Assembly (NCBI RefSeq): GCF_030384885.1 | Contig: NZ_CP128613.1 | Source of the DNA: Escherichia coli | Lineage (GTDB): Bacteria > Pseudomonadota > Gammaproteobacteria > Enterobacterales > Enterobacteriaceae | Length of the DNA: 64,000 bases | Direction: 5' to 3' (one strand) | Made by a program: the position numbers and the translations under genes | The notes under the pieces: model-generated | Databases searched by the model: none | The model's input: the letters and a program-made list of their open reading frames with translations, nothing else | Told to the model about the DNA's origin: nothing | Shown: one piece after another, positions 1 to 64,000 of the stretch | Layout: every line of letters begins with the position of its first letter | Numbering within the stretch: the first letter of the stretch is position 1

Positions 1-547
1 TGTCGGTGAAAATGGTCGTGGTTCCCATGAATACTGCGATGTGATGGGCCGGGTCGATATTATCACCGGCACGCTCGGTAAAGCGCTGGGCGGGGCTTCT
101 GGTGGTTATACCGCGGCGCGCAAAGAAGTGGTTGAGTGGCTGCGCCAGCGTTCTCGTCCGTACCTGTTCTCCAACTCGTTGGCACCGGCCATTGTTGCCG
201 CTTCCATCAAAGTGCTGGAGATGGTTGAAGCGGGTAGCGAGCTGCGTGACCGTCTGTGGGCGAACGCGCGTCAGTTCCGTGAGCAAATGTCGGCGGCGGG
301 CTTTACCCTGGCGGGTGCCGATCACGCCATTATTCCGGTCATGCTTGGCGATGCTGTAGTGGCGCAAAAATTTGCACGTGAACTGCAAAAAGAGGGCATT
401 TACGTCACCGGTTTCTTCTATCCGGTCGTTCCGAAAGGTCAGGCGCGTATTCGTACCCAGATGTCTGCGGCGCATACCCCTGAGCAAATTACGCGTGCGG
501 TAGAAGCGTTCACGCGTATTGGTAAACAACTGGGCGTAATCGCCTGA
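1..547 (+). CDS. kbl: 2-amino-3-ketobutyrate CoA ligase, 3' portion (5' end lies outside the window)
   Basis: Open frame from position 2 to the stop at 545-547; translation ends ...RIGKQLGVIA and is recognisable as the Kbl C-terminus; followed by tdh 14 nt downstream, as in the kbl-tdh operon. Confidence 0.9.
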   Translation, partial: VGENGRGSHEYCDVMGRVDIITGTLGKALGGASGGYTAARKEVVEWLRQRSRPYLFSNSLAPAIVAASIKVLEMVEAGSELRDRLWANARQFREQMSAAGFTLAGADHAIIPVMLGDAVVAQKFARELQKEGIYVTGFFYPVVPKGQARIRTQMSAAHTPEQITRAVEAFTRIGKQLGVIA

Positions 548-560
548 GTGAGGATGTGAG

Positions 561-1586
561 ATGAAAGCGTTATCCAAACTGAAAGCGGAAGAGGGCATCT
601 GGATGACCGACGTTCCTGAACCGGAACTCGGACATAACGATCTGCTGATTAAAATCCGTAAAACAGCCATCTGCGGGACTGACGTTCACATCTATAACTG
701 GGATGAGTGGTCGCAAAAAACCATCCCAGTACCGATGGTTGTAGGCCATGAATATGTCGGTGAGGTGGTTGGCATCGGTCAGGAAGTGAAAGGCTTCAAG
801 ATCGGCGATCGCGTTTCTGGCGAAGGCCATATCACTTGTGGTCACTGTCGCAACTGTCGTGGTGGCCGTACCCATTTGTGCCGCAACACGATAGGCGTTG
901 GTGTTAATCGCCCGGGCTGCTTCGCCGAATATCTGGTGATTCCGGCGTTCAACGCTTTCAAAATCCCCGACAATATCTCCGATGATCTGGCTTCCATTTT
1001 TGATCCCTTCGGTAACGCCGTGCATACCGCGCTGTCGTTTGATCTGGTGGGCGAGGATGTGCTGGTCTCTGGTGCAGGCCCGATTGGTATTATGGCGGCG
1101 GCGGTGGCGAAACACGTTGGTGCACGTAACGTGGTGATTACTGATGTTAACGAATACCGCCTTGAGTTGGCGCGTAAAATGGGTATCACCCGTGCGGTTA
1201 ACGTCGCTAAAGAGAACCTCAATGATGTGATGGCAGAACTGGGCATGACCGAAGGCTTTGATGTCGGTCTGGAAATGTCCGGTGCGCCGCCAGCGTTTCG
1301 TACCATGCTCGACACCATGAACCACGGCGGTCGCATTGCGATGCTGGGTATTCCGCCGTCTGATATGTCTATCGACTGGACCAAAGTGATCTTTAAAGGC
1401 TTGTTCATTAAAGGTATTTACGGTCGTGAGATGTTTGAAACCTGGTACAAGATGGCGGCGCTGATTCAGTCTGGCCTCGATCTCTCGCCGATCATTACCC
1501 ATCGTTTCTCTATCGATGATTTCCAGAAGGGCTTTGACGCTATGCGTTCGGGCCAGTCCGGGAAAGTTATTCTGAGCTGGGATTAA
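561..1586 (+). CDS. tdh: L-threonine 3-dehydrogenase (zinc alcohol dehydrogenase family)
   Basis: 341 aa [35 protein letters not shown]..., GHEYVGEVV zinc-ADH motif; operon context with kbl. Confidence 0.95.
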
Positions 1587-1594
1587 CACGAACA

Positions 1595-1619
1595 AGGGCT
1601 GGTATTCCAGCCCTTTTTC
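1595..1619 (+). terminator. Rho-independent terminator after tdh
   Basis: GC stem agggctgg / ccagccct with 4-nt loop, followed by a T-run (ccctttttcc), immediately after the tdh stop. Confidence 0.6.
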
Positions 1620-1823
1620 CTGAGGATAATCCGTTAAATATGTAAAATCCTGTCAGTGTAATAAAGAGTTCGTAATTGCGCTGATCTCTTATATAGCTGC
1701 TCTCATTATCTCTCTACCCTGAAGTGACTCTCTCACCTGTAAAAATAATATCTCACAGGCTTAATGGTTTCTTAATACAAAGCCTGTAAAACATCAGGAT
1801 AACTTCAGAGGTCGTCGGTATTT

Positions 1824-2858
1824 ATGATGAACAGCACCAATAAACTCAGTGTTATTATCCCGTTATATAATGCGGGAGATGATTTCCGTACTTGCATGGA
1901 ATCTTTAATCGCGCAAACCTGGACTGCTCTGGAAATCATTATTATTAACGATGGTTCAACGGATAATTCTGTTGAAATAGCAAAGCATTACGCGGAAAAC
2001 TATCCGCACGTTCGTTTGCTGCATCAGGCGAATGCCGGCGCATCGGTGGCGCGTAATCGTGGGATCGAGGCGGCGACGGGTAAATATGTCGCTTTTGTCG
2101 ATGCTGACGATGAGGTCTATCCCACTATGTACGAAACGCTGATGACCATGGCGTTAGAGGACGACCTCGACGTGGCGCAGTGCAACGCTGACTGGTGTTT
2201 TCGTGAAACGGGAGAAACCTGGCAATCCATCCCCAGCGATCGCCTTCGCTCAACCGGCGTATTAACCGGCCCTGATTGGTTGCGGATGGGGCTTTCTTCC
2301 CGCCGTTGGACTCATGTTGTCTGGATGGGGGTTTATCGTCGTGATGTCATTGTTAAAAATAACATTAAATTTATTGCCGGATTACATCATCAGGATATTG
2401 TCTGGACAACAGAATTTATGTTTAACGCGCAACGCGTGCGATATACCGAGCAATCGTTATATAAATATTATTTGCATAATACGTCAGTGAGCCGATTGAA
2501 TAGACAGGGAAATAAAAACCTTAATTATCAACGCCACTATATTAAGATTACCCGACTGTTGGAAAAGTTAAATCGCGATTACGCAGACAGAATAGTGATT
2601 TACCCGGAATTTCATCAACAAATAACTTACGAAGCATTACGTGTTTGCCATGCGGTACGTAAAGAGCCAGATATTATTACCCGCCAACGGATGATTGCTG
2701 AGATATTTACTTCCGGTATGTATAAGCGCCTGATTTCCAATGTACGCAGCATAAAGGTGGGTTATCAGGCGTTACTGTGGTCTTTCCGCTTATGGCAATG
2801 GCGCGACAAAACGCGGTCGCACCATCGCATTACGCGTAGCGCCTTTAATTTGCGCTAG
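1824..2858 (+). CDS. waaH: Family 2 glycosyltransferase (LPS core modification)
   Basis: 344 aa ORF; N-terminal SVIIPLYNAGDD... and DADD motifs typical of GT2; position next to tdh matches K-12 waaH (yibD). Confidence 0.85.
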   Translation: MMNSTNKLSVIIPLYNAGDDFRTCMESLIAQTWTALEIIIINDGSTDNSVEIAKHYAENYPHVRLLHQANAGASVARNRGIEAATGKYVAFVDADDEVYPTMYETLMTMALEDDLDVAQCNADWCFRETGETWQSIPSDRLRSTGVLTGPDWLRMGLSSRRWTHVVWMGVYRRDVIVKNNIKFIAGLHHQDIVWTTEFMFNAQRVRYTEQSLYKYYLHNTSVSRLNRQGNKNLNYQRHYIKITRLLEKLNRDYADRIVIYPEFHQQITYEALRVCHAVRKEPDIITRQRMIAEIFTSGMYKRLISNVRSIKVGYQALLWSFRLWQWRDKTRSHHRITRSAFNLR

Positions 2859-3804
2859 CGTTAAGTTTTGCCGCTTCGGGCTGCTTGCCCCAGCCTTGCC
2901 ACTGATGCTGGAAGTAAACGATCAGCGTGCTCTGGCTGATGCTTTCGCTTAATACTTCAAAGAAGCGATTAGCATAAACCGGTTCCAGCGGTTTCTTCGG
3001 TTTACACAGTTTCACGCCACGGAACGGATTATGCGGTGCATCAGGCACAGCGTTTTTCGGCGGTGTAGAAGTATCAACCTGCGGTTCATTCAGCAAGCTG
3101 CTGGCTTTCACCAGTGTAATGTCTGGCGGCAGGTTATAAACCATCTGTTGCAACACGCGTACCGTTGAAGGGTGAGGATGCCCAATGGCAATGGTCGAAC
3201 CGTTGCGACGCGCCAGGTCAATTGCACGATTAAACTGCACACGGATGTCTGCTTCGTTCTGTGAATCGTCGAGAAACACCTTCCGTTTAATAACCTTCAC
3301 GCCAGTGCCTTGCGCGGCGCGCATCGCCTGGGTATTACCGATGGTTACGCTGTCGAGGAAGTAAAGATTGTAACGCGCCAGTGCCTGCATCACTTTCTGC
3401 ATGCCAAACAGGTTAGAGGTCATCTTGCTACCCATGTGGTTGTTGATCCCCACGGCATAGGGCACGTTATTGACCGCACTACGAATAATGCGCTCAATTT
3501 CGTCGCTGCTCATCTCCGGGCGCAGCGTATTTTTCTCCAGCGGCTGTTTACTCAACGGTGCCATTGGCAGATGAATCAACACTTCGTGACCGCTGTTATG
3601 CGCTTTGGTCGCCATCTCTCTGGCGTGCGGTGAATCGGGTAATACAGCGACGGAGATAGCGGAAGGCATCGCCAGCACCTGGTTTTCGTTGTGCGGGCGA
3701 TACCCAAAATCATCAATGACGATGGCAAGTTTGCCAGCAAGTACAGGGGAGGAGAGCGCCAACAGAGCGGCAAATGCAAGAACGTTACGACGAAATGGAA
3801 ACAA
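2845..3804 (-). CDS. yibQ: Divergent polysaccharide deacetylase family protein
   Basis: 319 aa ORF with N-terminal signal peptide (MFPFRRNVLAFAALLALSSPVLA); same size and position as K-12 yibQ, upstream of envC. Confidence 0.85.
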   Translation of the reverse strand: MFPFRRNVLAFAALLALSSPVLAGKLAIVIDDFGYRPHNENQVLAMPSAISVAVLPDSPHAREMATKAHNSGHEVLIHLPMAPLSKQPLEKNTLRPEMSSDEIERIIRSAVNNVPYAVGINNHMGSKMTSNLFGMQKVMQALARYNLYFLDSVTIGNTQAMRAAQGTGVKVIKRKVFLDDSQNEADIRVQFNRAIDLARRNGSTIAIGHPHPSTVRVLQQMVYNLPPDITLVKASSLLNEPQVDTSTPPKNAVPDAPHNPFRGVKLCKPKKPLEPVYANRFFEVLSESISQSTLIVYFQHQWQGWGKQPEAAKLNASAN

Positions 3805-3807
3805 AAC

Positions 3808-5067
3808 TTATCTTCCCAACCACGGCTGTGGATTGACCGCCTGACCCTGGCGGCGAATTTCGAAATAGAGTGAAGGCCGACCCTGACCGCCACTGCTGCC
3901 CACCAGTGCAATTGGCTGGCCCGCGCGAACCTGCGAACCAACGCTCACCAGTGCGCTCTGATTATAGCCGTAAAGACTCATGTCGCCTTTACCATGCTCA
4001 ACCACCACCACCAGACCGTAGCCTTGCAGCCAGTCAGCCAGAATCACCCGACCGTCGGCAATCGCTTTAACTTCAGTACCTTCAGAAGCACCAATCACCA
4101 TCCCTTTCCAGCGCAGCTCACCCTGTAGCTGTTCACCATAGCGATGCAGCGTCGGCCCGCGAACCGGCCAGAATGCCTGACCACGCGGCGCGCCCAGGCC
4201 ACCAGTTCGGGACATCAGCGATTTTTCGCTTTCGGTCGGTTTGTAGGTGGTGCCTTTGCGCGTCGCTTCTTTCTGACGGTCGCGAACCGCCTGGGCTTCG
4301 CGCGCCTCACGTTCAGCACGCGCTTTCGCTGCCGCTTCCGCACGGGCAATGCTGTTACGCAGACGAGATTCGTTGGCGCGCAGCTCGCTCAACTGTTGTT
4401 GACCTTGCTGGATGGAAGACTCTAGCCCAGCCAGCGTCTTTTTACGCTCGTTCAGCGCCTGGGTCAGCTTCGCCTGTTGGGCGCGCTGCTCATATAACAG
4501 TGTTTGTTGCTCGCTCTGTTTCTCTTCCAGCTCGGCGCGTTGCATAGCGACTTCTTCACGCGTTTGTTTCAACTGAGCAATGGTTTCTTGTCGCGCCTGG
4601 TTGAGATAACCGAAATAAGCCTGTAAACGCTGACCACGCTGGCTTTCTTCACCGCTGAGAATGAGCTGAATACCGGTATGCTCGCCCTGACGAAACGCGG
4701 CATCCAGTTGCGCGGCGAGGCTGCGTTCCTGGGCGGCTTTTTGCTGCTCCAGTTTGGCAATCGATGCGTTCATCTCATCAATCTGTTTATTCAGTTGATT
4801 GAGTGTGTTTTGCGTTTCGCGCAGCTTGCGAGTGGCTTCAGAGATCGCTTCTTCCTGCTTTTTCAATTGTGCGAGCAGGCTTGCGCGTTGTTGTTGCTTT
4901 TGGCGTACCGCGCGCTCTTTCGCGGCGATATCGGCCTGAATAGATTTGAGTTGGTCGCGATCATCCGCGTGGGCGGAAAAGGCGCACAACAATACGCCAG
5001 CGCTAAGAACGCTGGCGTAGATGATAGGCCTGATTGCAAACCTGCGCGGTTTCACGGCCCGTGTCAT
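3808..5067 (-). CDS. envC: Murein hydrolase activator EnvC (coiled-coil plus LytM/M23 domain)
   Basis: Long Q/A/E-rich coiled-coil followed by a C-terminal M23-like domain; start placed at the internal ATG (MTRAVKPRRF..., 419 aa) rather than the ORF-track start. Confidence 0.9.
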   Translation of the reverse strand: MTRAVKPRRFAIRPIIYASVLSAGVLLCAFSAHADDRDQLKSIQADIAAKERAVRQKQQQRASLLAQLKKQEEAISEATRKLRETQNTLNQLNKQIDEMNASIAKLEQQKAAQERSLAAQLDAAFRQGEHTGIQLILSGEESQRGQRLQAYFGYLNQARQETIAQLKQTREEVAMQRAELEEKQSEQQTLLYEQRAQQAKLTQALNERKKTLAGLESSIQQGQQQLSELRANESRLRNSIARAEAAAKARAEREAREAQAVRDRQKEATRKGTTYKPTESEKSLMSRTGGLGAPRGQAFWPVRGPTLHRYGEQLQGELRWKGMVIGASEGTEVKAIADGRVILADWLQGYGLVVVVEHGKGDMSLYGYNQSALVSVGSQVRAGQPIALVGSSGGQGRPSLYFEIRRQGQAVNPQPWLGR

Positions 5068-5100
5068 GGTATTAATCGCCTTTCCCCTCATGGGGAGGGA

Positions 5101-6645
5101 TTATTCCACGATGAACAGCGGCTTACCAGTCATCTCTTGCGGGATTTCCATACCCATCAGCGACAACATGGTCGGCGCGATGTCAGAAAGTTTGCCGCCT
5201 TCAACCGCTTTCACGTTCTTATCGCCAACGTAAATCAGCGGAACAGGCAGGTTGGTGTGCGCTGTGTGCGCCTGACCCGTTGCCGGATCGCGCATCTGTT
5301 CAGCGTTACCGTGGTCAGCGGTGATCAGCAGTTGTCCACCTACAGACTCAACCGCTTTCGCAACTTCATCCACGCAGTGATCCAGCGCTTCAACGGCTTT
5401 AACCGCTGCTTCCATCACCCCGGTGTGACCTACCATGTCGCCGTTAGGATAGTTACAGATGATAGTGTCGTATTTGCCGCTCTTGATGGCCGCAACCAGT
5501 TTTTCGGTCAGCTCTGCGGAGCTCATTTCCGGTTGCAGGTCGTAAGTAGCGACTTTCGGTGAGTTGATCAGAATGCGATCTTCGCCTTTGAACGACTCTT
5601 CTACGCCACCGTTGAAGAAGAAAGTGACGTGGGCATATTTTTCGGTTTCGGAAATACGCAGCTGAGTTTTGTCGTTTTTCGCCATCCACTCGCCGAAGGT
5701 GTTAACCAGAGAAGCTGGCGGGTAAGCAACCGCAGTTTTGATGTCAGCAGCGTATTCGGTCAGCATCACGAAATCGATGTTAACTACTTTCTTACGCGCG
5801 AAGCCGTCGAAATCAGCGTTCACGAAAGCACGAGTGATTTCACGCGCGCGGTCAGCACGGAAGTTCATGAAAATCAGCGCGTCGCCGTCTTCCATTGCCG
5901 CGTCTGGCTGGCCTTCAGCACGGATAACGGTCGCTTTCACGAATTCGTCGTTTTCGTCGCGAGCATAAGCAGCCTGCAAACCGGCAACAGCGGTGTCGGC
6001 CTGGAATTCGCCCTGCGCCAGCGTCAGCAGGTCATACGCTTTTTCAACGCGATCCCAACGATTGTCGCGGTCCATGGCGTAGTAACGACCAATGATGGAC
6101 GCTACGCGGCCTTTGCCCAGCGCGGCAAATTTCTCTTCGAATTTTTTCAGCGAGGATTCAGCACTGCGCGGCGGGGTGTCGCGACCGTCAAGGAATGCGT
6201 GCAGGTAGATTTTTTCTGCGCCGCGTTCCGCTGCCAGTTCTACCATCGCCATGATGTGATCTTCGTGGCTGTGTACACCACCTGCGGACAGCAGACCCAT
6301 AATGTGTACTGCTTTGCCCGCATTTTTCGCTTTATCTACCGCACCAGTCAGCACCGGATTAGCGAAGAAAGCGCGATCTTTGATTTCAACGTCCAGACGA
6401 GTCAGGTCCTGATACACGATGCGGCCGGCACCCAGGTTAACGTGGCCTACTTCGGAGTTACCCATTTGACGGTCAGGCAGACCGACTTCCAGACCGGAAG
6501 CGTCGATCAGGGTATGCGGACGATTGGCCCACAGTGCATCCATTACCGGGGTTTTAGCACTAAAAATGGCGTTATCCTGCTGTTCTTCGCGATAGCCATA
6601 GCCATCCAGAATCACCAGTACCATAGGTTTTTTAGAAACCGACAT
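5101..6645 (-). CDS. gpmM: 2,3-bisphosphoglycerate-independent phosphoglycerate mutase
   Basis: Start placed at [17 protein letters not shown] (514 aa), with a GAGG Shine-Dalgarno 8 nt upstream; the 562 aa track ORF is an upstream in-frame extension. Confidence 0.95.
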
Positions 6646-6889
6646 TGCGACAACCTCATACTCAAGAGTCAAAATTTGCGTAATTTTACTACAGCTGAAT
6701 CGATAAAATAGCCTCTGAAGATCAAAATATACGACCGCTCGCGGCAAGCCGATGCCAGATTTACGCTTTTTTTTCGTAGCGCCCCGCAAAATTGCATTCC
6801 AGTTAACGCGCTGGCTGTATTTGCCGCACCGCGCAGGTATACTCCTTTCCTGGTTTTTTTAATCACTACGTCGGGAGTTGTTACCCCCC

Positions 6890-7321
6890 ATGCAAGAAAT
6901 TATGCAATTTGTTGGCCGTCATCCCATACTGAGTATCGCCTGGATCGCGTTACTGGTGGCGGTTCTTGTGACTACGTTTAAGAGCCTGACCTCGAAAGTG
7001 AAGGTGATTACTCGTGGTGAAGCTACACGTCTGATCAACAAAGAAGACGCTGTGGTTGTGGATTTACGTCAGCGTGATGACTTCCGTAAAGGCCATATCG
7101 CAGGTTCTATCAATCTGTTGCCGAGCGAAATCAAAGCCAATAATGTTGGTGAGCTTGAGAAGCACAAAGACAAGCCGGTTATCGTGGTAGACGGTTCTGG
7201 CATGCAGTGCCAGGAGCCTGCAAACGCGCTGACGAAAGCAGGTTTTGCGCAAGTATTCGTGCTGAAAGAGGGCGTAGCTGGCTGGGCTGGCGAGAACTTG
7301 CCCCTGGTGCGCGGCAAATAA
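6890..7321 (+). CDS. yibN: Rhodanese-domain inner membrane protein
   Basis: 143 aa from ATG at 6890 ([26 protein letters not shown]..., one TM helix then rhodanese-like domain); GGGAG Shine-Dalgarno upstream; the track start at 6878 is a TTG. Confidence 0.85.
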
Positions 7322-7462
7322 TTTACCTGTCGTCTTTCATGATGCAGGCCGTTAGCTGCAATTAGGCCCCCTGAGACTTATTGTTATAAGCTTCTGGGGA
7401 CACTCCATTTTGCTGCCGCCCTGCAACATGAAATTTCAGGGTAAAAAAACAGGAGCTAATTT

Positions 7463-7714
7463 ATGGCCAATGTTGAAATCTATACCAAAGAAACCTGCCC
7501 GTATTGCCATCGTGCGAAAGCACTGCTGAGCAGCAAGGGTGTGAGTTTTCAGGAGTTGCCGATCGATGGCAACGCCGCTAAGCGTGAAGAGATGATCAAA
7601 CGCAGCGGTCGCACCACGGTTCCCCAGATTTTTATTGACGCACAGCACATTGGCGGCTGTGATGACTTGTATGCATTGGATGCACGTGGTGGACTGGATC
7701 CCCTGCTGAAATAA
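7463..7714 (+). CDS. grxC: Glutaredoxin 3
   Basis: 83 aa; CPYC active-site motif ([11 protein letters not shown]). Confidence 0.95.
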
Positions 7715-7776
7715 CGTGTGAACGTTGGCATTACATTGCGCAGTATTTAAGGACAACACTTAAGGGTTTTCGACAC

Positions 7777-8244
7777 ATGTCAGAACAAAACAACACTGAA
7801 ATGACTTTCCAGATCCAACGTATTTATACCAAGGATATCTCTTTCGAAGCGCCGAATGCGCCGCACGTTTTCCAGAAAGATTGGCAGCCAGAAGTTAAAC
7901 TTGATCTGGATACGGCATCTTCTCAACTGGCAGATGACGTTTACGAAGTGGTACTGCGTGTTACCGTAACGGCATCCCTGGGCGAAGAAACTGCGTTCCT
8001 GTGCGAAGTTCAGCAGGGCGGTATTTTCTCCATCGCGGGTATCGAAGGCACCCAGATGGCACATTGCCTGGGCGCGTACTGCCCGAACATTCTGTTCCCG
8101 TATGCTCGTGAGTGCATCACCAGCATGGTATCCCGCGGTACATTCCCGCAACTGAACCTTGCGCCGGTTAACTTCGATGCGCTGTTCATGAACTATTTGC
8201 AGCAGCAGGCTGGCGAAGGTACTGAAGAACATCAGGATGCCTGA
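7777..8244 (+). CDS. secB: Protein-export chaperone SecB
   Basis: 155 aa; [29 protein letters not shown]... recognised as SecB. Confidence 0.95.
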
Positions 8245-9263
8245 TGAACCAACGTAATGCTTCAATGACTGTGATCGGTGCCGGCTCGTACGGCACTGCT
8301 CTTGCCATCACCCTGGCAAGAAATGGCCACGAGGTTGTTCTCTGGGGCCATGACCCTGAACATATCGCGACGCTTGAACGCGACCGCTGTAACGCCGCGT
8401 TTCTCCCCGATGTGCCTTTTCCCGATACGCTCCATCTTGAAAGCGATCTCGCTACCGCACTGGCAGCCAGCCGTAATATTCTTGTCGTCGTGCCAAGCCA
8501 TGTCTTTGGTGAAGTGCTGCGCCAGATTAAACCGCTGATGCGCCCTGATGCGCGTCTGGTGTGGGCGACCAAAGGTCTGGAAGCGGAAACCGGACGTTTG
8601 TTACAGGACGTGGCGCGTGAGGCGTTAGGCGATCAAATTCCGCTGGCGGTTATCTCTGGCCCAACGTTTGCGAAAGAACTGGCGGCAGGTTTACCGACGG
8701 CTATTTCGTTGGCCTCTACCGACCAAACCTTTGCTGATGATCTTCAGCAGTTGCTGCACTGTGGTAAAAGTTTCCGCGTTTACAGCAACCCGGATTTCAT
8801 TGGCGTGCAACTTGGCGGCGCGGTGAAAAACGTCATTGCCATTGGCGCGGGGATGTCCGACGGTATCGGTTTTGGTGCGAATGCGCGTACGGCGCTGATC
8901 ACCCGAGGTCTGGCTGAAATGTCGCGTCTTGGCGCGGCGTTGGGGGCCGATCCTGCCACCTTTATGGGCATGGCGGGGCTGGGTGATCTGGTACTTACCT
9001 GTACCGACAACCAGTCGCGTAACCGCCGTTTTGGCATGATGCTCGGTCAGGGCATGGATGTACAAAGCGCGCAGGAGAAAATTGGTCAGGTGGTGGAAGG
9101 CTACCGCAATACGAAAGAAGTCCGCGAACTGGCGCATCGCTTCGGCGTTGAAATGCCAATAACCGAGGAAATTTATCAAGTATTATATTGCGGAAAAAAC
9201 GCGCGCGAGGCAGCATTGACGTTATTAGGTCGTGCACGCAAGGACGAGCGCAGCAGCCACTAA
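8244..9263 (+). CDS. gpsA: NAD(P)H-dependent glycerol-3-phosphate dehydrogenase
   Basis: 339 aa; N-terminal Rossmann motif [12 protein letters not shown]; start overlaps the secB stop. Confidence 0.95.
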
Positions 9264-9342
9264 ACCCAGGGAACCTTTGTTACCGCTATGACCCGGCCCG
9301 CGCAGAACGGGCCGGTCATTATCTCATCGTGTGGAGTAAGCA

Positions 9343-10164
9343 ATGTCGTGTGAAGAACTGGAAATTGTCTGGAACAATATTAAAGCTGAAGCCAGAACGC
9401 TGGCGGACTGTGAGCCAATGCTGGCCAGTTTTTACCACGCGACGCTACTCAAGCACGAAAACCTGGGCAGTGCACTGAGTTACATGTTGGCGAACAAGCT
9501 GTCATCGCCAATTATGCCTGCCATTGCTATCCGTGAAGTGGTGGAAGAAGCCTACGCCGCCGACCCGGAAATGATCGCTTCTGCGGCCTGTGATATTCAG
9601 GCAGTGCGTACCCGCGACCCGGCAGTCGATAAATACTCAACCCCATTGTTATATCTGAAAGGTTTTCATGCCTTGCAGGCCTATCGCATAGGTCACTGGC
9701 TGTGGAATCAGGGCCGTCGCGCACTGGCTATTTTTCTGCAAAACCAGGTTTCTGTGACGTTCCAGGTGGATATTCATCCGGCGGCAAAAATTGGTCGCGG
9801 TATCATGCTCGACCACGCGACGGGCATTGTGGTGGGTGAAACTGCGGTGATTGAAAATGACGTGTCGATTCTGCAATCCGTTACCCTTGGCGGTACGGGA
9901 AAATCTGGCGGCGACCGTCACCCGAAAATTCGTGAAGGCGTGATGATTGGCGCAGGTGCGAAAATTCTCGGTAATATTGAAGTTGGTCGCGGTGCGAAGA
10001 TTGGCGCAGGTTCCGTGGTGCTGCAACCGGTACCGCCACATACCACCGCCGCTGGCGTTCCGGCACGCATTGTCGGTAAACCAGACAGCGATAAGCCATC
10101 AATGGATATGGATCAGCATTTCAACGGCATTAACCATACGTTTGAATATGGGGATGGGATCTGA
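9343..10164 (+). CDS. cysE: Serine O-acetyltransferase
   Basis: 273 aa; hexapeptide-repeat left-handed beta-helix in the C-terminal half; recognised as CysE. Confidence 0.95.
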   Translation: MSCEELEIVWNNIKAEARTLADCEPMLASFYHATLLKHENLGSALSYMLANKLSSPIMPAIAIREVVEEAYAADPEMIASAACDIQAVRTRDPAVDKYSTPLLYLKGFHALQAYRIGHWLWNQGRRALAIFLQNQVSVTFQVDIHPAAKIGRGIMLDHATGIVVGETAVIENDVSILQSVTLGGTGKSGGDRHPKIREGVMIGAGAKILGNIEVGRGAKIGAGSVVLQPVPPHTTAAGVPARIVGKPDSDKPSMDMDQHFNGINHTFEYGDGI

Positions 10165-10178
10165 CGTCCTGTGATTGT

Positions 10179-10207
10179 GCCGGATGCGATGTAATCATCT
10201 ATCCGGC
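10179..10207. terminator. Stem-loop between convergent cysE and trmL (possible bidirectional terminator)
   Basis: Inverted repeat gccggat ... atccggc around a 15-nt loop, in the 52-bp gap between two convergent genes. Confidence 0.4.
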
Positions 10208-10216
10208 ATACAGTAA

Positions 10217-10690
10217 CTAATCTCTCAACACCGCTCCCGGATACCCCAGCTGTCGCCAGGCTTCATACACCACGACCGACACCGCATTGGACAGGTTCAT
10301 GCTGCGGCTGTCCGGCACCATTGGAATGCGAATTTTTTGTTCAGCGGGCAGGGCATCGAGAATGCTCGCGGGCAGGCCGCGTGTTTCCGGGCCAAACATC
10401 AGATAGTCGCCATCCTGATAACTTACGGCGCTGTGTGCGGGTGTGCCTTTCGTGGTGAGGGCAAACAGACGCTGGGGATTTTCTGCTTCCAGGAACGCAG
10501 CATAGTTATGATGACGCGTAACGGCGGTAAATTCGTGGTAGTCCAGTCCTGCGCGGCGCAGGCGCTTGTCGTCCCAGGCAAATCCCATCGGTTCGATGAT
10601 ATGCAGACGAAAGCCGGTATTAGCGCAAAGACGGATGATGTTGCCAGTATTTGGCGGAATTTCTGGTTCGTAAAGTACGATGTTTAGCAT
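10217..10690 (-). CDS. trmL: tRNA (cytidine/uridine-2'-O)-methyltransferase, SpoU/TrmH family
   Basis: 157 aa; [26 protein letters not shown]... SPOUT-class signature. Confidence 0.9.
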
Positions 10691-10699
10691 ACTGCCCCC

Positions 10700-10790
10700 T
10701 TAGTGCGGGGGCAGGATAGCAGAAAATTGAGAAGTGGTGCGGCCTTTTCCCCTCACCCCGGCCCTCTCCCCGGAGGGGCGAGGGGGAAAC
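10700..10790. repeat. GC-rich palindromic intergenic repeat
   Basis: cctcaccccggccctctccccggaggggcgaggggg: nested inverted repeats of the type found in E. coli intergenic repeat families. Confidence 0.4.
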
Positions 10791-10792
10791 GA

Positions 10793-11983
10793 CTATGCGG
10801 CATTCCCTTTCGCCATCGGAGCCAGCGCCGCAGGCAACTCTTTACCCAGCCCCTGCACCAGCGAATCTTGCGTAATTTCACTGATCGATTTTGCGCCAGT
10901 CAGTGTCATTGCCACTTTCATCTCTTTTTCGATCAGATTCAGCAGATTTGCCACGCCCGCTTGGCCCGCCGTTGCCAGCGCATACAGGAAAGCACGACCC
11001 AGTAGTACAGTATCGGCACCGAGTGCAATCATACGCACGACATCAAGCCCGTTACGAATGCCGCTATCTGCCAGAATGGCGATATCACCTTTCACCGCAT
11101 CTGCAATAGCAGGCAACGCACGGGCAGAAGAGAGTACACCGTCCAGCTGGCGGCCACCGTGGTTAGAAACCACAATGCCATCTGCGCCAAAACGTACCGC
11201 ATCACGCGCATCTTCTGGGTCGAGGATCCCTTTGATCACCATCGGGCCATCCCAGAAATCGCGGATCCACTCAAGGTCTTTCCATGAGATAGAAGGATCG
11301 AAGTTATTCCCTAGCCAGCCGATGTAATCTTCCAGTCCGGTCGGTTTGCCGAGATAAGCCGAGATATTACCGAGATCATGCGGACGACCATTCAGGCCCA
11401 CATCCCACGCCCATTGCGGATGCGTTACCGCCTGCAAGTAGCGGCGCATTGCCGCGTTCGGGCCGCTCATTCCAGAGTGCGCATCACGGTAACGCGCACC
11501 AGGCGTTGGCATATCCACAGTGAAGACCAGAGTTGAACAGCCTGCCGCTTTTGCACGCTCCAGCGCGTTACGCATAAAGCCGCGATCGCGCAGCACATAT
11601 AACTGGAACCACATCGGACGCTTGATGGCGGGGGCGACTTCTTCAATTGGGCAAACAGAAACGGTCGAGAGAGTAAACGGAATGCCATGTGCATCCGCTG
11701 CTTTTGCGGCCTGAACTTCGCCGCGTCGCGCATACATGCCACACAAACCTACCGGACCTAGCGCCACCGGCATCGACAATTTCTCATTAAACAGCGTCGT
11801 TTCCAGGCTTAAGTCGGACATGTTTTTCAGAATTCGCTGGCGCAGCGCCACCTCTGACAAATCTTCCACGTTGCGGCGCAGGGTGTATTCAGAATATGCC
11901 CCCCCATCCATATAGTGGAACAGGAATGGCGGCAGAATGCGTTGTGCTGCGGCGCGATAATCGCTGGCTGCGGAAATAATCAT
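10793..11983 (-). CDS. lldD: L-lactate dehydrogenase (FMN-dependent)
   Basis: 396 aa; alpha-hydroxy-acid oxidase family; last gene of the lldPRD operon. Confidence 0.95.
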
Positions 11984-23990: not shown

Positions 23991-25900
23991 TTACGACCTG
24001 CCAGCAGTTCCAGTACTTCATCTACGCTGGTGGTGTGCGCCAGACGCTCGATGACGGACTCATCATCCAGTGCGTTGGTCAGGCTGGTGATCACCTGAAT
24101 GTGCTCGTTGTTACGGGCAGCAATACCAATCACCAGGCGGGCAATGTCATCTTCTTCTTCACCGAAGCGCACGCCTTCCGGGTACTGGCAGAACACCACG
24201 CCCGTTTTCAGTACGCGATCTTTCGCTTCAACCGTACCGTGCGGTACCGCGATGGACTCACCCAGATAAGTCGGGGTCAGTTTTTCACGATCCAGCATTG
24301 CCTGAACGTATTCCGGCTCAACGTAACCACCTTTCACCAGCTGCTCGCCAGCAAAACGAATCGCTTCTTCTTTGGTGGCCGCTTTGCGACCGAGGAAGAT
24401 GTTTTCCGCACCCAGTTTGAAGAGGTTAGCACTGGAATCGTCAAAGCTGTCTTTCAGACTGTCTTTCACTTTTACTTCGTTTTCAGTATGGCGCTGGGCA
24501 GCAACCAGACGTTCGGTCAGGCTGGTGTACAGGCCGCTGTCGAGGAAGTTGGTCAGCGAAATATGCTGTGCCTGCGGAACCTGGCGCATAGCGCGTTCGG
24601 TCAGGTCACGGTGAGTGATGACCAGGTCCACATCTGGCGGCAGGTTGTTGATCGCGCTGTTAGTAACAGAAATCTGCGACAGACCTGCATCCTGAATTTT
24701 CTTACGCAGCACACCTGCGCCCATCGCACTGGAACCCATACCGGCATCACAGGCAACGATGATTTTACGGACGTGGCTCAGGTCGTTAGTCACATCGCCC
24801 GCAGACAGCGGAGACGCACCTTTAGACTCAGCTTTCATGTCCTGCATACGACGAGTTGCTGCTTCAATATCATCTTCATCTTTCACTTTGCTGGTTTTCA
24901 GCAGAATGGCAGAGACAACGAAGGAGACTGCCATCGCCGCACACACACCCGCGATGTTAGCGAAGTAAGCACCTTTTGGCGTCATCGCCAGTACCGCAAG
25001 GATAGAGCCCGGAGATGCCGGAGAAACCAGACCACCGCCCAGGATAGTCAGCGTGAACACGCCAGTCATACCGCCGAGGATAACGGCCAGAATCAGACGC
25101 GGATTCATCAGCACATACGGGAAGTAGATTTCGTGGATACCCCCCAGGAAGTGAATGATTGCCGCACCGCCCGCAGACTGTTTAGCGCTACCACGGCCAA
25201 AGAACATGTACGCCAGCAGAACACCCATACCCGGACCTGGGTTAGCTTCAATCAGGAAGAAGATGGATTTACCCAGTTCATGGGACTGCTGAATACCCAG
25301 CGGCGAGAAGATACCGTGGTTAATGGCGTTGTTGAGGAACAGGATTTTCGCCGGTTCAACAAAGATAGACGCCAGCGGCAGCATGTCATGGACAACCATG
25401 AAGTTAACGCCCGCAGCCAGCATTTTGGACAGGGCTTCAACAATTGGGCCAATGCCGAGGAACGCCAGAATAGCGAGGATCATCCCGATGATGCCAGCGG
25501 AGAAGTTATTCACCAGCATCTCAAAACCGGATTTGATCTTACCGTCTACCCAGCGGTCGAAGTGCTTAATGCACCAGCCGCCCAGCGGACCTGCAATCAT
25601 AGAACCGAGGAACATCGGCATATCTGCGCCGACGATAACGCCCATTGTGGTGATGGCACCGACTACGCCGCCACGTTCGCCGCCTACCAGCTTACCACCG
25701 GTATAACCGATCAGTAGTGGCAGGAGATAAGTGATCATCGGCCCGACCAGCTTCGCCAGCGTTTCGTTCGGTAACCACCCTGTTGGAATAAATAATGCGG
25801 TGATAATACCCCACGCGATAAACGCGCCGATATTTGGCATCACCATGTTGCTGAGGAAACGACCAAAGCTTTGCACTTTGATCTTAATATCGGATGACAT
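23987..25900 (-). CDS. mtlA: PTS mannitol-specific EIICBA component
   Basis: 637 aa; N-terminal polytopic EIIC, then EIIB and EIIA domains. Confidence 0.95.
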
Positions 25901-26043
25901 AAAAACACCCCTTCTTATGTTTGCTGTCGCGCAGGCTGGAAGCCCGAGGTTTTTTGTTAATGTGGCGGCAGAGGTAGCCGGACCTTGTGGATAGTGCGAA
26001 ATCTGGCACTGAATCGGTTAACTGTCCAGTCGACGGCTTTTTG

Positions 26044-26221
26044 TGTGATATGAATCACATAAATATAGGGGGTAGAGAGGTAATTGACGTGATATACATC
26101 ACAAAATACTTGTGTAAAAAAGCAACAAGACGACGATTTTCGCTAAAAATGGCATTTAAATGTGAGTAATGTCACATTTTTGTTTTGTTAGTTTGTTGAA
26201 TCTTTGTGATCTGAATCACAA
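26044..26221. promoter_or_regulatory. Cluster of CRP-like sites (TGTGA-N6-TCACA) upstream of mtlA
   Basis: tgtgatatgaatcaca (26044-26059), gtgatatacatcaca (26089-26103), tgtgagtaatgtcaca (26161-26176), tgtgatctgaatcaca (26206-26221); the mtl promoter is known to carry multiple CRP sites. Confidence 0.6.
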
Positions 26222-26436
26222 GATATTTTCTTACGGCGTTCACCTGATGTGATCTGCAGCATGTTATGCCTTCGTCATAAAATCGTTATGTAACTAAGCA
26301 ACTCATAACCTCTAAAAATTATTCTTTGGTGTTATGGCGAGAATCGCGAACCCGAATTATTGTCAAAATATCAGCCTGACTCCCTTCTGGCTGCCAGCCA
26401 AAAAACAACACCGATAAACGTGAATCCGAGGCAGAT

Positions 26437-26799
26437 ATGTTTCTAAACTATTTCGCGTTGGGAGTGCTGATCTTCGTCTTTCTGGTGATTTTTTATGGAA
26501 TCATCGCGATACATGACATCCCTTATCTGATTGCCAAAAAGCGCAATCACCCCCATGCCGACGCTATTCATACGGCGGGCTGGGTGAGCCTGTTTACTCT
26601 GCATGTTATCTGGCCGTTCCTGTGGATCTGGGCGACGCTCTATCAACCGGAGCGTGGCTGGGGTATGCAGTCACATGTTGCGTCGCAGGAGAAAGCGACT
26701 GACCCGGAAATCGCCGCACTTTCTGACCGAATTTCCCGGCTGGAGCATCAACTCGCCGCCGAGAAAAAGACTGACTATTCCACGTTCCCGGAGATCTAA
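26437..26799 (+). CDS. yibI: DUF3302-family inner membrane protein
   Basis: 120 aa; [45 protein letters not shown]...; about 90 percent identical over the first 80 aa to the second copy at 40909 (yiaW). Confidence 0.85.
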
Positions 26800-26801
26800 A
26801 T

Positions 26802-27938
26802 ATGGATCTATTGATTGTTTTAACTTACGTGGCGCTGGCGTGGGCGGTCTTTAAAATCTTCCGCATTCCGGTAAATCAGTGGACGCTGGCGACGGCGGCG
26901 CTGGGAGGCGTGTTTCTGGTGAGTGGTTTGATTTTGTTGATGAACTACAACCACCCTTACACTTTTACCGCACAGAAAGCGGTGATTGCTATTCCCATCA
27001 CGCCACAGGTGACGGGGATCGTGACTGAAGTCACTGACAAGAATAATCAGCTTATTCAGAAGGGCGAGGTGCTTTTTAAGCTCGACCCGGTACGTTATCA
27101 GGCGCGAGTCGACAGGCTTCAGGCTGACCTGATGACGGCGACGCATAATATAAAGACACTGCGCGCGCAGCTCACTGAAGCGCAAGCCAATACCACCCAG
27201 GTTTCAGCGGAGCGTGACCGCTTGTTTAAAAATTATCAACGTTACCTGAAAGGCAGCCAGGCGGCGGTAAATCCGTTCTCGGAACGTGACATCGACGATG
27301 CGCGGCAAAACTTCCTCGCGCAGGATGCGCTGGTGAAAGGTTCGGTGGCGGAACAGGCGCAAATCCAGAGCCAGCTCGACAGTATGGTTAACGGTGAGCA
27401 GTCGCAGATTGTCAGCTTAAGGGCGCAGCTTACTGAAGCAAAATATAACCTTGAGCAGACCGTCATTCGCGCGCCGAGCAATGGCTACGTTACTCAGGTA
27501 CTGATCCGCCCAGGTACATACGCAGCTGCCTTGCCGCTACGTCCGGTGATGGTTTTCATCCCCGAGCAAAAACGGCAAATTGTCGCCCAATTTCGGCAGA
27601 ACTCGCTGTTACGTCTGAAACCCGGCGATGATGCGGAAGTGGTGTTTAACGCGCTACCTGGGCAGGTGTTCCACGGCAAACTGACTAGTATTTTACCTGT
27701 CGTGCCAGGCGGTTCGTATCAGGCGCAGGGGGTACTGCAATCATTAACGGTCGTACCCGGCACGGACGGTGTGCTGGGAACCATCGAACTGGACCCTAAC
27801 GATGATATCGATGCCTTACCCGACGGCATCTACGCCCAGGTGGCAGTTTACTCCGACCATTTCAGCCATGTTTCGGTGATGCGGAAGGTGCTGCTAAGAA
27901 TGACCAGTTGGATGCATTATCTTTATTTGGATCATTGA
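26802..27938 (+). CDS. yibH: HlyD-family membrane fusion protein
   Basis: 378 aa; N-terminal TM helix, coiled-coil and barrel-sandwich regions; paralogue of the ORF at 41238 (yiaV). Confidence 0.85.
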
Positions 27939-28395
27939 GGGGGGCGGGGGAGATTATGGAACTTTGCTCCCTGCAAGGACTAATTATTTTTGCATATTAT
28001 TTCATCGGCTGTGATGATTTTTCGTTAATATCCATTATGTTAAGAAGTTCGGGATGAGTGTGAACTCATTGGATTTTTTATCCGTCTTGATCTGCCGAAG
28101 GATCAGACTATACATTGTCGAGATCGCAATGATGATATGAGTTGTTCCTCTGCCACGACTCTAATCAAAAAAGAGCAGGAGTGCTTTTCCATCTATTGCG
28201 ATGATGGCTTTATTATCTGAAGGATGACAATCACATTTAAAAATATATAATTTATAGATCACAATATAGGTTCATGGAATATATGTATACAACTATTTTT
28301 CTCTTCACTTTTAATTATCGCATTCATTATAACACTAAGTTAAAAAAACTCCTGGAGAGTGAGTTATTAATATATTTTTAAATATAATTAAGTTA

Positions 28396-28917
28396 TTATT
28401 CATCGATGCATTTTATAGAATCATCAATGGCTACAATAGTACTATTAACTCTCCAATTTATATTTTTATTATCATTGCAAATATTAACTGAATCTATATC
28501 AATGATTTTTCTATTTTTATCTTTTATTTTATTTACAGTTTCAATGCAATCAGCGACAAGTTGGTGTGGATTTAGATTCTTCAGATATGGTCTTATGATC
28601 TTTCCCTTGCTTAATAAATAGCATGTATAGGATTCGGAAAGTCCAGCATCTATTTTGTACATCATTATTCTAGATAAGGATGTGAGAAATGCCTTGTTAT
28701 CATTAGCAGCCATATATGCCAGTCCGAGTTCAGCCTCTGCGGCTTTACATGAAAAATAGCTAAATGAACACGCTTTTCGTCCCTCTTGGGTACTGGCTGA
28801 TATTAGTGCCCATAATATTGCCTTGTCTGCCAAATCCAACTCTCTCTGAAATTGGTTTACAGTAACTGCATTCGCAGAAATAGAGAAAAAAAGCACAATT
28901 GTTAATAACCTTGCCAT
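28396..28917 (-). CDS. Secreted or periplasmic protein; candidate immunity protein for the orphan Rhs C-terminal toxin
   Basis: 173 aa with cleavable signal peptide (MARLLTIVLFFSISANA); its start codon lies 4 nt after the stop of the orphan rhs-CT ORF, same strand. Confidence 0.45.
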   Translation of the reverse strand: MARLLTIVLFFSISANAVTVNQFQRELDLADKAILWALISASTQEGRKACSFSYFSCKAAEAELGLAYMAANDNKAFLTSLSRIMMYKIDAGLSESYTCYLLSKGKIIRPYLKNLNPHQLVADCIETVNKIKDKNRKIIDIDSVNICNDNKNINWRVNSTIVAIDDSIKCIDE

Positions 28918-28921
28918 ATTT

Positions 28922-30334
28922 CTAGTCCGTCACTGTTAATGTGCTATCTGGCTCTGAAAATATTAGCCCATTTAATTTTTGCATGTCATTAGATGAACCA
29001 GTTATACAACCCTCGGAACAGAATCGAGGTCCTAAAGATGGACCAAAAGCGTTTAAACAACTATGTGTTAAAAATCCATCACGATTATACGTTTCTGTAT
29101 TTGCTGACGGTACTAAACGTATACCATTAGGTTTTCTATTAGTTGCTCCAGGACCATTAACATTCCAGGTCCATACCCCTTGAGGTATTGGGCCTCTATT
29201 TTGTAAGTGTGTACAACCAGGATTATTTTTACATTGCATATTATTACCATTATTACCAGAGGCGACTGAAATAGTAAGCACACCATAAGAATTATCATCA
29301 CTTGGCGTATCTGAAACGCATGAAAGCATACCTAAAGTTATGCTGTATAAACAGGTCGCTAATCCCAACGGGTCAATATCAGTTATCGGATTCAACGGAT
29401 ACTGATAAAAATTCCATCCCCCCTTCAGCCCAATCGGATCCTGAGTGATATACCGCCCCTGCAGCGGGTCATAATAGCGGTGGCGGTTGTAATACAGGCC
29501 GGACTCCTCATCATACTGCTGACCCGGCAGGCGGATGAGCTGCTGCAGCTGGTGCGGGTTCTCTTCATTCAGCAGGTTGCCCCATTCATCATATTCTGCG
29601 TACCACGCTGTTGCCCCTTCCGTGCTGACAAGCGCCAGCGGCAGGCCGCGATGGTCGCAGTGGTACAGGTGGATTTTTCGCGCCGGCGTGTACACCGGGT
29701 CCATCTGGTTTTGCATCTGCTCCACCGTCAGGCCGCACGATGCCAGCCAGCGGCGGCTTTCCTCACTCACCCGGTCAGCCAGGATTTCACTTTCCAGCCG
29801 GTCGAGCATCTGCACCAGCACCGGCGGGAACACCACATGGCCTCCGTCTTCGCCGCCGGACTGCTGAAGGGCATCCGCCAGGCTGCGGCGCTGCGTTTTC
29901 GCCAGCTCACCGGTGGCGGTTTCGACCCTGATGAGTGGCGTGAAACTTCCCGGCAGGTATACCGTCTGGATGCGGGTTCTGTCGTTCTGTATCGTGGTCA
30001 GCCGGTCGCCATCCCAGCCGTACCAGGTCACTTCCGGTTTCCTTGACAGCGACATCCAGCCCGTCAGGTCCCGTTCACGCCGCCACACCCGTTTTGCCAC
30101 CCTGCGGCCCAGCGGGTCGTAAAGATAGCGACTTTCGACCAGCGGCTCTGCATATTGTGTCCGCGTGTAGTGCACCAGCCGGTGCCGGCTGTCGTAATGG
30201 TACCGGTGAGTCCGCTCATCATCCGTGCGGATAACCCCTTCCGGGATGAGGTCGGTTTTCTCCGTCAGCCTGCCGTGACGGTCATACCGGTAAAGATAGT
30301 GCGCGTCACGGGCGATACGGTTATCCGGCCACAT
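28922..30334 (-). CDS. Orphan rhs 3' fragment: distal Rhs core followed by an alternative C-terminal toxin domain
   Basis: 470 aa; the first ~325 aa are nearly identical to the distal core of the rhs gene at 30774-32915 up to the DPxGL boundary ([30 protein letters not shown]); the remaining ~145 aa are unrelated to the main gene. Confidence 0.75.
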
Positions 30335-30410
30335 GCTGAGGGTGCTGTCCGGGTGCAGCTCCGGGTCGGGCAGGCGGTTACCTGCCGGGTCTGTTGCATA
30401 CGGGATATCA
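29386..30410. repeat. Direct repeat copy A (~1.0 kb) of the rhs distal core
   Basis: Identical spurious plus-strand ORFs in the track at 29480 and 31347 (also 29535/31402, 29740/31607, 29913/31780, 30043/31910) give a constant 1867-bp offset; homology ends where the DPxGL-encoding sequence ends. Confidence 0.85.
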
Positions 30411-30447
30411 ATGCCCAGGTTACATATAATAATAAGAGCAATTAACT

Positions 30448-30774
30448 TTATTTATTTATAATGCGCTTACTTAATACAAACCATTGAATATACCCTCCTG
30501 ACAGAAAATAAAGCCATATTATTATCGCCATAATATACTTGCTATCAATTCTTACGCCAATAATGTCTGAAATACTCCCTATAAATATTAGAGCAATAAA
30601 GAATACTATGCCTGTTGGAAAACATATTACCATCATTCCATAAGACATGAGACTAATTAACTCGCTCACATCACGAGTGGAGTCTAATAGTGAAAGTCTA
30701 TGCATGGAAAAGAATAGCATTAAAAGTGATAACGCCAGCCATATAGCTCTGAATGAAAAAATAATATATTTCAT
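30448..30774 (-). CDS. Small three-helix membrane protein; candidate immunity protein for the main Rhs C-terminal toxin
   Basis: 108 aa, three hydrophobic segments; start codon overlaps the rhs stop by 1 nt (TAATG), same strand. Confidence 0.45.
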
Positions 30775-32915
30775 TACATCACTCCGGTGAATACAAATCT
30801 AATAAAACGTCCAATGTTATTTCCGGAGCACTTCATCTTACATGTTTCTAAAGAATCATTAGACCAGTCTTGGCAGTTTTTAAATAGCCCTAAATTTATA
30901 GGTGTGAATATATCAGGCAATACAGAATAACGCGGCCTTACCTCTTTAAATTTCCCTTTTAAACAGTTCTCCACACAACTATTATCGGTTTCAACGAGGT
31001 CACAACGGCCAGCAGCTTCTTTTGTATCATTACTTGCTTTACCTGGCCCCCATAGACCATCTCCTTTTGATTCTCCCCGTTGGTCTTGGCCACCACAAGT
31101 ATAGTCCCCTTTACCATCTGGGACACAAAGATATTGATGATAGAACGGATTCCCCCATATATCTGGACCGCTTCTTTCACCAGTTCCGCCCATTGAATGC
31201 AGTGGCTTAATGCATTTTAGTGTTTCTAATCCTAATGGATCTATATTTGAGATCGGATTCAACGGATACTGATAAAAATTCCATCCCCCCTTCAGCCCAA
31301 TCGGATCCTGAGTGATATACCGCCCCTGCAGCGGGTCATAATAGCGGTGGCGGTTGTAATACAGGCCGGACTCCTCATCATACTGCTGACCCGGCAGGCG
31401 GATGAGCTGCTGCAGCTGGTGCGGGTTCTCTTCATTCAGCAGGTTGCCCCATTCATCATATTCTGCGTACCACGCTGTTGCCCCTTCCGTGCTGACAAGC
31501 GCCAGCGGCAGGCCGCGATGGTCGCAGTGGTACAGGTGGATTTTTCGCGCCGGCGTGTACACCGGGTCCATCTGGTTTTGCATCTGCTCCACCGTCAGGC
31601 CGCACGATGCCAGCCAGCGGCGGCTTTCCTCACTCACCCGGTCAGCCAGGATTTCACTTTCCAGCCGGTCGAGCATCTGCACCAGCACCGGCGGGAACAC
31701 CACATGGCCTCCGTCTTCGCCGCCGGACTGCTGAAGGGCATCCGCCAGGCTGCGGCGCTGCGTTTTCGCCAGCTCACCGGTGGCGGTTTCGACCCTGATG
31801 AGTGGCGTGAAACTTCCCGGCAGGTATACCGTCTGGATGCGGGTTCTGTCGTTCTGTATCGTGGTCAGCCGGTCGCCATCCCAGCCGTACCAGGTCACTT
31901 CCGGTTTCCTTGACAGCGACATCCAGCCCGTCAGGTCCCGTTCACGCCGCCACACCCGTTTTGCCACCCTGCGGCCCAGCGGGTCGTAAAGATAGCGACT
32001 TTCGACCAGCGGCTCTGCATATTGTGTCCGCGTGTAGTGCACCAGCCGGTGCCGGCTGTCGTAATGGTACCGGTGAGTCCGCTCATCATCCGTGCGGATA
32101 ACCCCTTCCGGGATGAGGTCGGTTTTCTCCGTCAGCCTGCCGTGACGGTCATACCGGTAAAGATAGTGCGCGTCACGTGTTATACGGTTATCCGGCCACA
32201 TGCTGAGGGTGCTGTCCGGGTGCAGCTCCGGGTCAGGCAGGCGGTTACCTGCCGGGTCCGTGGCATACGGGATGCGGATATCCAGATTTGAGGTGGTGGT
32301 GTGGACGCCGGTCAGCCTGCCGGTGGTGCTGTAGCTGTAACTCCGGGTCTGGCGCGGGCTGCTGATGCGGATGAGTTCGCCGTTGTCGTTCCAGGTGTAA
32401 TCGCGGTCATACTGCAGGCTGTTCAGGTGCTGGCTCTGTAACTGCCCGGCAGGGGTATAAGCGGTGGTGAGTTCATAACGGCCGAAGCTGCGCAGCGTTT
32501 CCCGGTGCAGGCGGTCGCGGGTGAAATCCACCAGCGGTGTGTCGCCGAGTTTCATCCCTGCCAGGTAACCACTGCCATAAGTCAGCCATTCCACGGCGGG
32601 CAGGCTGTCCGGTATACAGCGGTTCGCCAGCCCCTGCGCGTTGTACGCATGTCTGGTTTCATGCTGCCAGAGCAGTTCATTCGTCTGCGGGTGATGCACC
32701 GTCTGGCGCTCACCGGTCAGGGCAAGGTCGGTTTCGCCGGGAAGGACCTTTGCACCGAGCAACGGATTGACCGGATGACCGGACGTCACCCCGCCGGGGC
32801 ACACCGAACAGGCCACGCTGGTGGGGGCACCAATACGTACCCCGGCTGAACCCTGAACAATGCTACCGCCATACTGCGTCATGTCGCCCTGACGCGCCGC
32901 CGGTTTTCCGCTCAT
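30774..32915 (-). CDS. Rhs-family polymorphic toxin, short form: PAAR-type N-terminus, distal YD-repeat core, DPxGL boundary, cysteine-rich C-terminal domain
   Basis: 713 aa; [22 protein letters not shown]... (literal PAAR motif); YD repeats ([46 protein letters not shown]); conserved core end PxxxxDPxGL; AAGGA Shine-Dalgarno before the ATG at 32915. Confidence 0.8.
31253..32277. repeat. Direct repeat copy B (~1.0 kb) of the rhs distal core
   Basis: Partner of 29386-30410; see that entry. Confidence 0.85.
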
Positions 32916-33143
32916 CTGCTCATCCTTGTTTTATCGGGTTATTTGTCTGCTGACAGGCGAAACCCTACAGATTTATAAGAAAGCCTTAAGTGAGATATCT
33001 GTCAGATAAGAACAATTAGGAAAATATTTATATCACCATGATAAATATGTGATTTATTGGGAGGTAACAAACCATCAACATTTTCTGCCCTTTTTCCCAT
33101 CACCAGGCCATACTGATATTTTTCCTCGCACAAAGGACTCGGC

Positions 33144-33752
33144 ATGAAACTCGTCGGTAGCTACACCAGCCCGTTTGTACGCAAACTTTCTATTCTGTTG
33201 TTAGAAAAGGGCATAACTTTCGAATTTATTAATGAACTGCCCTATAACGCGGACAACGGCGTGGCGCAATTTAACCCGTTAGGGAAAGTGCCGGTGCTGG
33301 TGACTGAAGAGGGCGAATGTTGGTTTGATTCGCCGATCATCGCTGAATATATTGAATTAATGAATGTCGCTCCGGCGATGTTGCCGCGCGATCCGCTGGA
33401 GTCGTTGCGAGTGCGCAAAATTGAGGCGCTGGCGGATGGCATTATGGATGCCGGGCTGGTATCGGTGCGTGAACAGGCACGTCCGGCGGCGCAGCAGTCT
33501 GAAGATGAATTGTTACGCCAGCGGGAGAAAATCAACCGCAGTCTGGATGTGCTGGAAGGATATCTGGTCGATGGCACGCTCAAAACCGATATGGTCAACC
33601 TGGCGACTATCGCCATTGCCTGTGCCGTCGGATATCTCAATTTCCGCCGCGTTGCGCCAGGCTGGTGTGTCGACCGCCCACACTTAGTCAAACTGGTCGA
33701 AAACCTGTTTAGCCGCGAAAGTTTTGCCCGCACCGAACCGCCAAAGGCTTGA
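33144..33752 (+). CDS. yibF: Glutathione S-transferase family protein
   Basis: 202 aa; GST N- and C-terminal domain layout; divergent from the rhs gene. Confidence 0.9.
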
Positions 33753-33849
33753 TGCGCGATATGTCCTCCTGACCCATCTCACGTTACAATCCGTGGTTAT
33801 GTTAAACGCCCTTCTCCGTGTGAGAGGGCCTTGATCAACCAGGTTTCCT

Positions 33850-35241
33850 ATGACAACCGAAACGCGTTCCCTCTATAGTCAACTTCCGGCTATTGATCGC
33901 TTATTGCGCGATAGCTCTTTCCTTTCTTTGCGTGATACCTATGGTCACACCCGCGTGGTGGAGTTGCTGCGTCAGATGCTTGACGAAGCGCGAGAAGTGA
34001 TTCGTGACAACCAGACGCTGCCCGCATGGTGTGAAAACTGGGCGCAAGAAGTCGATGCCCGGCTGACGAAGGAGGCGCAGAGCGCGCTGCGTCCGGTGAT
34101 CAACCTGACGGGAACCGTGCTGCATACCAATCTTGGGCGAGCTTTACAGGCAGAAGCCGCGGTGGAAGCCGTTGCGCAGGCTATGCGTTCGCCAGTGACC
34201 CTCGAGTACGATCTGGACGACGCCGGACGCGGACATCGCGATCGGGCGCTGGCACAGCTGCTGTGCCGCATTACGGGGGCGGAAGATGCCTGTATCGTTA
34301 ATAACAATGCGGCGGCGGTATTGTTGATGTTGGCGGCCACTGCCAGTGGGAAAGAGGTGGTGGTATCTCGCGGCGAACTGGTGGAGATTGGCGGCGCGTT
34401 TCGTATTCCTGATGTCATGCGTCAGGCAGGCTGCACCCTACACGAAGTGGGGACCACCAATCGCACGCACGCTAATGATTATCGCCAGGCGGTGAATGAA
34501 AATACCGCTCTGTTGATGAAAGTACATACCAGTAACTACAGCATTCAGGGGTTCACCAAAGCGATAGATGAAGCTGAACTGGTGGCGCTCGGCAAAGAGC
34601 TGGATGTTCCAGTGGTGACGGATTTAGGCAGTGGCTCGCTAGTCGATCTTAGCCAGTACGGTTTGCCGAAAGAGCCAATGCCGCAGGAGTTGATTGCGGC
34701 GGGCGTCAGTCTGGTGAGCTTCTCCGGCGACAAGCTGTTAGGCGGGCCGCAGGCAGGAATTATTGTTGGTAAAAAAGAGATGATCGCCCGCCTGCAAAGC
34801 CATCCACTGAAGCGTGCATTACGCGCGGATAAAATGACCCTCGCGGCGCTGGAAGCCACGTTGCGTCTTTATTTACACCCTGAGGCGCTGAGTGAAAAAT
34901 TACCGACCCTGCGTCTGCTTACCCGCAGCGCAGAGGTCATTCAAATCCAGGCACAACGTTTACAGGCCCCCCTTGCCGCACATTACGGCGCGGAGTTCGC
35001 GGTACAGGTTATGCCATGTCTTTCGCAGATTGGCAGTGGTTCGCTGCCGGTTGATCGCCTGCCGAGCGCGGCATTAACGTTTACACCCCATGATGGACGC
35101 GGTAGCCACCTTGAGTCATTAGCCGCCCGCTGGCGTGAATTGCCAGTGCCGGTGATTGGTCGTATTTATGACGGACGATTGTGGCTGGATTTACGCTGCC
35201 TTGAAGATGAGCAACGGTTTTTGGAGATGTTGTTGAAATGA
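33850..35241 (+). CDS. selA: L-seryl-tRNA(Sec) selenium transferase
   Basis: 463 aa; recognised as SelA; overlaps the selB start. Confidence 0.95.
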
Positions 35242-37082
35242 TTATTGCGACTGCCGGACACGTTGACCACGGCAAAACAACCTTATTGCAGGCGATTACT
35301 GGCGTAAATGCCGACCGTCTGCCGGAAGAAAAAAAGCGCGGTATGACCATCGATCTCGGCTATGCCTACTGGCCGCAGTCAGATGGTCGCGTGCCTGGTT
35401 TTATCGACGTTCCCGGCCATGAAAAATTTCTTTCCAACATGCTGGCGGGCGTCGGGGGAATCGATCACGCGCTGTTGGTGGTGGCGTGCGATGACGGCGT
35501 GATGGCACAGACTCGTGAGCATCTGGCGATTTTGCAGCTGACCGGTAACCCGATGCTGACAGTGGCGCTGACCAAAGCCGATCGCGTGGACGAAGCGCGT
35601 GTTGATGAGGTTGAACGCCAGGTAAAGGAGGTGCTGCGGGAATACGGTTTTGCTGAGGCAAAACTGTTTATCACCGCAGCAACCGAAGGCCGGGGAATTG
35701 ATGCCCTGCGCGAGCATCTGCTTCAGTTACCAGAACGTGAACACGCCAGCCAACATAGCTTCCGCCTCGCTATCGACCGTGCTTTTACCGTAAAAGGTGC
35801 CGGGCTGGTCGTCACCGGTACGGCGTTAAGTGGGGAAGTGAAGGTAGGCGATTCACTCTGGCTGACTGGTGTAAATAAACCGATGCGCGTGCGTGCGCTA
35901 CATGCGCAAAATCAGCCAACAGAAACTGCCCATGCCGGGCAGCGTATCGCGCTTAACATCGCGGGTGATGCGGAAAAAGAGCAGATTAACCGTGGCGACT
36001 GGCTGCTTGCCGATGCGCCGCCGGAGCCGTTCACACGGGTGATTGTCGAGCTTCAAACCCATACACCGCTGACCCAGTGGCAGCCGCTGCATATTCACCA
36101 CGCCGCCAGCCACGTCACGGGACGCGTTTCGCTGCTGGAAGATAACCTTGCCGAGTTGGTGTTCGACACGCCGCTGTGGCTGGCAGATAACGATCGCTTA
36201 GTGCTACGCGATATCTCGGCCCGCAACACGCTGGCGGGGGCGCGCGTGGTGATGCTTAACCCGCCGCGTCGCGGTAAACGTAAGCCGGAATATCTGCAAT
36301 GGCTGGCGTCTCTTGCACAGGCGCAGAGCGATGCCGATGCGTTAGCTATTCATCTGGAACGCGGAGCGGTTAACCTTGCTGATTTCGCCTGGGCGCGCCA
36401 GCTCAACGGCGAAGGGATGCGTGAACTGCTGCAGCAACCGGGCTATATTCAGGCCGGTTATAGCTTGTTGAATGCGCCGGTTGCCGCTCGTTGGCAGCGT
36501 AAAATTCTCGATACCCTGGCGACTTATCATGAGCAGCATCGCGATGAACCAGGTCCTGGGCGCGAGCGTCTGCGGCGCATGGCGTTGCCAATGGAAGATG
36601 AAGCGCTGGTGCTGTTGCTGATTGAAAAGATGCGCGAAAGCGGCGACATCCTCAGTCATCACGGTTGGCTGCATCTGCCGGATCATAAAGCGGGATTCAG
36701 CGAAGAGCAGCAGGCTATCTGGCAAAAAGCGGAGCCGCTGTTTGGTGACGAGCCGTGGTGGGTGCGTGACCTGGCAAAAGAGACGGGAACCGACGAGCAG
36801 GCAATGCGTTTGACGCTACGCCAGGCGGCCCAACAGGGGATAATTACCGCGATCGTTAAAGATCGTTATTACCGTAACGATCGGATTGTCGAGTTTGCCA
36901 ATATGATCCGCGATCTCGATCAGGAATGTGGTTCAACCTGCGCGGCGGATTTCCGCGATCGCTTAGGTGTAGGCCGAAAGCTGGCAATTCAAATTCTGGA
37001 ATATTTTGACCGTATTGGCTTTACGCGTCGCCGTGGAAATGATCATTTATTGCGCGACGCATTATTATTTCCCGAAAAATAA
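35238..37082 (+). CDS. selB: Selenocysteine-specific translation elongation factor
   Basis: 614 aa; GTPase P-loop [11 protein letters not shown] at the N-terminus; winged-helix C-terminal extension. Confidence 0.95.
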
Positions 37083-37271
37083 GGGAACGATTAATTCATA
37101 ATAAATATGAATTAATACAAAGTTCTTATTAATGTTAAGGAAGCACGTTATTTGATGAATGTAACGTGCTTTTTATTAAAAATATTTTAATAAACGGTAA
37201 TGTTGATCATATTTTCAAATGAAAATCCTCAGTAAGCTGCCCGCCCTTTTTTACACTTTCAGGAGTGTGTT

Positions 37272-38423
37272 ATGGCAGCTTCAACCTTTTTTATTCCTTC
37301 CGTGAATGTTATTGGTGCTGATTCATTGAATGATGCAATGAATATGATGGCAGATTATGGATTTACCCGTACCTTAATTGTCACCGACAATATGTTAACG
37401 AAATTGGGTATGGCGGGTGATGTGCAAAAAGCACTGGAAGAACGCAATATTTTTAGCGTTATTTATGATGGCACCCAACCTAACCCCACCACGGAAAACG
37501 TCGCTGCAGGTTTGAAATTACTTAAAGAAAATAATTGCGATAGCGTAATCTCCCTGGGCGGTGGTTCTCCGCACGACTGTGCAAAAGGTATTGCGCTGGT
37601 TGCAGCCAACGGCGGTGACATCCGCGATTATGAAGGCGTTGACCGCTCTGCAAAACCGCAGTTGCCGATGATCGCCATCAACACCACGGCGGGTACGGCA
37701 TCAGAAATGACCCGTTTTTGCATCATCACCGATGAAGCACGTCACATCAAAATGGCGATTGTGGATAAGCACGTCACTCCGCTGCTTTCTGTCAATGACT
37801 CCTCGCTGATGATCGGTATGCCGAAGTCACTGACCGCTGCAACGGGTATGGATGCCTTAACGCACGCTATCGAAGCGTATGTGTCTATTGCCGCCACGCC
37901 GATCACCGACGCTTGCGCACTGAAAGCGGTGACTATGATTGCTGAAAACCTGCCCTTAGCCGTTGAAGATGGCAGCAATGAGAAAGCGCGCGAAGCAATG
38001 GCTTACGCTCAGTTCCTCGCGGGTATGGCGTTCAACAATGCGTCTCTGGGTTATGTTCATGCGATGGCGCACCAGCTGGGCGGTTTCTACAACCTGCCAC
38101 ACGGTGTATGTAATGCTGTTCTGCTGCCACACGTTCAGGTGTTCAACAGCAAAGTCGCTGCTGCACGTTTGCGTGACTGCGCTGCTGCGATGGGTGTTAA
38201 CGTGACAGGTAAAAACGATGCGGAAGGTGCAGAAGCCTGCATCAATGCCATCCGTGAACTGGCGAAGAAAGTGAATATCCCGGCAGGCTTGCGTGACCTG
38301 AACGTGAAAGAAGAAGATTTCGCGGTACTGGCGACCAATGCCCTGAAAGATGCCTGCGGCTTTACTAACCCGATTCAGGCAACTCACGAAGAAATTGTGG
38401 CGATTTATCGCGCGGCGATGTAA
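37272..38423 (+). CDS. yiaY: Iron-containing (group III) alcohol dehydrogenase
   Basis: 383 aa; Fe-ADH motifs (GGGSPHD, histidine-rich metal site). Confidence 0.9.
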
Positions 38424-38623
38424 TCATCATTCCCATAATGGCTGGCTAATTGTCAGCCATTTTTTCAACTCTCTCAAAATTTGCGATTTTTGAGAGAGTT
38501 TTAGTTATCTCTGTAATCCTTGCCCGTAAATTCGTGATAGCCGTCGTAAAGCTATCACCAGCTGGCGAAGATTTCGCCAGTCACGTCTACCCTTGTTATA
38601 CCTCACACCGCAAGGAGACGATC

Positions 38624-40162
38624 ATGACCAACAATCCCCCTTCAGCACAGATTAAGCCCGGCGAGTATGGCTTCCCCCTCAAGTTAAAAGCCCGCTACGA
38701 CAACTTTATTGGCGGCGAATGGGTAGCCCCTGCCGACGGCGAGTATTACCAGAACCTGACGCCGGTGACCGGGCAGCTACTGTGCGAAGTGGCGTCTTCG
38801 GGCAAACGAGATATCGATCTGGCGCTGGATGCTGCGCATAAAGTGAAAGATAAATGGGCGCATACTTCGGTGCAGGATCGCGCGGCGATTCTGTTTAAGA
38901 TTGCCGATCGAATGGAGCAGAACCTCGAACTTTTAGCGACGGCTGAAACCTGGGATAACGGCAAACCCATTCGCGAAACCAGTGCTGCTGATGTACCGCT
39001 GGCGATTGACCACTTCCGCTATTTCGCCTCGTGTATTCGGGCGCAGGAAGGCGGTATTAGCGAAGTGGATAGCGAAACCGTGGCTTATCACTTCCACGAA
39101 CCGTTAGGCGTGGTGGGGCAGATTATCCCGTGGAACTTCCCGCTGTTGATGGCGAGCTGGAAAATGGCTCCCGCGCTGGCGGCGGGCAACTGTGTGGTGC
39201 TGAAACCCGCACGTCTTACCCCGCTTTCTGTACTGCTGCTAATGGAAATCGTTGGTGATTTACTGCCGCCGGGCGTGGTGAACGTGGTTAACGGCGCTGG
39301 TGGGGAAATTGGCGAATATCTGGCGACCTCGAAACGCATCGCCAAAGTGGCGTTTACCGGCTCAACGGAAGTGGGCCAACAAGTTATGCAGTACGCCACG
39401 CAAAATATTATTCCGGTAACCCTGGAACTGGGCGGCAAGTCGCCAAATATCTTCTTTGCTGATGTGATGGATGAAGAAGATGCCTTTTTCGATAAAGCGC
39501 TGGAAGGCTTTGCACTGTTTGCTTTTAACCAGGGCGAAGTTTGCACCTGTCCAAGTCGTGCCTTAGTGCAGGAGTCTATCTACGAACGCTTTATGGAACG
39601 CGCCATCCGCCGTGTCGAAAGCATTCGTAGCGGTAACCCGCTCGACAGCGTGACGCAAATGGGGGCGCAGGTTTCTCACGGGCAATTGGAAACCATCCTC
39701 AACTACATTGATATTGGTAAAAAAGAGGGCGCAGACGTGCTCACCGGCGGGCGGCGCAAGCTGCTGGAAGGCGAACTGAAAGACGGCTACTACCTCGAAC
39801 CGACGATTCTGTTTGGTCAGAACAATATGCGCGTTTTCCAGGAAGAAATTTTTGGCCCGGTGCTGGCGGTAACCACCTTCAAAACGATGGACGAGGCGCT
39901 GGAGCTGGCGAACGACACGCAATATGGTCTGGGCGCAGGTGTCTGGAGTCGTAACGGCAATCTGGCCTATAAGATGGGGCGCGGCATTCAGGCCGGACGC
40001 GTATGGACCAACTGTTATCATGCCTACCCGGCACACGCAGCATTTGGCGGCTATAAGCAGTCGGGCATCGGGCGCGAAACCCATAAGATGATGCTGGAGC
40101 ATTATCAGCAAACCAAGTGCTTGCTGGTGAGCTACTCGGATAAACCATTGGGGCTGTTCTGA
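38624..40162 (+). CDS. aldB: Aldehyde dehydrogenase B
   Basis: Start at [17 protein letters not shown] (512 aa, ATG at 38624); ALDH catalytic Cys/Glu motifs ([16 protein letters not shown]). Confidence 0.95.
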
Positions 40163-40189
40163 TGTAAGAAGCTGGTCGCATCGGGAGGT

Positions 40190-40300
40190 CATTGCCTGAT
40201 GCGACGCTTTCGCGTCTTATCATGCCTGGGGGGGCATATATTTACGCCTGACTCCTGACCGTAGGCCGGATAAGGCGTTCACGCCGCATCCGGCATAAAC
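40190..40300. repeat. REP/BIME elements downstream of aldB
   Basis: gcctgatgcgacgctttcgcgtcttatcatgcc and taggccggataaggcgttcacgccgcatccggca. Confidence 0.6.
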
Positions 40301-40411
40301 AAAGCGCACGTTGTTACAATTTGCGTTTTAAACCTACATGCGCAATAACCCAGACTACGCCAACAGAAGTGCGTTTCTGGCGGAAGCTGCCCGGCGTGTA
40401 TTGCCGGGCGT

Positions 40412-40747
40412 TTAATCTCGCGTTTCGATGGTGAGCGGGCGGACCAGGCTGTACAGCCACAGACCAAAACAAGCGATGGTGCCAATCACCACGGTGAGGA
40501 ACACACTGACTGACAGGCCTGCAAGCAATCCCGCAGGCAGGGCCAGCAGGCCGTGGATCACGGTGTCGTTCCATCTCACCAGATCGTAGCCAAACATGCC
40601 TAAAACGCCGCAAACCAGACCGTAAATCACCATTGGTGTTCCGAGGCCAATCAGCAATAAACGGTAGATAATTGAAGGTTTAATACGCTTTATCTGTACT
40701 GTGGATGTTTTACTGGGGTTATTCATTAGTTTGGTCAATAGTTCCAT
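40412..40747 (-). CDS. Hypothetical small inner-membrane protein (two predicted TM helices); start uncertain
   Basis: ORF with hydrophobic stretches IIYRLLLIGLGTPMVIYGLVCGVLGMF and LLALPAGLLAGLSVSVFLTVVIGTIACFGLWLY; no strong Shine-Dalgarno at any candidate start (40795 GTG, 40747 ATG, 40726 ATG). Confidence 0.4.
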   Translation of the reverse strand: MELLTKLMNNPSKTSTVQIKRIKPSIIYRLLLIGLGTPMVIYGLVCGVLGMFGYDLVRWNDTVIHGLLALPAGLLAGLSVSVFLTVVIGTIACFGLWLYSLVRPLTIETRD

Positions 40748-40908
40748 TATTTCAATATGATAAACCTCGACCTGTTGAAAAGCCAGGTAGCACACTTCAG
40801 AAAGTATATAAAAAACAATATGTCGTTATATAAATAAGGAAATTGCACTGCATCATGGCATTTCATAATATGCGTTAATTGTTCTTTTTTATATTCTCTG
40901 AGGGAAAT

Positions 40909-41232
40909 ATGTTCCTGGACTATTTTGCACTGGGAGTGCTTATTTTTGTATTTCTGGTGATATTCTATGGGATTATTATTTTACATGATATTCCCTACCT
41001 GATTGCTAAAAAACGTAATCATCCTCATGCCGACGCCATTCATGTTGCTGGTTGGGTGAGTCTTTTTACGCTGCATGTTATCTGGCCATTTTTGTGGATT
41101 TGGGCCACGCTTTACCGCCCGGAGCGGGGATGGGGAATGCAAAACTATGACTCCTCCGTTGTGCAACTACAACAGCGTATTGCCGGGCTGGAGAAACAGC
41201 TCGCCGACATCAAATCCTCTTCTGCCGAGTAA
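40909..41232 (+). CDS. yiaW: DUF3302-family inner membrane protein
   Basis: 107 aa from ATG at 40909, with GAGGGA Shine-Dalgarno; close paralogue of yibI. Confidence 0.8.
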
Positions 41233-41237
41233 TACTT

Positions 41238-42374
41238 ATGGATTTACTGATTATTTTGACCTATGTGGCTTTCGCATGGGCAATGTTTAAGATCTTCAAA
41301 ATTCCTGTAAATAAATGGACCATTCCCACCGCGGCCCTGGGTGGCATATTTATTGTCAGCGGTCTAATTCTGTTAATGAACTATAACCATCCGTATACCT
41401 TTAAAGCGCAAAAAGCGGTTATTTCTATTCCTGTTGTCCCGCAGGTGACAGGCGTGGTGATCGAAGTGACGGACAAGAAAAATACGCTGATTAAAAAAGG
41501 TGAGGTGCTATTTCGACTGGACCCGACGCGTTATCAGGCGCGGGTGGATCGGCTGATGGCGGATATCGTTACCGCAGAACATAAACAGCGGGCGTTGGGC
41601 GCAGAGTTAGATGAGATGGCGGCGAATACTCAGCAGGCAAAGGCCACGCGGGATAAATTCGCTAAAGAGTACCAGCGTTACGCACGCGGCAGCCAGGCGA
41701 AAGTAAACCCGTTTTCAGAACGCGATATTGATGTGGCGCGGCAAAATTATCTGGCGCAGGAAGCCTCCGTAAAGTCATCGGCGGCGGAACAAAAACAGAT
41801 CCAGAGCCAGCTGGATAGCCTGGTGTTGGGTGAACATTCTCAAATCGCCAGCCTGAAAGCGCAGCTCGCGGAAGCAAAATATAACCTTGAGCAGACGATA
41901 GTGCGTGCGCCGAGCGATGGTTATGTGACCCAAGTGCTGATTCGTCCGGGTACCTATGCCGCATCGCTGCCGCTACGTCCTGTGATGGTGTTTATACCCG
42001 ATCAGAAACGACAAATTGTGGCGCAGTTCCGTCAGAACTCCTTGCTGCGACTGGCTCCCGGCGATGATGCGGAAGTGGTGTTTAATGCTCTGCCAGGTAA
42101 GGTATTCAGCGGTAAGCTGGCAGCCATTAGTCCAGCTGTTCCCGGCGGAGCTTATCAGTCGACCGGCACCTTACAGACGTTAAACACAGCACCGGGTTCA
42201 GATGGCGTTATAGCGACCATTGAACTGGATGAGCACACTGAGTTGAGCGCTTTACCAGACGGTATTTACGCCCAGGTGGCGGTTTACTCTGATCATTTCA
42301 GCCATGTCTCGGTGATGCGCAAAGTGCTGTTACGCATGACCAGTTGGGTGCATTACCTTTATCTCGATCATTAA
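41238..42374 (+). CDS. yiaV: HlyD-family membrane fusion protein
   Basis: 378 aa; paralogue of yibH, same domain layout. Confidence 0.85.
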
Positions 42375-43345
42375 TCTTCGCTTTCCGCCGCTTGTTCAGG
42401 CCGCAGTTGCTGCGACTGAGCAAGCTGGTGGCGAATTTCACGCAGCATTTCATCCAGCACATACTGGACCCGCCAGGGCTGGTATTCCCGTTTACGGAAG
42501 ATAGCCACCAGATCCAGCCACCATTCATACGGTTGCTGAAAGCAGGGCACCAGCGTGCCGTCTTGCAGGTCGCTCTGCACACTTTTGTCTGGCGCAAACA
42601 CAATCCCCAGGTGATTTCGTGCCAGCTCCAGCGCCGATTGCGTGTTGTCGCAAACGTAATTTCCCTTCACGCGATAATCCCGCACCTCTTTACTCCCGGC
42701 GACGTTGAAGCGCCAGATATTCGCGTCGTCGATCATCATCGAGTCGATCAAAATACAGGAGTGATGTTCGAGTTCGTCAGGACGGCTAATGGGATGTTTC
42801 TCAAGATAGCGCTGACTGGCATAAGCGGTTACGGCATATTGCGTAATAAAACTGGCAACCAGCGATTCATCTTTTGGTGGAGCATAGCTGATTAAAACAT
42901 CACAATCATCGGGAAATTCGACACCTTCATAAAAGGCATTACGCTCAAGATTGCAGGTTTTTAGCGATAAGGTGATATCACCGATATCTTTAATTTTATC
43001 GATAACATGTTTGGATAAATAGGTAATTATGCCGGTTGGGGCGTAGATGGTGACCCGACCACGCTTCTCATGCTTATAATCTGCAATAAAATTATTAAGT
43101 TGCTCGTTTCTGTCCAGCATGTCGTTGATGTACGGTAACAGCGCGGTACCAAAAGGTGTGAGCATCAGCTGCCGGGTGGTTCGGTCAAAGACTTTTAAAC
43201 CTACTTTTGATTCAAAATCAGCAAGATATTTGCTGACGTTGGCCTGTGCGAATCCAAGTACAGTCGCGGCATGGCTGATATTTTCACTGGCAGCGATTAC
43301 CGAGATAATTTTTAACTCCCGGTACTTAAGTTGTAATTTTGTCAT
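42371..43345 (-). CDS. yiaU: LysR-family transcriptional regulator
   Basis: 324 aa; N-terminal HTH ([28 protein letters not shown]) and LysR substrate-binding domain. Confidence 0.85.
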
Positions 43346-43468
43346 CGCAACAGCCCAATTATATATAATTTTATATATTACTATATAAATATGAATCTTG
43401 CACCGGAGAAATTGTAAGCATTATTATGCCGACTCTTTTTTATCTTATTTTAAAATGGAATACCGGAC

Positions 43469-44209
43469 ATGTTAATTAACCGCAATATTGTGGCGTTATT
43501 TGCGTTACCTTTTATGGCAAGCGCAACTGCTTCTGAATTATCCATTGGTGCTGGTGCAGCTTATAATGAATCGCCTTATCGTGGTTATAATGAAAATACA
43601 AAGGCAATTCCGCTGATTAGTTATGAAGGTGATTCATTTTATGTTCGTCAGACCACGTTAGGTTTTATTCTGTCGCAAAGTGAAAAAAATGAACTTAGTC
43701 TGACCGCATCCTGGATGCCGCTGGAATTTGACCCTGCAGATAATGACGATCATGCCATGCAACAGCTTGATAAGCGTGATAGTACGGCTATGGCGGGGGT
43801 TGCCTGGTATCACCACGAGCGTTGGGGAACCGTGAAAGCCTCTGCGGCTGCGGACGTTCTGGATAACAGCAACGGCTGGGTGGGGGAGCTATCGGTATTT
43901 CACAAAATGCAGATAGGTCGCCTGTCGCTGACACCTGCACTGGGCGTTCTCTATTATGACGAGAATTTCAGTGACTATTACTATGGCATTTCAGAGAGTG
44001 AGTCCCGTCGTAGCGGTCTGGCAAGTTATTCCGCGCAGGATGCCTGGGTGCCCTATGTCAGCCTGACGGCAAAATACCCGATAGGAGAGCACATCGTATT
44101 GATGGCGAGTGCCGGATACAGCGAGCTGCCGGAAGAGATTACCGACAGCCCGATGATTGATCGTAATGAGAGTTTTACCTTTGTCACCGGCGTGAGCTGG
44201 CGTTTTTAA
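43469..44209 (+). CDS. yiaT: MipA/OmpV-family outer membrane protein
   Basis: 246 aa; signal peptide; beta-barrel-like sequence ending in aromatic residues (SWRF). Confidence 0.85.
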   Translation: MLINRNIVALFALPFMASATASELSIGAGAAYNESPYRGYNENTKAIPLISYEGDSFYVRQTTLGFILSQSEKNELSLTASWMPLEFDPADNDDHAMQQLDKRDSTAMAGVAWYHHERWGTVKASAAADVLDNSNGWVGELSVFHKMQIGRLSLTPALGVLYYDENFSDYYYGISESESRRSGLASYSAQDAWVPYVSLTAKYPIGEHIVLMASAGYSELPEEITDSPMIDRNESFTFVTGVSWRF

Positions 44210-44229
44210 TTTACCGGTGGATGTCGGTG

Positions 44230-44345
44230 CGGCTGGCCTACGCTCTCGCACTGACCTTCAGGCTTGATAAGACGCGTTAAGCGTCGCATCAGGCAATGTG
44301 CACCCTACGTTGGATGCGGCGCGAGCGCCTTATCCAACCTACGGA
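44230..44345. repeat. REP/BIME elements
   Basis: gcctgatgcgacgcttaacgcgtcttatcaagcc and ggatgcggcgcgagcgccttatccaacctacgg, between yiaT and the GH127 gene. Confidence 0.55.
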
Positions 44346-46309
44346 TGGCAATGCTTTTCCTCATTCACCCAGATCCGCATTTCGCCTTCACCCCGGTTAG
44401 CCCAGCTAAACCACGGGATAAATGTCAGAGTTTGCGGCTGGCGTTTGGCTGGCGCGCTGTCGTAATGCCACAGCGGTTGCTGCTCTGGATAGCTCTGTTC
44501 ATACCGGTAACCCGGTGCCTGGATTAAGATCTTATGGCTGAACAATCCCTTACCTTCAAATGTCGTAAATGGCGCATCGGTGGGCAGCCACAGATTATGC
44601 AGTGACTCGCCGTTGTCGGCCTGTTCCAGGCAATACACCAGCGGGCCGCGCTGAATCGCCACTTTTCCGGCGACGTGACGCACCAGCGGGTTACCGTAAA
44701 CGCGACGTACCGGCATTGGCAACGTCAGATTCAGCGTGTCGCCCTCCTGCCATTCGCGGGTAATGTGCAAATACCCTTTACGAATATCCTGCTCGACCTC
44801 TTCCCCATTCAATGTAATCTGCGGCTGTGTGCACCAGTCCGGCAGACGTAAAGCCAGCGTATGACGCACCGGCTGGGGCGATTCAACCGCAATTGTCACC
44901 TGTTCCTGCCACGGATAGTTTCCGCTAACCCGCAGACGCAGCGTGCCATTTTCTACCGGCACTTCCATGCTGTTTCCTGCGTAGATGTTGATATACAACG
45001 CATCTTCACGCGGCGTGTAGAGATAATGACCAATCGAGGTTAGCACGCGGGCGATATTTGGCGGACAACAAGCGCAACCAAACCAACGCTGGCGGATCGG
45101 CTTAACGTGATCGTAGATATGGTTGAATTTCAGCGATTTTGGATGTACTTCCAGCGGATTCACATAGAAGAAATGTTTGCCATCCAGCGCCATGCCGCCG
45201 AGCACGGTGTTGTACAGTGCGCGCTCCATCACATCGGCATAGTGACTGTCGCCTTCCATTTCCAGCATTCGCCGGGCGAACATCATCAGGCCGATGGAAG
45301 CACAGCTTTCGGCGTATACCGTGTCATTCGGCAGATCGTAATCGCTGCTGAACGCTTCGCCGCTGCTTTGTGAGCCAATGCCGCCGGTAATATATAACTG
45401 ACGCTGGGCCATATTGTTCCACAGCCGCAGGCAGTCCTGACGCTTGCTTTCATCGTGACTTAAACGCGCGAGATGCGCGACGCCGGTCATCAGGTAGACA
45501 AAACGTACCGCGTGACCAATGGCGGTTTGCTGCTGTGCGATGGGCAAATGTGCCTGGCTGTAGGCTTTGTCTTTCACCATCCACGCCGGGCCGTAGGTGT
45601 GCCAGTGCGAGGTCTGTCCGCGCTTTTCATATTCCTGGTCGTAATAGTGCGGTTGCGCACCACGCTGTTCGACAAAATAGTTCGTCAGCGCCAGGTAGCG
45701 CGGCTCTTCGGTCACTTCATACAGGCGCATTAGTGCCAGTTCAATTTCCGGGTGACCAGGATAACCGTGTAACTTACTTTCACCTGGACCAAATACGCTG
45801 TCGATATGATCGGCCAGACGGCAAACCACTTCCAGCAAGCGCCGCTTGCCCGTGGCCTGGAAGAAGGCGACTCCGGCTTCAATCAGATGACCGGCGCAGT
45901 AAAGTTCATGACACTCCGCCAGATTGCTCCAGCGTTCTTCGGGCGCTTTTACCGTAAAGTAAGTATTGAGATAGCCATCTTCGCACTGGGCGGAAGCGAC
46001 CAGTTCGATTACCTCGTCAGCAGTTTTTTCCAGTTCGGCATCCGGCTTCTGGCACAGCGACCAGGCTACCGCTTCCAGCCATTTGGCGACGTCGCTGTCC
46101 TGAAACACCATCCCGTAAAATTCACCGTCTTGCAGTCCTGCGGCAATGCGAAAGTTTTCAATCGCATGGCTGGGTTCCGCTTCTGGGATACGATCGTTCA
46201 AGGCATCCCACTGATAAGGAATCACCACGTCGCGGACCAGTTGTTGGTACTGACCGAGGAACGGATCGCTGACCGTCAGTTTATGCAGATCGACTTCCGA
46301 AATGTTCAT
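44339..46309 (-). CDS. Glycoside hydrolase family 127-like protein (beta-L-arabinofuranosidase-like, DUF1680)
   Basis: 656 aa from the ATG at 46309, which has a perfect AAGGAG Shine-Dalgarno; contains E-S-C (YAESCASIG) and C-x-C-C (WFGCACCPPN) motifs that match the zinc-Cys catalytic site of GH127 enzymes as I recall it. Confidence 0.8.
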   Translation of the reverse strand: MNISEVDLHKLTVSDPFLGQYQQLVRDVVIPYQWDALNDRIPEAEPSHAIENFRIAAGLQDGEFYGMVFQDSDVAKWLEAVAWSLCQKPDAELEKTADEVIELVASAQCEDGYLNTYFTVKAPEERWSNLAECHELYCAGHLIEAGVAFFQATGKRRLLEVVCRLADHIDSVFGPGESKLHGYPGHPEIELALMRLYEVTEEPRYLALTNYFVEQRGAQPHYYDQEYEKRGQTSHWHTYGPAWMVKDKAYSQAHLPIAQQQTAIGHAVRFVYLMTGVAHLARLSHDESKRQDCLRLWNNMAQRQLYITGGIGSQSSGEAFSSDYDLPNDTVYAESCASIGLMMFARRMLEMEGDSHYADVMERALYNTVLGGMALDGKHFFYVNPLEVHPKSLKFNHIYDHVKPIRQRWFGCACCPPNIARVLTSIGHYLYTPREDALYINIYAGNSMEVPVENGTLRLRVSGNYPWQEQVTIAVESPQPVRHTLALRLPDWCTQPQITLNGEEVEQDIRKGYLHITREWQEGDTLNLTLPMPVRRVYGNPLVRHVAGKVAIQRGPLVYCLEQADNGESLHNLWLPTDAPFTTFEGKGLFSHKILIQAPGYRYEQSYPEQQPLWHYDSAPAKRQPQTLTFIPWFSWANRGEGEMRIWVNEEKHCHP

Positions 46310-46319
46310 CTTGTGCTCC

Positions 46320-47720
46320 TTAAGGCTGTACATGACGCTGACGCAGGTCGCTAGCAATGCGTGACATCATAGGGTTATTGAGTTTGCAAAAGCGGATCGC
46401 CATCGCCAGCAGCAGGTGGAACAGCGCAGGCAGCAATGTTTCCATCGCCGCGATCCCGCCAAGCGAACTGGCGGTCTGGTTTTCCACGCCTGGCTGGTAG
46501 GCGACAAAAATAAACAGCAGGCTGATGATCCCGGCGCTGGAGGCCCAGGCCAGCTTGATGAAAAACAGATTGAAGGCGAAGTTCATGCCGGAAGAACGTA
46601 CGCGGGTTTTCCACTCGCCGTAGTCATCGGCAAAGGCCATCAATGAGAAGTGCAATGGCAATGTGAAGCCAAGAATCACGCCATTACCAAGGATCACCGC
46701 CAGCCACAGCGTTTGATAAGCCGGGCCAGAAGGCAGGAACCACATCAACACCGCCAGCGCGGCGAGGAGCAGGTTGGTGTAGTAGTAAATTTTGACGGTA
46801 TCGAAACGTCGCGTTAACGGGCTGACAATCACCGAGCCGATAATGGAGGCGAAGGTGACCATAGTGAAGAACAGCGACGTGTAGCCCGTACTGCCTTGTA
46901 AGACGTAGGTAATGAAGTACATATACCCACCGCCGCGAATATTAAAGACGTTAATCAGCAGGAAAGACATGACCAGCATCAGCAGCAGTTGGTCGTTGTT
47001 TCGCAGCCCGGCAAGATGTTCGCGCAGGGTAAATTTCCCCATTGTGGAGAGTGGCACCCGTTCACGAACCCAGAAGAAACAGCACAGGAACATCACCACA
47101 GCGATGGCGCACAGCACGCCGACGCCCAGTTGATAGCCGCGCGCGGCATTACCCTGACCGAAGAGATCTACCATCCACGGCAGGCCAACCGAAACCAGAA
47201 ATCCCGCTACGCCGCAGAGAACGAATCGCCAGGACTGGCAGGAGATCACTTCATTGTGGCGGGTGGTCATGGTGTTGATCAGCGCGCAGTACGGCACGTT
47301 GATGGCGGTATAACCGACTGAAAGGAGCAGGTAAGTGCCGAACGCCCAGGCGATTTTTACTCCCATGCTGGCATCTGGCACGGTGAACGTCAGGATGCCG
47401 ATAATGCCGATGGGAATGGCAATCCACAACTGCCACGGACGAAAGCGCCCCCAGCGACTTTGCGTCCGGTCGGCAATGACGCCCATCACCGGGTCGGAGA
47501 TGGCATCAAACACGCGCAGTGCAATAAACAGCGTGCCGACCAGCGCCGGAGTTAAGCCAAAAACGTCGGTGTAGAAAAAGGTGAGAAAGTTCATGATCAG
47601 GCAGGTTATGACGGTGCCGCCAGCGTCACCCAGGCCGTAGCCTATTTTTTCCCGTACAGATAACGCGTCGTCAATTTTACCTTTAGCGATATCAGCGGTA
47701 GTAATCGGTGTAGAGGTCAT
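46320..47720 (-). CDS. GPH-family (glycoside-pentoside-hexuronide) cation symporter
   Basis: 466 aa from the ATG at 47720, with GAGGAA Shine-Dalgarno; about 12 hydrophobic segments; N-terminal GYGLGDAGG motif typical of MelB/GusB-type sugar symporters. Confidence 0.8.
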
Positions 47721-47945
47721 AGATATTCCTCGCAAATAGAGAGCATTTTTTTGTTTTATTGCAATGACCTGATTAATTTCGCCGTTATCTGGAATATCAA
47801 CAAGGCGAGAAAAGAGTAAAAAAAGGTGACGATTCCGACCTGAATTTAAAAGTGTGAATTGGATCAGGTGAAATTAATGTTTTTGATTAATAATCAAAAG
47901 GTAATGTGTTTAATCATTAATGAATAAGCGGGAAATTACATATCA

Positions 47946-48761
47946 ATGCTCGAATTATCCATGACGTTACCGATTAAAGTGCAAAATGGTGGATTATTTA
48001 TTTCCCGTGGCGTAGGGAGGCATCCGGCAAGGCGGCTGGAGTCATGGGAAATTATCTTTGTCGAAAAAGGTCGATTAGCGATTCAGGAAGAAGAGCGGAT
48101 ATTTCTGGTCGATGCGGGAGAGAGTTTATTACTCTGGCCGAACCGACAGCATGTTGGGGTAGAGGATTTTCCCGCCGATCTCAAATTTTACTGGCTGCAT
48201 TTTGAGGTTAAAGCGCCGGATAGCGACCCGCGCTGGCTCACTCATCTTAGCGTGCCGCAACAAACGAAGGTTGCCGATCCGCAGGCGCTGGTGGCCCTGT
48301 TTCGCCAGTTCTTAAGCGAACAGGAAAAGCATCAACGCACTCCGGCGCTGGAGTTTATTGTGCTGCTGATTTTGCAGCAACTCACCCGTGACGCGCGTCT
48401 TGATGAACAGGCCGATGCCGCAGGTACCACGCTTGCCTGGAAAGCGCAGAAACTGATCCGCACGCAATATCATCGCCCGCTTTCCACTGCGCTTTTAGCC
48501 CGCGAGCTGTACTGCAATGCCGATTATCTTGGGCGCGTCTATCGGCGGGTGTTTCATCTGACGTTAACAGAAGCAATCCACCGCCAGCGGGTGCGCGAAG
48601 CCGAAAAGCTGTTAATTAGCGACGCGCGCTCGCTCACGGAAGTGGCGGCGTTGTGCGGGTTTAATGACGTTGGCTATTTCCGGCAGATTTTTCGCAAACA
48701 CACCGGATTAACGCCAGCTGCGTGGAAGCGACGTTACAGCAAGGAACATATCAATTCGTAG
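47946..48761 (+). CDS. AraC/XylS-family transcriptional regulator
   Basis: 271 aa; N-terminal cupin-like sensor region and C-terminal double HTH (TEVAALCGFNDVGYFRQIFRKHTGLTPAAWKRR); divergent from the symporter/GH127 genes. Confidence 0.8.
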   Translation: MLELSMTLPIKVQNGGLFISRGVGRHPARRLESWEIIFVEKGRLAIQEEERIFLVDAGESLLLWPNRQHVGVEDFPADLKFYWLHFEVKAPDSDPRWLTHLSVPQQTKVADPQALVALFRQFLSEQEKHQRTPALEFIVLLILQQLTRDARLDEQADAAGTTLAWKAQKLIRTQYHRPLSTALLARELYCNADYLGRVYRRVFHLTLTEAIHRQRVREAEKLLISDARSLTEVAALCGFNDVGYFRQIFRKHTGLTPAAWKRRYSKEHINS

Positions 48762-48792
48762 TGTCGGGGCAATGAAGCCCCGGCGTGAGAGA

Positions 48793-49488
48793 TTACTGCC
48801 CGTAATAGGCATTGGCCCCATGCTTACGCAGGTAGTGCTTATCCAGCAGTTCGTTTTGCATGGCAGGGAGCTGTGGTGCAAGCTGGCGCGAGAACAGGCC
48901 CATATAGGCGCACTCTTCCAGCACTACGGCATTATGCACCGCATCGGCGGCATTTTTTCCCCAGGCGAACGGGCCGTGAGAATGCACCAGTACCGCCGGG
49001 ATTTGTGCCGGACTCCTGCCACGTTCTTCGAAGGTTTCAATGATCACTTTGCCGGTCTGGTATTCATACTCGCCGTTAATCTCCGCTGCGGTCATCTGTC
49101 GCGTGCAGGGGATTGCGCCATAGAAATAATCGGCGTGAGTGGTGCCCCAGGCGGGGAGATCCAGCCCGGCCTGCGACCAGATGGTGGCGTGGCGCGAGTG
49201 GGTATGCACAATACCACCGATTTCGGCATAGCGACGGTAAAGCGCCAGATGCGTTGGCGTATCGGACGAGGGCTTTTTGCTACCTTCCACCACCTTGCCG
49301 CTGGCTATCTCAACCACCACCATATCGTCGGCGGTCATCACGTCGTACTCGACGCCGGAAGGTTTGATTACCATCCATTGCCGCGTTTCGTCTACCGCGC
49401 TGACATTGCCCCAGGTAAACGTCATCAGATGGTGAGCGGGAAGCGCCAGATTTGCCGCCAGCACGTCGGCTTTCAGTTGCTCTAACAT
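48793..49488 (-). CDS. sgbE: L-ribulose-5-phosphate 4-epimerase
   Basis: 231 aa; class II aldolase/epimerase fold; AraD-like. Confidence 0.9.
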
Positions 49489-50342
49489 ATAAAACCTGCC
49501 TCCTGCATACGCGCTTCAATCCAGCGCCGCGCCTGAATAATCTCCAGCACCGGCTCTTTGGCTTTTTCGGTCCACATCTCAATCAGAAATGATCCGCGAT
49601 AGTTCAGTTCATGCAGCGTTTTGAAGATACCAACGAAATCGACGCAGCCTTCGCCAAACGGCACGTCGCGGAACTGTCCGGGGCTATGCTCGGTCACTGG
49701 CTGGGTATCTTTCAGGTGGATGGCGGCGATACGGTCAATGCCCAGTTTCAGTTCAGCGGGAACATCATTGCCCCAGGCGCTAAGGTTACCGACGTCCGGG
49801 TAGACGGTGAACCACGGCGAGGCGAGTATCTCGTCCCACTTTTTCCATTTGCTGATGGAGTTCATAAACGCGGTATCCATAATCTCCACCGCCAGCATTA
49901 CTTGTGATGCCGCCGCCTGTTCGACAGCCCACGTCAGCCCTTCAGCAAAACGTTGCCGGGTACCTTCGTCATGGTCTTCGTAATAGACGTCGTAGCCCGC
50001 CAGTTGAATGGTGCGAATACCGAGATCGCGCGCCAGATGAATTGCTTTGCTCATGATCTCCAGTGCTCGCTGGCGTACCGCGTCGTCACGGCTACCAAAG
50101 GGAAAACGACGATGTGCGGACAGGCACATCGACGGGATCCCAACACCCGTTTCGATCATCGCGGCAACCAGCGAAGTCCTTTGTGCGGCGCTCCAGTCAA
50201 GGCGCGACAGACGCTCGTCAGTTTCATCCACCGACATTTCGACAAAATCAAAGCCACAGCTTTTCGCCAGCACCAGCCGCTCCGGCCAGGAGAGATCTTT
50301 CGCCAGCGCTTTTTCATAAATCCCTAACGGATGATTACGCAC
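49482..50342 (-). CDS. sgbU: L-xylulose-5-phosphate 3-epimerase
   Basis: TIM-barrel sugar-phosphate epimerase; start placed at the GTG corresponding to [13 protein letters not shown] (286 aa) by recollection of the K-12 protein; the upstream track ATG would give 297 aa. Confidence 0.8.
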
Positions 50343-50997
50343 GTGCGCCTCCCCAGATAGCGTCGATTTGCGCATGGAAGTCGGCAGCTACCTGTGCCGG
50401 ATTTGCTGCGCCTGCCAGCGCCCGCCCGGCAATAAACGCTTTCACGCGGATATCTTTAAACAGCGGCAGGTCAGCAGGCGTAATCCCGCCGGTAATGGAA
50501 AGCTCAAGGCCGATATCGGAAAGCGCCTTCATGCGTGCCAGATCGGCTTCGCCCCACTGTTGCCCGCTGGCCTGCGCGTCACGACCACGATGATAAATCG
50601 CCTGCCGCACGCCAATACGATGCCAGTCGTGGGCGTCGTCCAGCGTCCAGTTACCAAAAAGCTCTATCTGGATTTCACCACCGCAGCGTTGCGCCATTGC
50701 GTGGCCTTTTTCTACCGTCGCGAGCGGCGCAGCGCAGATGATGGTCATCCAGTTAGCGCCTGCGCCAAACGCCTGTTGCGCGAGCGTTTCACCAGCATCG
50801 GCGACCTTCCAGTCAGCAACGATGATTTTGTCCGGGCACTGTTCGCGCAAGGTTTTCACCGCGCCAAGCCCTTCGTTTAAACAGAGAATGGTGCCCGCTT
50901 CGACGATATCGACGCTGTCTTTTAACAGCGTAACGTCGCGCTGTGCGGCTTCAAGTGATGAGTGGTCGAGGGCCAGTTGCAGAAGTGGTCTGCTCAT
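50335..50997 (-). CDS. sgbH: 3-keto-L-gulonate-6-phosphate decarboxylase
   Basis: 220 aa; OMP-decarboxylase-like fold. Confidence 0.9.
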
Positions 50998-52490
50998 AAT
51001 GTGTTCTCCTTAACGCGGGCATGAAAGCCCTGTAGTGCGGCAATGAGGTGCTGATAGCGTTGGTATTTTTGTTGGTAAAGCTGATGGGCGGTCATATCCG
51101 GTAACAGGGTGCGCACCGGGTGCTGTTGATCGCGCTGGGCTTCGCTGAAATCGCGATAAACACCGGTGCCGACGCGGGCAGCAAGCGCCGCGCCAAAACA
51201 GCCGGTTTCTTCCACCTGTGGCAGCTCGATACGTAAGCCGCTAACGTCCGCCAGCATTTGCATCCAGACATCGGAGTGCGCCGGGCCGCCAGTCACGCGC
51301 AGGGTGTGCACATCAGTAAAACGTTCGCGCATCCGGTTGAGGTGGGTCATATGGCTGAACACCACGCCTTCATAAATGGCCTGCAACAGGTGTGCGCGGG
51401 TGTGAATGGCCTGCATCCCGTAGAAACCGCTGGTCATCTCGAGTCCGGCGTTGCTGCCGTACAGGAACGGCAGGAAAAAGAGATCGCCACCGGCTTTCGG
51501 TAAGCTGGCAACAGCCTGGTTGATCTCAGCAAACGAGATTTCTCCCCACTGCGCGGTAAACCATTCGAGATTGCCGGAAGAGGTAGGGCTGGCTTCGTGA
51601 ACGATAAATTCACCGTCGTTAACGTAGCGGCCATAGACATACGGATGCGCTTCACCGCCACCTAAACCGCAGGTTATGCCGCTGGTCACCGCCCAGGTCC
51701 CCATCACCGCATTGAGGGTAAATTCGTCTTCGATTCCGGCGCAGAGTGCGGTAGAAACCACATCAAACAGGCCGCCGACAACGGGCGTACCCGCTTTCAG
51801 ACCGGTCAGTACGGCTGTCTGAGCGGTGATTTCCCCGCAGATTTCGGCAGATCCGACAACAGGCGGCAGGGCGTGATTGATTTCACTGATCCCCAGCCAG
51901 TCGGTGAGGCACGGGTCATATTCCCCAAGACTCATGTTGTAGAGATTGGACTCAGAAATATTGCTCTCTTCACAACCTTTGACACCGGTTAAACACCAGC
52001 GCAGGTAGTCGTGCGTCATCATCACGCAGCCAATTTGCGCGTAGCGTTCTGGTTCGTGTTCTTTCAGCCAGCGTAACAGCGACACCGGATGCCCGGTCCA
52101 CAAGGTTTGTCGGGTCAGCGGGTAGAGTTTTTCCGGGATGCTATCTTCCTGCCAGCGACGAACGATTTCCATCGCCCGGCGATCCGAGGACAAAATGGCG
52201 TTACCGAGCGGCTTGTCGTTTTTATCCAGCAAAAACAAGCCCTTTCCCTGTGCGGAGATACCGATGCCGACAATTTGCTCCCCGCTAACGCTGGAATGGG
52301 TAAGCAGGGAGCGAATGACAGCCATGCAGCATTGCCACAGTTCTGCCATATCGCGCTCTGCCCAGCCTGGCTGCGGGCTTAATGCGCACAGCGGCAGGCG
52401 CTGCACGCCTGCCTCCCGGCCTTCGCGGTCATACAGGCCGGCTTTCAGCCAGCTACCGCCACAATCTAACCCCAGCCAGTATTGCGTCAT
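50994..52490 (-). CDS. lyxK: L-xylulose / 3-keto-L-gulonate kinase
   Basis: 498 aa; FGGY carbohydrate kinase family. Confidence 0.9.
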   Translation of the reverse strand: MTQYWLGLDCGGSWLKAGLYDREGREAGVQRLPLCALSPQPGWAERDMAELWQCCMAVIRSLLTHSSVSGEQIVGIGISAQGKGLFLLDKNDKPLGNAILSSDRRAMEIVRRWQEDSIPEKLYPLTRQTLWTGHPVSLLRWLKEHEPERYAQIGCVMMTHDYLRWCLTGVKGCEESNISESNLYNMSLGEYDPCLTDWLGISEINHALPPVVGSAEICGEITAQTAVLTGLKAGTPVVGGLFDVVSTALCAGIEDEFTLNAVMGTWAVTSGITCGLGGGEAHPYVYGRYVNDGEFIVHEASPTSSGNLEWFTAQWGEISFAEINQAVASLPKAGGDLFFLPFLYGSNAGLEMTSGFYGMQAIHTRAHLLQAIYEGVVFSHMTHLNRMRERFTDVHTLRVTGGPAHSDVWMQMLADVSGLRIELPQVEETGCFGAALAARVGTGVYRDFSEAQRDQQHPVRTLLPDMTAHQLYQQKYQRYQHLIAALQGFHARVKENTL

Positions 52491-52493
52491 GGC

Positions 52494-53480
52494 TTATTGC
52501 ACCTCATCCACGGCTTTCAGCAGTTCATCGCCCTGCGGAACATCTTTTACAAACATGTCGCGGACCTGAGTACCCAGTACGTCGCTAAAGGCTTTGCGAT
52601 CAAGTTCGGTGATGACTTCCACGCCAGCGTCTTTCATGCCGTCGATGATTTTTTGCTGATTTTCGGCGACCAATTTGCGCTGGTAATTACCCGCTTCTTG
52701 CGCAGATGAAATTAGCGCTTGCTGGAACTCCGGGCTTAAGCCATCAAACTTCGCTTTGTTGATCACCACCAAAAGCGGGGAATAGGCATGGTGCGTCAGA
52801 GAAAGGTACTTCTGCACTTCATAAAATTTGGCTGACCAGACGACGTTGATCGGGTGTTCCTGAGCGTCGATAGTGCGCGTTTCCAGCCCGGTATAGACTT
52901 CGGCAAACGGCATCGGGATCGGGTTAGCGCCAAAGACTTTGAATGCGGCGATATTCATCGGGCTATTGTTGGTGCGTATTTTCAGCCCTTTCAGGTCGGC
53001 AGGTGTTTTAACTGGCTGGCGTGAGTTGGTGACATCGCGCCAGCCGTTTTCCCAGTAGGCCAGTACTTTCAGTCCCTTACCTTCAAGGGAGGCCTTCAGT
53101 TCATCGCCGACTTTGCCGTCGAGTGTTTTATGCGCGTGGGCGGTATCGCGGAACAGGAAAGGAACATCAAGCAGGTTCATCACAGGTGATAACCCGGCAA
53201 AGTTATTCGAGCCGGACATTTCCATATCGATGGTGCCGCCACGTACGCCGCTGATCATCGCCTGCGCGTTACCGAGAGTGCTGTCCGGGAACAGTTTTAA
53301 TTTCAGCTCGCCTTTGGTTCTCTCCTGCAATAAATCATTAAATTTTTTCGCCGCAATATGTTGAGAGTCGGTTTGTGAGGTTTCATAACCGAAACGTAAT
53401 GATTGTGCCGCCAGAGAAGATGTGCTGAACGCCGCCACTCCGGCAATTAATAAAGCGTAGGTTACAGAGCGTAATTTCAT
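52494..53480 (-). CDS. yiaO: TRAP transporter periplasmic solute-binding protein (2,3-diketo-L-gulonate)
   Basis: 328 aa; signal peptide; DctP family. Confidence 0.9.
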   Translation of the reverse strand: MKLRSVTYALLIAGVAAFSTSSLAAQSLRFGYETSQTDSQHIAAKKFNDLLQERTKGELKLKLFPDSTLGNAQAMISGVRGGTIDMEMSGSNNFAGLSPVMNLLDVPFLFRDTAHAHKTLDGKVGDELKASLEGKGLKVLAYWENGWRDVTNSRQPVKTPADLKGLKIRTNNSPMNIAAFKVFGANPIPMPFAEVYTGLETRTIDAQEHPINVVWSAKFYEVQKYLSLTHHAYSPLLVVINKAKFDGLSPEFQQALISSAQEAGNYQRKLVAENQQKIIDGMKDAGVEVITELDRKAFSDVLGTQVRDMFVKDVPQGDELLKAVDEVQ

Positions 53481-53492
53481 TATATTTTCCTT

Positions 53493-54770
53493 TTAATTAA
53501 TCCATTTCAACGGGAGGATGATGAGATCGGGAATAAAAACAAATAAGGCTAATAAGGAATATAAAACCAGGACGTAAGGGAAAACGCCTCTGACTGCATC
53601 ATCGAATTTGAGTTTAGCCACCCCTGAAATAACGTTAAGCACATTACCGATAGGCGGTGTAATTAAGCCGATTGAGCAGTTGATGATAAACATGACTCCG
53701 AAGTAAATCGGATCGATTCCTGCCTCTTTAACTAAAGGCATTAATACCGGGGTAAGAATTAACACCGTCGGCGTTAAATCCATTACCATACCGACTATCA
53801 AAATCGCCAGCATAATAACGATAAACAGCAGACGCGGTGATTCCACTAACGGTTGCAGTAAATCAGAAACCATCATTGGCAGTTCAGCAATGGTAATTAG
53901 CCAGGCGGAAACTTGTGCCGAAGCCACCAGAAACATTACCACTGAGGTGGTTTTCGCCGCGCCAATAAGTACATGCCAAAGTGTGGCGAATGTCATTTCA
54001 CGGTAAATAACCGTGGCGACAAATAACGCATAGAAAGCAGCAACGGCCCCGGCTTCGGTAGGGGTAAACAGACCGGAGCGAAAGCCGCCAATAATAATGA
54101 CCGGAAGAAATAGCGCCCAGATACCGGAAACAAAAGAGTGCCAGATTTCTCGTTTCGTTGCTTTTTGCTGACGGGGTAAATTAAGACGACTGGCCTGCCA
54201 CCACCATGTGAGCATCAGCGTTGCGCCCATCATAATGCCTGGGGCAATGCCCGCCATAAACAACTTACTGATGGATAATCCGCTGGAAACACCGAAGATA
54301 ATAAATGGAATGGAAGGGGGAATAATTGGCGCGATAATCCCGCCAGAGGCAATCAGCCCCGCAGCACGGTTGACCGGGTAGTTAGCGCTGCGCATCATCG
54401 GCACCAGTAGCGCGGCAACGGCGGCGGTATCCGCAACAGCAGAACCGGAAAGGCTCGCCATAATCATTGCCGCCAGCACGCCTACGTAGCCCAACCCGCC
54501 TGGTTTATGCCCGACCAGTTTCATCGGCAGGTCAACAATGCGTTTTGATAAGCCGCCCGCATTCATGATTTCACCCGCCAGTACAAAGAACGGAATCGCC
54601 AGCAGGGAGAAGCTATCAGCACCGTTTACCAGCGTTTGCGCCATGATCTGGACATCAAACATATCCAGCCAGAACATAAGCGCCGCCCCGCACAACAGTA
54701 GCGACCAGGCAATAGGCAAACCGATAGCAATGCCACCCAACAGGCAGCCCAGAAAAATCAGCACAGCCAT
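53493..54770 (-). CDS. yiaN: TRAP transporter large permease
   Basis: 425 aa polytopic DctM-family permease. Confidence 0.9.
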   Translation of the reverse strand: MAVLIFLGCLLGGIAIGLPIAWSLLLCGAALMFWLDMFDVQIMAQTLVNGADSFSLLAIPFFVLAGEIMNAGGLSKRIVDLPMKLVGHKPGGLGYVGVLAAMIMASLSGSAVADTAAVAALLVPMMRSANYPVNRAAGLIASGGIIAPIIPPSIPFIIFGVSSGLSISKLFMAGIAPGIMMGATLMLTWWWQASRLNLPRQQKATKREIWHSFVSGIWALFLPVIIIGGFRSGLFTPTEAGAVAAFYALFVATVIYREMTFATLWHVLIGAAKTTSVVMFLVASAQVSAWLITIAELPMMVSDLLQPLVESPRLLFIVIMLAILIVGMVMDLTPTVLILTPVLMPLVKEAGIDPIYFGVMFIINCSIGLITPPIGNVLNVISGVAKLKFDDAVRGVFPYVLVLYSLLALFVFIPDLIILPLKWIN

Positions 54771-54772
54771 GA

Positions 54773-55246
54773 TTAAGCTCCTTGCGGTGGCGGCGTTAGA
54801 GAATTGCTACGCGTGATGAGTTGATATAAAAGGCGCAGCTCAAAGAATGCGATAACGAGGCTGGTGGGCAGACAAGCGGCATACATCAGGCCGATGGGCA
54901 AGCCGAGGATCGGTGAATAATCGCTCCAGTCCTGAATTGTTTTTAGCGTTGCGCCCCAGGCCAGAGCGCCACAAATAAATAAGATTAAGGAATGGGTAAC
55001 CAGAGCGACTCGCCGCTGCCACGCGGGGGAGAGTTTCTCCACCAGAAAGGTAACCTGAACGTGGGCGTTATCCATAAAAGCCACAATCGCGCCAATAAAG
55101 GTTAACCAGACAAATAAATAACGCGACAATTCATCTACAGATAAAATACTTGTCTGAAAACCATATCTTAAAATAATGTTTATAAACACAATACAGGAAA
55201 GTACGGCGAGATTAATCGCCAGTATTGCTTCAAGTATTTTTTTCAT
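54773..55246 (-). CDS. yiaM: TRAP transporter small permease
   Basis: 157 aa; four TM segments; DctQ family. Confidence 0.9.
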
Positions 55247-55363
55247 AGCTATTCCTTGAGGCTATGTTTGTCATAATTCAAGTTGCATGTGCAGCAACCT
55301 GAATTATTAATATAGTTAGAGCAATAACATTACCCAGGCGTTCTGGCGTAGACGATTATTCGA

Positions 55364-55834
<471 letters not shown>

Positions 55835-55842
55835 TTATCTCC

Positions 55843-56841
55843 TTATAACGCCTGGATTTTTGCCCATACGCTGTCATCAACGGTAATACCGTTACGGCGG
55901 TTTTCTGCCAGCAGGGTGGTAAATTCGTGGCCGGGTAAGCGAATGGCCTGGTTTTCATCGGCGCGTTCAGCGGTGGTAATGTAATCCATGATACGTTGTA
56001 GCTTGGCATCGCGGGTGGCGCCGTCGATAAGCTTGTCCACTTCAACGGCGATAAAGATTTGCGAAACGCCATATTCGTCGCTGTTATCCTGGGTGACTTC
56101 GGCAACGGATGCGCCGTCGGAAAGGAGAGTAGCGATCATATCCAGCACGATCGACATACCAGAACCTTTCCAGTAGCCCATCGGCAAAATGCGGCGATTT
56201 TTTTCGATAATGCCAGGTTCTTTGGTCAAATTGCCCTTATCATCAAAGCCACCATCGACCGGGAGCTGACGACCTGCAAGGCGGTTAACTTCTAACATGC
56301 CGTAGGAAAACATCGACATCGACATATCGACCATAGTGATCGGCGTGGAAGGAATCGCGACGATCAGCGGGTTAGTGCCGATACGACACTCTTTTGCGCC
56401 CCACGGCGGCATTACGGCGATGGAGTTGGTCCAGCAAATGCCAATATAGCCTTTTTCCGCCGCCTGCCAGCCGTAGCTGCCGCCGCGCATCCAGTGGTTG
56501 GCATTACGCAACGCCACCAGACCAATACCGTGATCGGCAGCCAGTTCAATGGCGCGATCCATCATCTTTTTCGCTGTCAGGTTACCGATCGAACGCTGGG
56601 CGTCCCACTGTTCAATTGCGCCGAGGCTGGTTATACGTTTGGCTTGGGCATCAGGAATGATATCGCCGTTTTCCAGTTGTTGAATGAAACGAGGGAAACG
56701 GTTGACGCCGTGAGAATAAACGCCGGATTCGGTGGTGCGGGCGAACATTTCGGCACAGGCATCAGCCGTTTCGCTGTCAACGCCGCGTGAAATTAAGACT
56801 CGATTAAAGGCTGCTTTTAACTGCTCAAATGTCACTTTCAT
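55843..56841 (-). CDS. yiaK: 2,3-diketo-L-gulonate reductase
   Basis: 332 aa; malate/L-lactate dehydrogenase-2 (Ldh_2) family; first gene of the operon. Confidence 0.9.
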
Positions 56842-57041
56842 CCCTGGCTTCCTTGTTTTTTTGATCGCTTTTTTGGCTTAAAATTTCAATATGCGAAATC
56901 TGATTTCAAATATATCGATCGCTTTTTAACAAAGCAATCTGATTAATGAATTTCAAAAGACTTAAAAATCAATTGGTTATAAATTATCTGTCGAGATCGT
57001 GAACTACGGCACACTTTGCGCTACCATCAGGACGCGACAAA

Positions 57042-57890
57042 ATGGGGAAAGAAGTGATGGGAAAAAAAGAGAACGAGATGGCGCAGGAAAAAGAGCGTCC
57101 AGCCGGAAGCCAGAGTCTGTTTCGCGGGTTGATGCTGATTGAGATTTTGAGCAACTATCCAAACGGTTGTCCGTTGGCGCATCTTTCGGAGCTGGCTGGT
57201 TTAAATAAGAGTACCGTCCATCGCTTATTGCAGGGATTACAATCCTGCGGCTATGTGACCACCGCGCCCGCCGCAGGGAGTTACCGCCTGACTACCAAAT
57301 TTATTGCCGTCGGGCAGAAGGCGCTGTCTTCGCTGAATATCATTCATATCGCCGCTCCGCATCTTGAGGCACTGAACATCGCCACTGGTGAAACCATTAA
57401 CTTCTCCAGCCGCGAAGACGATCACGCTATTTTGATTTATAAGCTGGAACCTACAACCGGGATGCTGCGAACCCGAGCTTATATAGGCCAGCATATGCCG
57501 CTCTACTGTTCCGCAATGGGCAAGATCTACATGGCGTTTGGTCACCCGGACTACGTGAAGTCATACTGGGAAAGCCATCAGCATGAGATCCAGCCGTTAA
57601 CCCGCAATACCATTACCGAGCTGCCCGCGATGTTCGACGAACTGGCGCACATTCGTGAAAGCGGAGCGGCGATGGACAGAGAAGAAAACGAACTCGGCGT
57701 CTCCTGTATTGCTGTTCCGGTGTTTGATATTCATGGGCGGGTGCCGTACGCCGTGTCGATTTCTCTTTCGACATCACGTCTGAAACAGGTGGGGGAGAAA
57801 AATCTCCTGAAACCACTGCGTGAAACCGCGCAGGCTATTTCTAATGAACTGGGATTTACTGTCAGGGACGACCAGGGCGCGATCACATAA
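57042..57890 (+). CDS. yiaJ: IclR-family repressor of the yiaK-S operon
   Basis: 282 aa; N-terminal HTH (LSELAGLNKSTVHRLLQGL) and IclR effector domain; divergent from yiaK. Confidence 0.9.
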   Translation: MGKEVMGKKENEMAQEKERPAGSQSLFRGLMLIEILSNYPNGCPLAHLSELAGLNKSTVHRLLQGLQSCGYVTTAPAAGSYRLTTKFIAVGQKALSSLNIIHIAAPHLEALNIATGETINFSSREDDHAILIYKLEPTTGMLRTRAYIGQHMPLYCSAMGKIYMAFGHPDYVKSYWESHQHEIQPLTRNTITELPAMFDELAHIRESGAAMDREENELGVSCIAVPVFDIHGRVPYAVSISLSTSRLKQVGEKNLLKPLRETAQAISNELGFTVRDDQGAIT

Positions 57891-57991
57891 CGCTCTGGAC
57901 AAGTGCCAAAACTTTAACATTTCCTTCGTTGGATCAAAGCAGTAGAGACGCGCTCTCTGGCACTCTGCTGTTTTAGTGCAAAGGAGTGATC

Positions 57992-58465
57992 ATGAACCGG
58001 TTTATTATTGCGGATGCGACGAAATGTATCGGTTGCCGTACCTGTGAAGTGGCTTGCGCAGTGTCGCATCAGGAGAATCAGGATTGCGCTGCGTTGTCAC
58101 CCGGTGAGTTTATTTCGCGTATTCGTGTCATTAAAGATCATACTTACACCACGGCAGTAGCCTGTCATCAGTGTGAAGATGCACCGTGCGCAAATGTGTG
58201 CCCTGTTGACGCGATAAGTCGCGAACATGGGCATATTTTCGTTGAACAATCACGTTGTATTGGCTGTAAAAGCTGTATGCTGGCTTGCCCGTTTGGTGCG
58301 ATGGAGGTCGTTTCTTCACGCACAAAGGCGAGGGCGATAAAGTGCGATCTGTGCTGGCATCGGGCGACGGGACCGGCTTGTGTTGAAGCTTGCCCAACAC
58401 AAGCGTTGCAATGCATGGATGTCGAGAAAGTGCAGCGGCATCGGCTACGGCAGCAGTCTGTTTGA
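57992..58465 (+). CDS. ysaA: 4Fe-4S ferredoxin-type protein
   Basis: 157 aa from ATG at 57992 with AAGGAG Shine-Dalgarno; four CxxCxxCxxxC(P) clusters. Confidence 0.85.
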   Translation: MNRFIIADATKCIGCRTCEVACAVSHQENQDCAALSPGEFISRIRVIKDHTYTTAVACHQCEDAPCANVCPVDAISREHGHIFVEQSRCIGCKSCMLACPFGAMEVVSSRTKARAIKCDLCWHRATGPACVEACPTQALQCMDVEKVQRHRLRQQSV

Positions 58466-58509
58466 AACGTTTTTCCGGCGTTTTTTAACGCAGGAATAGT
58501 GCGCTTTGT

Positions 58510-58615
58510 TTATGCCGGATGCGGCTTAAACGCCTTATCCGGCCTACAAATTCTTCCAAATTCAATATATTGCAGAAATGATGTAGGCCTGATAAGCGTA
58601 GCGCATCAGGCAATT
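58510..58615. repeat. REP/BIME elements
   Basis: gccggatgcggcttaaacgccttatccggcctaca ... taggcctgataagcgtagcgcatcaggca, between convergent ysaA and avtA. Confidence 0.6.
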
Positions 58616-58616
58616 T

Positions 58617-59870
58617 TTAATGACTTTCAGCCCAGGCGCGTTCAATCTCTTCCGCCAGAATCTTCACCCCCGCTTCAATTTTATCCGGCTCCGGCACGTA
58701 GTTCATACGCATACATTGATGTGTATGTGGCCACGGTTTATCCAGCCCTGGGAAGAAGTTGTGCCCCGGCACCATCAGCACGCCCCGTGCTTTCAGGCGC
58801 TGGTAGAGCTGCTCGGTCGTAATTGGCAAATCCTTAAACCATAGCCAGAGGAAAATGGCTCCTTCCGGTTTATGAATCAGGCAGCGATCTTCCGGTAAAT
58901 AGCGGCGAATGATAGCGATAGTTTCCTGAACACGCTGGTAGTAAAACGGTTTGATGACTGTTTCAGACAGGCGCAGCAGATCGTTACGCTTAATCATTTC
59001 ACACATCATCGCTGGACCAATACCGCCAGGTGCCAGGCTGATAATGCCGTTCATATTGGTGATGGCGGTGATGATTTTTTCATTGGCGATGATAATGCCG
59101 CAGCGCGAACCCGGTAGTCCCAGCTTGGAAAGACTCATGCACAGTACAATATTCGGATTCCACAGCGGGCGCGCTTCGCTGAAGATGATGCCTGGGAACG
59201 GGACGCCATAAGCGTTATCAATCACCAGCGGAATACCGTGCTGATTCGCCAGTGCGTCCAGTTTCAATAATTCTTCGTCAGTAATCACATTGCCTGTTGG
59301 ATTCGTCGGTCGGGAGACGCAAATCATCCCGGTCTCTTCGCCAATATGCAGATGCTCAAAATCGACGTGGTATTTAAACTGGCCTTCCGGCAGCAGTTCA
59401 ATATTCGGACGCGCAGAGACAAACAGATCTTCTTCCAGTCCGGCGTCAGCGTAGCCAATGTATTCCGGTGCCAGCGGAAACAGCACTTTTTTGATCCGAC
59501 CATCGGCACGGCGTCCGGCGAACAGATTAAATAAGTAGAAAAACGCGCTCTGGCTGCCGTTTGTTAGTGCAATATTCTGTGGTTCGATATCCCAACCCAA
59601 CTTCTCGCGTAGCATTCCGGCAAGCAGTGTGAGTAGCTCCGTTTTCCCCTGTGGACCGTCGTAATTGCACAGTGCATCAGTCGCTTTGCCACTTTCCAGC
59701 ATGTCGGTCAGTAGCGTCTGGAAGTAGTCCTGCATTTCCGGGATCTGCGCTGGATTACCGCCGCCGAGCATAATCGCGCCAGGCGTGCGTAAACCGTCGT
59801 TCAGATCTTCCATCAGCAGCGTAATGCCGGAGTGGCGGGTAAATTTGTCACCAAAAAGGGAGAATGTCAT
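58617..59870 (-). CDS. avtA: Valine-pyruvate aminotransferase
   Basis: Start at MTFSLFGDKFTRHSGITLLMEDL (417 aa); class I/II aminotransferase fold; the 452 aa track ORF is an upstream extension. Confidence 0.9.
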   Translation of the reverse strand: MTFSLFGDKFTRHSGITLLMEDLNDGLRTPGAIMLGGGNPAQIPEMQDYFQTLLTDMLESGKATDALCNYDGPQGKTELLTLLAGMLREKLGWDIEPQNIALTNGSQSAFFYLFNLFAGRRADGRIKKVLFPLAPEYIGYADAGLEEDLFVSARPNIELLPEGQFKYHVDFEHLHIGEETGMICVSRPTNPTGNVITDEELLKLDALANQHGIPLVIDNAYGVPFPGIIFSEARPLWNPNIVLCMSLSKLGLPGSRCGIIIANEKIITAITNMNGIISLAPGGIGPAMMCEMIKRNDLLRLSETVIKPFYYQRVQETIAIIRRYLPEDRCLIHKPEGAIFLWLWFKDLPITTEQLYQRLKARGVLMVPGHNFFPGLDKPWPHTHQCMRMNYVPEPDKIEAGVKILAEEIERAWAESH

Positions 59871-60047
59871 AGCGGGATATCTGTCGAACTCTGTAGCAAG
59901 GAAGGTAACAATAACGCTACATTTGCTGGGGTGCAAATCGCTCTGTTGAAGTGGGAGCGGTGCTTTATCCTGCAACTCTGATTAGGGCTGACATTTTATC
60001 CTGGTTGGCGGCTTCCCGAGGTACTGACGAACGGGAAGCCGAAAACG

Positions 60048-62078
60048 TTACTGTTGCCCCGCCCAGACGACCAGCACTTTATCGTCGTCATGCTCACGAA
60101 CAAAGCCGTAGCCCTGCTTCAGCGAAAGTGTCGTTTGTTTGCCCGCGCCAATTGCGGGATGGCGGGCGCGGAACTGGCTGATTTTCTGCCAGTGCGCGAC
60201 GCTAGCGGCAGATTTACCGTTAACATCCTGCCAGTTCATATCCGAACGCGTGCCTTGCAGCGGATCAGAACCGGTAGGACCGAACGGACGAGAGGATTCA
60301 TCACCATAAAAGATTTGTACTGCACCTGGCGCTAATAACAATAACTCTGCTGCTTTGTCGCCCCCTTCACGGAACAGGCGGGTATCATGCGACGAAAGAT
60401 AGCTCAACACGTTGAAATCCTGCAATTTCTCTGCCATTTGCTGCCAGGTCGTATCCATCTGCGCCAGACAATCGACCGCTTTCGCCGCCTGCTCCTGATA
60501 ATCGAAATTGATCATCGCATCGAAGCCGTGGCGATAGTAGTCACTTTGCATCACGCCGTGGCCCCAGGCTTCACCGGTCATCCAGAAAGGTTTGTCATCT
60601 AATGCTTTGTCGGGATTCGCTTTTTTCCATTCGCGAAGTGCGGCGCTGGCTTCGGTTTTCAGTTGCTGCCAGGCGGGCAACTCAACATGCCTGGCGGTAT
60701 CGACCCGAAAACCATCAATTCCGTAGTCACGGACCCACTGGCTTAACCAATGGGTTAAGTAATCTCGAGGGGTAAAGCCGTCAATGGCTTTAGCGTGGGT
60801 ATCCGTTTTGTTGTTATAGAACACTGGCAGGCCAGAAGCGGTCGTTGATTCGGTTTTGATATCCGGTAAAAAGGCCAGCGACATGGTGAGATCGTCAAAT
60901 CCAGGATTGTCGTAGTCGCCGATATCCGTTCTGATCCAGTTTTTTCCCCACCATTTATCCCAGCCTGTTTTGTCGCTGAAATTAATGTAATCGTTAAAGC
61001 TATGCCAGGTTTGCCCGGCGGCGGGCTTCCAGTCGCTCCAACGGTCACCTAACGTTTTTTTCAGCTCATCACCAGAAAGGTATAACGCGCCAAACTGATA
61101 CTCCTGCATATCCGCCAGCGTGGCATAACCGGAGTGGTTCATCACTACATCAAAGAGAATACGAATACCGCGCTGATGCGCGCTATCAACCAGCGTCCGG
61201 AGATCGGCTTCGTTGCCCATATTGGCATCCAGATTCGTCCAGTCCTGGGTGTAGTAACCGTGGTAGGCATAATGCGGGAAATCGCCTTTTGTTCCGCCGC
61301 CGACCCAGCCGTGAATTTGCTCAAATGGGGCGCTTATCCATAAAGCATTGACGCCCAGCTGCTGGAGATAATCCAGTTTGTTGGTCAGGCCGCGTAAATC
61401 GCCGCCGTGAAAAGTGCCAATTTCTGCCATACCGTCTTTATGACGTCCGTAACTCTGGTCATTACTGGGATCGCCGTTTTCGAAACGATCTGTCAGCACA
61501 AAGTAAACTGTGGCGTTATGCCAGTCGAAAGGGGCGGATGTGTCAGTTTCTGCCCGTTCCAGCAGGAGTAAACCCTTGCTGGTGGCAGCGGGTTGTAACG
61601 TTATTTGACCGTTCTTCACTATCGCAATTTGCTGGCTGTAATAATCCCGGACTGCGGCTCCCTCCGGAAAAGTGGCGCTGACATCCAGAGTGAGCGGTAA
61701 TCCATCCCATTTCGGGCATTCACGGACCAGGTTTGCTACCGGTTCGACGGCGTTCTGGATGGAAATCATCAATGTTGGTGTACCGGAGCGGGTGTCTAGT
61801 TGCAGCTTATATTCGCCGTCCCTGAACAATCGCCATTGAGGTGGCGTGTTGCTACAAGGTTGCAGGGAAAGCATCTGATTGAGTTTTATCGCATCCGCAG
61901 GCTGCCAGCACTGTTGGTCAAAATTTAGCGTGAGTGGACGCGTACCTTTGGGCAACTGCGCGTGGCTGACAAATGTTCCCGTTCCCTGTTCGCTAAAGGC
62001 AGGGAACCCCGGAGAAGTCCAACTGGCGGCAACGGCGAAGCCAGGAAGGAGTGTCAGAAAACAGGCGGCGAGTTTCAT
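60048..62078 (-). CDS. malS: Periplasmic alpha-amylase
   Basis: 676 aa; signal peptide (MKLAACFLTLLPGFAVA); GH13 catalytic regions (GFRVDTARH, FMTGEAWG, YLSSHD). Confidence 0.95.
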   Translation of the reverse strand: MKLAACFLTLLPGFAVAASWTSPGFPAFSEQGTGTFVSHAQLPKGTRPLTLNFDQQCWQPADAIKLNQMLSLQPCSNTPPQWRLFRDGEYKLQLDTRSGTPTLMISIQNAVEPVANLVRECPKWDGLPLTLDVSATFPEGAAVRDYYSQQIAIVKNGQITLQPAATSKGLLLLERAETDTSAPFDWHNATVYFVLTDRFENGDPSNDQSYGRHKDGMAEIGTFHGGDLRGLTNKLDYLQQLGVNALWISAPFEQIHGWVGGGTKGDFPHYAYHGYYTQDWTNLDANMGNEADLRTLVDSAHQRGIRILFDVVMNHSGYATLADMQEYQFGALYLSGDELKKTLGDRWSDWKPAAGQTWHSFNDYINFSDKTGWDKWWGKNWIRTDIGDYDNPGFDDLTMSLAFLPDIKTESTTASGLPVFYNNKTDTHAKAIDGFTPRDYLTHWLSQWVRDYGIDGFRVDTARHVELPAWQQLKTEASAALREWKKANPDKALDDKPFWMTGEAWGHGVMQSDYYRHGFDAMINFDYQEQAAKAVDCLAQMDTTWQQMAEKLQDFNVLSYLSSHDTRLFREGGDKAAELLLLAPGAVQIFYGDESSRPFGPTGSDPLQGTRSDMNWQDVNGKSAASVAHWQKISQFRARHPAIGAGKQTTLSLKQGYGFVREHDDDKVLVVWAGQQ

Positions 62079-62397
62079 GGCGGATGAGTCCTTATTGCTG
62101 CGATTTCAGACAGTTTGCCAGCGATAAGCCAGACAAAACTCATCCCTGAGCGGTAAGTCCACAGGATGAGAAGCAAGGGTGAGCGATCGCGCGCAAAAAA
62201 CGGCTGAATTTTGCGATAAACCCCACATTTTCTGCGATTTAGAGCCAATCTGAATCGTTAACACGTGACATAGTTTCAGATTTGGACTATTCCTTGGGGT
62301 GCTCTTGACGGCTATTTTTGATATGATTTGAGATTCAACTCTCAAATTTGTGAAAAATATAAGGTGTTGGAATGATTAAATCCGACCAGGAGACCTG

Positions 62398-63222
62398 ATG
62401 ATTTTGACTCCCATACGACGATATGGGGCGATGATTCTTATGTTACTCACTCTGGTGTTTTCGAGTGAGGTGTTAGCGAAGACGCACACAACAACAGCGA
62501 GTCAAAAGTCCCACTTAACTAAAGCTAGTAATAAACAGGTAAGCAGTAAACAAGAGTATTCTCGCAATAGTGCAAAGAGTAGTTCACTTCCTGATTTGCG
62601 AAAATACCCTTCCGGAACACCAAGGAAAAAAGCGTTTCTCCGGACCGTAATGCCTTACATTACCAGCCAAAATGCGGCCATTACTGCGGAACGTAACTGG
62701 CTCATTTCAAAACAGTATCAGGGCCAATGGTCACCTGCTGAGCGTGCGCGTCTTAAAGACATCGCCAAACGCTACAAGGTGAAGTGGTCCGGTAATACGC
62801 GAAAAATCCCGTGGAATACCTTGCTGGAACGCGTAGACATTATTCCTACCAGTATGGTGGCGACGATGGCTGCAGCAGAAAGCGGTTGGGGAACGTCGAA
62901 GCTGGCGCGTAGCAACAACAACCTATTCGGCATGAAGTGCATGAAAGGACGTTGTACCAATGCGCCGGGTAAAGTGAAGGGGTACTCACAGTTCAGTTCT
63001 GTCAAAGAATCGGTGAGCGCCTATGTCACTAACCTGAATACTCACCCGGCTTACTCTTCGTTCCGTAAATCGCGTGCACAACTGCGTAAAGCGGATCAGG
63101 AAGTGACTGCCACAGCGATGATTCACAAGCTGAAGGGCTACTCGACCAAAGGGAAGAGTTATAACAACTACCTGTTCGCAATGTACCAGGATAACCAACG
63201 GTTAATCGCGGCGCATATGTAA
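62398..63222 (+). CDS. bax: Bax protein (glucosaminidase-like domain)
   Basis: 274 aa; signal peptide or membrane anchor, then a Ser/Lys-rich linker and a C-terminal lysozyme-like domain. Confidence 0.9.
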   Translation: MILTPIRRYGAMILMLLTLVFSSEVLAKTHTTTASQKSHLTKASNKQVSSKQEYSRNSAKSSSLPDLRKYPSGTPRKKAFLRTVMPYITSQNAAITAERNWLISKQYQGQWSPAERARLKDIAKRYKVKWSGNTRKIPWNTLLERVDIIPTSMVATMAAAESGWGTSKLARSNNNLFGMKCMKGRCTNAPGKVKGYSQFSSVKESVSAYVTNLNTHPAYSSFRKSRAQLRKADQEVTATAMIHKLKGYSTKGKSYNNYLFAMYQDNQRLIAAHM

Positions 63223-63237
63223 TTGTATTCCCTGAAG

Positions 63238-63320
63238 CCTTATCCGACTTGTTGGTCGGATAAGGCGTTCACGCCGCATGCGACAACCACGCAGCGTTGC
63301 CTGATGCGACGCCGACAATT
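63238..63320. repeat. REP element
   Basis: gccttatccgacttgttggtcggataaggcgttcacgccgcatgcgac, between convergent bax and xylR. Confidence 0.55.
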
Positions 63321-63330
63321 CTCATCATCG

Positions 63331-64000
63331 CTACAACATGACCTCGCTATTTACATCGCGATACTCTTTTGGCGTCGTGTCATATGCTTTTTTAAAAACA
63401 GAGTAGAAATATTGCAGCGATGGATAACCGCACATTTGCGATATCTCATTGATCGACAAGGTGGTTGAAATCAGCAGACTGCGCGCTTTCTCCAACTTCT
63501 CGGCATGAATCATGGCATGGATGGTTTCACCCACCTCTTCTTTAAAACGCTTCTCAAGATTGGAGCGAGAGATCCCGACGGCATCGAGTACCTGATCCAC
63601 TTTAATCCCTTTACAGGCGTGATTACGAATGTAATGCATGGCCTGAATAACGGCGGGATCGGTCAGCGAGCGGTAATCTGTTGAGCGCCGTTCAATGACG
63701 CGAACTGGTGGGACCAAAATCCGCTGTAGCGGCATTTCTTCTTTATCTAATAATCGATGCAACAGTTTTGCCGCCTGATAGCCCATTTGCCGTGCGCCCT
63801 GAGCGACCGAAGAAAGGGCGACACGCGACAGATAGCGGGTCAGTTCTTCGTTATCGATGCCAATCACGCATAATTTTTCCGGTACGGGAATGTGTAGATG
63901 TTCACATACTTGCAGAATATGCCGTGCCCGGGCGTCAGTAACGGCAATAATCCCGGTTTGCGGTGGCAGCGTTTGTAGCCAGTCTGCCAGCCGATTTTGC
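63331..64000 (-). CDS. xylR: Xylose operon regulator, C-terminal part (AraC-type HTH); 5' end lies outside the window
   Basis: C-terminal double HTH (SINEISQMCGYPSLQYFYSVFKKAYDTTPKEYR); the reading frame appears to continue to the window edge beyond the track ORF start; K-12 neighbour of bax. Confidence 0.85.
   Translation of the reverse strand, partial: QNRLADWLQTLPPQTGIIAVTDARARHILQVCEHLHIPVPEKLCVIGIDNEELTRYLSRVALSSVAQGARQMGYQAAKLLHRLLDKEEMPLQRILVPPVRVIERRSTDYRSLTDPAVIQAMHYIRNHACKGIKVDQVLDAVGISRSNLEKRFKEEVGETIHAMIHAEKLEKARSLLISTTLSINEISQMCGYPSLQYFYSVFKKAYDTTPKEYRDVNSEVML

Follow-up and report, generated by a model that had tools for sequence, protein, structure and literature searches.

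The described protein closest in structure to YibH of Escherichia coli is EmrA, the adaptor of the MFS-type EmrAB-TolC system, which is also its best sequence match in the PDB (E 1.7e-11). Lipoyl domain, beta-barrel and long alpha-hairpin are common to both, as is an N-terminus anchored in the membrane; neither has a membrane-proximal domain. In three further systems, YtcA-MdtNOP, YdhIJK and AaeXAB, a gene for a small membrane protein stands immediately upstream of the adaptor gene, and the same order is found in the two E. coli gene pairs analyzed here, yibI-yibH (yibIH) and yiaW-yiaV (yiaWV). The small proteins of those systems (YtcA, YdhI and AaeX) are members of DUF1656/YtcA, with no detectable relation to DUF3302, the family of YibI and YiaW, and every one of these PET/AaeB-type operons encodes an inner-membrane protein of the AaeB/FUSC type, such as was missing from all DUF3302 loci examined. 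The four genes are already annotated and are not new as genes (the RefSeq annotation of an identical strain supplies their names), but they are part of the uncharacterized ‘y-ome’ of the best-studied bacterium. The preliminary description of this DNA knew of no established function for either pair, and we found none in the literature, where full-text searches gave scattered phenotypes only; neither YibH nor YiaV appears in the accessible part of a review on tripartite systems from 2021.

The window (the whole 64-kb stretch of DNA analyzed) is E. coli chromosome and carries the two-gene module twice in one orientation, with 14,472 bp from start to start (Table 1). As the preliminary description had it, the modules flank the rhs/selAB region: genes annotated from yibH to yiaW are those for Imm57 and an RHS core protein, followed by yibF, selA, selB, yiaY and aldB. 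YibI and YiaW are 73% identical overall (E 5e-61), with 73 of 78 residues identical in the DUF3302 core and 73 of 80 over residues 1–80, in line with the earlier estimate of about 90%. YibH and YiaV align without gaps over all 378 residues. This likeness is far beyond chance. The yibH start lies 2 nt past the yibI stop, and the yiaV start 5 nt past the yiaW stop. The yiaW ATG at 40909 aligns with the ATG and ribosome-binding site of yibI; an alternative start at the upstream TTG (40879) had no support in the alignment.

Table 1. Features of the two modules and their surroundings, in window coordinates.
Feature	Position	Strand	Description and basis
mtlA-yibI divergent intergenic region, yibIH promoter	25901-26436	.	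PMC3946193, PMC5404293
yibI-yibH module	26437-27938	+	
yibI	26437-26799	+	120 aa; ORF, Pfam PF11742, AF2
yibI, predicted two-TM hairpin core	26437-26670 (aa 1-78)	+	DUF3302
yibI, C-terminal helix	26704-26781 (aa 90-115)	+	preceded by a disordered linker
yibH	26802-27938	+	378 aa; EmrA/MdtN-like periplasmic adaptor; ORF, Pfam, NCBIfam, AF2, Foldseek
yibH, alpha-hairpin	27090-27455 (aa 97-218)	+	
Imm57 immunity gene and RHS core protein	28396-33091	-	strain-variable insertion; annotation
yiaW-yiaV module	40909-42374	+	
yiaW	40909-41232	+	107 aa; yibI paralog, same DUF3302 core, shorter tail
yiaV	41238-42374	+	378 aa; yibH paralog, 77% identity ungapped
yiaU (LpsR)	42371-43345	-	LysR regulator; annotation; PMC9068703, PMC12288877
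yiaT	43469-44209	+	MipA/OmpV-family outer-membrane protein; Pfam PF06629, 179 bits; same variable block

Both small proteins match DUF3302 (PF11742, cut-off 32 bits) over practically the whole model, YibI with 140 bits (positions 1–76 of 77) and YiaW with 147 bits (positions 1–77 of 77). The AF2 model of YibI (pLDDT 87) has helices at residues 2–26, 28–35, 41–68 and 90–115, and YibI is a small inner-membrane protein with a predicted hairpin of two transmembrane helices. The DUF3302 core is very highly conserved, rich in His and Asp, and includes a conserved loop of 20 residues. A fold search with YibI in the PDB gave nothing significant, the best matches being PorL/GldL motor subunits (E=3). 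AaeX, YdhI and YtcA all match DUF1656, whereas YibI had no Pfam match to it at E<=10; DUF3302 as a divergent DUF1656/AaeX family was likewise without support from BLASTP or Pfam at that threshold.

The adaptor YibH begins with a transmembrane hairpin (residues 2–19 and 26–50), followed by the lipoyl domain, alpha-hairpin and beta-barrel, and ends in an amphipathic helix (residues 355–374). The lipoyl and beta-barrel domains of HlyD-type membrane fusion proteins (TC 8.A.1) were recognized in YibH and YiaV by HlyD/CusB-type profiles above cut-off (PF00529, 56.7 and 53.0 bits, cut-off 26.5; PF16576, 42.1 and 44.5 bits, cut-off 30), and the TIGR01730 model (cut-off 94.9 bits) placed YibH above its threshold (99.9 bits) and YiaV just below it (88.1 bits). 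In the AF2 model of YibH (pLDDT 82) the hairpin helices 97–152 and 161–218 exceeded pLDDT 90, and their length gives an estimated hairpin of ~85 Å. Foldseek matched YibH to EmrA, MacA, AcrA and MexA (E 2e-21 to 1e-10), with E. coli EmrA (8zal/8zar) as the best match at E 2e-21 and TM 0.60–0.65.

However, YibH and YiaV fall far below the cut-offs of the EmrA models. They are ~21% identical to EmrA and scored 113.5 and 112 bits against the EmrA/EmrK model TIGR00998 (cut-off 390.8), and 57 and 52 bits against the EmrA equivalog NF011715 (cut-off 563). They also differ from EmrA in having two N-terminal transmembrane helices instead of one, an extra conserved C-terminal helix, an obligate DUF3302 partner and no adjacent emrB-like gene. 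The exact R-x3-L-x6-S (RLS) motif of the tip that docks to outer-membrane factors (OMFs) was absent from both proteins, by regular expression and by alignment with AcrA (R128), MacA (R131) and MdtN (R139); their tip, QRY[LA][KR]GSQA[AK]VNPFS, has a 2-residue insertion that keeps the Arg and Ser and displaces the Leu.

Among E. coli proteins the closest paralogs of YibH and YiaV are, in order, MdtN (27–29% identity), YdhJ (24%), AaeA (21–24%) and EmrA. Since the first three follow ytcA, ydhI and aaeX, mirroring the small-protein-then-adaptor order, and AaeA shares the basic C-terminal helix, the pairs could be remnants or satellites of PET/AaeAB-type systems that serve an unlinked AaeB/FUSC-type or MFS pump. 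The cargo would then be organic acids or drugs, exported via TolC. E. coli has orphan AaeB/FUSC-type pumps, YccS and YhfK. We consider this origin unlikely, because no resemblance of DUF3302 to either DUF1656 or YtcA could be detected, because no FUSC gene was adjacent to any of ~130 DUF3302 loci, within 8 kb at 76 Enterobacterales loci or in the window, and because YibH and YiaV score far below the cut-offs of the EmrA, MdtN (NF007785, 110.9 and 112.2 bits, cut-off 376) and AaeA models (NF007850, 75.1 and 63.8 bits, cut-off 400). The combination that marks PET/AaeXAB-type systems, a DUF1656/YtcA protein with an AaeB/FUSC protein, is thus found in neither yibIH nor yiaWV.

The claim that neither pair has an adjacent inner-membrane pump or TolC-like channel was borne out: tblastn with OMF, FUSC/AaeB, EmrB, CPA and K-channel queries returned no match in the 64-kb window, and the annotation agrees. 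No inner-membrane transporter gene adjoins yibH or yiaV; of the E. coli adaptors examined, their products alone come without a neighboring pump gene. At the 76 Enterobacterales loci, tblastn found no OMF or CPA gene within ~8 kb, the sole match being a non-adjacent EmrB-like MFS gene at 3 loci.

More distant loci were recovered by a metagenome scan seeded with a distant family member, with genes in these loci called by a crude ORF procedure; a contig scan and a profile search with alignment A4 returned close Enterobacterales relatives only and nothing on the distant context. In 71 of 73 loci the distance from the DUF3302 stop to the adaptor start is between −4 and +18 nt, and the adaptor gene lies directly downstream of the DUF3302 gene in every distant locus with a visible downstream gene. 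These adaptors form a subfamily set apart by one more transmembrane helix at the N-terminus, the motif MNYNHP, and a helix with RxxLLRMxxW at the C-terminus; NYNHP and RxxLLRMxxW are invariant in alignment A4, and both E. coli pairs belong to the module defined in this way. DUF3302 and its dedicated adaptor subfamily are therefore shown here, for the first time, to be an essentially obligate pair.

A gene for a NodT-type OMF was present in the operon at 9 of 18 loci of the short-hairpin class with a visible flank (L081/83, L085, L121, L133, L136, L142, L155, L172 and L174), and the L174 protein scores above the NodT cut-off. Five loci (L102, L132, L155, L172 and L174) carried a gene for a NhaP2-like cation/proton antiporter of ~400 aa, in three gene orders and at GC contents of 29–60%, with the antiporters 38–68% identical to one another; L155 and L174 also had a K+-channel-like gene. 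Clusters that combine a CPA antiporter, DUF3302, adaptor and OMF come from uncultured Gammaproteobacteria, and no published description of them was found in the literature. Their DUF3302 cores are 50–60% identical to those of E. coli, and their adaptors share the N-terminal transmembrane hairpin, NYNHP and the C-terminal RxxLLRM helix with the E. coli adaptors. In contrast to the 378-aa E. coli proteins, the cluster adaptors are of the short-hairpin class (315–320 aa), and many keep the RLS tip, which occurs in exact form in five relatives (L086, L087, L149, L155 and L172). They are linked to a NodT-type OMF and a NhaP2-like antiporter, whereas the E. coli pairs have no such neighbors. Because OMF, antiporter or K+-channel-like neighbors were seen at none of 8–9 loci of the long-hairpin relatives, the evidence for linkage comes only from the short-hairpin branch. 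From gene context, the pair appears to belong with outer-membrane factors and to recur beside K+/H+-type antiporters and K+-channel-like genes, an association that is new here. The linked antiporters are only 23–28% identical to E. coli CvrA, which is thereby ruled out as their ortholog, so no E. coli partner can be named by orthology. The preliminary description had considered the partners of these proteins unclear. This holds for the E. coli pairs, which have no linked partners; relatives nevertheless give a better idea of the partners than had been supposed, since there the pair stands beside OMF and cation/proton antiporter genes.

Our main reading, to which we assign a probability of roughly 0.45, is that yibIH and yiaWV are anciently diverged copies of one translationally coupled inner-membrane/periplasmic module of an OMF-dependent, envelope-spanning assembly. 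YibI and YibH would form a stoichiometric inner-membrane complex, and YibH would oligomerize like other adaptors and reach TolC or another OMF. The energized inner-membrane partner in E. coli may be encoded elsewhere, or the transmembrane ring of YibI and YibH may itself be the conduit, and the substrate would likely be a small cation (K+, Na+ or a polycation). Adjacency is no proof of physical coupling, OMF and CPA neighbors are absent at the Enterobacterales loci examined, and it is hard to see why ions would be exported across an outer membrane that already contains porins. The non-canonical tip, the missing energy-coupling domain, the use of yibH as a neutral site and a yiaW::aph mutant without phenotype also count against this OMF-dependent assembly.

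A more specific proposal, which we hold to be doubtful, makes the CPA1 (NhaP2-like) antiporter the engine of a new envelope-spanning class, with DUF3302 linking it to the adaptor-OMF tunnel. The E. coli pairs would then be derivatives with unlinked partners and would serve the homeostasis of K+, Na+ or polycations; urine and the macrophage interior are example settings. A physical antiporter link would bring a further energizing family into the repertoire of tripartite envelope systems; without one, what is left is a clean picture of an old pair of paralogs, one core and one accessory. Obligate pairing and the gene links to OMFs, antiporters and K+-channel-like proteins offer a testable lead: a complex of YibI with YibH, dependence on TolC, and phenotypes tied to cations or polyamines.

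Roughly half of the distant loci consist of the pair alone or the pair and an OMF gene, with no transporter. This would fit a self-sufficient channel, in which the transmembrane hairpins of YibH and YibI form a ring that opens as a passive or proton-gated pore into the adaptor tunnel. Such a channel would need no pump, and conserved His and Asp residues of DUF3302 would be its gate or proton relay. Two transmembrane helices from each protein and the conserved, His- and Asp-rich core are in keeping with such a pore, but it has no structural precedent, the YibI fold search offered none, and the recurrent antiporter genes suggest a real transporter partner; we regard it as very improbable.

Phenotypes have been reported for both pairs. 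In urine, a fragment with the yibI promoter showed 5.6-fold induction and a yibI deletion mutant reached a competitive index of 0.33; the deletion also lowered adhesion (PMC5404293). YibI has been detected as a protein. Of six lines evolved in macrophages, three repeatedly yielded the same type of event, an IS1 insertion in yiaW (nt 263 of 324); in these, insertions in potA or potD (spermidine uptake) came next, and one clone also had a trkH mutation. The urine and macrophage phenotypes are compatible with cation physiology. Deletion of yiaW, as cited in secondary sources, raised the efficiency of Ca2+-transformation, and no phenotype was seen for a yiaW::aph mutant in the assay applied. The yibH gene serves as a neutral integration site, and its deletion is tolerated. 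Genomic SELEX work lists a sigma-70 promoter for yibIH in the mtlA-yibI intergenic region (PMC3946193); our promoter consensus scan of this region was not above background, and promoter and terminator scans in general gave counts near the shuffled expectation.

The yiaU gene is convergent with yiaV, with a 3′ overlap of 4 nt, and yiaT is the only outer-membrane protein gene near the modules. YiaU controls yiaT and LPS core genes (PMC9068703), and the one yiaWV-lacking genome inspected has lost yiaWV as a block with yiaU-yiaT. Together with the lack of any encoded energy source or cytoplasmic domain in either protein of the pair, and with the effects of yiaW deletion on Ca2+-transformation and of yibI deletion on adhesion, this could point to a module that is not a transporter, namely a periplasm-spanning strut, anchored in the inner membrane, that senses or stabilizes the envelope, with yiaWV tied to the YiaU (LpsR)/YiaT regulon. 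Such a structural role seems to us decidedly unlikely, given the OMF and antiporter genes in the operons of relatives and the canonical OMF-docking tip in family members. Regulation of yiaWV by YiaU was, moreover, not reported in the ChIP-exo/RNA-seq study (PMC9068703). By its distribution, yiaU appears to come and go with yiaWV in E. coli, yet aldB-yiaU stands without yiaWV in Enterobacter and Lelliottia, so the linkage is secondary.

The pairwise alignment proposed as a check on the duplication confirmed paralogy. Homology between yibIH and yiaWV ends at the edges of the coding sequences, with unrelated flanks, and dS is saturated (>2) even in the 94%-identical DUF3302 core, which rules out a recent duplication or gene conversion. 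In a neighbor-joining tree, the YiaV clade lies outside all sampled YibH-type proteins of Enterobacterales. These three observations mark the duplication as old. The position of the YiaV clade would fit an old paralog that was lost in places, a local copy that evolved faster, or a xenolog. Both genes of the pair have a dN/dS of 0.065–0.08, so that purifying selection on the two paralogous pairs is strong.

The pair is conserved in Enterobacterales, but the synteny and co-occurrence analysis called for at the outset revealed a difference in standing between the two copies. The yibIH pair is core, being present in 5406 of 5426 E. coli genomes (99.6%), whereas matches to yiaWV at ≥90% identity were found in ~3816, leaving ~30% without it, and yiaWV is confined to Escherichia, Citrobacter and Pseudocitrobacter. 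For the remaining yiaWV-lacking genomes, the coverage pattern suggests the same block loss. The best explanation is that yibIH is the ancestral core copy beside mtlA and yiaWV an accessory copy beside yiaU-yiaT. The patchy presence of yiaWV, the binding of its region by H-NS and the tolerated yibH deletion would also be expected of redundant leftovers without current function that drift toward loss. This explanation is strongly disfavored and highly improbable in view of the low dN/dS, a core kept nearly identical despite saturated dS, the near-universal presence of yibIH, the detected YibI protein and the fitness defect in urine.

Carriage of the pair as plasmid or mobile-element cargo was also rejected: matches at ≥77% identity lay on megaplasmids (of Pantoea and others) or on mislabelled chromosomes, and the remaining matches were generic adaptors below 60% identity. 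In strain EC69 the Imm57/RHS insertion is absent and yibF directly follows yibH; the rhs element was inserted later and widened the gap between yibIH and yiaWV.

The preliminary description held that one two-gene module, a DUF3302 gene followed by a membrane-fusion-protein (adaptor) gene, occurs twice in one orientation. This was confirmed, as yibIH and yiaWV lie 14,472 bp apart on the same strand of E. coli chromosomal DNA that is 100% identical to strain 2013C-4282 in the stretches tested. The small proteins, said to be about 90% identical over their first 80 residues, share 73/80 positions there, and alignment of the modules bore out the paralogy of both gene pairs, with 73% identity overall for YibI and YiaW (73/78 residues in the DUF3302 core) and 77% for YibH and YiaV (378 residues, no gaps). 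All matched Pfam above cut-off, the small proteins PF11742 and the large ones HlyD/CusB adaptor domains. The claim that neither pair adjoins a pump or channel also held, with tblastn queries for outer-membrane factors (OMF), AaeB/FUSC, EmrB, cation/proton antiporters (CPA) and K-channels finding nothing in the 64-kb window, and a literature search found no established function for yibI, yibH, yiaW or yiaV, as stated. Every factual element of that description was confirmed and its interpretation was sound. Both the genes and their paralogy have been annotated before, the duplication itself being ordinary; the comparative context adds value by marking out a distinct adaptor/DUF3302 module and pointing to a specific, testable, possibly new type of tripartite system.

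Features of the window, and of DUF3302 loci in other genomes and metagenomes (L handles; L001 overlaps the window). D, DUF3302 gene; MFP, adaptor gene.
Feature	Coordinates	Strand	Remarks
YadA-like trimeric autotransporter adhesin gene	L001 1-5496, about window 13976-19855	-	very large; upstream of mtl operon
mtlRDA		-	precedes yibI yibH
yibI	26437-26799	+	DUF3302 (RefSeq annotation)
YibI KRNHP	26535-26549		NHP motif site
yibH	26802-27938	+	HlyD family (RefSeq annotation)
YibH YNHPY	26943-26957		NHP motif site
Imm57 immunity gene, 4.2-kb RHS core protein gene	28396-33091	-	between yibH and yibF
yibF selA selB yiaY aldB		+	after RHS core, before 127-aa hypothetical
127-aa predicted membrane protein	40412-40795	-	just upstream of yiaW
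yiaW	40909-41232	+	DUF3302 (RefSeq annotation)
yiaV	41238-42374	+	HlyD family (RefSeq annotation)
yiaV/yiaU 3' overlap	42371-42374	+/-	4 nt
yiaU, yiaT		-, +	after yiaW yiaV
GH127 glycoside hydrolase, MFS transporter, AraC-type regulator genes	L001 30156-34578, about window 44515-48937		between yiaT and araD/sgbE
Third Citrobacter DUF3302-adaptor copy	L061 2635-4115; L062 1089-2569
CPA locus L102			CPA-D-MFP
CPA locus L172			CPA-D-MFP-OMF
CPA locus L155			K-channel-like-CPA-D-MFP-OMF
CPA locus L132			D-MFP-CPA
CPA locus L174			CPA remnant-D-MFP-OMF-K-channel-like
Split pair	L156 5971-8980
DUF1302-DUF1329-BNR-MMPL cluster	L175 1-8317		AP013068
PPK2 genes	L085 7231-8067; L138 5937-6782

DNA similarity between the modules starts at the ribosome-binding site and stops at the stop codon, with unrelated flanks. 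With dS between the copies saturated (above 2, not computable for the core) and dN/dS at 0.065-0.08, the duplicates are ancient and both under strong purifying selection. This selection signal weighs heavily against functionless decay of the pairs. Gene conversion was considered for the near-identical N-terminal core and rejected in favour of constraint. The yibIH pair was found in 5406/5426 complete E. coli genomes, and yiaWV at ≥90% identity in only about 3816; in a further 1431 the yiaWV query only cross-matches yibIH (60-80%). One yiaWV-lacking genome inspected, EC69, has sgbE/araD directly after aldB, the entire hypothetical-yiaW-yiaV-yiaU-yiaT block being missing, and an intact yibIH abutting yibF with no rhs element. 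In the proposed synteny comparison across Enterobacteria, the mtlA-yibIH order was widespread (Escherichia, Citrobacter, Enterobacter, Lelliottia, Leclercia, Klebsiella, Raoultella and Trabulsiella), and aldB-yiaWV-yiaU-yiaT was confined to Escherichia, Citrobacter and Pseudocitrobacter; the aldB-yiaU arrangement of Enterobacter and Lelliottia does not include yiaWV. The YiaV clade fell outside all sampled Enterobacterales YibH-type proteins in a neighbor-joining tree, and yiaWV may be a xenolog, an old paralog that was lost in many lineages, or a local duplicate with accelerated evolution. The lower GC content of yiaWV (49.6% vs 52.7% for yibIH) and its binding by H-NS (PMC3946193) fit an accessory status. 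Citrobacter sp. NCU1 and Awk 4 have a third, divergent DUF3302-adaptor pair (75-78% identity) with a LysR-like gene after it.

The DUF3302 family is compact (819 representatives at 50% clustering), with a highly conserved core of TM1, a loop (20 residues, not shown) and a Trp-rich TM2, then a variable linker and a short C-terminal helix. An adaptor gene lies directly downstream in every distant locus with a visible downstream gene, and the distance from DUF3302 stop to adaptor start, -4 to +18 nt in 71/73 loci, implies translational coupling and fixed stoichiometry. The only split pair among the loci, in L156, is separated by an opposite-strand 439-aa ORF, probably an insertion. The DUF3302-linked adaptors are a subfamily of their own: an additional N-terminal TM helix makes the anchor a TM hairpin, an MNYNHP motif ends TM2, and a C-terminal helix, RxxLLRMxxW, is conserved. 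The AF2 model of YibH (pLDDT 82) comprises the TM hairpin, lipoyl domain, alpha-hairpin (helices of 56 and 58 residues, ~85 Å estimated from helix length), beta-barrel and C-terminal helix, and lacks a membrane-proximal domain. Its best structural match was EmrA in E. coli EmrAB-TolC (E 2e-21, TM 0.60-0.65); at the sequence level, the E. coli paralogs nearest to YibH/YiaV are MdtN, YdhJ, AaeA, then EmrA, and both proteins miss by a wide margin all curated NCBIfam equivalog/subfamily cut-offs for MdtN, AaeA and EmrA-type models. Following the positive-inside rule, we infer that YibI and YibH are both N-out TM hairpins with short basic cytoplasmic loops, which would place the YibI C-terminal helix in the periplasm beside the adaptor. 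Both partners carry an Asn-His-Pro motif (DUF3302 loop KKRNHPH; adaptor MNYNHP at the TM2 end), possibly a shared proton or metal site.

A scan of the genome collection gave Enterobacterales only; distant representatives were then looked up individually, a distant family member served as seed for one metagenome scan, and ORFs of distant loci were called by a simple script and classed by BLAST, Pfam and NCBIfam. Two adaptor classes were distinguished, short-hairpin proteins of 315-327 aa and long-hairpin proteins of 345-384 aa, with YibH/YiaV among the latter. An OMF gene was directly adjacent in 9/18 short-class loci with visible flank, downstream in L085, L121, L133, L136, L142, L155, L172 and L174 (the last encoding a protein above the NodT cut-off) and upstream in L081/L083. 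The evidence best supports a reading in which DUF3302 and adaptor form an obligate inner-membrane/periplasmic pair of OMF-dependent envelope-spanning assemblies. Five loci also contained a ~400-aa PF00999 transporter, with an NhaP2-type potassium/proton antiporter as best NCBIfam match. Because these loci span 29-60% GC, with antiporters 38-68% and adaptors 43-81% identical among themselves, the CPA association is old and no single-lineage accident; in this deep family branch the pair would be wired to a cation/proton antiporter. In a large 2021 review of tripartite systems the engines listed are ABC, RND and MFS transporters, and YibH/YiaV go unmentioned in its accessible text. Alternatively, the pairs may serve PET-like pumps as satellites; none of the loci had an adjacent AaeB/FUSC transporter, and no ABC/RND transporters were seen among Pfam-annotated neighbours. 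In Metapseudomonas resinovorans (L175), a same-strand cluster ending 117 bp upstream of the DUF3302-adaptor pair encodes an MMPL (RND-superfamily) protein, a different candidate transporter partner in that lineage. A PPK2 polyphosphate kinase gene accompanies the module in two metagenomic loci that are unrelated: in L138 it immediately follows the adaptor gene, and in L085 it comes after OMF and SulP/STAS transporter genes.

The long-class loci and the 76 Enterobacterales loci were all without OMF or CPA neighbours. Five family members have an exact copy of the canonical OMF-docking tip, R-x3-L-x6-S, known from AcrA (R128), MacA (R131) and MdtN (R139); the YibH/YiaV tip is 2 residues longer, breaking the strict RLS spacing. 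No linked partner accompanies the E. coli copies, and their hairpin tip is derived. As a rival reading, the pair may be a self-sufficient channel. Under the OMF-dependent reading, the E. coli partner, which like the substrate we infer, could be TolC, an unlinked transporter, or none.

Urine induces a yibI promoter fragment 5.6-fold, and deleting yibI from UTI89 reduced adhesion and gave a competitive index of 0.33 in urine (PMC5404293). An IS1 insertion in yiaW (nt 263 of 324) arose in 3/6 macrophage-evolved populations, with potA or potD insertions arising later and, in one clone, also a trkH mutation; the yiaW transcript was elevated, and a yiaW::aph mutant had no phagosome phenotype. A putative cation role loosely fits the urine, polyamine and trkH observations. 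As related in a citing paper, Ca2+-transformation efficiency rises upon yiaW deletion. YibI has been seen by proteomics, yibH is used as a neutral integration site, and yiaV is entered as an orphan under TC 8.A.1.1.4. YiaU (LpsR) controls yiaT and waa genes, yiaWV regulation not being reported (PMC9068703), and an envelope-structural role tied to YiaU/YiaT may be considered.

The convergent yiaV/yiaU pair has been included among 'excludons' (PMC12288877). The 127-aa protein had no family match in Pfam or NCBIfam; its homologs adjoin yiaW in E. whittamii (91%) and C. amalonaticus (58%) and lie near yiaT in Pseudocitrobacter (51%). The Imm57 and RHS core genes, missing from EC69, make up an inserted toxin/immunity island that varies among strains and lies between the two modules. 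The window also encodes the YadA-like adhesin and the GH127, MFS and AraC-type genes, the latter three presumably not at this position in K-12.

Follow-up and report, generated by a model that had tools for sequence, protein, structure and literature searches.

Organisation of the locus

Does a strain of Escherichia coli that carries two nearly identical stretches of rhs core as direct repeats hold a second toxin in reserve, and could that toxin be put to use after a switch? The question is raised by one locus within a 64,000-nucleotide stretch of E. coli DNA (GCF_030384885.1, NZ_CP128613.1; hereafter the window). The original prediction, made from the sequence, described a PAAR-containing rhs gene coupled to a small membrane ORF, followed by an orphan rhs 3′ fragment with an ORF of its own. 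All four ORFs were found at the predicted positions, on the minus strand. The locus occupies the rhsA chromosomal position between yibH and yibF, with yibF/selAB on one side and yibH/yibI/mtl on the other, and comprises the following features:

28396–28917, minus strand: Imm57-family predicted immunity gene, 173 aa (Pfam Imm57 PF15596, E = 3.7e-44)
28922–29358, minus strand: orphan toxin tip, predicted Tlde1-like, 145 aa plus stop codon
29359–30406, minus strand: 3′ end of the rhs core, orphan copy (direct repeat copy 2), 1,048 bp (self-BLAST, NCBIfam RHS_core)
30407–30447, minus strand: spacer of 41 nt from the ybfB stop codon to the orphan core fragment
30448–30774, minus strand: ybfB, 108 aa (from the sequence; annotated as “protein YbfB” in relatives)
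30774–31225, minus strand: toxin tip of the main gene, a cysteine-rich C-terminal domain of the K-12 RhsC type (150 aa)
31226–32273, minus strand: 3′ end of the rhs core, main-gene copy (direct repeat copy 1), 1,048 bp, holding the Rhs-associated core and the DPLGL autoproteolysis region
32274–32720, minus strand: rest of the main-gene core, from the repeat to the deletion junction (100% identical to strain 2013C-4282)
32713–32721, minus strand: junction of an in-frame 2,052-bp deletion (alignment to intact genes)
32722–32915, minus strand: N-terminal remnant of about 65 aa, start codon included, which reaches ~20 residues into DUF6531
30774–32915, minus strand: whole main ORF, 713 aa, a deletion derivative of a 1,397-aa RhsC-type protein

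Membership of the Rhs core is borne out by the NCBIfam RHS_core model (E = 0), together with RHS_repeat and PF03527 matches, and the Rhs-associated core TIGR03696 was detected in both the main (E = 1.5e-24) and the orphan (E = 2e-24) ORF, each of which contains DPLGL. The variable AT-rich tips part ways directly after this motif. The GC content is 60–66% in the core and 30–40% in the tips, a composition typical of Rhs. Directly downstream of each tip lies a candidate immunity gene, ybfB and the Imm57 gene respectively; the two tips are distinct and each has a conserved partner, as had been proposed. Taken as a whole, the locus is very probably best explained as an Rhs polymorphic-toxin array of two modules, the first attached and the second orphan, and it belongs to an ordinary, known kind of Rhs toxin locus.

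The assignment of a PAAR domain was not borne out. The Pfam PAAR_motif match in the window is not significant (E = 0.36, with 19 residues aligned to a model of 70 positions), nor is that in the intact homologue (E = 0.24), and the N-terminus of the main gene corresponds to DUF6531 rather than PAAR. The gene also lacks 684 codons and is not an intact PAAR-Rhs gene. No T6SS genes are linked to it within the window, and the annotation of relatives shows neither vgrG nor hcp within ±20 kb.

The core repeat and a natural recombinant

Self-BLAST found a single direct repeat, 29359–30406 against 31226–32273, of 1,048 bp at an offset of 1,867 bp. The copies are 98.66% identical, with 14 mismatches and no gaps, and share a perfectly identical tract of 926 bp (29385–30310). 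The near-exact duplication of about 1 kb announced in the original prediction (29386–30410 and 31253–32277) is therefore present, its coordinates being off by no more than about 27 nt, and the copies are not substantially diverged at the nucleotide level. The repeat stops where the copies had been expected to diverge, at the DPxGL boundary: its end coincides exactly with the end of the RHS_core model, at residue 563 of the main ORF and residue 325 of the orphan ORF, just past DPLGL. Several hundred base pairs of near-identical core in direct orientation, the mark of a main/orphan array, are thus present. The orphan copy corresponds to RHS_core positions 937–1261, has no start codon at its 5′ end, and is annotated in relatives as a partial pseudogene. 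Its first in-frame ATG is at 30334, where the orphan fragment had been taken to begin (28922–30334), and the core homology runs beyond that point to 30406; the downstream ORF assigned to the fragment is indeed its Imm57 partner.

The mechanism by which such a repeat may act, C-terminal displacement or orphan-toxin recombination, is already published (Jackson 2009, PMC2935791; Koskiniemi 2014, PMC3967940). In the model of Jackson 2009, homologous recombination proceeds with circular intermediates, and within one strain the attached tip and the dissociated ones have identical core regions (PMC2935791). Koskiniemi 2014 described recombination between the main and orphan rhs of Salmonella across 522 bp of 95% identity (PMC3967940). 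A single RecA-type homologous crossover between the core repeats would interconvert a two-module state and a one-module state that has the Tlde1 tip joined to the core.

The one-module state exists in the closest relative. Strain 2013C-4282, with which the window strain is nearly clonal by sequence, shows 2 mismatches to the window over 20,488 bp of flanking sequence and none in the core up to the deletion. It carries the exact single-crossover product, with 1,867 bp gone and the core fused to the orphan (Tlde1) tip. At the 14 diagnostic sites it has the orphan-type base at all eight toxin-proximal positions and the main-type base at all six distal ones, which indicates one crossover inside the 926-bp identical tract. 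The proposal that recombination deletes the resident toxin and immunity genes and fuses the orphan toxin to the main gene thus agrees with what is found between strains; in the window strain itself, the recipient main gene is crippled (see below).

The comparison across E. coli genomes suggested along with the original prediction returned both states. Nine complete genomes share the two-module layout, their rhs gene being intact at 1,397 aa. The one-module fusion was found in 2013C-4282 and Ec73552 and, in diverged lineages of 94.5% identity, in PE164, F2_81 and E105, which gives at least five genomes as counted from the one-piece rows among the 60 matches listed. The count from a composite query (1,945 genomes) is unusable for the one-module state, since it merged K-12-type arrays that have short orphan fragments into places of at least 80%.

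Like the rhs-main/rhs-orphan pair of Salmonella Typhimurium (STM0291/STM0292, PMC3967940), the locus comprises an rhs gene in the full position, an immunity gene and an orphan core fragment with a second toxin/immunity pair, and recombination in the shared core fuses the orphan tip to the main gene, with loss of the main tip and of the immunity gene that goes with it. At 1,048 bp and 98.7%, the repeat here is longer and cleaner than that of Salmonella (522 bp at 95%), and the recombinant is a natural polymorphism of near-clonal strains, whereas in Salmonella it was obtained in evolved cultures. The Salmonella pair also differs in that the main gene here has a 684-codon shell deletion and no T6SS genes are linked to it in the window. 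With the displacement model (PMC2935791) the locus shares the array of dissociated tips downstream of an attached tip, the within-strain identity of attached and dissociated cores and the movement of tips between loci by homologous recombination of the core. It differs in that the incoming cassette is traceable to rhsC-ybfB-ybfO and both end-states occur in sister strains; the model itself is unchanged. The locus is a clean natural illustration of the published mechanism, a near-clonal E. coli pair one rhs-core-repeat crossover apart with the Rhs toxin end swapped. The pair supports the notion of orphan modules as a usable toxin reserve in E. coli as well as in Salmonella, and the locus raises no new question.

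Origin of the cassette and direction of the exchange

The region 29387–32713 is colinear with the K-12 rhsC-ybfB-ybfO locus at 96.6% identity, and the junction between ybfB and the orphan spacer is the same as at that locus. The orphan distal sites (30311–30392) are of the K-12 ybfO type and are therefore foreign to the resident core. A query spanning the junction of ybfB with the orphan matched 2,651 genomes, a count confounded by the K-12-type rhsC-ybfB-ybfO locus. This confounding proved informative in its own right. Module 1 and the 5′ end of the orphan core very probably represent a cassette of the rhsC-locus type, set ahead of an ancestral Tlde1/Imm57 tip.

The window locus resembles the K-12 rhsA locus (rhsA-yibA-yibJ-yibG-...-yibH) in its position, with yibF/selA on one side and yibH/yibI on the other, and in its terminal Imm57 element, which is intact here and decayed by a frameshift in K-12. 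It resembles the K-12 rhsC locus (rhsC-ybfB-ybfO-ybfC) in module 1 and in the ybfB-to-orphan junction. Unlike in K-12 rhsA, where a type-34 tip and yibA are attached, the attached tip is RhsC-type with ybfB, the yibJ/yibG module is absent, the Tlde1 tip is intact and the core has an internal deletion. The expectation that the content differs from the yibA/yibJ/yibG arrangement of K-12 was accordingly right as to the attached tip and the missing yibJ/yibG; it missed that the Imm57 module also occurs in K-12, in decayed form.

The direction and the frequency of the exchange are inferred, and the diagnostic sites are compatible with excision as well as with integration. It is quite possible, though short of probable, that the one-module state (core-Tlde1-Imm57) was ancestral and that the RhsC-tip/ybfB cassette was inserted, either through allelic replacement with a two-module strain as the donor or through Campbell-type integration of an excised circle; the repeat would then be the scar of an acquisition rather than a substrate awaiting deletion. 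The diagnostic-site pattern is symmetrical with respect to the two directions, and the rhsC-locus bases in the distal orphan, the one-module fusions in diverged lineages and the position of Imm57 as the conserved terminal element of the locus all favour an insertion, as does the fact that exactly such an event was proposed by Jackson 2009 (PMC2935791). However, the two-module state is commoner in the nearest relatives (9 genomes versus 2), and the 926 bp of perfect identity would demand a donor identical to the recipient or later homogenisation; over evolutionary time, excision and insertion are moreover compatible. That the repeat, the deletion or both arose by misassembly of repetitive rhs sequence is very improbable. 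Rhs cores are multi-copy and draft contigs frequently break within them, but the identical two-module layout is present in nine independent complete genomes, the 8 of 9 nt that the deletion endpoints have in common are much shorter than the overlaps used by assemblers, and the same deletion junction occurs in an independent complete genome (CP8-3).

Toxin tips and their candidate immunity partners

The translational coupling proposed for the small membrane ORF is evident in the overlap of the main stop codon with the ybfB start codon (TAATG). YbfB has three hydrophobic segments. The RhsC-type tip is predicted, at fold level, to be a permuted papain-like (NlpC/P60-LRAT-PPPDE) cysteine hydrolase; a phmmer search of the tip against PDB sequences gave nothing useful. 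YbfB matched no Pfam or NCBIfam model and is a candidate membrane immunity protein for this toxin. In Buttiauxella, an RhsC-type tip is followed by the gene of a YbfB-like protein (35% identity, E = 4e-19), and there too the overlap is 1 nt. Module 1 is contiguous in 2,535 of the 5,426 genomes, and strain 6409 keeps a second ybfB copy. The fold-level prediction for the uncharacterised K-12 RhsC toxin tip is a by-product that may be of use to specialists.

The orphan tip matches Pfam Tlde1_dom and has an L,D-transpeptidase fold. It is predicted to be a Tlde1-like toxin of the L,D-transpeptidase/carboxypeptidase fold with peptidoglycan as its target. The phmmer search of this tip against PDB gave nothing useful, with no sequence match to the Tlde1a entry. 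The catalytic motif of Tlde1 is HXX14-17-(S/T)HGCh (PMC9638812); in the orphan tip, H99-x15-S115-E116-G117-C118 is invariant in 11 homologues, with Glu in place of the second His, and model residues 103–115 have pLDDT <50. Besides this substitution, the module differs from the Salmonella Tlde1a/Tldi1a pair (PMC9638812) in that the domain is the C-terminal tip of an Rhs protein and not a stand-alone effector; the immunity protein is here assigned to the Imm57 family. Its gene starts 4 nt after the orphan stop codon, and the product is full-length to the family (PF15596, model positions 2–100 of 100). NCBIfam has no model for Imm57, and RefSeq relatives carry the annotation “Imm57 family immunity protein”. 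With a signal-peptide-like segment at its N-terminus, MARLLTIVLFFSISANA, the protein is predicted to provide periplasmic immunity to the orphan toxin. In Ralstonia, an Imm57 gene (34% identity, E = 4e-25) adjoins a Tlde1_dom gene; both downstream ORFs are thus conserved partners of their tips in other genera. Module 2 is contiguous in 3,487 of the 5,426 genomes, and in 64% of E. coli genomes the locus ends in the conserved Imm57 element.

Internal deletion of the main gene and the probable remaining role of the locus

Alignment to the intact genes of strains 6409 and 2013C-4282 revealed the 713-aa main ORF as a derivative of the 1,397-aa gene by an in-frame deletion of 2,052 bp (684 codons). 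Lost with it are most of DUF6531 and some two thirds of the YD shell; about 684 of about 1,250 core residues are gone, and only RHS_core model positions 1–65 and 758–1261 are left (score 1,175 versus a curated cut-off of 2,000). The gene falls short of a full-length core of about 1,250 aa with a closed shell. In known Rhs cocoons, the full YD spiral is required to enclose the toxin, according to structural reports (PMC8636562, PMC8765631). By analogy with these structures, the main gene has probably lost delivery as a result of the shell deletion, and encapsulation and delivery are unlikely both for the toxin it carries now and for one gained by switching: a switch in the window strain would set the orphan toxin on an equally crippled carrier.

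The junction has a microhomology, CCGGTCAGG / CCGGGCAGG, of 8 of 9 nt. Strain CP8-3 has the identical junction on an allele of the K-12 type, where judging by the flanking bases it arose independently. A transfer of the deletion allele between strains was rejected: CP8-3 shows full identity with K-12 rhsA to either side, with allele-specific differences within 3–13 nt of the junction. The recurrence of the junction on the K-12-type allele is a minor point. A gene-conversion patch beside the deletion was also considered, as 15 mismatches to strain 6409 are clustered at 32524–32681; it was dismissed in view of the 100% identity between the window and 2013C-4282 over this interval, which assigns the patch to 6409.

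Since the carrier gene is crippled, the practical consequence in the window strain is probably limited to immunity, which would most plausibly be the remaining role, possibly with an internal toxin/antitoxin-like expression. A stronger version, in which the locus is an immunity store or a selfish toxin-antitoxin remnant and neither the shortened main gene nor the orphan is a weapon, is conceivable though rather unlikely. The tips would then be expressed, if ever, from internal promoters and checked by YbfB and Imm57 as in Salmonella. The shell deletion is consistent with this, as are the missing start context of the orphan and its pseudogene annotation in relatives, the promoter-like sites upstream of Imm57 and of the orphan, the internal promoters, toxin-antitoxin behaviour and a P2 promoter in E. 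coli reported by Starsta 2020 (PMC7043789), and the retention of Imm57 in K-12 in frameshifted form only. The promoter scan, however, was barely above shuffled controls (14 sites versus 8.0 ± 3.3). A continued effector function, or a newly acquired role, is improbable for the 713-aa protein. The protein retains 65 residues of the N-terminus together with the final third of the shell, the autoprotease region and the toxin; the reading frame is preserved across the deletion and the ORF is intact, an identical deletion arose independently on another allele, and its 5′ breakpoint recurs in further in-frame deletions. Against this stand the extent of the loss relative to known cocoons, the state of the CP8-3 copy, an annotated pseudogene that has also lost 1 bp immediately ahead of its start codon, and the absence of the exact protein from 15 billion catalogued proteins. 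A non-exhaustive search with the junction peptide, in which all matches returned were shorter than 110 aa, gave no second copy of the junction. K-12 rhsE was discarded as a precedent: its core is 5′-truncated and starts about 20 codons upstream of the deletion-junction site, without a fused N-terminus.

Other in-frame rhs deletions have the same 5′ breakpoint as the main-gene deletion. We regard it as improbable that in-frame core deletion is a favoured route rather than random decay, leading to a selected “mini-Rhs” state that would give up delivery but keep the toxin with its translationally coupled immunity gene, as well as the autoprotease region and the start codon. The recurrent breakpoints in rhs cores are nonetheless a further by-product for specialists. 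The 5′ breakpoint lies at gene position ~196 (ETD[L/I]AL|PG) and is joined to YD-repeat sites of the “CTGACC/GRLT” type; two independent deletions run to nt 2247, the other known targets being nt 1346 and nt 3100, and all products are in frame.

Layout of the rhs locus and its direct repeat

The rhs locus of the window occupies the chromosomal position of K-12 rhsA, flanked by yibI-yibH (26437-27938, plus strand) and yibF-selA-selB (from 33144, plus strand). All rhs-related ORFs of the locus lie on the minus strand:

28396-28917, minus strand, Imm57-like gene
28922-30334, minus strand, orphan rhs fragment ORF
30448-30774, minus strand, ybfB-like gene
30774-32915, minus strand, 713-aa "main" rhs ORF

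The stop codon of the main ORF overlaps the start codon of ybfB (TAATG), the orphan stop codon is followed after 4 nt by the Imm57 start, and the GC content of 60-66% in the cores drops to 30-40% in the tips. The components of the locus are already annotated in RefSeq.

A self-BLAST found one direct repeat only, 29359-30406 versus 31226-32273; the copies are offset by 1,867 bp, span 1,048 bp each and align without gaps at 98.66% identity. Of the 14 mismatches, eight cluster at 29366-29384, adjoining the toxin tips, and six at 30311-30395, at the far end, separated by a 926-bp tract without any mismatch. In both proteins the end of the repeat coincides exactly with that of the NCBIfam RHS_core model, directly after DPLGL. 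Taken together, the repeat, the DPLGL boundary, the drop in GC content and the stop/start couplings confirm the two rhs ORFs and the near-exact repeat of about 1 kb noticed in the original prediction, the coordinates of which were correct within about 27 nt.

The locus lies between two paralogous pairs of genes encoding HlyD-family and DUF3302 proteins, yibH (with yibI) and yiaV (with yiaW), located 14 kb apart (27252-27936 and 41688-42372) and sharing about 74% DNA identity.

Toxin and immunity modules

The tip attached to the main ORF shares 99-100% identity with the RhsC tip of K-12 and had no sequence match in Pfam, NCBIfam or the PDB. Its homologues are nearly all enterobacterial and keep nine cysteines and the motifs PLH, HQY, GGQDQ and NCQDW, a conservation that offers a lead and may be taken as such, with no functional assignment. 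YbfB contains three hydrophobic segments and had no family match in Pfam or NCBIfam searches. The orphan tip matches Tlde1_dom of Pfam (E = 4.6e-6), and homologous Rhs tips occur in Ralstonia, Paraburkholderia and Acidobacteriaceae. The arrangement H99-x15-S-E-G-C118, invariant in the orphan tip and its homologues, resembles the Tlde1a motif HXX14-17-(S/T)HGCh (PMC9638812). The partner of this tip is a full-length Imm57 (E = 3.7e-44) with a signal-peptide-like N-terminus, which would fit a toxin acting in the periplasm.

Among 5,426 complete E. coli genomes, the RhsC-type tip and ybfB are contiguous in 2,535, and the orphan tip and Imm57 in 3,487. The pairings extend to other genera. In Ralstonia, a Tlde1_dom gene ends 3 nt ahead of an Imm57 gene (34% identity, E = 4e-25); in Buttiauxella, the start of a YbfB homologue (35% identity, E = 4e-19) overlaps the end of an RhsC-type tip (71% identity) by 1 nt, as in the window. 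The pairs found in E. coli, Ralstonia and Buttiauxella thus bear out the suggestion that the downstream ORFs are conserved partners of the tips.

Internal deletion in the main gene

The layout is identical in the closest two-module relatives, strains 6409 and EC26, but the rhsC-type gene of these strains encodes 1,397 aa. Alignment to them splits the window into 25000-32721 and 32713-36000, and a 2,052-bp segment is missing, corresponding to 684 codons and keeping the frame. The deletion endpoints have only CCGGTCAGG / CCGGGCAGG in common. A Pfam search placed DUF6531 at residues 46-123 of the intact protein, followed by RHS repeats; the window protein retains residues 1-65 and RHS_core model positions 758-1261, and its RHS_core score, 1,175, falls short of the curated cut-off (2,000). 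The exact 713-aa protein had no match in a collection of 15 billion proteins. The PAAR_motif model of Pfam gave E = 0.24 with the intact protein and E = 0.36 with the window protein, so the description of the main gene as PAAR-containing finds no support, and what was taken for the main PAAR rhs gene is actually a shell-deletion derivative.

In published Rhs structures a closed YD cocoon surrounds the toxin, with autoproteolysis (PMC8636562, PMC8765631). Loading and delivery of a toxin seem unlikely for the window protein, in which about two thirds of the shell and most of DUF6531 are missing. We infer that neither the resident toxin nor any switched one would be deliverable in this strain; what may still be of use to it are the immunity genes and, perhaps, tips expressed internally.

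The deletion recurs in strain CP8-3_Sichuan (L003 5210), identical in junction and in size (2,052 bp), there on an rhsA allele of the K-12 type. To both sides of the junction this allele matches intact K-12 rhsA without a mismatch; the flanks of the window junction likewise match intact 2013C-4282, a near-clonal one-module relative, on the left and strain 6409 on the right. Between the two deleted alleles there are 11 + 11 differences, some of them 3-13 nt from the junction. Since each allele matches its own intact counterparts and the alleles differ so near the junction, the deletion arose twice, independently. The 5′ breakpoint at nt ~196, directly after ETD[L/I]AL, is also that of other in-frame deletions in two draft genomes (L012 4196, L013 4197); one extends to nt 1346 (loss of 383 codons), the second to nt 3100 (968 codons). 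The downstream breakpoint sites start with CTGAC, often within GRLT-type YD-repeat ends, and the motif CTG[AC]C[CG]GG occurs 11 times per gene. So few sites would make the recurrence less surprising but would not account for the preference for nt ~196; this region is a possible deletion hotspot. The 5′-truncated core of K-12 rhsE (L014 17707-19743) begins some 20 codons 5′ of the 2247 site, GRLTGERQ, which is the downstream deletion breakpoint of the window, and, like the deleted window gene, rhsE retains approximately the final third of its core.

Over 25000-32716 the window and 6409 differ at 15 positions, all of them within a 158-bp stretch of the rhs core (32524-32681) in which the window and 2013C-4282 are identical. 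In 6409 the stretch is a small patch of recombination or gene conversion.

One-module and two-module states

In 2013C-4282 a full-length Rhs carries the Tlde1 tip in direct fusion, Imm57 comes next, and the RhsC tip and ybfB are absent from the locus. At the 14 diagnostic sites this strain is of the orphan type at all eight toxin-proximal positions and of the main type at all six distal ones, a pattern that is the signature of a single crossover within the 926-bp tract. The window and 2013C-4282 differ at 2 of 20,488 bp downstream (99.99% identity) and at no position of the core from the repeat to the deletion junction. The exact two-module adjacency was found at ~100% identity in nine complete genomes, and one-piece fusions in 2013C-4282, Ec73552 (98.9%) and three diverged strains (94.5%). 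The crossover pattern, the near-identical background and the occurrence of both states show that the two states are one homologous exchange apart within a near-clonal lineage. The direction of the event cannot be read from the diagnostic sites, as circle excision, Campbell-type re-integration and allelic replacement would give an equal pattern.

The predicted fusion of the orphan toxin to the main gene by recombination between the repeats has therefore been realised in a sister strain, but the carrier gene of the window strain itself is defective. Strain 6409 has a second copy of the RhsC tip and ybfB elsewhere in its genome, which would keep immunity after a switch and can be likened to the immunity-preserving duplication of the Salmonella model (PMC3967940).

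The core of the switching reading is supported, yet it is known biology. Jackson et al. (2009) described arrays of displaced tips, found that, within a strain, attached and dissociated tips have identical core fragments, and proposed excision and insertion by homologous recombination via circular intermediates (PMC2935791). Koskiniemi et al. (2014) reported recombination between rhs-main and rhs-orphan of Salmonella over 522 bp of 95% identity, and the chimera was selected (PMC3967940). Rhs tips with internal promoters and toxin-antitoxin-like behaviour were described by Starsta et al. (2020; PMC7043789). The window locus is an instance of this Rhs displacement and recombination system.

Origin of the arrangement

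Window positions 29387-32713, including the ybfB-to-orphan junction, are colinear with the rhsC-ybfB-ybfO locus of K-12/HB101, which adjoins kdp (96.6% identity), and the distal diagnostic bases of the orphan are of the ybfO type at five of six sites. In most E. coli, Imm57 is the terminal element beside yibH; in K-12 it is frameshifted and located behind yibA, yibG and decayed fragments. The simplest reading of these sequences is that a cassette of the rhsC-locus type (core, RhsC tip, ybfB and the following core fragment's 5′ end) was set before the resident Tlde1/Imm57 tip, probably by exchange through core homology on both sides. The 926-bp tract may have been homogenised later or have been identical from the outset.

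Module stacking at this locus was also seen in other strains. XH990 (L005 4399-13260) carries three or more modules, namely rhsC/ybfB, an rhsB fragment with yhhH, a yibA pseudogene and the orphan with Imm57, which points to repeated displacement before one terminal Imm57 element.

Other features of the window

A large YadA-like adhesin gene contains a 213-bp tandem repeat (17475-18361; 4.2 copies, 95% matches). The length of the gene, 5,240 bp in 6409 against 5,880 bp in 2013C-4282, shows that the repeat number is variable among close relatives. At the Rfam gathering threshold, matches were found to naRNA4 (RF02564; 44261-44339, minus strand, 67.8 bits) and to the ES036 sRNA (RF02751; 58548-58590, plus strand, 45.3 bits).

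Follow-up and report, generated by a model that had tools for sequence, protein, structure and literature searches.

The DNA analyzed here, referred to as the window, is a stretch of 64,000 nucleotides representing the Escherichia coli chromosome around selAB-yibF-rhs-yibH-yibI-mtlADR, in reverse orientation. Its minus strand carries, in order, a PAAR-rhs gene, a ybfB-like ORF, an orphan rhs ORF and a 173-aa ORF, after which yibH is found on the opposite strand. The gene names for the locus are taken from strain 6409, to which positions 28396-29400, the stretch queried, are 100% identical; the surrounding region (28001-33300) is approximately 99.7% identical to the same strain, the deletion in the main rhs gene aside. 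No type VI secretion system (T6SS) genes are found within the 64-kb window. The genes and boundaries discussed below are as follows.

30774..32915, minus strand: main PAAR-rhs gene, 713 aa, recognized by BLAST against rhsC of strain 6409

30448..30774, minus strand: ybfB-like membrane ORF, 108 aa, from the ORF list, annotated as ybfB at the same position in strain 6409

29359..30406, minus strand: orphan rhs core fragment, the 3′ part of an RHS core, recognized by homology to the main rhs core

28922..30334, minus strand: orphan rhs ORF, 470 aa, from the ORF list

29360-29374, minus strand: DPLGL motif, aa 321-325 of the orphan ORF, the boundary between core and tip

28925..29359, minus strand: predicted toxin domain of the Tlde1/DUF2778 type with an L,D-transpeptidase fold, 145 aa (aa 326-470 of the orphan ORF), from Pfam and AlphaFold

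28396..28917, minus strand: immunity gene of the Imm57 family, 173 aa, from Pfam PF15596

BLAST comparison of the main rhs gene with rhsC of strain 6409 reveals that the first 66 and the last 582 amino acid residues are identical and that 684 residues are missing. This corresponds to an in-frame deletion of 2052 bp (684 codons) within the YD shell, located between short imperfect repeats around 32713-32721. The deletion junction is found intact in none of 5426 complete genomes, and it represents either a real deletion or an assembly artefact. The ybfB-like ORF, which stands between the main rhs gene and the orphan, encodes the immunity protein that belongs to the main rhs tip.

The orphan ORF, as called, begins at an internal ATG (30334). 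Its core portion is part of a 1048-bp repeat that is 98.7% identical to the core of the main rhs gene, and this homology stops exactly at the DPLGL codons. The NCBIfam RHS_core profile matches the orphan at positions 937-1261 of 1261; TIGR03696 also matches, as does Pfam RHS (E = 3.2e-16 on the orphan ORF). The G+C content is 60% in the rhs core but only 38% in the tip and 33.5% in the immunity gene; a drop of this kind commonly marks the variable tip of an Rhs gene and the immunity gene behind it. The orphan shows the features expected of an Rhs polymorphic toxin in this part, namely a core ending in PxxxxDPxGL, a variable tip and a break in composition. We take DPLGL to be the site of C-terminal autoproteolysis, as is established for Rhs proteins; the upper limit of 29385 that the first-pass annotation set for the region falls just upstream of this cleavage motif. 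Neither a PAAR domain nor an N-terminal YD shell is found in the orphan ORF, which starts only at RHS_core position 937 of 1261. Because these parts are lacking, the orphan is a cassette rather than an effector gene, and it cannot be delivered in its present form.

The identity of the tip was addressed by profile, homologue and structural comparisons. Pfam Tlde1_dom (PF10908) matches with E = 4.6e-6 when the whole ORF is used and with E = 3.5e-7 for the tip alone, covering aa 366-450; the match is partial and modest, spanning model positions 10-100 of 120. Pfam YkuD (PF03734) gives no match to the tip, and NCBIfam has no model for either the tip or the immunity protein. When 1.84 billion representative proteins were searched exhaustively, 177 homologues of the tip were obtained at E<=0.001, in which the domain always lies at the extreme C-terminus, right after DPxGL; in other genera, too, the homologous toxin domains come immediately after this motif. 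Some of the carriers are full-length Rhs proteins (1378-1570 aa). These emerged from the exhaustive search, a word-indexed search having given 22 matches that were mostly fragmentary. An alignment of 51 sequences was assembled, comprising 37 Rhs-linked tips and 14 standalone Tlde1-like proteins. At E<=0.001 PF10908 matches 42 of these 51 homologues and YkuD only one (nine at E<=0.1).

Comparison of the fold with YkuD-fold proteins had been named beforehand as the check on the first-pass annotation, which had proposed an L,D-transpeptidase-like domain on the strength of a short His/Cys motif. The AlphaFold2 model of the tip, built from the 51-sequence alignment, is a confident one (pLDDT 93.8, pTM 0.89), and the top 50 Foldseek matches to it in the PDB are all structures with the L,D-transpeptidase fold. 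A search of PDB sequences with the 51-homologue profile gave seven matches, all of them L,D-transpeptidases aligned on the catalytic motif, at non-significant E-values of 0.33-1.4; Tlde1a (7UMA) was not among the proteins retrieved from the PDB by sequence. Taken with the PF10908 assignment, the model shows that the tip adopts a YkuD-like fold and that its family is Tlde1, so that the outcome which would have refuted the first-pass annotation, an unrelated fold, did not occur.

The motif noted in the first-pass annotation is indeed present in the C-terminal domain of the orphan (aa 422-446; 28997-29071, minus strand), and the following two residues within it are predicted to be catalytic.

29063-29065, minus strand: His424, predicted catalytic His, corresponding to H99 of the tip and invariant throughout the 51-sequence alignment

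29006-29008, minus strand: Cys443, predicted catalytic Cys in S-E-G-C-I, invariant in the same alignment as C118 in tip numbering

The residues that are invariant across the 51 homologues (tip numbering) are G35, G56, P57, L82, H99, S115, G117 and C118. The invariance of the His and the Cys, together with the PF10908 match, bears out the L,D-transpeptidase-like identity. In the weak PDB profile matches mentioned above, His424 is matched to the YkuD-motif His, and the S-E-G-C-I site to the SHGCI or SKGCI of solved L,D-transpeptidases. The full motif H-x(14-17)-(S/T)-H-G-C-h is absent from the tip, which reads S-E-G-C-I with Glu441 replacing the second His; by comparison, Tlde1a (STM14_0336), an effector of the Salmonella Typhimurium SPI-6 T6SS with 19% sequence identity to the tip, has SHGC where the tip has SEGC. 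A further residue, R93, is nearly invariant in the 51 homologues and precedes the His by six residues, just as R115 precedes H121 in Tlde1a. Both R93 and G117 are spaced from the His and Cys as in Tlde1a, an equivalence that is one of spacing and not of residue-level superposition. By this measure the tip would retain the Arg and Gly of the D-amino-acid pocket.

The distance from His424 to Cys443 is 19 residues, compared with 10 in Tlde1a, and the substrate or the reaction may therefore differ. As an alternative reading, the domain might use the same fold on another bond, as an amidase or peptidase acting on a different periplasmic substrate (the Lpp-peptidoglycan link cut by DpaA/LdtF is one example) or as a general thiol peptidase, instead of being an LD-carboxypeptidase and exchanger like Tlde1a. 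We consider this alternative unlikely.

A further difference from Tlde1a is the presence of six extra conserved cysteines. All six are present in 36 of the 37 Rhs-linked tips, and all six are absent from 13 of the 14 standalone relatives. We read them as three predicted disulfides, with 3-14, 43-49 and 101-114 as the candidate pairs, which would fit action in the periplasm. The Rhs-linked Tlde1 tips form a distinct cysteine-rich subgroup with a longer His-Cys loop, and it is conceivable, though we suggest it only tentatively, that these traits are an adaptation to delivery by Rhs. Were this the case, the tip would emerge from the Rhs shell in an unfolded state and would fold only by disulfide oxidation in the periplasm of the victim, so that toxicity would depend upon the DsbA/DsbB of the target cell. 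The tip would likewise be harmless in the reducing cytoplasm of the producer, and orphan copies could be kept free of cost. If true, this reading would provide an experimentally tractable Rhs toxin acting in the periplasm, within a class usually assumed to be cytoplasmic.

The toxin ORF ends with a TAG codon at 28922-28924, and the ATG of the immunity gene lies exactly 4 nt past it, as the first-pass annotation had recorded for this 173-aa ORF. Over aa 30-127, its product matches Pfam Imm57 (PF15596) with E = 3.7e-44. The N-terminus, MARLLTIVLFFSISANA|VT, has the properties of a signal peptide, which had also been remarked upon: a basic n-region, a hydrophobic core (mean Kyte-Doolittle value of 2.87 over 10 residues) and an A-N-A site.

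28867-28917, minus strand: predicted Sec signal peptide, aa 1-17 of the Imm57 protein, from N-terminal sequence features

These features recur in divergent homologues. Four Imm57 proteins with 25-52% identity, that of the window included, each begin with a basic residue that is followed by a hydrophobic stretch and a site resembling AXA, and six cysteines are invariant in their mature part. From this we infer, with good support, that Imm57 is exported to the periplasm. The AlphaFold2 model of Imm57, for which only four sequences were available, is all-alpha (pLDDT 79); it finds no significant match among PDB folds (best E = 0.67). The linkage of toxin and Imm57 is conserved far outside E. coli: an Imm57 gene directly follows the homologous toxin in a metagenomic locus encoding a full-length Rhs protein of 1385 aa, and another adjoins a homologous orphan toxin in Ralstonia.

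The module is widespread: of 5426 complete E. coli genomes, 3690 carry it. Among these carriers 239 share at least 99% identity with the window, 61 share 95-99%, 1983 share 90-95% and 1407 share 80-90%; the majority have an allele of approximately 90% identity. Two strains with this allele, O157:H7 and K-12, were examined, and in each of them both genes are frameshifted by 1-bp indels. In K-12 the same module occupies the same place as yibW/yibV/yibU (DNA approximately 90% identical), where yibV is annotated as a "PF15596 family protein", that is, Imm57; the copy in the window is intact, in contrast to those of K-12, which deletions and 1-bp indels have disrupted. In strain Ec73552, on the other hand, a PAAR-Rhs protein of 1392 aa (WP_392711716.1) ends in a tip that is 100% identical to the 145 aa of the window. 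This cassette is situated at the same locus, flanked by yibF and yibH, and its Imm57 gene (WP_000113245.1) starts 4 nt downstream, with neither an intervening ybfB nor a second copy of the core. The arrangement in Ec73552 is the deployable state, as expected after recombination across the core repeat.

Four states of the module can be distinguished in one species: the full-length gene of Ec73552, the intact orphan, the orphan behind a crippled main gene as seen in the window, and the frameshifted remnant of K-12 and O157:H7. The "tlde1 domain-containing protein" that PGAP annotates as a separately translated gene in some strains was also considered and was set aside; it starts at an internal Met after a core truncated by ISAs1 and is without a signal peptide.

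The finding that the commonest allele class is frameshifted in both strains examined argues for weak selection, and it raises the question of whether the tip and Imm57 are a functionless relic in this strain as well, unexpressed or unselected, with frames that have merely not yet been broken. In addition to the indels of O157:H7 and K-12, this is favored by the orphan being without a delivery module, by the deletion in the main rhs gene, and by a promoter and terminator scan in which counts are at chance level, promoter-like sites not being enriched (11 versus 8.0 +/- 2.4 expected). Against it, both frames are open over 318 codons of DNA with 33-38% G+C, where stops arise easily, and all of the family-invariant residues are retained. 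Moreover, the identical allele is found in an active configuration on the full-length Rhs protein of Ec73552, and an intact immunity gene would be useful against neighbors resembling that strain. On balance we regard a functionless relic as improbable. The likelihood that the Rhs tip is unrelated and shows the His/Cys pattern by coincidence is close to nil: the pattern was first recognized from a short motif only, and phmmer of the tip against PDB sequences returns nothing relevant (chance matches to gelation factor only), but the PF10908 match to the tip, the confidence of the AlphaFold model and the invariance of His424 and Cys443 in all 51 homologues refute a coincidence.

We are fairly confident that the region comprises the variable tip at the 3′ end of an orphan rhs cassette, encoding a toxin of the Tlde1/DUF2778 type with His424 and Cys443 as its putative catalytic residues, and the immunity gene of that toxin, within the yibF-rhs-yibH locus. 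The enzyme activity, the periplasmic site of action, the neutralization by Imm57 and the activation by recombination are inferred, and we envisage them in the following manner. Rhs toxins generally travel as PAAR-Rhs proteins on the T6SS spike, with the tip held in the YD shell and cleaved after DPxGL. On a full-length PAAR-Rhs protein such as that of Ec73552, the tip would accordingly be enclosed in the Rhs/YD shell, cut off after DPLGL and fired by the type VI secretion system into a neighboring cell. In the periplasm of the target, it would trim tetrapeptide stems between mDAP3 and D-Ala4 and/or swap D-Ala4, an activity suggested by that of Tlde1a, which trims tetrapeptide stems between these residues and swaps D-Ala4 for other D-amino acids. 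Cross-linking would thereby be starved, with division failure and lysis as the consequences, while Imm57, exported to the periplasm, would block the toxin in sibling cells. For Tlde1a itself, toxicity is confined to the periplasm and depends on H121 and C131 (Sibinelli-Sousa et al. 2020). The first-pass annotation had interpreted the pair as a peptidoglycan-targeting toxin and its partner, and this interpretation is supported, with enzymatic activity and periplasmic toxicity presumed by analogy.

As for the window itself, the orphan would be a silent reserve, which recombination in the 1-kb core repeat could transfer to the main rhs gene. Since the main rhs gene has lost 684 codons, immunity is probably all that the locus still provides in this strain.

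As regards its family, architecture and annotation, the feature is not new. The PGAP labels "tlde1 domain-containing protein" and "Imm57 family immunity protein" are in place. According to Zhang et al. (2012), Tox-LD-peptidase has two immunity families, Imm16 and Imm57, and RHS repeats and T6SS are among its predicted contexts. Sibinelli-Sousa et al. (2020; bioRxiv), who cite this prediction of Imm57, reported DUF2778 at the C-terminus of Rhs proteins, with WP_052983304.1 of Shigella sonnei as an example, and found the Rhs-DUF2778 fusion in 387 of 3510 genomes of the Tae7 (later Tlde1c) family. The first-pass annotation was aware of no L,D-transpeptidase effector linked to Rhs; in view of these two reports, that statement does not hold. 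According to a 2026 survey, the tips of PAAR-Rhs proteins usually act in the cytoplasm, and a tip acting in the periplasm is therefore a minority case, though not a new one. The literature searched yielded no experiments on Imm57 or on the Rhs-linked Tlde1 subgroup, nor any structural characterization of either. The main value of the present analysis lies in correct annotation, with the Rhs tip recognized as a cell-wall enzyme predicted to act in the periplasm; the cysteine-rich Rhs-linked Tlde1 subgroup and Imm57 would be reasonable, if unsurprising, targets for bench work.

Three types of known system invite comparison. Among proteins with the same fold, Csd6 of H. pylori and Pgp2 of C. jejuni are periplasmic LD-carboxypeptidases and LdtMt2 is an L,D-transpeptidase. 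All three are housekeeping enzymes of cell shape or cross-linking that possess extra domains; none of them is a toxin or has an immunity partner. Tlde1a is a toxin of the same family, but it is a free-standing cargo effector, whereas the domain in the window is the C-terminal tip of an Rhs protein. Their immunity proteins are unrelated, that of Tlde1a being Tldi1a (DUF2195) and that of the tip being Imm57 with its all-alpha model. The third is the Rhs-DUF2778 (Tae7/Tlde1c) or Tox-LD-peptidase group, which displays the same architecture of an RHS core, an LD-peptidase tip and Imm57, in that order. Both this group and the module in the window occur in Enterobacteriaceae, and delivery by a T6SS is predicted for both. 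The group is known from comparative genomics alone, and the copy in the window differs in being an orphan without PAAR or N-terminal shell. The module in the window is very probably a member of this group.

The toxin tip of the orphan rhs gene (its last 145 residues, predicted to adopt a Tlde1/DUF2778 L,D-transpeptidase fold; window 28925-29359) carries six non-catalytic cysteines, at tip positions 3, 14, 43, 49, 101, and 114. Of 37 Rhs-linked Tlde1 tips, 36 have the full set, whereas 13 of 14 standalone Tlde1-like proteins possess none of the six. Their distribution suggests that the Rhs-delivered subgroup has three disulfides of its own. Six invariant cysteines are also found in Imm57 (PF15596), the immunity family whose window member adjoins the toxin gene.

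The remaining features of the locus are as follows:
14828-19855, minus strand: ORF of 1675 residues, on the flank toward mtl/yibL
29359-30406 and 31226-32273 (approximate): direct repeat of the rhs core, 1048 bp, 98.7% identity
30448-30774, minus strand: ybfB-like ORF of 108 residues, 3′ of the main rhs tip
30774-32915, minus strand: main PAAR-rhs gene, with a deletion junction at 32713-32721

The core repeat is shared by the orphan and the main rhs gene. E. coli Ec73552 encodes a 1392-residue PAAR-Rhs protein bearing a Tlde1 tip identical to that of the window (locus L006, 4301-8479), the layout that would be expected from recombination across this repeat.

Relative to rhsC of E. coli strain 6409, the main gene lacks 2052 bp (684 codons) of its YD-repeat shell, in frame, and short imperfect repeats (CCTGxCCGG) flank the deletion. 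Since the intact junction was matched in none of 5426 complete E. coli genomes, the deletion is peculiar to this strain or else an artefact of assembly. The ybfB-like ORF, which had no match in NCBIfam, presumably encodes a membrane immunity protein against the RhsC-type tip. It contains hydrophobic segments and overlaps the stop codon of the main gene by one base. At the position of the 1675-residue ORF, strain 6409 has a gene whose annotation is that of a trimeric autotransporter adhesin (YadA-like family protein).

In strain CFSAN061771 (L003, 5790-7479) an ISAs1 transposase directly borders the tip on its upstream side and has eliminated most of the orphan core; PGAP calls the leftover tip as a separate 135-residue “tlde1 domain-containing protein.” The yibW, yibV, and yibU genes of K-12 MG1655 (L002, 8640-10147) are frameshifted remnants of the toxin/Imm57 module, approximately 90% identical to that of the window, as are their O157:H7 equivalents (L007, 1386-2496). 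It follows that yibV, a K-12 gene that has received little study, is an Imm57 gene in truncated form.

Follow-up and report, generated by a model that had tools for sequence, protein, structure and literature searches.

A half-length rhs gene at the Escherichia coli rhsA locus: a probable recent deletion allele with a recurring junction

Gene content of the rhs element

The window, a 64,000-nt stretch of an Escherichia coli genome, carries an rhs element at the rhsA locus, in the interval between yibF and yibH. The first gene of the element, adjoining yibF, is an uninterrupted 713-aa open reading frame (ORF) with an ATG start, read from the ORF list and its translation; it is followed by a ybfB-like gene, an orphan rhs fragment and an Imm57 immunity gene. 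The features discussed below are as follows (evidence in brackets):

30774..32915, minus strand: truncated main rhs gene, 713 aa, equivalent to the 1,397-aa EC26-type protein minus residues 66-749 (ORF; comparison with EC26 and 2013C-4282; RHS_core)
32775..32915, minus strand: residues 1-47, short PAAR-like N-terminal fragment (alignment to Tse5 and RhsA)
32721..32774, minus strand: residues 48-65, first 18 residues of the N-terminal plug, DUF6531 (parent DUF6531, residues 46-123)
32713..32721, minus strand: deletion junction, CCTGACCGG on the coding strand (crossover within CCTG; A from the right-hand copy)
31557..32720, minus strand: residues 66-453, distal YD-repeat beta-shell with a helical insert at 379-448 (RHS_core positions 758 onward; AlphaFold2)
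31227..31556, minus strand: residues 454-563, C-terminal plug, comprising the Rhs-associated core and aspartyl protease (TIGR03696; Pfam RHS, PF03527)
30774..31226, minus strand: residues 564-713 and stop codon, RhsC-type C-terminal toxin domain (identity to rhsC-named genes)
31226..32273, minus strand: main-gene copy of a 1,048-bp direct repeat, with the orphan copy at 29359-30406 (blastn against EC26)
30448..30774, minus strand: ybfB-like gene, 108 aa, hydrophobic (ORF; K-12 and EC26 rhsC-ybfB arrangement)
28922..30334, minus strand: orphan rhs fragment, a 470-aa ORF with distal core and Tlde1-domain C-terminal toxin (RHS_core 937-1261)
28396..28917, minus strand: gene for a 173-aa "Imm57 family immunity protein" (PGAP name of EC26 WP_000113245.1)

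A first-pass annotation had described the main rhs gene as about half the normal length, and the comparison with full-size references agrees: 713 aa, against 1,377 aa for K-12 RhsA (4,134 nt) and 1,397 aa for K-12 RhsC (4,194 nt). The N-terminal and distal-core protein sequence that it gave is found in the translation. The NCBIfam RHS_core profile (NF041261) matches the protein in two stretches, the better of which places residues 66-563 on profile positions 758-1261 of 1,261, and about 690 profile positions are absent; with 1,174.7 bits against a curated cut-off of 2,000, the protein does not qualify as a full-length match.

The start of ybfB overlaps the rhs stop codon by one base, as in the rhsC-ybfB pairs of K-12 and EC26, and from its position ybfB is presumed to be the cognate immunity gene of the 713-aa rhs toxin. 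The toxin of the orphan fragment matches the Pfam Tlde1_dom family (E = 4.6e-6), and the Imm57 gene belongs with this orphan toxin, although the 173-aa product has no NCBIfam or PADLOC match; across the window, PADLOC families for anti-phage defence gave zero matches. The two copies of the direct repeat are 98.7% alike, and the endpoints of the deletion described below lie outside the repeat. In E. coli 2013C-4282, the main toxin and ybfB have been lost through recombination between the two copies.

The deletion and its junction

The window is colinear with the genome of E. coli EC26 over all 64 kb, and the sequences flanking the rhs deletion align to EC26 without gaps, at 99.97% identity upstream (6,957 nt) and 99.86% downstream (10,948 nt). 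Both EC26 and 2013C-4282 exceed 99.8% identity on either flank and have a full-length gene at the locus, which in EC26 encodes a 1,397-aa product (WP_039268489.1, NZ_CP060880.1). The window shares with these two strains the locus, promoter, N-terminus, distal core, toxin, ybfB, orphan fragment and Imm57 gene, and differs from them in lacking codons 66-749; this loss of 2,052 bp (684 codons) is the sole structural difference from EC26 at the locus. The window protein equals EC26 residues 1-65 joined to 750-1397, bar five substitutions in a polymorphic patch. This 158-nt patch lies just 3' of the junction and differs from EC26 at 15 positions, yet it matches 2013C-4282, with which the five substituted residues agree 100% at the DNA level. 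Hence, what had been noted as an apparent in-frame internal deletion is a single clean loss, mapped to the base against both strains, and the proposed alignment to full-length rhs identifies the missing residues as 66-749 of the EC26 protein. All 11 of the E. coli genomes closest to the window (identity of 99% or more) lack the deletion, and we therefore judge it to be recent.

The parent sites read CCTG/CCCGG on the left and CCTG/ACCGG on the right, and the product reads CCTG/ACCGG (a slash marks the join). The left copy encodes D-L-A-L/P-G in the N-terminal plug and the right copy G-R-L/T-G in a YD repeat, and the two CCTG(C/A)CCGG copies are in phase. Microhomology, which the first-pass annotation had suggested looking for, amounts to four exact base pairs (CCTG), or 8 of 9 over CCTG(C/A)CCGG. 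Within the gene, 181 pairs of perfect 9-mers and exact repeats as long as 14 nt went unused; as the microhomology that was used is weak, simple slippage does not fully account for the choice of sites. Extended homology or repeat collapse at the endpoints was ruled out by an in-register identity of 25-26% over ±40 to 150 nt, extended similarity being absent. Restriction-like cutting at CCGG followed by ligation was likewise ruled out, since the junction has the right-hand A instead of the left-hand C. DNA folding of ±50 nt around the endpoints gave z-scores of +1.3 to -1.9 and no convincing hairpin, and the literature yielded nothing specific on internal-deletion hot spots in rhs. Illegitimate, short-homology recombination between the two in-phase copies removed the 684 codons and left the promoter, start codon, reading frame, C-terminal toxin and overlapping immunity gene untouched.

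Recurrence of the junction and reuse of breakpoints

The identical junction, GCCCTG/ACCGGTGAGCG, with the same 2,052-bp loss at the same locus, is present in the complete genome of strain CP8-3_Sichuan (HP430_RS20160, NZ_CP053736.1), where PGAP annotates the allele as a pseudogene "missing N-terminus". The exact 693-aa CP8-3 product (P0270) is encoded by three contigs in NCBI records; L130, the one of these that was examined, comes from a draft assembly and carries the junction. The background of the CP8-3 allele is K-12 rhsA, with an Ntox34 toxin and yibA immunity, and is about 4-5% diverged from the window. CP8-3 matches K-12 without a difference for 3,381 nt before the junction and 926 nt after it, and the window shows no difference from its own relatives as far as the junction. 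Mismatches between the two backgrounds at -9, -7 and +12 nt limit the shared identical tract to at most 17 nt. On these sequence comparisons, the CP8-3 junction is an event independent of that in the window. A single ancient deletion allele, passed between lineages by homologous recombination, would also give base-identical junctions in the two genomes, and rhs cores are indeed mosaic, as the 158-nt patch illustrates. However, we consider such a history very improbable, given that the identical tract around the junction is far below the requirement for homologous recombination, that each allele is 100% identical to its own full-length relatives right to the junction on both sides, and that in other strains the right-hand site has four further left partners.

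About 20 short rhs alleles in complete genomes are clean internal deletions with reused breakpoints. Six independent events among 20 alleles end at the right-hand site of the window deletion, a tally that carries ascertainment bias because the queries began at that site. The deletion allele is restricted to single strains or small clades. We propose that rhs cores have a few preferred breakpoints, with the site pair used in the window among them, and that this led to the recurrence of the junction in a K-12-like rhsA.

These alleles also bear on the suspicion that the short form is an assembly or sequencing artefact, in which a full-length gene has lost 2 kb by collapse. Genes of the rhs family are repetitive, and assemblies frequently break there; moreover, the exact 713-aa protein is absent from a collection of 15 billion proteins (exact-sequence look-up), and no other genome among 5,426 has the junction in the background of the window. 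Nonetheless, the endpoints have four exact bases (8 of 9) in common without extended homology, whereas assemblers collapse long repeats rather than 9-mers, and the deleted segment is found nowhere else in the window. The identical junction recurs in the complete CP8-3_Sichuan genome and in the L130 draft, alongside the roughly 20 comparable deletions in complete genomes. Judged from the assemblies, collapse is an unlikely source of the short form, and we regard an artefact of any kind as scarcely credible.

A word-indexed protein search with the junction-spanning N-terminus exposed further junction types; it covers cluster representatives and short fragments only and gives no carrier count, and deletion alleles are hidden inside 90% clusters of full-length proteins. 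We considered and rejected a conserved natural Rhs architecture of about 700 aa: representatives of that length are orphan or contig-edge fragments, with core sequence upstream of position 750 and without a PAAR-like start. Metagenome scans gave zero matches to the specific 29-mer junction, and only chance matches in unrelated GC-rich contigs to a 17-mer.

Consequences for toxin caging and export

The closest solved Rhs structure is that of Tse5 from Pseudomonas aeruginosa (PDB 8cp6), which shares with the window protein a short PAAR-like N-terminal fragment and a cleavage site before a conserved P-V-N-P. Tse5 is cleaved at K47/P48, and its plug spans residues 48-124 (PMC10684867); the N-terminal cleavage point of RhsA is H304/P305 (PMC8765631). 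P48 of the window protein aligns with residue 1 of the Tse5 shell chain, its "HPV" aligns with RhsA H304/P305, and N-terminal autoproteolysis is predicted at H47/P48, at the end of the PAAR-like fragment. The layout of the N-terminus matches the 47-aa "PAAR-like" Tse5-NT by alignment, and the Pfam PAAR_motif match (residues 2-20) is non-significant (E = 0.36). The label "PAAR region" in the first-pass annotation thus fits only loosely: by alignment, the 65 retained residues comprise a PAAR-like fragment of 47 aa and 18 residues of the plug. DUF6531 spans parent residues 46-123 and is undetected by Pfam in the window protein; about 58 residues, three quarters of the N-terminal plug, have been deleted.

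Beyond the cleavage site, Tse5 continues with a DUF6531 plug, a YD barrel and a DPxG...DPxG protease plug. Its 40-hairpin barrel and its plug are complete, whereas the window protein retains 18 residues of the plug and about the distal 40% of the barrel, the first 60% or so being gone. Most of the YD-repeat shell had been suspected to be missing; indeed, of the 13 significant Pfam RHS_repeat matches in the parent, 11 fall completely within residues 66-749, another crosses their right-hand boundary and one survives. YD repeats are still detectable (TIGR01643, 26.7 bits against a cut-off of 15.8; one Pfam RHS_repeat, E = 4.9e-4). The Rhs-associated core is retained at residues 486-563 (TIGR03696, 86.3 bits against a cut-off of 32.5), and residues 454-563 align to the C-terminal plugs of 8cp6, 7q97 and 7pq5. 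The DPxG protease motif described for Rhs (PMC10684867) is present as DPxG-X18-DPxG in near-invariant columns (D537-P-I-G, X18, D559-P-L-G-L563), and the core ends in PxxxxDPxGL followed by the variable toxin. Cleavage is predicted after L563, and C-terminal self-cleavage of the protein may persist; if so, free toxin would be released inside the producer, where ybfB would stay useful. The toxin domain (564-713) is cysteine-rich and 99% identical to the C-terminus of rhsC-named genes in EC26 and other strains, with no Pfam or NCBIfam family match.

Structure prediction of the remaining YD shell, another check suggested at the outset, returned a partial shell only. In the AlphaFold2 model, pLDDT is mostly 80-96 over residues ~70-530 and below 50 for residues 1-47 and for the toxin. 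The confident part covers about a third of solved Rhs cocoons, with Foldseek target TM-scores of 0.24-0.32 among the best matches. In Tse5, the plug and inner-wall residues 326-363 keep the N-terminal fragment in place (PMC10684867). As the N-terminal plug is gone, together with the first ~60% of the barrel and the stretch of inner wall to which the N-terminal fragment is anchored, we infer by analogy with homologues that the 713-aa protein cannot form a closed cage. AlphaFold2 predictions have suggested that incomplete Rhs containers are unable to envelop their toxin (Kielkopf et al. 2024 bioRxiv), and TseI is no longer secreted once its Rhs core has been deleted, although its toxin still acts inside cells (PMC7170923). 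Most likely, a type VI secretion system (T6SS) can neither load nor export the window protein, and the gene is most likely a nascent pseudogene. The ORF is free of further inactivating mutations, which says little against decay since a recent deletion would look alike. The annotation of the colinear EC26 stretch lists no vgrG, eag or T6SS genes within these 64 kb.

The window protein resembles "incomplete" Rhs proteins and orphans in having a partial container (Kielkopf et al. 2024 bioRxiv; Jackson et al. 2009), and both are tied to the dynamics of rhs loci. However, orphans lack the N-terminus and promoter and derive from C-terminal displacement, whereas the window gene derives from an internal deletion, stands first in the element and keeps its native start, N-terminus, ribosome-binding region and upstream DNA. 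Like the window protein, TcC of ABC (Tc) toxins is a single chain made up of RHS shell (~500-680 residues), aspartyl-protease plug and C-terminal toxin; the sequence identity is only 13-15%. TcC is completed by TcB, whereas the window has no complementing half: the deleted segment and any other rhs N-terminal half are absent, and only the orphan distal fragment is present.

We consider it probable that the gene is a recent, strain-specific deletion allele of a full-length Rhs toxin gene, an export-dead nascent pseudogene whose junction recurs independently. Its product would comprise the 47-aa PAAR-like fragment, 18 plug residues, the last ~40% of the beta-shell, the aspartyl-protease plug and a 150-aa toxin, and the partial shell would leave the cage open, such that loading and export by type VI secretion fail. 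An alternative is that the allele lacking residues 66-749 is retained as a functional, selected "mini-Rhs", a self-cleaving half-cage with protease plug and toxin that is exported, works as a TcC-like unit or acts inside the cell as a ybfB-dependent toxin-immunity (addiction) module, and that it came from a deletion process with a preference for TG/NCCGG-type sites in rhs cores. In its favour, the allele has an intact frame and start, and its PAAR-like fragment, protease motif, toxin and immunity gene are likewise intact; the same in-frame junction originated at least twice, and TcC proteins (Foldseek matches to TcB-TcC and YenBC) indicate that an incomplete RHS shell can be a working unit when it carries plug and toxin. 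Salmonella Rhs orphans reportedly behave as toxin-antitoxin-like modules (PMC7043789). Nevertheless, TcC requires TcB to complete its cage and no partner lies in the window, carriers of the allele are limited to single strains or small clades, and removal of the core abolished TseI secretion. Furthermore, many sister alleles with the same breakpoints are out of frame (L132, L133/L134, L137, L139 and L142), which argues that breakpoint reuse reflects mutation rather than selection for the product. We view a selected short form as improbable.

The gene is a deletion derivative of a known Rhs toxin, and likely a pseudogene, rather than a member of a new class of short toxins. For annotation, the immunity gene and the orphan module keep their meaning beside the truncated rhs gene. 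More broadly, E. coli Rhs core genes are repeatedly shortened by clean internal deletions at a few reused breakpoints, a modest but real observation. If these breakpoints are a true mutational hot spot, they would provide strains with a recurrent way to disarm an Rhs toxin while keeping immunity, and would offer a simple natural system for short-homology deletion in vivo. The recurrence of breakpoints in unrelated strains is the unexpected part of this locus, the remainder being ordinary gene decay.

Deletion in the main rhs gene

The main rhs gene (window 30774-32915, minus strand) is a single unbroken ORF of 713 codons whose translation runs from an N-terminal ...LPGETDLAL straight into the distal core, as the first-pass annotation had read it; the gene's length, described there as about half that of a normal Rhs protein, compares with 1,377 aa for RhsA and 1,397 aa for RhsC in K-12. 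The neighbouring genes are those of the classical E. coli rhsA locus, with aldB, yiaY, selB, selA and yibF on one flank and yibH, yibI, mtlA, mtlD and mtlR on the other, and the intact ORF has its native upstream region and an overlapping, presumed immunity gene (ybfB). The product's match to the NCBIfam RHS element core model is confined to residues 66-563, equivalent to profile positions 758-1261 of 1,261, and the score of 1,175 bits is below the cut-off of 2,000.

Among 5,426 complete E. coli genomes searched by megablast, none gave a continuous match to the whole gene. Eleven records matched at at least 99% identity, the match covering bases 195-2142 in the nine of 11 that were listed. In strain EC26, the matching bases make up the distal part of a gene of 4,194 nt that is called rhsC and sits at the yibF locus, where the order rhsC, ybfB, orphan (a displaced rhs C-terminal fragment) and Imm57 immunity gene is the architecture of the window. 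EC26 and the window are colinear across all 64 kb, with 2 mismatches in 6,957 nt upstream of the gene, 15 in 10,948 nt downstream, and no gaps on either side; beyond mismatches, the sole difference at the locus is 2,052 bp absent from the window. All 15 downstream mismatches fall within a 158-nt patch beside the junction (window 32524-32681, ~9.5% divergence). Over this patch the window matches a full-length gene in another close relative, 2013C-4282, at 100% identity; it is ordinary, gene-conversion-like allelic mosaicism inside an otherwise identical 11 kb. Removing residues 66-749 from the EC26 protein reproduces the window protein save for five residues in the patch, bearing out the in-frame internal deletion proposed earlier. 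The deleted DNA was not found elsewhere in the 64-kb window.

Sequences at the deletion junction (a slash marks the breakpoint)
Parent (full-length EC26-type gene), left: ...GACCTTGCCCTG/CCCGGCCCG...
Parent, right: ...AAAGGCCGCCTG/ACCGGTGAG...
Window, 32713-32721: ...GACCTTGCCCTGACCGGTGAG...

Microhomology, which the first-pass annotation had proposed looking for, is present as four exact bases (CCTG), or eight of nine over CCTG(C/A)CCGG. The endpoints are otherwise unrelated (in-register identity of 25-26% over ±40 to 150 nt), and the junction bears the signature of illegitimate short-homology recombination. Repeat collapse by the assembler would not leave such a junction and is an unlikely cause; the 1,048-bp direct repeat common to the main gene and the orphan (window 29359-30406 and 31226-32273, 98.7% alike) sits elsewhere.

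Recurrence of the junction and reuse of breakpoints

A 651-nt query spanning the junction found the identical junction in one complete genome, that of CP8-3_Sichuan (CP8-3). Over 3,381 nt on the upstream side of the junction and 926 nt on the downstream side, this K-12-like strain shows no difference from MG1655 rhsA; it has lost 2,052 bp, equal to the window's loss, whereas its toxin (Ntox34) and immunity gene (yibA) both differ from those of the window. The window and CP8-3 are ~4-5% divergent overall, with differences at -9, -7 and +12 nt relative to the junction, and each matches its own full-length relatives perfectly as far as the breakpoint. A common origin of the junction would need recombination tracts ending inside a 17-nt island; judged from these sequences, independent origins in the window and CP8-3 are much more likely. 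The 693-aa CP8-3-type product occurs on three NCBI contigs, and the one contig inspected carries the junction, so a one-off assembly error does not account for it.

The adjoining yibF, selA, selB, yiaY and start of aldB (window 32713-38475; 1195-6957 of locus L005) are ~5% diverged from K-12-like strains. Across 5.8 kb of these yibF-aldB housekeeping genes, EC26 and CP8-3 are 94.9% identical. Core genes of E. coli seldom diverge this much, which suggests that the haplotype block beside rhs is imported or old.

We read 20 short rhs alleles, a small sample, at the yibF, ybfA (rhsC) and rpmE loci of genomes that are either complete or in draft.

Reused breakpoints among short rhs alleles (L-numbers are rhs loci from other genomes; a slash marks the breakpoint)
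Left, nt 198, ...CCCTG/CCCGG: window, CP8-3, L131, L146
Left, nt 395-399: L002, L132, L137, L143
Left, nt 576, GGGTG/CCGGA: L140, L142 (two different loci)
Left, nt 624/625, just before CTGACCGG: L145, L148
Left, nt 721, GGTG/CCGGG: L138, L149
Right, nt 2246-2251, ...CTG/ACCGGTGAGCG: window, CP8-3, L132, L133, L134/L135, L138
Right, nt 1382: L146, L148

The right-hand site of the window deletion pairs with five different left partners, and at five of the nine distinct left sites CCGG lies within the first ~9 deleted bases, where the background is 12% (post-hoc test). Reused sites serve in-frame and out-of-frame alleles alike, which points to mutation rather than selection for the product. The rhs gene contains 181 perfect 9-mer pairs and exact repeats of up to 14 nt, and only L144 among the junctions read used long exact homology (a 10-nt exact repeat); microhomology length alone does not explain site choice. 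DNA folding of ±50 nt gave no significant hairpin at the endpoints. In two discovery queries the distal part began at the right-hand site, and pieces more than 825 or 1,571 nt apart were not joined; detection was thus biased to nearby right ends, over hundreds of bases rather than eight. We found no description of rhs breakpoint reuse in the literature, and this reuse is the only part of the analysis that might repay further work.

Many of the reused breakpoints, which come from three different rhs loci (window; L001, L131-L149), follow the pattern TG/(N)CCGG. At the ybfA-rhsC locus (L138-L140, L143-L149), internally deleted main genes occur in many complete genomes; the one in strain YZ_2_1 is annotated as intact (3,636-nt CDS), the others as pseudogenes or as a short 'DUF6531' ORF plus a pseudogene.

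Protein parts lost and retained

Pfam places DUF6531 at residues 46-123 of the parent protein and finds 13 significant RHS repeats in it, of which 11 lie wholly within the deleted residues 66-749 and one straddles the right end. The window protein has no DUF6531 and a single significant repeat, in agreement with the earlier view that most of the YD-repeat shell is missing. Its closest solved structure is P. aeruginosa Tse5, in which residues 1-47 are a PAAR-like fragment required for secretion, residues 48-124 (DUF6531) are an N-terminal plug, and the N-terminal fragment is held by this plug and inner-wall residues 326-363 (PMC10684867). P48 of Tse5 (residue 1 of the shell chain) aligns with P48 of the E. 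coli protein, and H47-P48 of the latter aligns with the H304/P305 cleavage site of P. protegens RhsA. By these domain assignments and this alignment, the window protein retains the N-terminal fragment and 18 plug residues; the anchoring wall, the remainder of the plug and ~60% of the barrel are missing.

The C-terminal aspartyl-protease plug is present (TIGR03696, 86 bits), with its motif (D537-P-I-G, 18 residues, D559-P-L-G-L563), followed by a 150-residue RhsC-type toxin that has no family match in Pfam or NCBIfam. In an AlphaFold2 model based on 55 homologues, confidence is confined to residues ~70-530, with pLDDT below 50 in the N-terminal 64 residues and in residues 539-713. In Foldseek the model matches Rhs cocoons, with target TM-scores of only 0.24-0.32 among the best matches, which indicates a partial shell.

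We infer that the product cannot form a closed cage, and it is probably dead for delivery ('export-dead'). Three lines support this reading, one of them being the title of Donato et al. In earlier work, short Rhs proteins were modelled as containers that are incomplete and were viewed as recombination substrates that are not expressed. Without its Rhs core TseI is no longer secreted, and the toxin alone is still toxic in cells (PMC7170923). From these lines, and from the annotation of the same-junction CP8-3 allele as a pseudogene by the NCBI pipeline, we read the window gene as a probable nascent pseudogene for delivery. We speculate that, if the product were expressed and self-cleaving, toxin would be freed in the producer cell, and ybfB would then be worth keeping. 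The first-pass interpretation was right overall and the finding is real; the gene amounts to an ordinary deletion derivative within a known toxin family.

Orphan module and other features

In 2013C-4282 (locus L006), recombination between the copies of the 1,048-bp repeat removed the RhsC-type toxin and ybfB and left the orphan Tlde1 toxin fused to the full-length core. Together with the arrangements in the window and EC26, this shows three structural states of the rhs locus within one lineage. In the window's orphan module (28396-30334), the rhs fragment is an intact ORF of 470 aa that starts at its own ATG and includes a Tlde1-domain toxin; an Imm57-type gene comes after it. For the identical sequence in EC26, the PGAP annotation gives only a partial pseudogene. 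Elsewhere, a YadA-like adhesin gene contains a 213-bp tandem repeat (window 17475-18361; 4.2 copies, 95% matches), with one unit (71 codons) fewer than in EC26. Paralogous pairs of a DUF3302 gene and an HlyD-family gene, yibI-yibH (window 26437-27938) and yiaW-yiaV (window 40879-42374), flank the region with ~74% DNA identity.

Follow-up and report, generated by a model that had tools for sequence, protein, structure and literature searches.

A conserved dyad between selB and yiaY as a candidate protein recognition site upstream of a cryptic Escherichia coli dehydrogenase gene

Dyad operators and distal counter-silencer sites are the described elements closest to the palindrome that lies between selB and yiaY of Escherichia coli. 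The SlyA sites 167–194 bp upstream of the fimB start site are distal counter-silencer sites of this kind. Like these, the yiaY dyad has two conserved half-sites at a fixed spacing around a free center, in intergenic DNA upstream of an H-NS-silenced gene with which it co-occurs; unlike them, it lies 5′ of the terminator of the preceding operon, occurs once per genome, has half-site centers 18 bp apart, and is degenerate in most E. coli. Sites of H-NS itself follow the motif tCGATAAATT (Lang et al. 2007, PMC2094087); the dyad resembles them in being AT-rich, in containing a TpA step, in lying within an H-NS-bound region, and in preceding a gene that behaves as if silenced, whereas strict two-fold symmetry and conservation of TTCA/TGAA belong to the dyad and not to H-NS sites. 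A further AT-rich palindrome, that of an H-NS antagonist, is the core site of the LysR-type protein LeuO, a 19-bp palindrome with two 7-bp half-sites 5 bp apart (PMC6698644). Finally, rho-independent terminators and 3′-UTR stabilizer hairpins are likewise hairpin-capable inverted repeats just past a stop codon, but the present element has one G-C pair in 11, no U-run, and a fold that is lost in most E. coli alleles.

The gene yiaY encodes a conserved but cryptic dehydrogenase, and its regulation is essentially undescribed. Comparison of orthologous spacers shows the dyad to be genuine and conserved, a cis element in the control region of yiaY that had gone unannotated and that belongs to a known general kind. 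Apart from its two 9-bp half-sites separated by 9 bp and the block GATCATATTTT, no sequence upstream of yiaY is under strong constraint, and both offer handles on the control of the gene.

The palindrome and the selB–yiaY spacer

The initial annotation of the 64-kb stretch of E. coli DNA analyzed here (64,000 nt, hereafter the window) drew attention to a perfect inverted repeat after selB, and TTAATTCATA-ATAAA-TATGAATTAA is indeed read at 37091–37115. This 10-bp repeat begins at the 9th base past the selB stop codon. The repeat proved to be one pair longer on each side, with arms at 37090–37100 and 37106–37116 and a spacer of 5 nt; in this form it starts 8 nt past the selB stop, its end lies 156 bp from the yiaY ATG at 37272, and its center is 169 bp 5′ of that ATG and 5′ of the selAB terminator. 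The features of the spacer and its flanking genes are as follows (those without a strand are symmetric or unstranded).

35238–37082, + strand: selB coding sequence, with the stop codon TAA at 37080–37082 (ORF list; RefSeq annotation of an identical record)
37090–37116: perfect palindrome ATTAATTCATA-ATAAA-TATGAATTAAT (11+5+11; inverted-repeat search, P = 0.002 against spacer shuffles)
37090–37098: left conserved half-site ATTAATTCA (both arms jointly 18/18 against Citrobacter youngae and 17/18 against Pseudocitrobacter)
37099–37107: variable 9-bp center, TAATAAATA in the window allele (3/9 against Citrobacter and 3/9 against Pseudocitrobacter)
37108–37116: right conserved half-site TGAATTAAT (cross-genus alignment)
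37117–37122: conserved 3′ flank ACAAA(G/A) (5–6 of 6 positions identical between genera)
37141–37178, + strand: selAB intrinsic terminator, stem AAGCACGTTA / TAACGTGCTT with an 11-nt loop, then TTTTTATT (inverted repeat, fold)
37172–37194: second perfect palindrome TTTATTAAAA-ATA-TTTTAATAAA, overlapping the terminator T-run and specific to the window allele
37205–37215, + strand: GATCATATTTT block (11/11 identical between genera), the most widely conserved element upstream of yiaY
37232–37240, + strand: GTAAGCTGC (GTATGCTGC in Citrobacter), a conserved −10-like block (alignment) of a putative promoter
37272–38423, + strand: yiaY coding sequence, Fe-type alcohol / L-threonine dehydrogenase (ORF list; RefSeq annotation of an identical record)

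The region 37000–37300 is 100% identical to E. coli 2013C-4282, in which the flanking genes are annotated as selB and yiaY (RefSeq); that record has no annotation under the palindrome. The GC content of the region is 29%, against 51% in the whole window. The 64-kb window contains eight perfect inverted repeats whose arms reach 10 bp or more and whose spacers do not exceed 10 bp, compared with 0–2 in 20 dinucleotide shuffles. When the 189-bp, 71%-AT spacer was shuffled 2000 times with its dinucleotides preserved, the P value was 0.002 for an arm of at least 11 bp and 0.0075 for at least 10 bp. Such a palindrome is improbable locally, and a handful are expected genome-wide. Perfection alone is nevertheless weak evidence, because the second perfect palindrome in the same spacer (37172–37194) is conserved in neither the K-12 nor the Citrobacter alleles and is probably fortuitous; the evidential weight rests on cross-species conservation rather than on perfection.

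The palindrome had been described from the outset as too AT-rich for a typical intrinsic terminator, and this description holds: A+T makes up 93% of it, and because its stem has a single C-G pair in 11 and is followed on the 3′ side by ACAAAGTTCTTA rather than by a U-run, a terminator is ruled out. The true selAB terminator starts 25 bp 3′ of the palindrome. Its hairpin dominates the predicted fold of 37070–37185 (−29.8 kcal/mol, z = −6.1), and two compensatory pair changes distinguish its stem in the window allele from that in K-12; a loop longer than 8 nt kept it out of the results of a consensus terminator scan. As a lesson for annotation, a hairpin right after selB should not be equated with the terminator.

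Farther downstream, the GATCATATTTT block occurs in nearly all yiaY loci, including those of Kluyvera and Enterobacter, and is missing where yiaY is absent; from this distribution it is likely to represent the core-promoter or an activator region of yiaY. The block includes a Dam site and is a poor match to the FNR consensus. A scan for sigma-70-like promoters over both strands of 36800–37500 called none, the good −10-like hexamers near the palindrome fall in its non-conserved center, and the yiaY promoters named so far, yiaYp4 and yiaYp6, are predictions only. Small ORFs were rejected as an explanation of the element. The sole candidate is a 28-aa ORF (37219–37305) without conservation, which overlaps the yiaY start in another frame and lacks its ATG in Citrobacter; a mini-ORF inside the right arm, ATG-AAT-TAA, is lost in K-12.

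Conservation of the arms across species and within E. coli

In a SelB scan in which 80 species loci were compared, selB–yiaY synteny with a spacer of about 185–190 bp was found in Escherichia, Citrobacter, Kluyvera, Pseudocitrobacter, and a few others. The arms ATTAATTCA-N9-TGAATTAAT are kept in Escherichia, Citrobacter, and Pseudocitrobacter with a free center, and no indel alters their spacing in any of 18 orthologous sequences. Identity of E. coli with C. youngae is 18/18 in the arms, 3/9 in the center, 9/18 in the linker, and 10/27 in the DNA after the terminator; with Pseudocitrobacter, in which the terminator has been replaced (8/20), it is 17/18 in the arms and 3/9 in the center. The only other spacer block as conserved as the arms is GATCATATTTT. 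Because the arms are identical between genera beside a center and flanks that are nearly random, purifying selection must have acted on the arm sequence.

Meanwhile, the distribution of the element follows yiaY. In Escherichia, Citrobacter, and Pseudocitrobacter, the dyad is present wherever yiaY follows selB, or where only a truncated yiaY remnant does so (two loci). In about 45 species with selB but without yiaY, the best arm match was at most 12/18 and the GATC-containing block was missing; the element is therefore a part of yiaY rather than of the selAB mRNA. Furthermore, Kluyvera and some Enterobacter have yiaY and the GATC block but no dyad, so that the dyad is a clade-specific addition.

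Within E. coli, the selB–yiaY locus was found in 5410 of 5426 complete genomes, in two haplotype classes. The window-type palindrome, called at ≥90% identity across a 43-bp probe, is present in about 1337 genomes (~25%). K-12, O157:H7, and EPEC E2348/69 carry the allele ATTAATTAA(G/T)TTTTAAAATAAATTAAT, in which the outer 7 bp of both arms survive but their C and G are gone, a loss found in ~75% of the genomes (ATTAATTAA...TAAATTAAT). Between the window and K-12 haplotypes, divergence is 5.6% in selB, 6.9% in yiaY, and 16.9% in the spacer. The spacer has thus diverged roughly at the pace of silent sites, which makes the features common to both alleles informative. Between the window and O157-type alleles, 6 of the 13 positions of 37097–37109 differ. 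Perfect 11-bp arms are a trait of the window allele only.

Two E. coli loci have an altered neighborhood. In EPEC E2348/69 (positions 1–2371 of the sequence compared), a Fic-family gene instead of aldB lies 3′ of yiaY, and the spacer holds the O157-type near-palindrome composed only of A and T. In E. coli 2017.15.02CC (positions 4084–4850), an IS1 follows directly after the selB stop, and the spacer, yiaY, and aldB through yiaL are deleted.

Candidate binding proteins and the silencing of yiaY

Symmetric half-sites at a fixed spacing, arms that are conserved while the center and linker diverge, and co-occurrence with yiaY together read as the classic footprint of a two-fold-symmetric DNA-binding protein. 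The initial annotation had suggested an operator for a dimeric regulator of yiaY. The part of that suggestion concerning the site itself stands, with half-sites at fixed spacing, a free center, and an association with yiaY rather than selB; as to the regulator, no cognate protein was found among FNR, ArcA, Dan, LeuO, CaiF, and YiaU. The site also lies 5′ of the selAB terminator, is degenerate in ~75% of E. coli genomes, and is part of a region bound by H-NS in K-12.

A genome search for the half-site, which had been proposed as a check, yielded no second copy in the window, in E. coli genomes, or in E. coli-like metagenome contigs among the matches listed. No arm motif with up to 3 mismatches was found elsewhere in the 64-kb window, and short-query BLAST against E. 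coli genomes gave a single copy, counted as “2 places” because the palindrome is read on either strand. With the exact 18-base motif (zero mismatches), metagenomes gave at least 120 matches; every E. coli- or Citrobacter-like contig among the matches listed was the selB–yiaY locus, and the others listed were mostly unrelated contigs of lower G+C (about 0.18–0.57). As a single copy per E. coli genome, the palindrome was rejected as a repeated or mobile element.

No regulator gene adjoins yiaY, which is flanked by selB upstream and aldB downstream. To our knowledge, the consensus sequences of ArgR, NagC/Mlc, Fur, Lrp, and NsrR do not fit the palindrome in register or spacing. FNR was rejected since TTGAT-N4-ATCAA has no match in the palindrome, and ArcA since neither yiaY nor selB appears in the supplementary data of an ArcA ChIP study. 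The arms read ATTAATT, with A in place of the G of the Dan (TtdR) box GTTNATT, except in Citrobacter sp. R56; yiaY is not among the reported targets of YiaU, the neighboring LysR regulator; and the sites of CaiF, TTTCAATATTG-N13-CAATATTGAAA, are unrelated. When ChIP supplement tables were searched with the K-12 locus coordinates, entries were found only for H-NS and IHF ChIP-chip, and the IHF peak (3756423–3756791) lies inside selB and not at the palindrome, which removes IHF.

LeuO was considered in most detail. In the window allele, a perfect 7-5-7 palindrome, ATTCATA-ATAAA-TATGAAT, spans the central 19 bp, and the sole 7-5-7 palindrome of the cas3–casA spacer, ATATTCA-N5-TGAATAT, has ATTCA/TGAAT in common with the dyad arms. 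However, the dyad is TTCA-N9-TGAA in the frame C-N11-G, the candidate cas site is TTCA-N5-TGAA in the frame T-N11-A, and the 7-5-7 core of the window allele is not conserved in K-12, Citrobacter, or other species. LeuO was therefore rejected on its wrong spacing despite the similar pentamers, and the article text of PMC6698644 does not name yiaY as a LeuO target. Separately, the exact right-arm 9-mer TGAATTAAT occurs in the H-NS/LeuO-controlled cas promoter region of K-12 (positions 700–770 of the cas3–casA sequence compared), which may be chance in AT-rich DNA.

We lean, tentatively, toward the reading that the palindrome is a double-stranded DNA recognition site for a two-fold-symmetric, sequence-specific protein in the yiaY upstream control region, where it modulates H-NS silencing. 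The functional unit would consist of two 9-bp half-sites, ATTAATTCA and TGAATTAAT, with a strict 9 bp between them. The bound protein would act from about 130–170 bp upstream of the likely yiaY promoter, modulating H-NS silencing of this anaerobically inducible promoter either as a counter-silencer/activator or as an auxiliary repressor, and the location of the site inside the selAB transcription unit, between stop codon and terminator, would be incidental. The dyad symmetry is well above local chance and is not accounted for by RNA folding, both of which favor this reading, and counter-silencers such as SlyA provide a precedent for action at a similar distance. It is weakened by the distance of 18 bp between half-site centers, which is unusual for a simple helix-turn-helix dimer, and by the position of the site 5′ of a terminator and far from the putative promoter; in addition, the strain in which Ler regulates yiaY has a degenerate allele, the arm C and G are missing from ~75% of E. 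coli genomes, and Kluyvera and Enterobacter species with yiaY lack the arms.

A more specific proposal, which we consider rather unlikely, is that the arms are the operator of an unassigned regulator, for example some uncharacterized E. coli transcription factor. As a dedicated counter-silencer, this factor would turn on the cryptic yiaY(-aldB) alcohol/threonine dehydrogenase genes in one particular anaerobic or host-associated state. The operator would then also represent a natural regulatory polymorphism, with an intact form in roughly 25% of E. coli genomes and a decayed one in K-12-like strains, which would help explain the silence of yiaY in laboratory K-12. The coexistence of intact and decayed alleles within E. 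coli provides a natural test.

The main rival to a dedicated dimeric regulator is a nucleoid-protein site, a serious alternative because the region is H-NS-bound in K-12. The K-12 selB–yiaY spacer corresponds to NC_000913.3 3757828–3758016. We take the U00096.2 numbering to be 1977 bp lower here, which would place the spacer at 3755851–3756039. The H-NS ChIP-chip study used below is older than version 3 of the K-12 record, and its yqhC/yqhD coordinate fits version 2. In U00096.2 numbering, the spacer lies near the middle of an extended H-NS domain, at the kilobase scale of ChIP, and near the center of both ChIP-chip regions: 3755059–3756664 (aerobic) and 3755039–3757215 (anaerobic) (Myers et al. 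2013). As to expression, yiaY is silent in K-12, and the study reporting this silence also found unexplained protein occupancy near the selB end; an oxygen-dependent change of yiaY (0.15) was seen only in a ΔhnsΔstpA strain (Myers et al. 2013). Anaerobic conditions induce yiaY in Shigella flexneri (log2 3.2) in an FNR-dependent manner, and in EPEC E2348/69, which carries the degenerate all-A/T O157-type allele, the H-NS antagonist Ler raises yiaY 5–9-fold.

The palindrome might instead bind H-NS-family proteins (H-NS/StpA) with high affinity and nucleate the filament that silences yiaY, with Ler displacing them, which we regard as possible though doubtful. Each arm contains an AATT/TpA-containing motif, the two ATTAAT cores are 21 bp (two helical turns) apart, GC falls to 29% here, and the K-12 and O157 alleles are pure A/T; moreover, yiaY is silent in K-12, oxygen-regulated only without H-NS/StpA, and raised by Ler in EPEC. 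The left arm with its flank, ACGATTAATT, matches the template tCGATAAATT at 8/10 positions in the window allele (7/10 in K-12 and Citrobacter) and has CGATTAAT in common with the footprinted cspA site CCGATTAATC. Against this reading, the motif is loose and frequent in random DNA (39 of 99 random regions of 500 bp have one), ChIP resolves to about a kilobase, and coating would be expected on any AT-rich DNA. Furthermore, the motif's CG varies, reading CA in Citrobacter and TG in K-12; the C/G that is kept, in TTCA/TGAA, falls outside the motif; and H-NS needs neither strict two-fold symmetry nor a fixed 9-bp spacing. Recognition of the dyad by a sequence-specific protein that assists or opposes H-NS is in our tentative judgment the better account of the constrained arms.

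Neutral symmetry and RNA structure as less likely alternatives, and neighboring repeats

It is distinctly unlikely that the perfect palindrome lacks a function of its own, in the sense that an AT-rich quasi-palindrome was perfected by chance or by template-switch mutation (quasi-palindrome correction), with the arms conserved for another reason, or that its role is one of DNA structure through curvature or a cruciform. A non-conserved perfect palindrome in the same spacer gives this idea some footing, as does the center, where the 6 of 13 positions (37097–37109) that differ between the window and O157-type alleles compare with 17% spacer-wide (window versus K-12). Each Escherichia allele nonetheless remains nearly symmetric, with 11–12 of 13 pairs kept, which fits multi-base template-switch events, and the inner four pairs in Escherichia are complementary in 24 of 28 cells against 13.6 expected. 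This near-symmetry over 27 bp in Escherichia could come from selection for a hairpin or cruciform (the window-allele DNA hairpin is predicted at −7.4 kcal/mol) or equally from template-switch mutation, which would also account for the central differences. The excess, however, derives mostly from pairs shared by descent, and in other genera there is none (14/44 complementary against 13.4 expected). Arm identity of 18/18 across genera needs purifying selection on the arm sequence.

The hairpin-forming capacity of the transcript was considered as well, with the palindrome as an RNA hairpin of the selAB 3′ UTR, for example one that blocks 3′ exonucleases or that signals processing or pausing. The palindrome lies between the selB stop and the terminator and is therefore transcribed with selAB, and the window-allele RNA folds at −8.3 kcal/mol (z = −7). 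The pair formed by columns 15 and 21 takes A-U, U-A, and G-C among 18 orthologous sequences, and covariation is weakly above background in a test inflated by relatedness (score 0.088 against 0.062 ± 0.010, reached by 5 of 500 shuffles). However, the stem is nearly pure A-U, the inner pairs are frequently disrupted, and the K-12 (−0.9 kcal/mol) and O157 (−2.5 kcal/mol) RNAs are no more stable than shuffled sequences, a contrast with the window allele that DNA folding parameters reproduce. The outer nine pairs are conserved in sequence without covariation and, since they almost never vary, are mute on RNA structure in either direction. With a stable fold not kept across alleles, weak covariation, no Rfam family at E ≤ 10 beyond noise, and no such element after selB in the about 45 species without yiaY, a structured RNA is highly improbable.

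Other repeats and variable segments were observed around the locus. The selB 3′ end contains seven GATC sites in 110 bp (36851–36960) and an eighth at 37041; at this cluster, a 2025 study reported Dam-dependent occupancy by RNA polymerase and protein, with no known binder. The stretch 38438–38500 holds the yiaY terminator hairpin, ATGGCTGGC...GTCAGCCAT followed by T6, and directly 3′ of it, upstream of aldB, a palindrome with 13-bp arms, AACTCTCTCAAAA-N8-TTTTGAGAGAGTT. At 38501–38511, an additional 1.3 kb or so is present in several other E. coli contigs. A segment of about 5.2 kb (27940–33106) is missing from many E. coli metagenome contigs, in which 27939 is joined to 33107; it is a strain-variable insertion beside yibF, at the position of rhsA in K-12. 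Finally, at least ten contigs of one freshwater metagenome (Ga0105103, about 35% GC) contain the recurring sequence GATTAATTCATA-N5-TATGAATTAAT, usually with CCCG / CGGG-type flanks, and these represent a family of dispersed palindromic repeats that has no relation to the E. coli locus.

Follow-up and report, generated by a model that had tools for sequence, protein, structure and literature searches.

A genuine protein-coding gene very probably lies on the minus strand at 40412-40726 of the window, i.e. of the whole 64,000-nt stretch of Escherichia coli DNA that was analysed. With the same confidence it is regarded as a stand-alone gene under purifying selection, with a product of two-helix membrane architecture, and as a rare native intact allele. 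The initial annotation had described a minus-strand ORF with two hydrophobic helices at this place and had left it open if this was a small membrane protein or a chance ORF. The ORF was found again with at most 127 aa, and its hydropathy shows two segments. From the interval given for it, 40412-40878, the ORF itself could be retained, whereas the end at 40878 falls in the intergenic or promoter region past the ORF. A check of conservation and codon substitutions had been proposed, and its outcome favours a genuine gene over a chance ORF.

Already known is the RefSeq entry as a hypothetical protein. The selection acting on the gene, the definition of its family, the predicted fold and the remnant in K-12 are added here. 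The current understanding is not overturned; the gene is dispensable in almost all E. coli.

Reading frame, start codon and selection

Three in-frame starts are available in the longest ORF:

40412-40795, minus strand: longest ORF, GTG start at 40795, 127 aa
40747 and 40726, minus strand: in-frame ATG starts of the ORF, giving 111 aa and 104 aa, respectively
40412-40726, minus strand: CDS of the 104-aa small membrane protein (MNNPSK...TIETRD), TAA stop at 40412-40414
40727-40795, minus strand: in-frame upstream extension (GTG 40795, ATG 40747), probably an untranslated leader, open in Escherichia only

The ATG equivalent to 40726 is the start in all orthologues outside Escherichia, and upstream of it these orthologues contain stop codons or unrelated sequence. 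Because the orthologues outside Escherichia start at this codon, 40412-40726 (104 aa) was taken as the CDS. The forms with 111 aa and 127 aa were rejected, since the extension lacks conservation beyond Escherichia and neither upstream start is preceded by a Shine-Dalgarno sequence. The 104-aa product is identical to RefSeq WP_001064340.1, named 'hypothetical protein' by PGAP in E. coli strain 2013C-4282, whose locus is 100% identical (bases 40300-40920). This entry is found in 2013C-4282 and in about 26 further complete genomes. For strain RMDEC465 a different start was chosen by PGAP (TTG, 108 aa). As the curated MG1655 record annotates nothing in the interval and RefSeq gives a hypothetical protein, the former remark that the ORF is not recognisable as a named gene remains valid.

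Pairing with the anti-Shine-Dalgarno sequence amounted to -3.3, -2.7 and +2.7 kcal/mol for the three candidate starts, compared with -6.1 kcal/mol for yiaW and -8.5 kcal/mol for aldB. This weak pairing at all three starts agrees with the earlier remark that none of them has a good ribosome-binding site. Several orthologues outside Escherichia have a good Shine-Dalgarno sequence at the right spacing (-6 to -8 kcal/mol); the motifs are GAGGA in Kluyvera, AAGGAG in Citrobacter sedlakii and AGGAG in Franconibacter. The leader without Shine-Dalgarno sequence is common to three Escherichia species.

With a word-indexed protein search, 36 proteins were obtained at E<=0.01. They comprise near-identical proteins of E. 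coli, 90%-identical ones of a cryptic Escherichia clade, three full-length relatives (103-105 aa, 51-63% identity) and shorter partial matches. A scan of species-representative genomes detected copies in E. whittamii, Escherichia sp. E1V33, C. amalonaticus, C. sedlakii, Superficieibacter electus, three Kluyvera, two Franconibacter and two Enterobacter species, and Pseudomonas paraversuta. The frame was open in 19 of 19 orthologue loci, with products of 103-117 aa and a protein identity of 38-93%. Among the six frames, only that of the small gene is free of stops in all orthologues; the remaining five contain stops in nearly every orthologue.

The dN/dS ratios (Nei-Gojobori, NG86) of unsaturated orthologue pairs were between 0.05 and 0.25. 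For the window against E. whittamii or Escherichia sp. E1V33 values of 0.11-0.15 were determined, and 16-19 synonymous versus 7-8 non-synonymous changes were counted in these two comparisons (p<=3e-5). In example pairs, substitutions at codon positions 1:2:3 were distributed as 6:1:19, 9:2:26 and 8:2:35. The binomial p for the synonymous excess was about 3e-5 to 3e-10. Similar values of GC3 were measured for the small gene (0.60) and for aldB (0.63).

Protein family and predicted structure

A profile of five orthologues was compared with 1.84 billion representative proteins. It matched 324 cluster representatives at E<=1e-3 and 113 at E<=1e-10 (clusters at 50% identity). Nearly all of them have a length of 90-130 aa and are matched end to end (profile positions about 8 to 102). 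The window ORF was recognised by the family HMM with E=8.6e-36, as the sole match among the six-frame ORFs of the window with >=40 residues. In 57 aligned sequences the most conserved columns are G59 (57), G88 (56), L89 (55), G27 (54), G46 (54), G40 (50), W90 (50), N53 (49) and S93 (49). All motifs of the family, G27, G40, FG46, WN53, G59 and GLWxYS (88-93), are present in the window protein.

Neither the window protein nor the 57 family members gave a consistent match in Pfam-A, NCBIfam, PADLOC or PHROGs, and no PDB chain matched the family by sequence. Every family member is named 'hypothetical protein' in its source. No relative of the small gene was encoded in the phage records, and two matches labelled as plasmid turned out to be mislabelled chromosome-sized records with the K-12-type remnant. 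The family is unnamed, with proteins of about 100-120 aa, and occurs sparsely in Enterobacteriaceae, in Pseudomonas and in many lineages known from metagenomes. It is compact and missing from Pfam, NCBIfam and PDB, and the AlphaFold model of the protein is confident.

In the 104-aa form, Kyte-Doolittle hydropathy places two hydrophobic segments at roughly 19-46 and 57-95. The mean pLDDT of the AlphaFold2 models was 79.7 with 17 sequences and 87.2 with 57 sequences. Helices at 17-44 and 59-95 and a two-stranded hairpin at 51-56 appear in both models, and short strands at 7-10 and 100-103 are added in the deeper one. The predicted order of elements is strand, TM helix, short hairpin, TM helix, strand. 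The family mean of K+R is 2.8 in the N-terminal tail, 0.5 in the loop and 1.7 at the start of the C-terminal tail. From the model and the positive-inside rule, we infer a helical hairpin in the inner membrane with both termini in the cytoplasm. In this arrangement the strands 7-10 and 100-103 would be placed to pair on the cytoplasmic side, and the short conserved hairpin (FGyD-x-V-x-WN-x3-HG) would face the periplasm. The helices are lined by the nearly invariant G27, G40, G46, G59 and G88 and by a mid-helix proline in each. According to the model, these glycines and prolines would fit tight helix packing, and hence self-association or docking onto a larger membrane protein. Fold searches with the model returned generic helical hairpins only.

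A possible, still tentative mode of action is that of a membrane-embedded accessory or oligomeric (self-associating) module, which would act via helix-helix contacts and would involve no enzymatic chemistry. Expression would probably be weak and conditional, from the AT-rich divergent region (31% GC), which is bound by H-NS in K-12. AcrZ and MgtS are enterobacterial small inner-membrane proteins with less than 50 aa and one TM helix, which bind larger membrane proteins. Like these, the small gene is a stand-alone gene for a small hydrophobic protein with glycine-rich helix faces and no enzymatic domain. Unlike these, its product is longer (104 aa), with two TM helices and structured ends, and its predicted periplasmic hairpin is conserved. 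Furthermore, AcrZ and MgtS have known partners and no sequence relationship to the small gene.

State of the gene in Escherichia coli

The state of the locus was compared in complete E. coli genomes:

27 of 5,426 complete genomes: gene intact, 171-nt segment 40442-40612 present
3,218 of 5,426 complete genomes: K-12-type junction, exactly this 171-nt segment (57 codons) lost in frame
490 of 5,426 complete genomes: GH127 gene joined at its 3' end to hicB, about 30 nt of the small gene left
One strain, AVS0973: aldB adjoining the GH127 gene, no small gene and no hicAB

The segment concerned in the window is:

40442-40612, minus strand: segment deleted in K-12, encoding the last part of TM1, the predicted periplasmic hairpin and the bulk of TM2

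Both edges of the deletion carry imperfect direct repeats of the form ACCAGnCnGTA, namely GACCAGGCTGTACA and AACCAGACCGTAAA. The K-12 junction, AACCAGGCCGTAAA, combines parts of both repeats, as a deletion between short repeats would be expected to produce. The K-12-type ORF of 47 aa, WP_001066080.1, shares with the window gene the locus, the start, the first 38 and the last 9 residues. It corresponds to MG1655 3,754,611-3,754,754 and is unannotated in the curated MG1655 record. Without the 57 codons, a single hydrophobic helix is left. Judged by its sequence, WP_001066080.1 is best read as a pseudogene remnant, and some remnant alleles carry further lesions, namely start loss and 3' frameshifts. 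The K-12 pseudogenes ysaC and ysaD were considered for this locus and rejected; they are located between yiaS and yiaT according to a strain description.

Since every outgroup possesses the full-length form, this form is ancestral. In the parts not lost from K-12, the window allele shows 96.5-100% identity to K-12, while its 5' part is only 87% identical to E. whittamii. Due to this higher identity to K-12, the intact copy is regarded as a surviving native allele of E. coli and not as an import. Along the locus 37300-43345 the identity to K-12 was 93.2% for yiaY, 94.5% for aldB, 96.0% for yiaW, 97.6% for yiaV and 98.7% for yiaU. This gradient suggests a divergent haplotype around aldB, which may represent an old polymorphism or a recombination boundary.

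The main rival to a gene with a maintained function is that of an Escherichia gene in decay. According to this explanation, the gene was functional in the enterobacterial ancestor, is now weakly or not translated in E. coli, and the window strain simply has no disabling lesion so far. Several observations point in this direction: the intact gene is kept in so few complete genomes, E. coli has lost it through two or more different deletions, remnant alleles have lost the start or the frame, and all Escherichia alleles are without the Shine-Dalgarno sequence found in other genera. Outside E. coli, an independent internal deletion has joined mid TM1 to mid TM2 in the protein P0068 (68 aa) from another enterobacterial lineage, and the relative P0167 (49 aa), also from another enterobacterial lineage, is truncated. 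Its tendency to decay is therefore not confined to E. coli. Since 99.5% of the complete E. coli genomes are without the intact gene, it must contribute little to the species, or only under certain conditions, and the copy in the window could be in the course of being lost. However, the low dN/dS of 0.11-0.15 was obtained against alleles of E. whittamii and E1V33 that are equally devoid of a Shine-Dalgarno sequence. Thus, selection on the protein continued after the loss of this signal. Moreover, over the deleted segment the 27 intact copies from E. coli share 98.9-100% identity, with no disruption reported for any of them. Taken on the whole, decay is considered rather unlikely, and a gene still under purifying selection is preferred.

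In E. coli the locus downstream of aldB occurs in at least five structural states. These differ in the presence of hicAB, in the small gene being intact, partly deleted or gone, and in the adjoining block, which is either yiaWV or GH127-MFS-AraC. In AVS0973 an inserted Fic-family gene separates yiaY from aldB. Within one species, at least two separate events deleted the small gene, next to a toxin-antitoxin remnant. The seemingly blank aldB-yiaW spacer of K-12 is a graveyard of the small gene and hicAB, with the gene intact in few strains and in neighbouring genera.

Neighbouring elements and possible roles

The elements around the small gene in the window are as follows:

40162, plus strand: end of aldB
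40194-40226 and 40265-40294, plus strand: two REP elements between aldB and the hicB remnant (pattern matches, zero expected by chance)
40335-40415, plus strand: hicB remnant, last 26 codons and stop, translated as YMRNNPDYANRSAFLAEAARRVLPGV before the stop, compared with YVRNNPDYANRSAFLAEAARRVLPGV at the HicB C-terminus
40757-40764, minus strand: conserved octamer TTTATCAT, candidate -10 element, about 30 nt upstream of the ATG 40726
40804-40848, no strand assigned: conserved 45-nt block GTATATAAAAAACAATATGTCGTTATATAAATAAGGAAATTGCAC, near-invariant from Escherichia to Citrobacter, contains the -10 of the yiaWV promoter
40909, plus strand: start of yiaW
41238, plus strand: start of yiaV

These coordinates confirm that the ORF is situated between the REP elements after aldB and the start of yiaW, as had been noted before. 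With yiaW on the plus strand from 40909, the small ORF is divergent from it. The hicB remnant differs from intact HicB by one residue. The two stop codons, at 40413-40415 for hicB and at 40412-40414 for the small gene, have 2 nt in common. A terminator-like hairpin at 40388-40410 on the plus strand lies within this remnant. A complete pair of hicA and hicB is not present at the window locus, only the 3' remnant of hicB. Intact hicAB was found at the same site in E. coli EC6868 and RMDEC465, Escherichia sp. E1V33 and Enterobacter sp. kpr-6. Hence, the REP elements occupy the place of the deleted hicAB.

The small gene is convergent with aldB in Escherichia and relatives, sometimes with hicAB between them, as in E1V33, kpr-6 and RMDEC465. 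Upstream of it lies yiaW in divergent orientation or, alternatively, a co-oriented gene for a GH127 glycosidase, which characterises it as a stand-alone unit and not as part of a fixed operon. In the neighbourhoods of six distant homologues and at the Pseudomonas locus no conserved partner was detected. The neighbours of the distant homologues include LysR regulators, an SBP_bac_3 protein, a Zn-ADH, glyoxalases, a LemA/TPM cluster and many unknowns. As no neighbour is conserved across the family, we infer that the protein works alone or with a partner encoded elsewhere.

The octamer TTTATCAT, or its variant TTTATTAT, was kept in 8 of 8 aligned Escherichia and Citrobacter-like loci, and the flanking bases diverge. 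On the basis of this conservation the octamer may be the -10 element of the small gene. No canonical sigma-70 promoter was detected on the minus strand by a consensus promoter scan, and the reading as -10 element is therefore tentative. For the yiaW/aldB spacer of K-12, the sigma-70 promoter CAGACA-17-TATAAA of yiaWV and binding of H-NS were reported (Shimada et al. 2014, PMC3946193). The 45-nt block stands out from a promoter region that otherwise diverges. It is likely a regulator-binding region, and the adjacent LysR-type YiaU is perhaps a candidate for its binding.

A dedicated partner of YiaW and YiaV (DUF3302 protein and HlyD-like membrane fusion protein), co-regulated via the shared divergent promoter region, would be another explanation. 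Such a role would fit the orientation of the gene, which points away from yiaW in Escherichia and in several Citrobacter-like genomes, and the strongly conserved 45-nt block between both genes. Nevertheless, yiaWV does not accompany the gene in Kluyvera, Superficieibacter, Franconibacter, C. sedlakii, Enterobacter spp. and Pseudomonas, and neither yiaW nor yiaV is located within the 4-kb flanks in 9 of 15 loci of the species-representative scan. Conversely, yiaWV persists in thousands of E. coli genomes that lost the gene. A partnership with YiaWV is therefore judged very unlikely.

About equally improbable is a toxin of the type I or holin kind, i.e. a small membrane protein which would damage the membrane when expressed. 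Type I toxins and holins (TisB, Hok, Fst; phage holins) are likewise small membrane proteins, and the size, the hydrophobicity and the poor translation signals of the small gene recall them. Type I toxins typically have less than 60 aa and one TM helix. The small gene differs from these by its 104 aa, two TM helices and structured termini, and it has no significant family-wide match to toxins or holins. Isolated weak matches of single family members to holin or Fst models were obtained, but in just 1-2 of 57 members with E~1e-3, which is noise. The gene adjoins the toxin-antitoxin module hicAB in some genomes; however, hicAB forms a complete unit by itself and is missing at most loci with the small gene. 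No phage or plasmid copies of the family and no lysis-cassette context were detected, the neighbours being unrelated housekeeping or accessory genes, and neither an antisense RNA nor an antitoxin partner is evident. A further point on the side of a toxin is a reported role of the spacer in tolerance. According to a 2025 article (PMC12648084), which cites Hu & Coates (2005), the tolerance of E. coli to antimicrobials may be supported by the spacer between aldB and yiaW and not by aldB itself. If true, the toxin would explain the weak translation signals, the repeated loss and possibly the link to drug tolerance.

In K-12 MG1655 this spacer (3,754,429-3,754,972) contains REP elements, the hicB remnant, the 47-aa remnant ORF and the conserved promoter block. 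Phenotypes attributed to it can now be examined through a concrete candidate. A search of the literature for the aldB-yiaW interval found no Tn-seq or ribosome-profiling data. With regard to the tolerance statement in the 2025 article, the gene could found an undescribed, widespread two-TM family with a role in tolerance to envelope or stationary-phase stress, with the K-12 remnant or the promoter region shared with yiaWV behind the tolerance. Such a connection is a long shot.

A chance ORF, conserved due to a regulatory region, an RNA or a gene on the opposite strand, would agree with the lack of a Shine-Dalgarno sequence and a consensus promoter, of matches in any family library and of an annotation by the MG1655 curators, but it is extremely improbable in view of the frame kept at such divergence, the excess of third-position changes, the low dN/dS, the stops in the other five frames, the 324 family representatives of matching length and the Rfam scan of the ORF, which gave noise only and no family above threshold. 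Sub-threshold Rfam matches to naRNA4, which is derived from REP, were located outside the ORF at 40156-40226 and 40264-40330. The two REP elements in the spacer are of different types, and the second type recurs in the window at 14712, 23847, 58514 and 63255.
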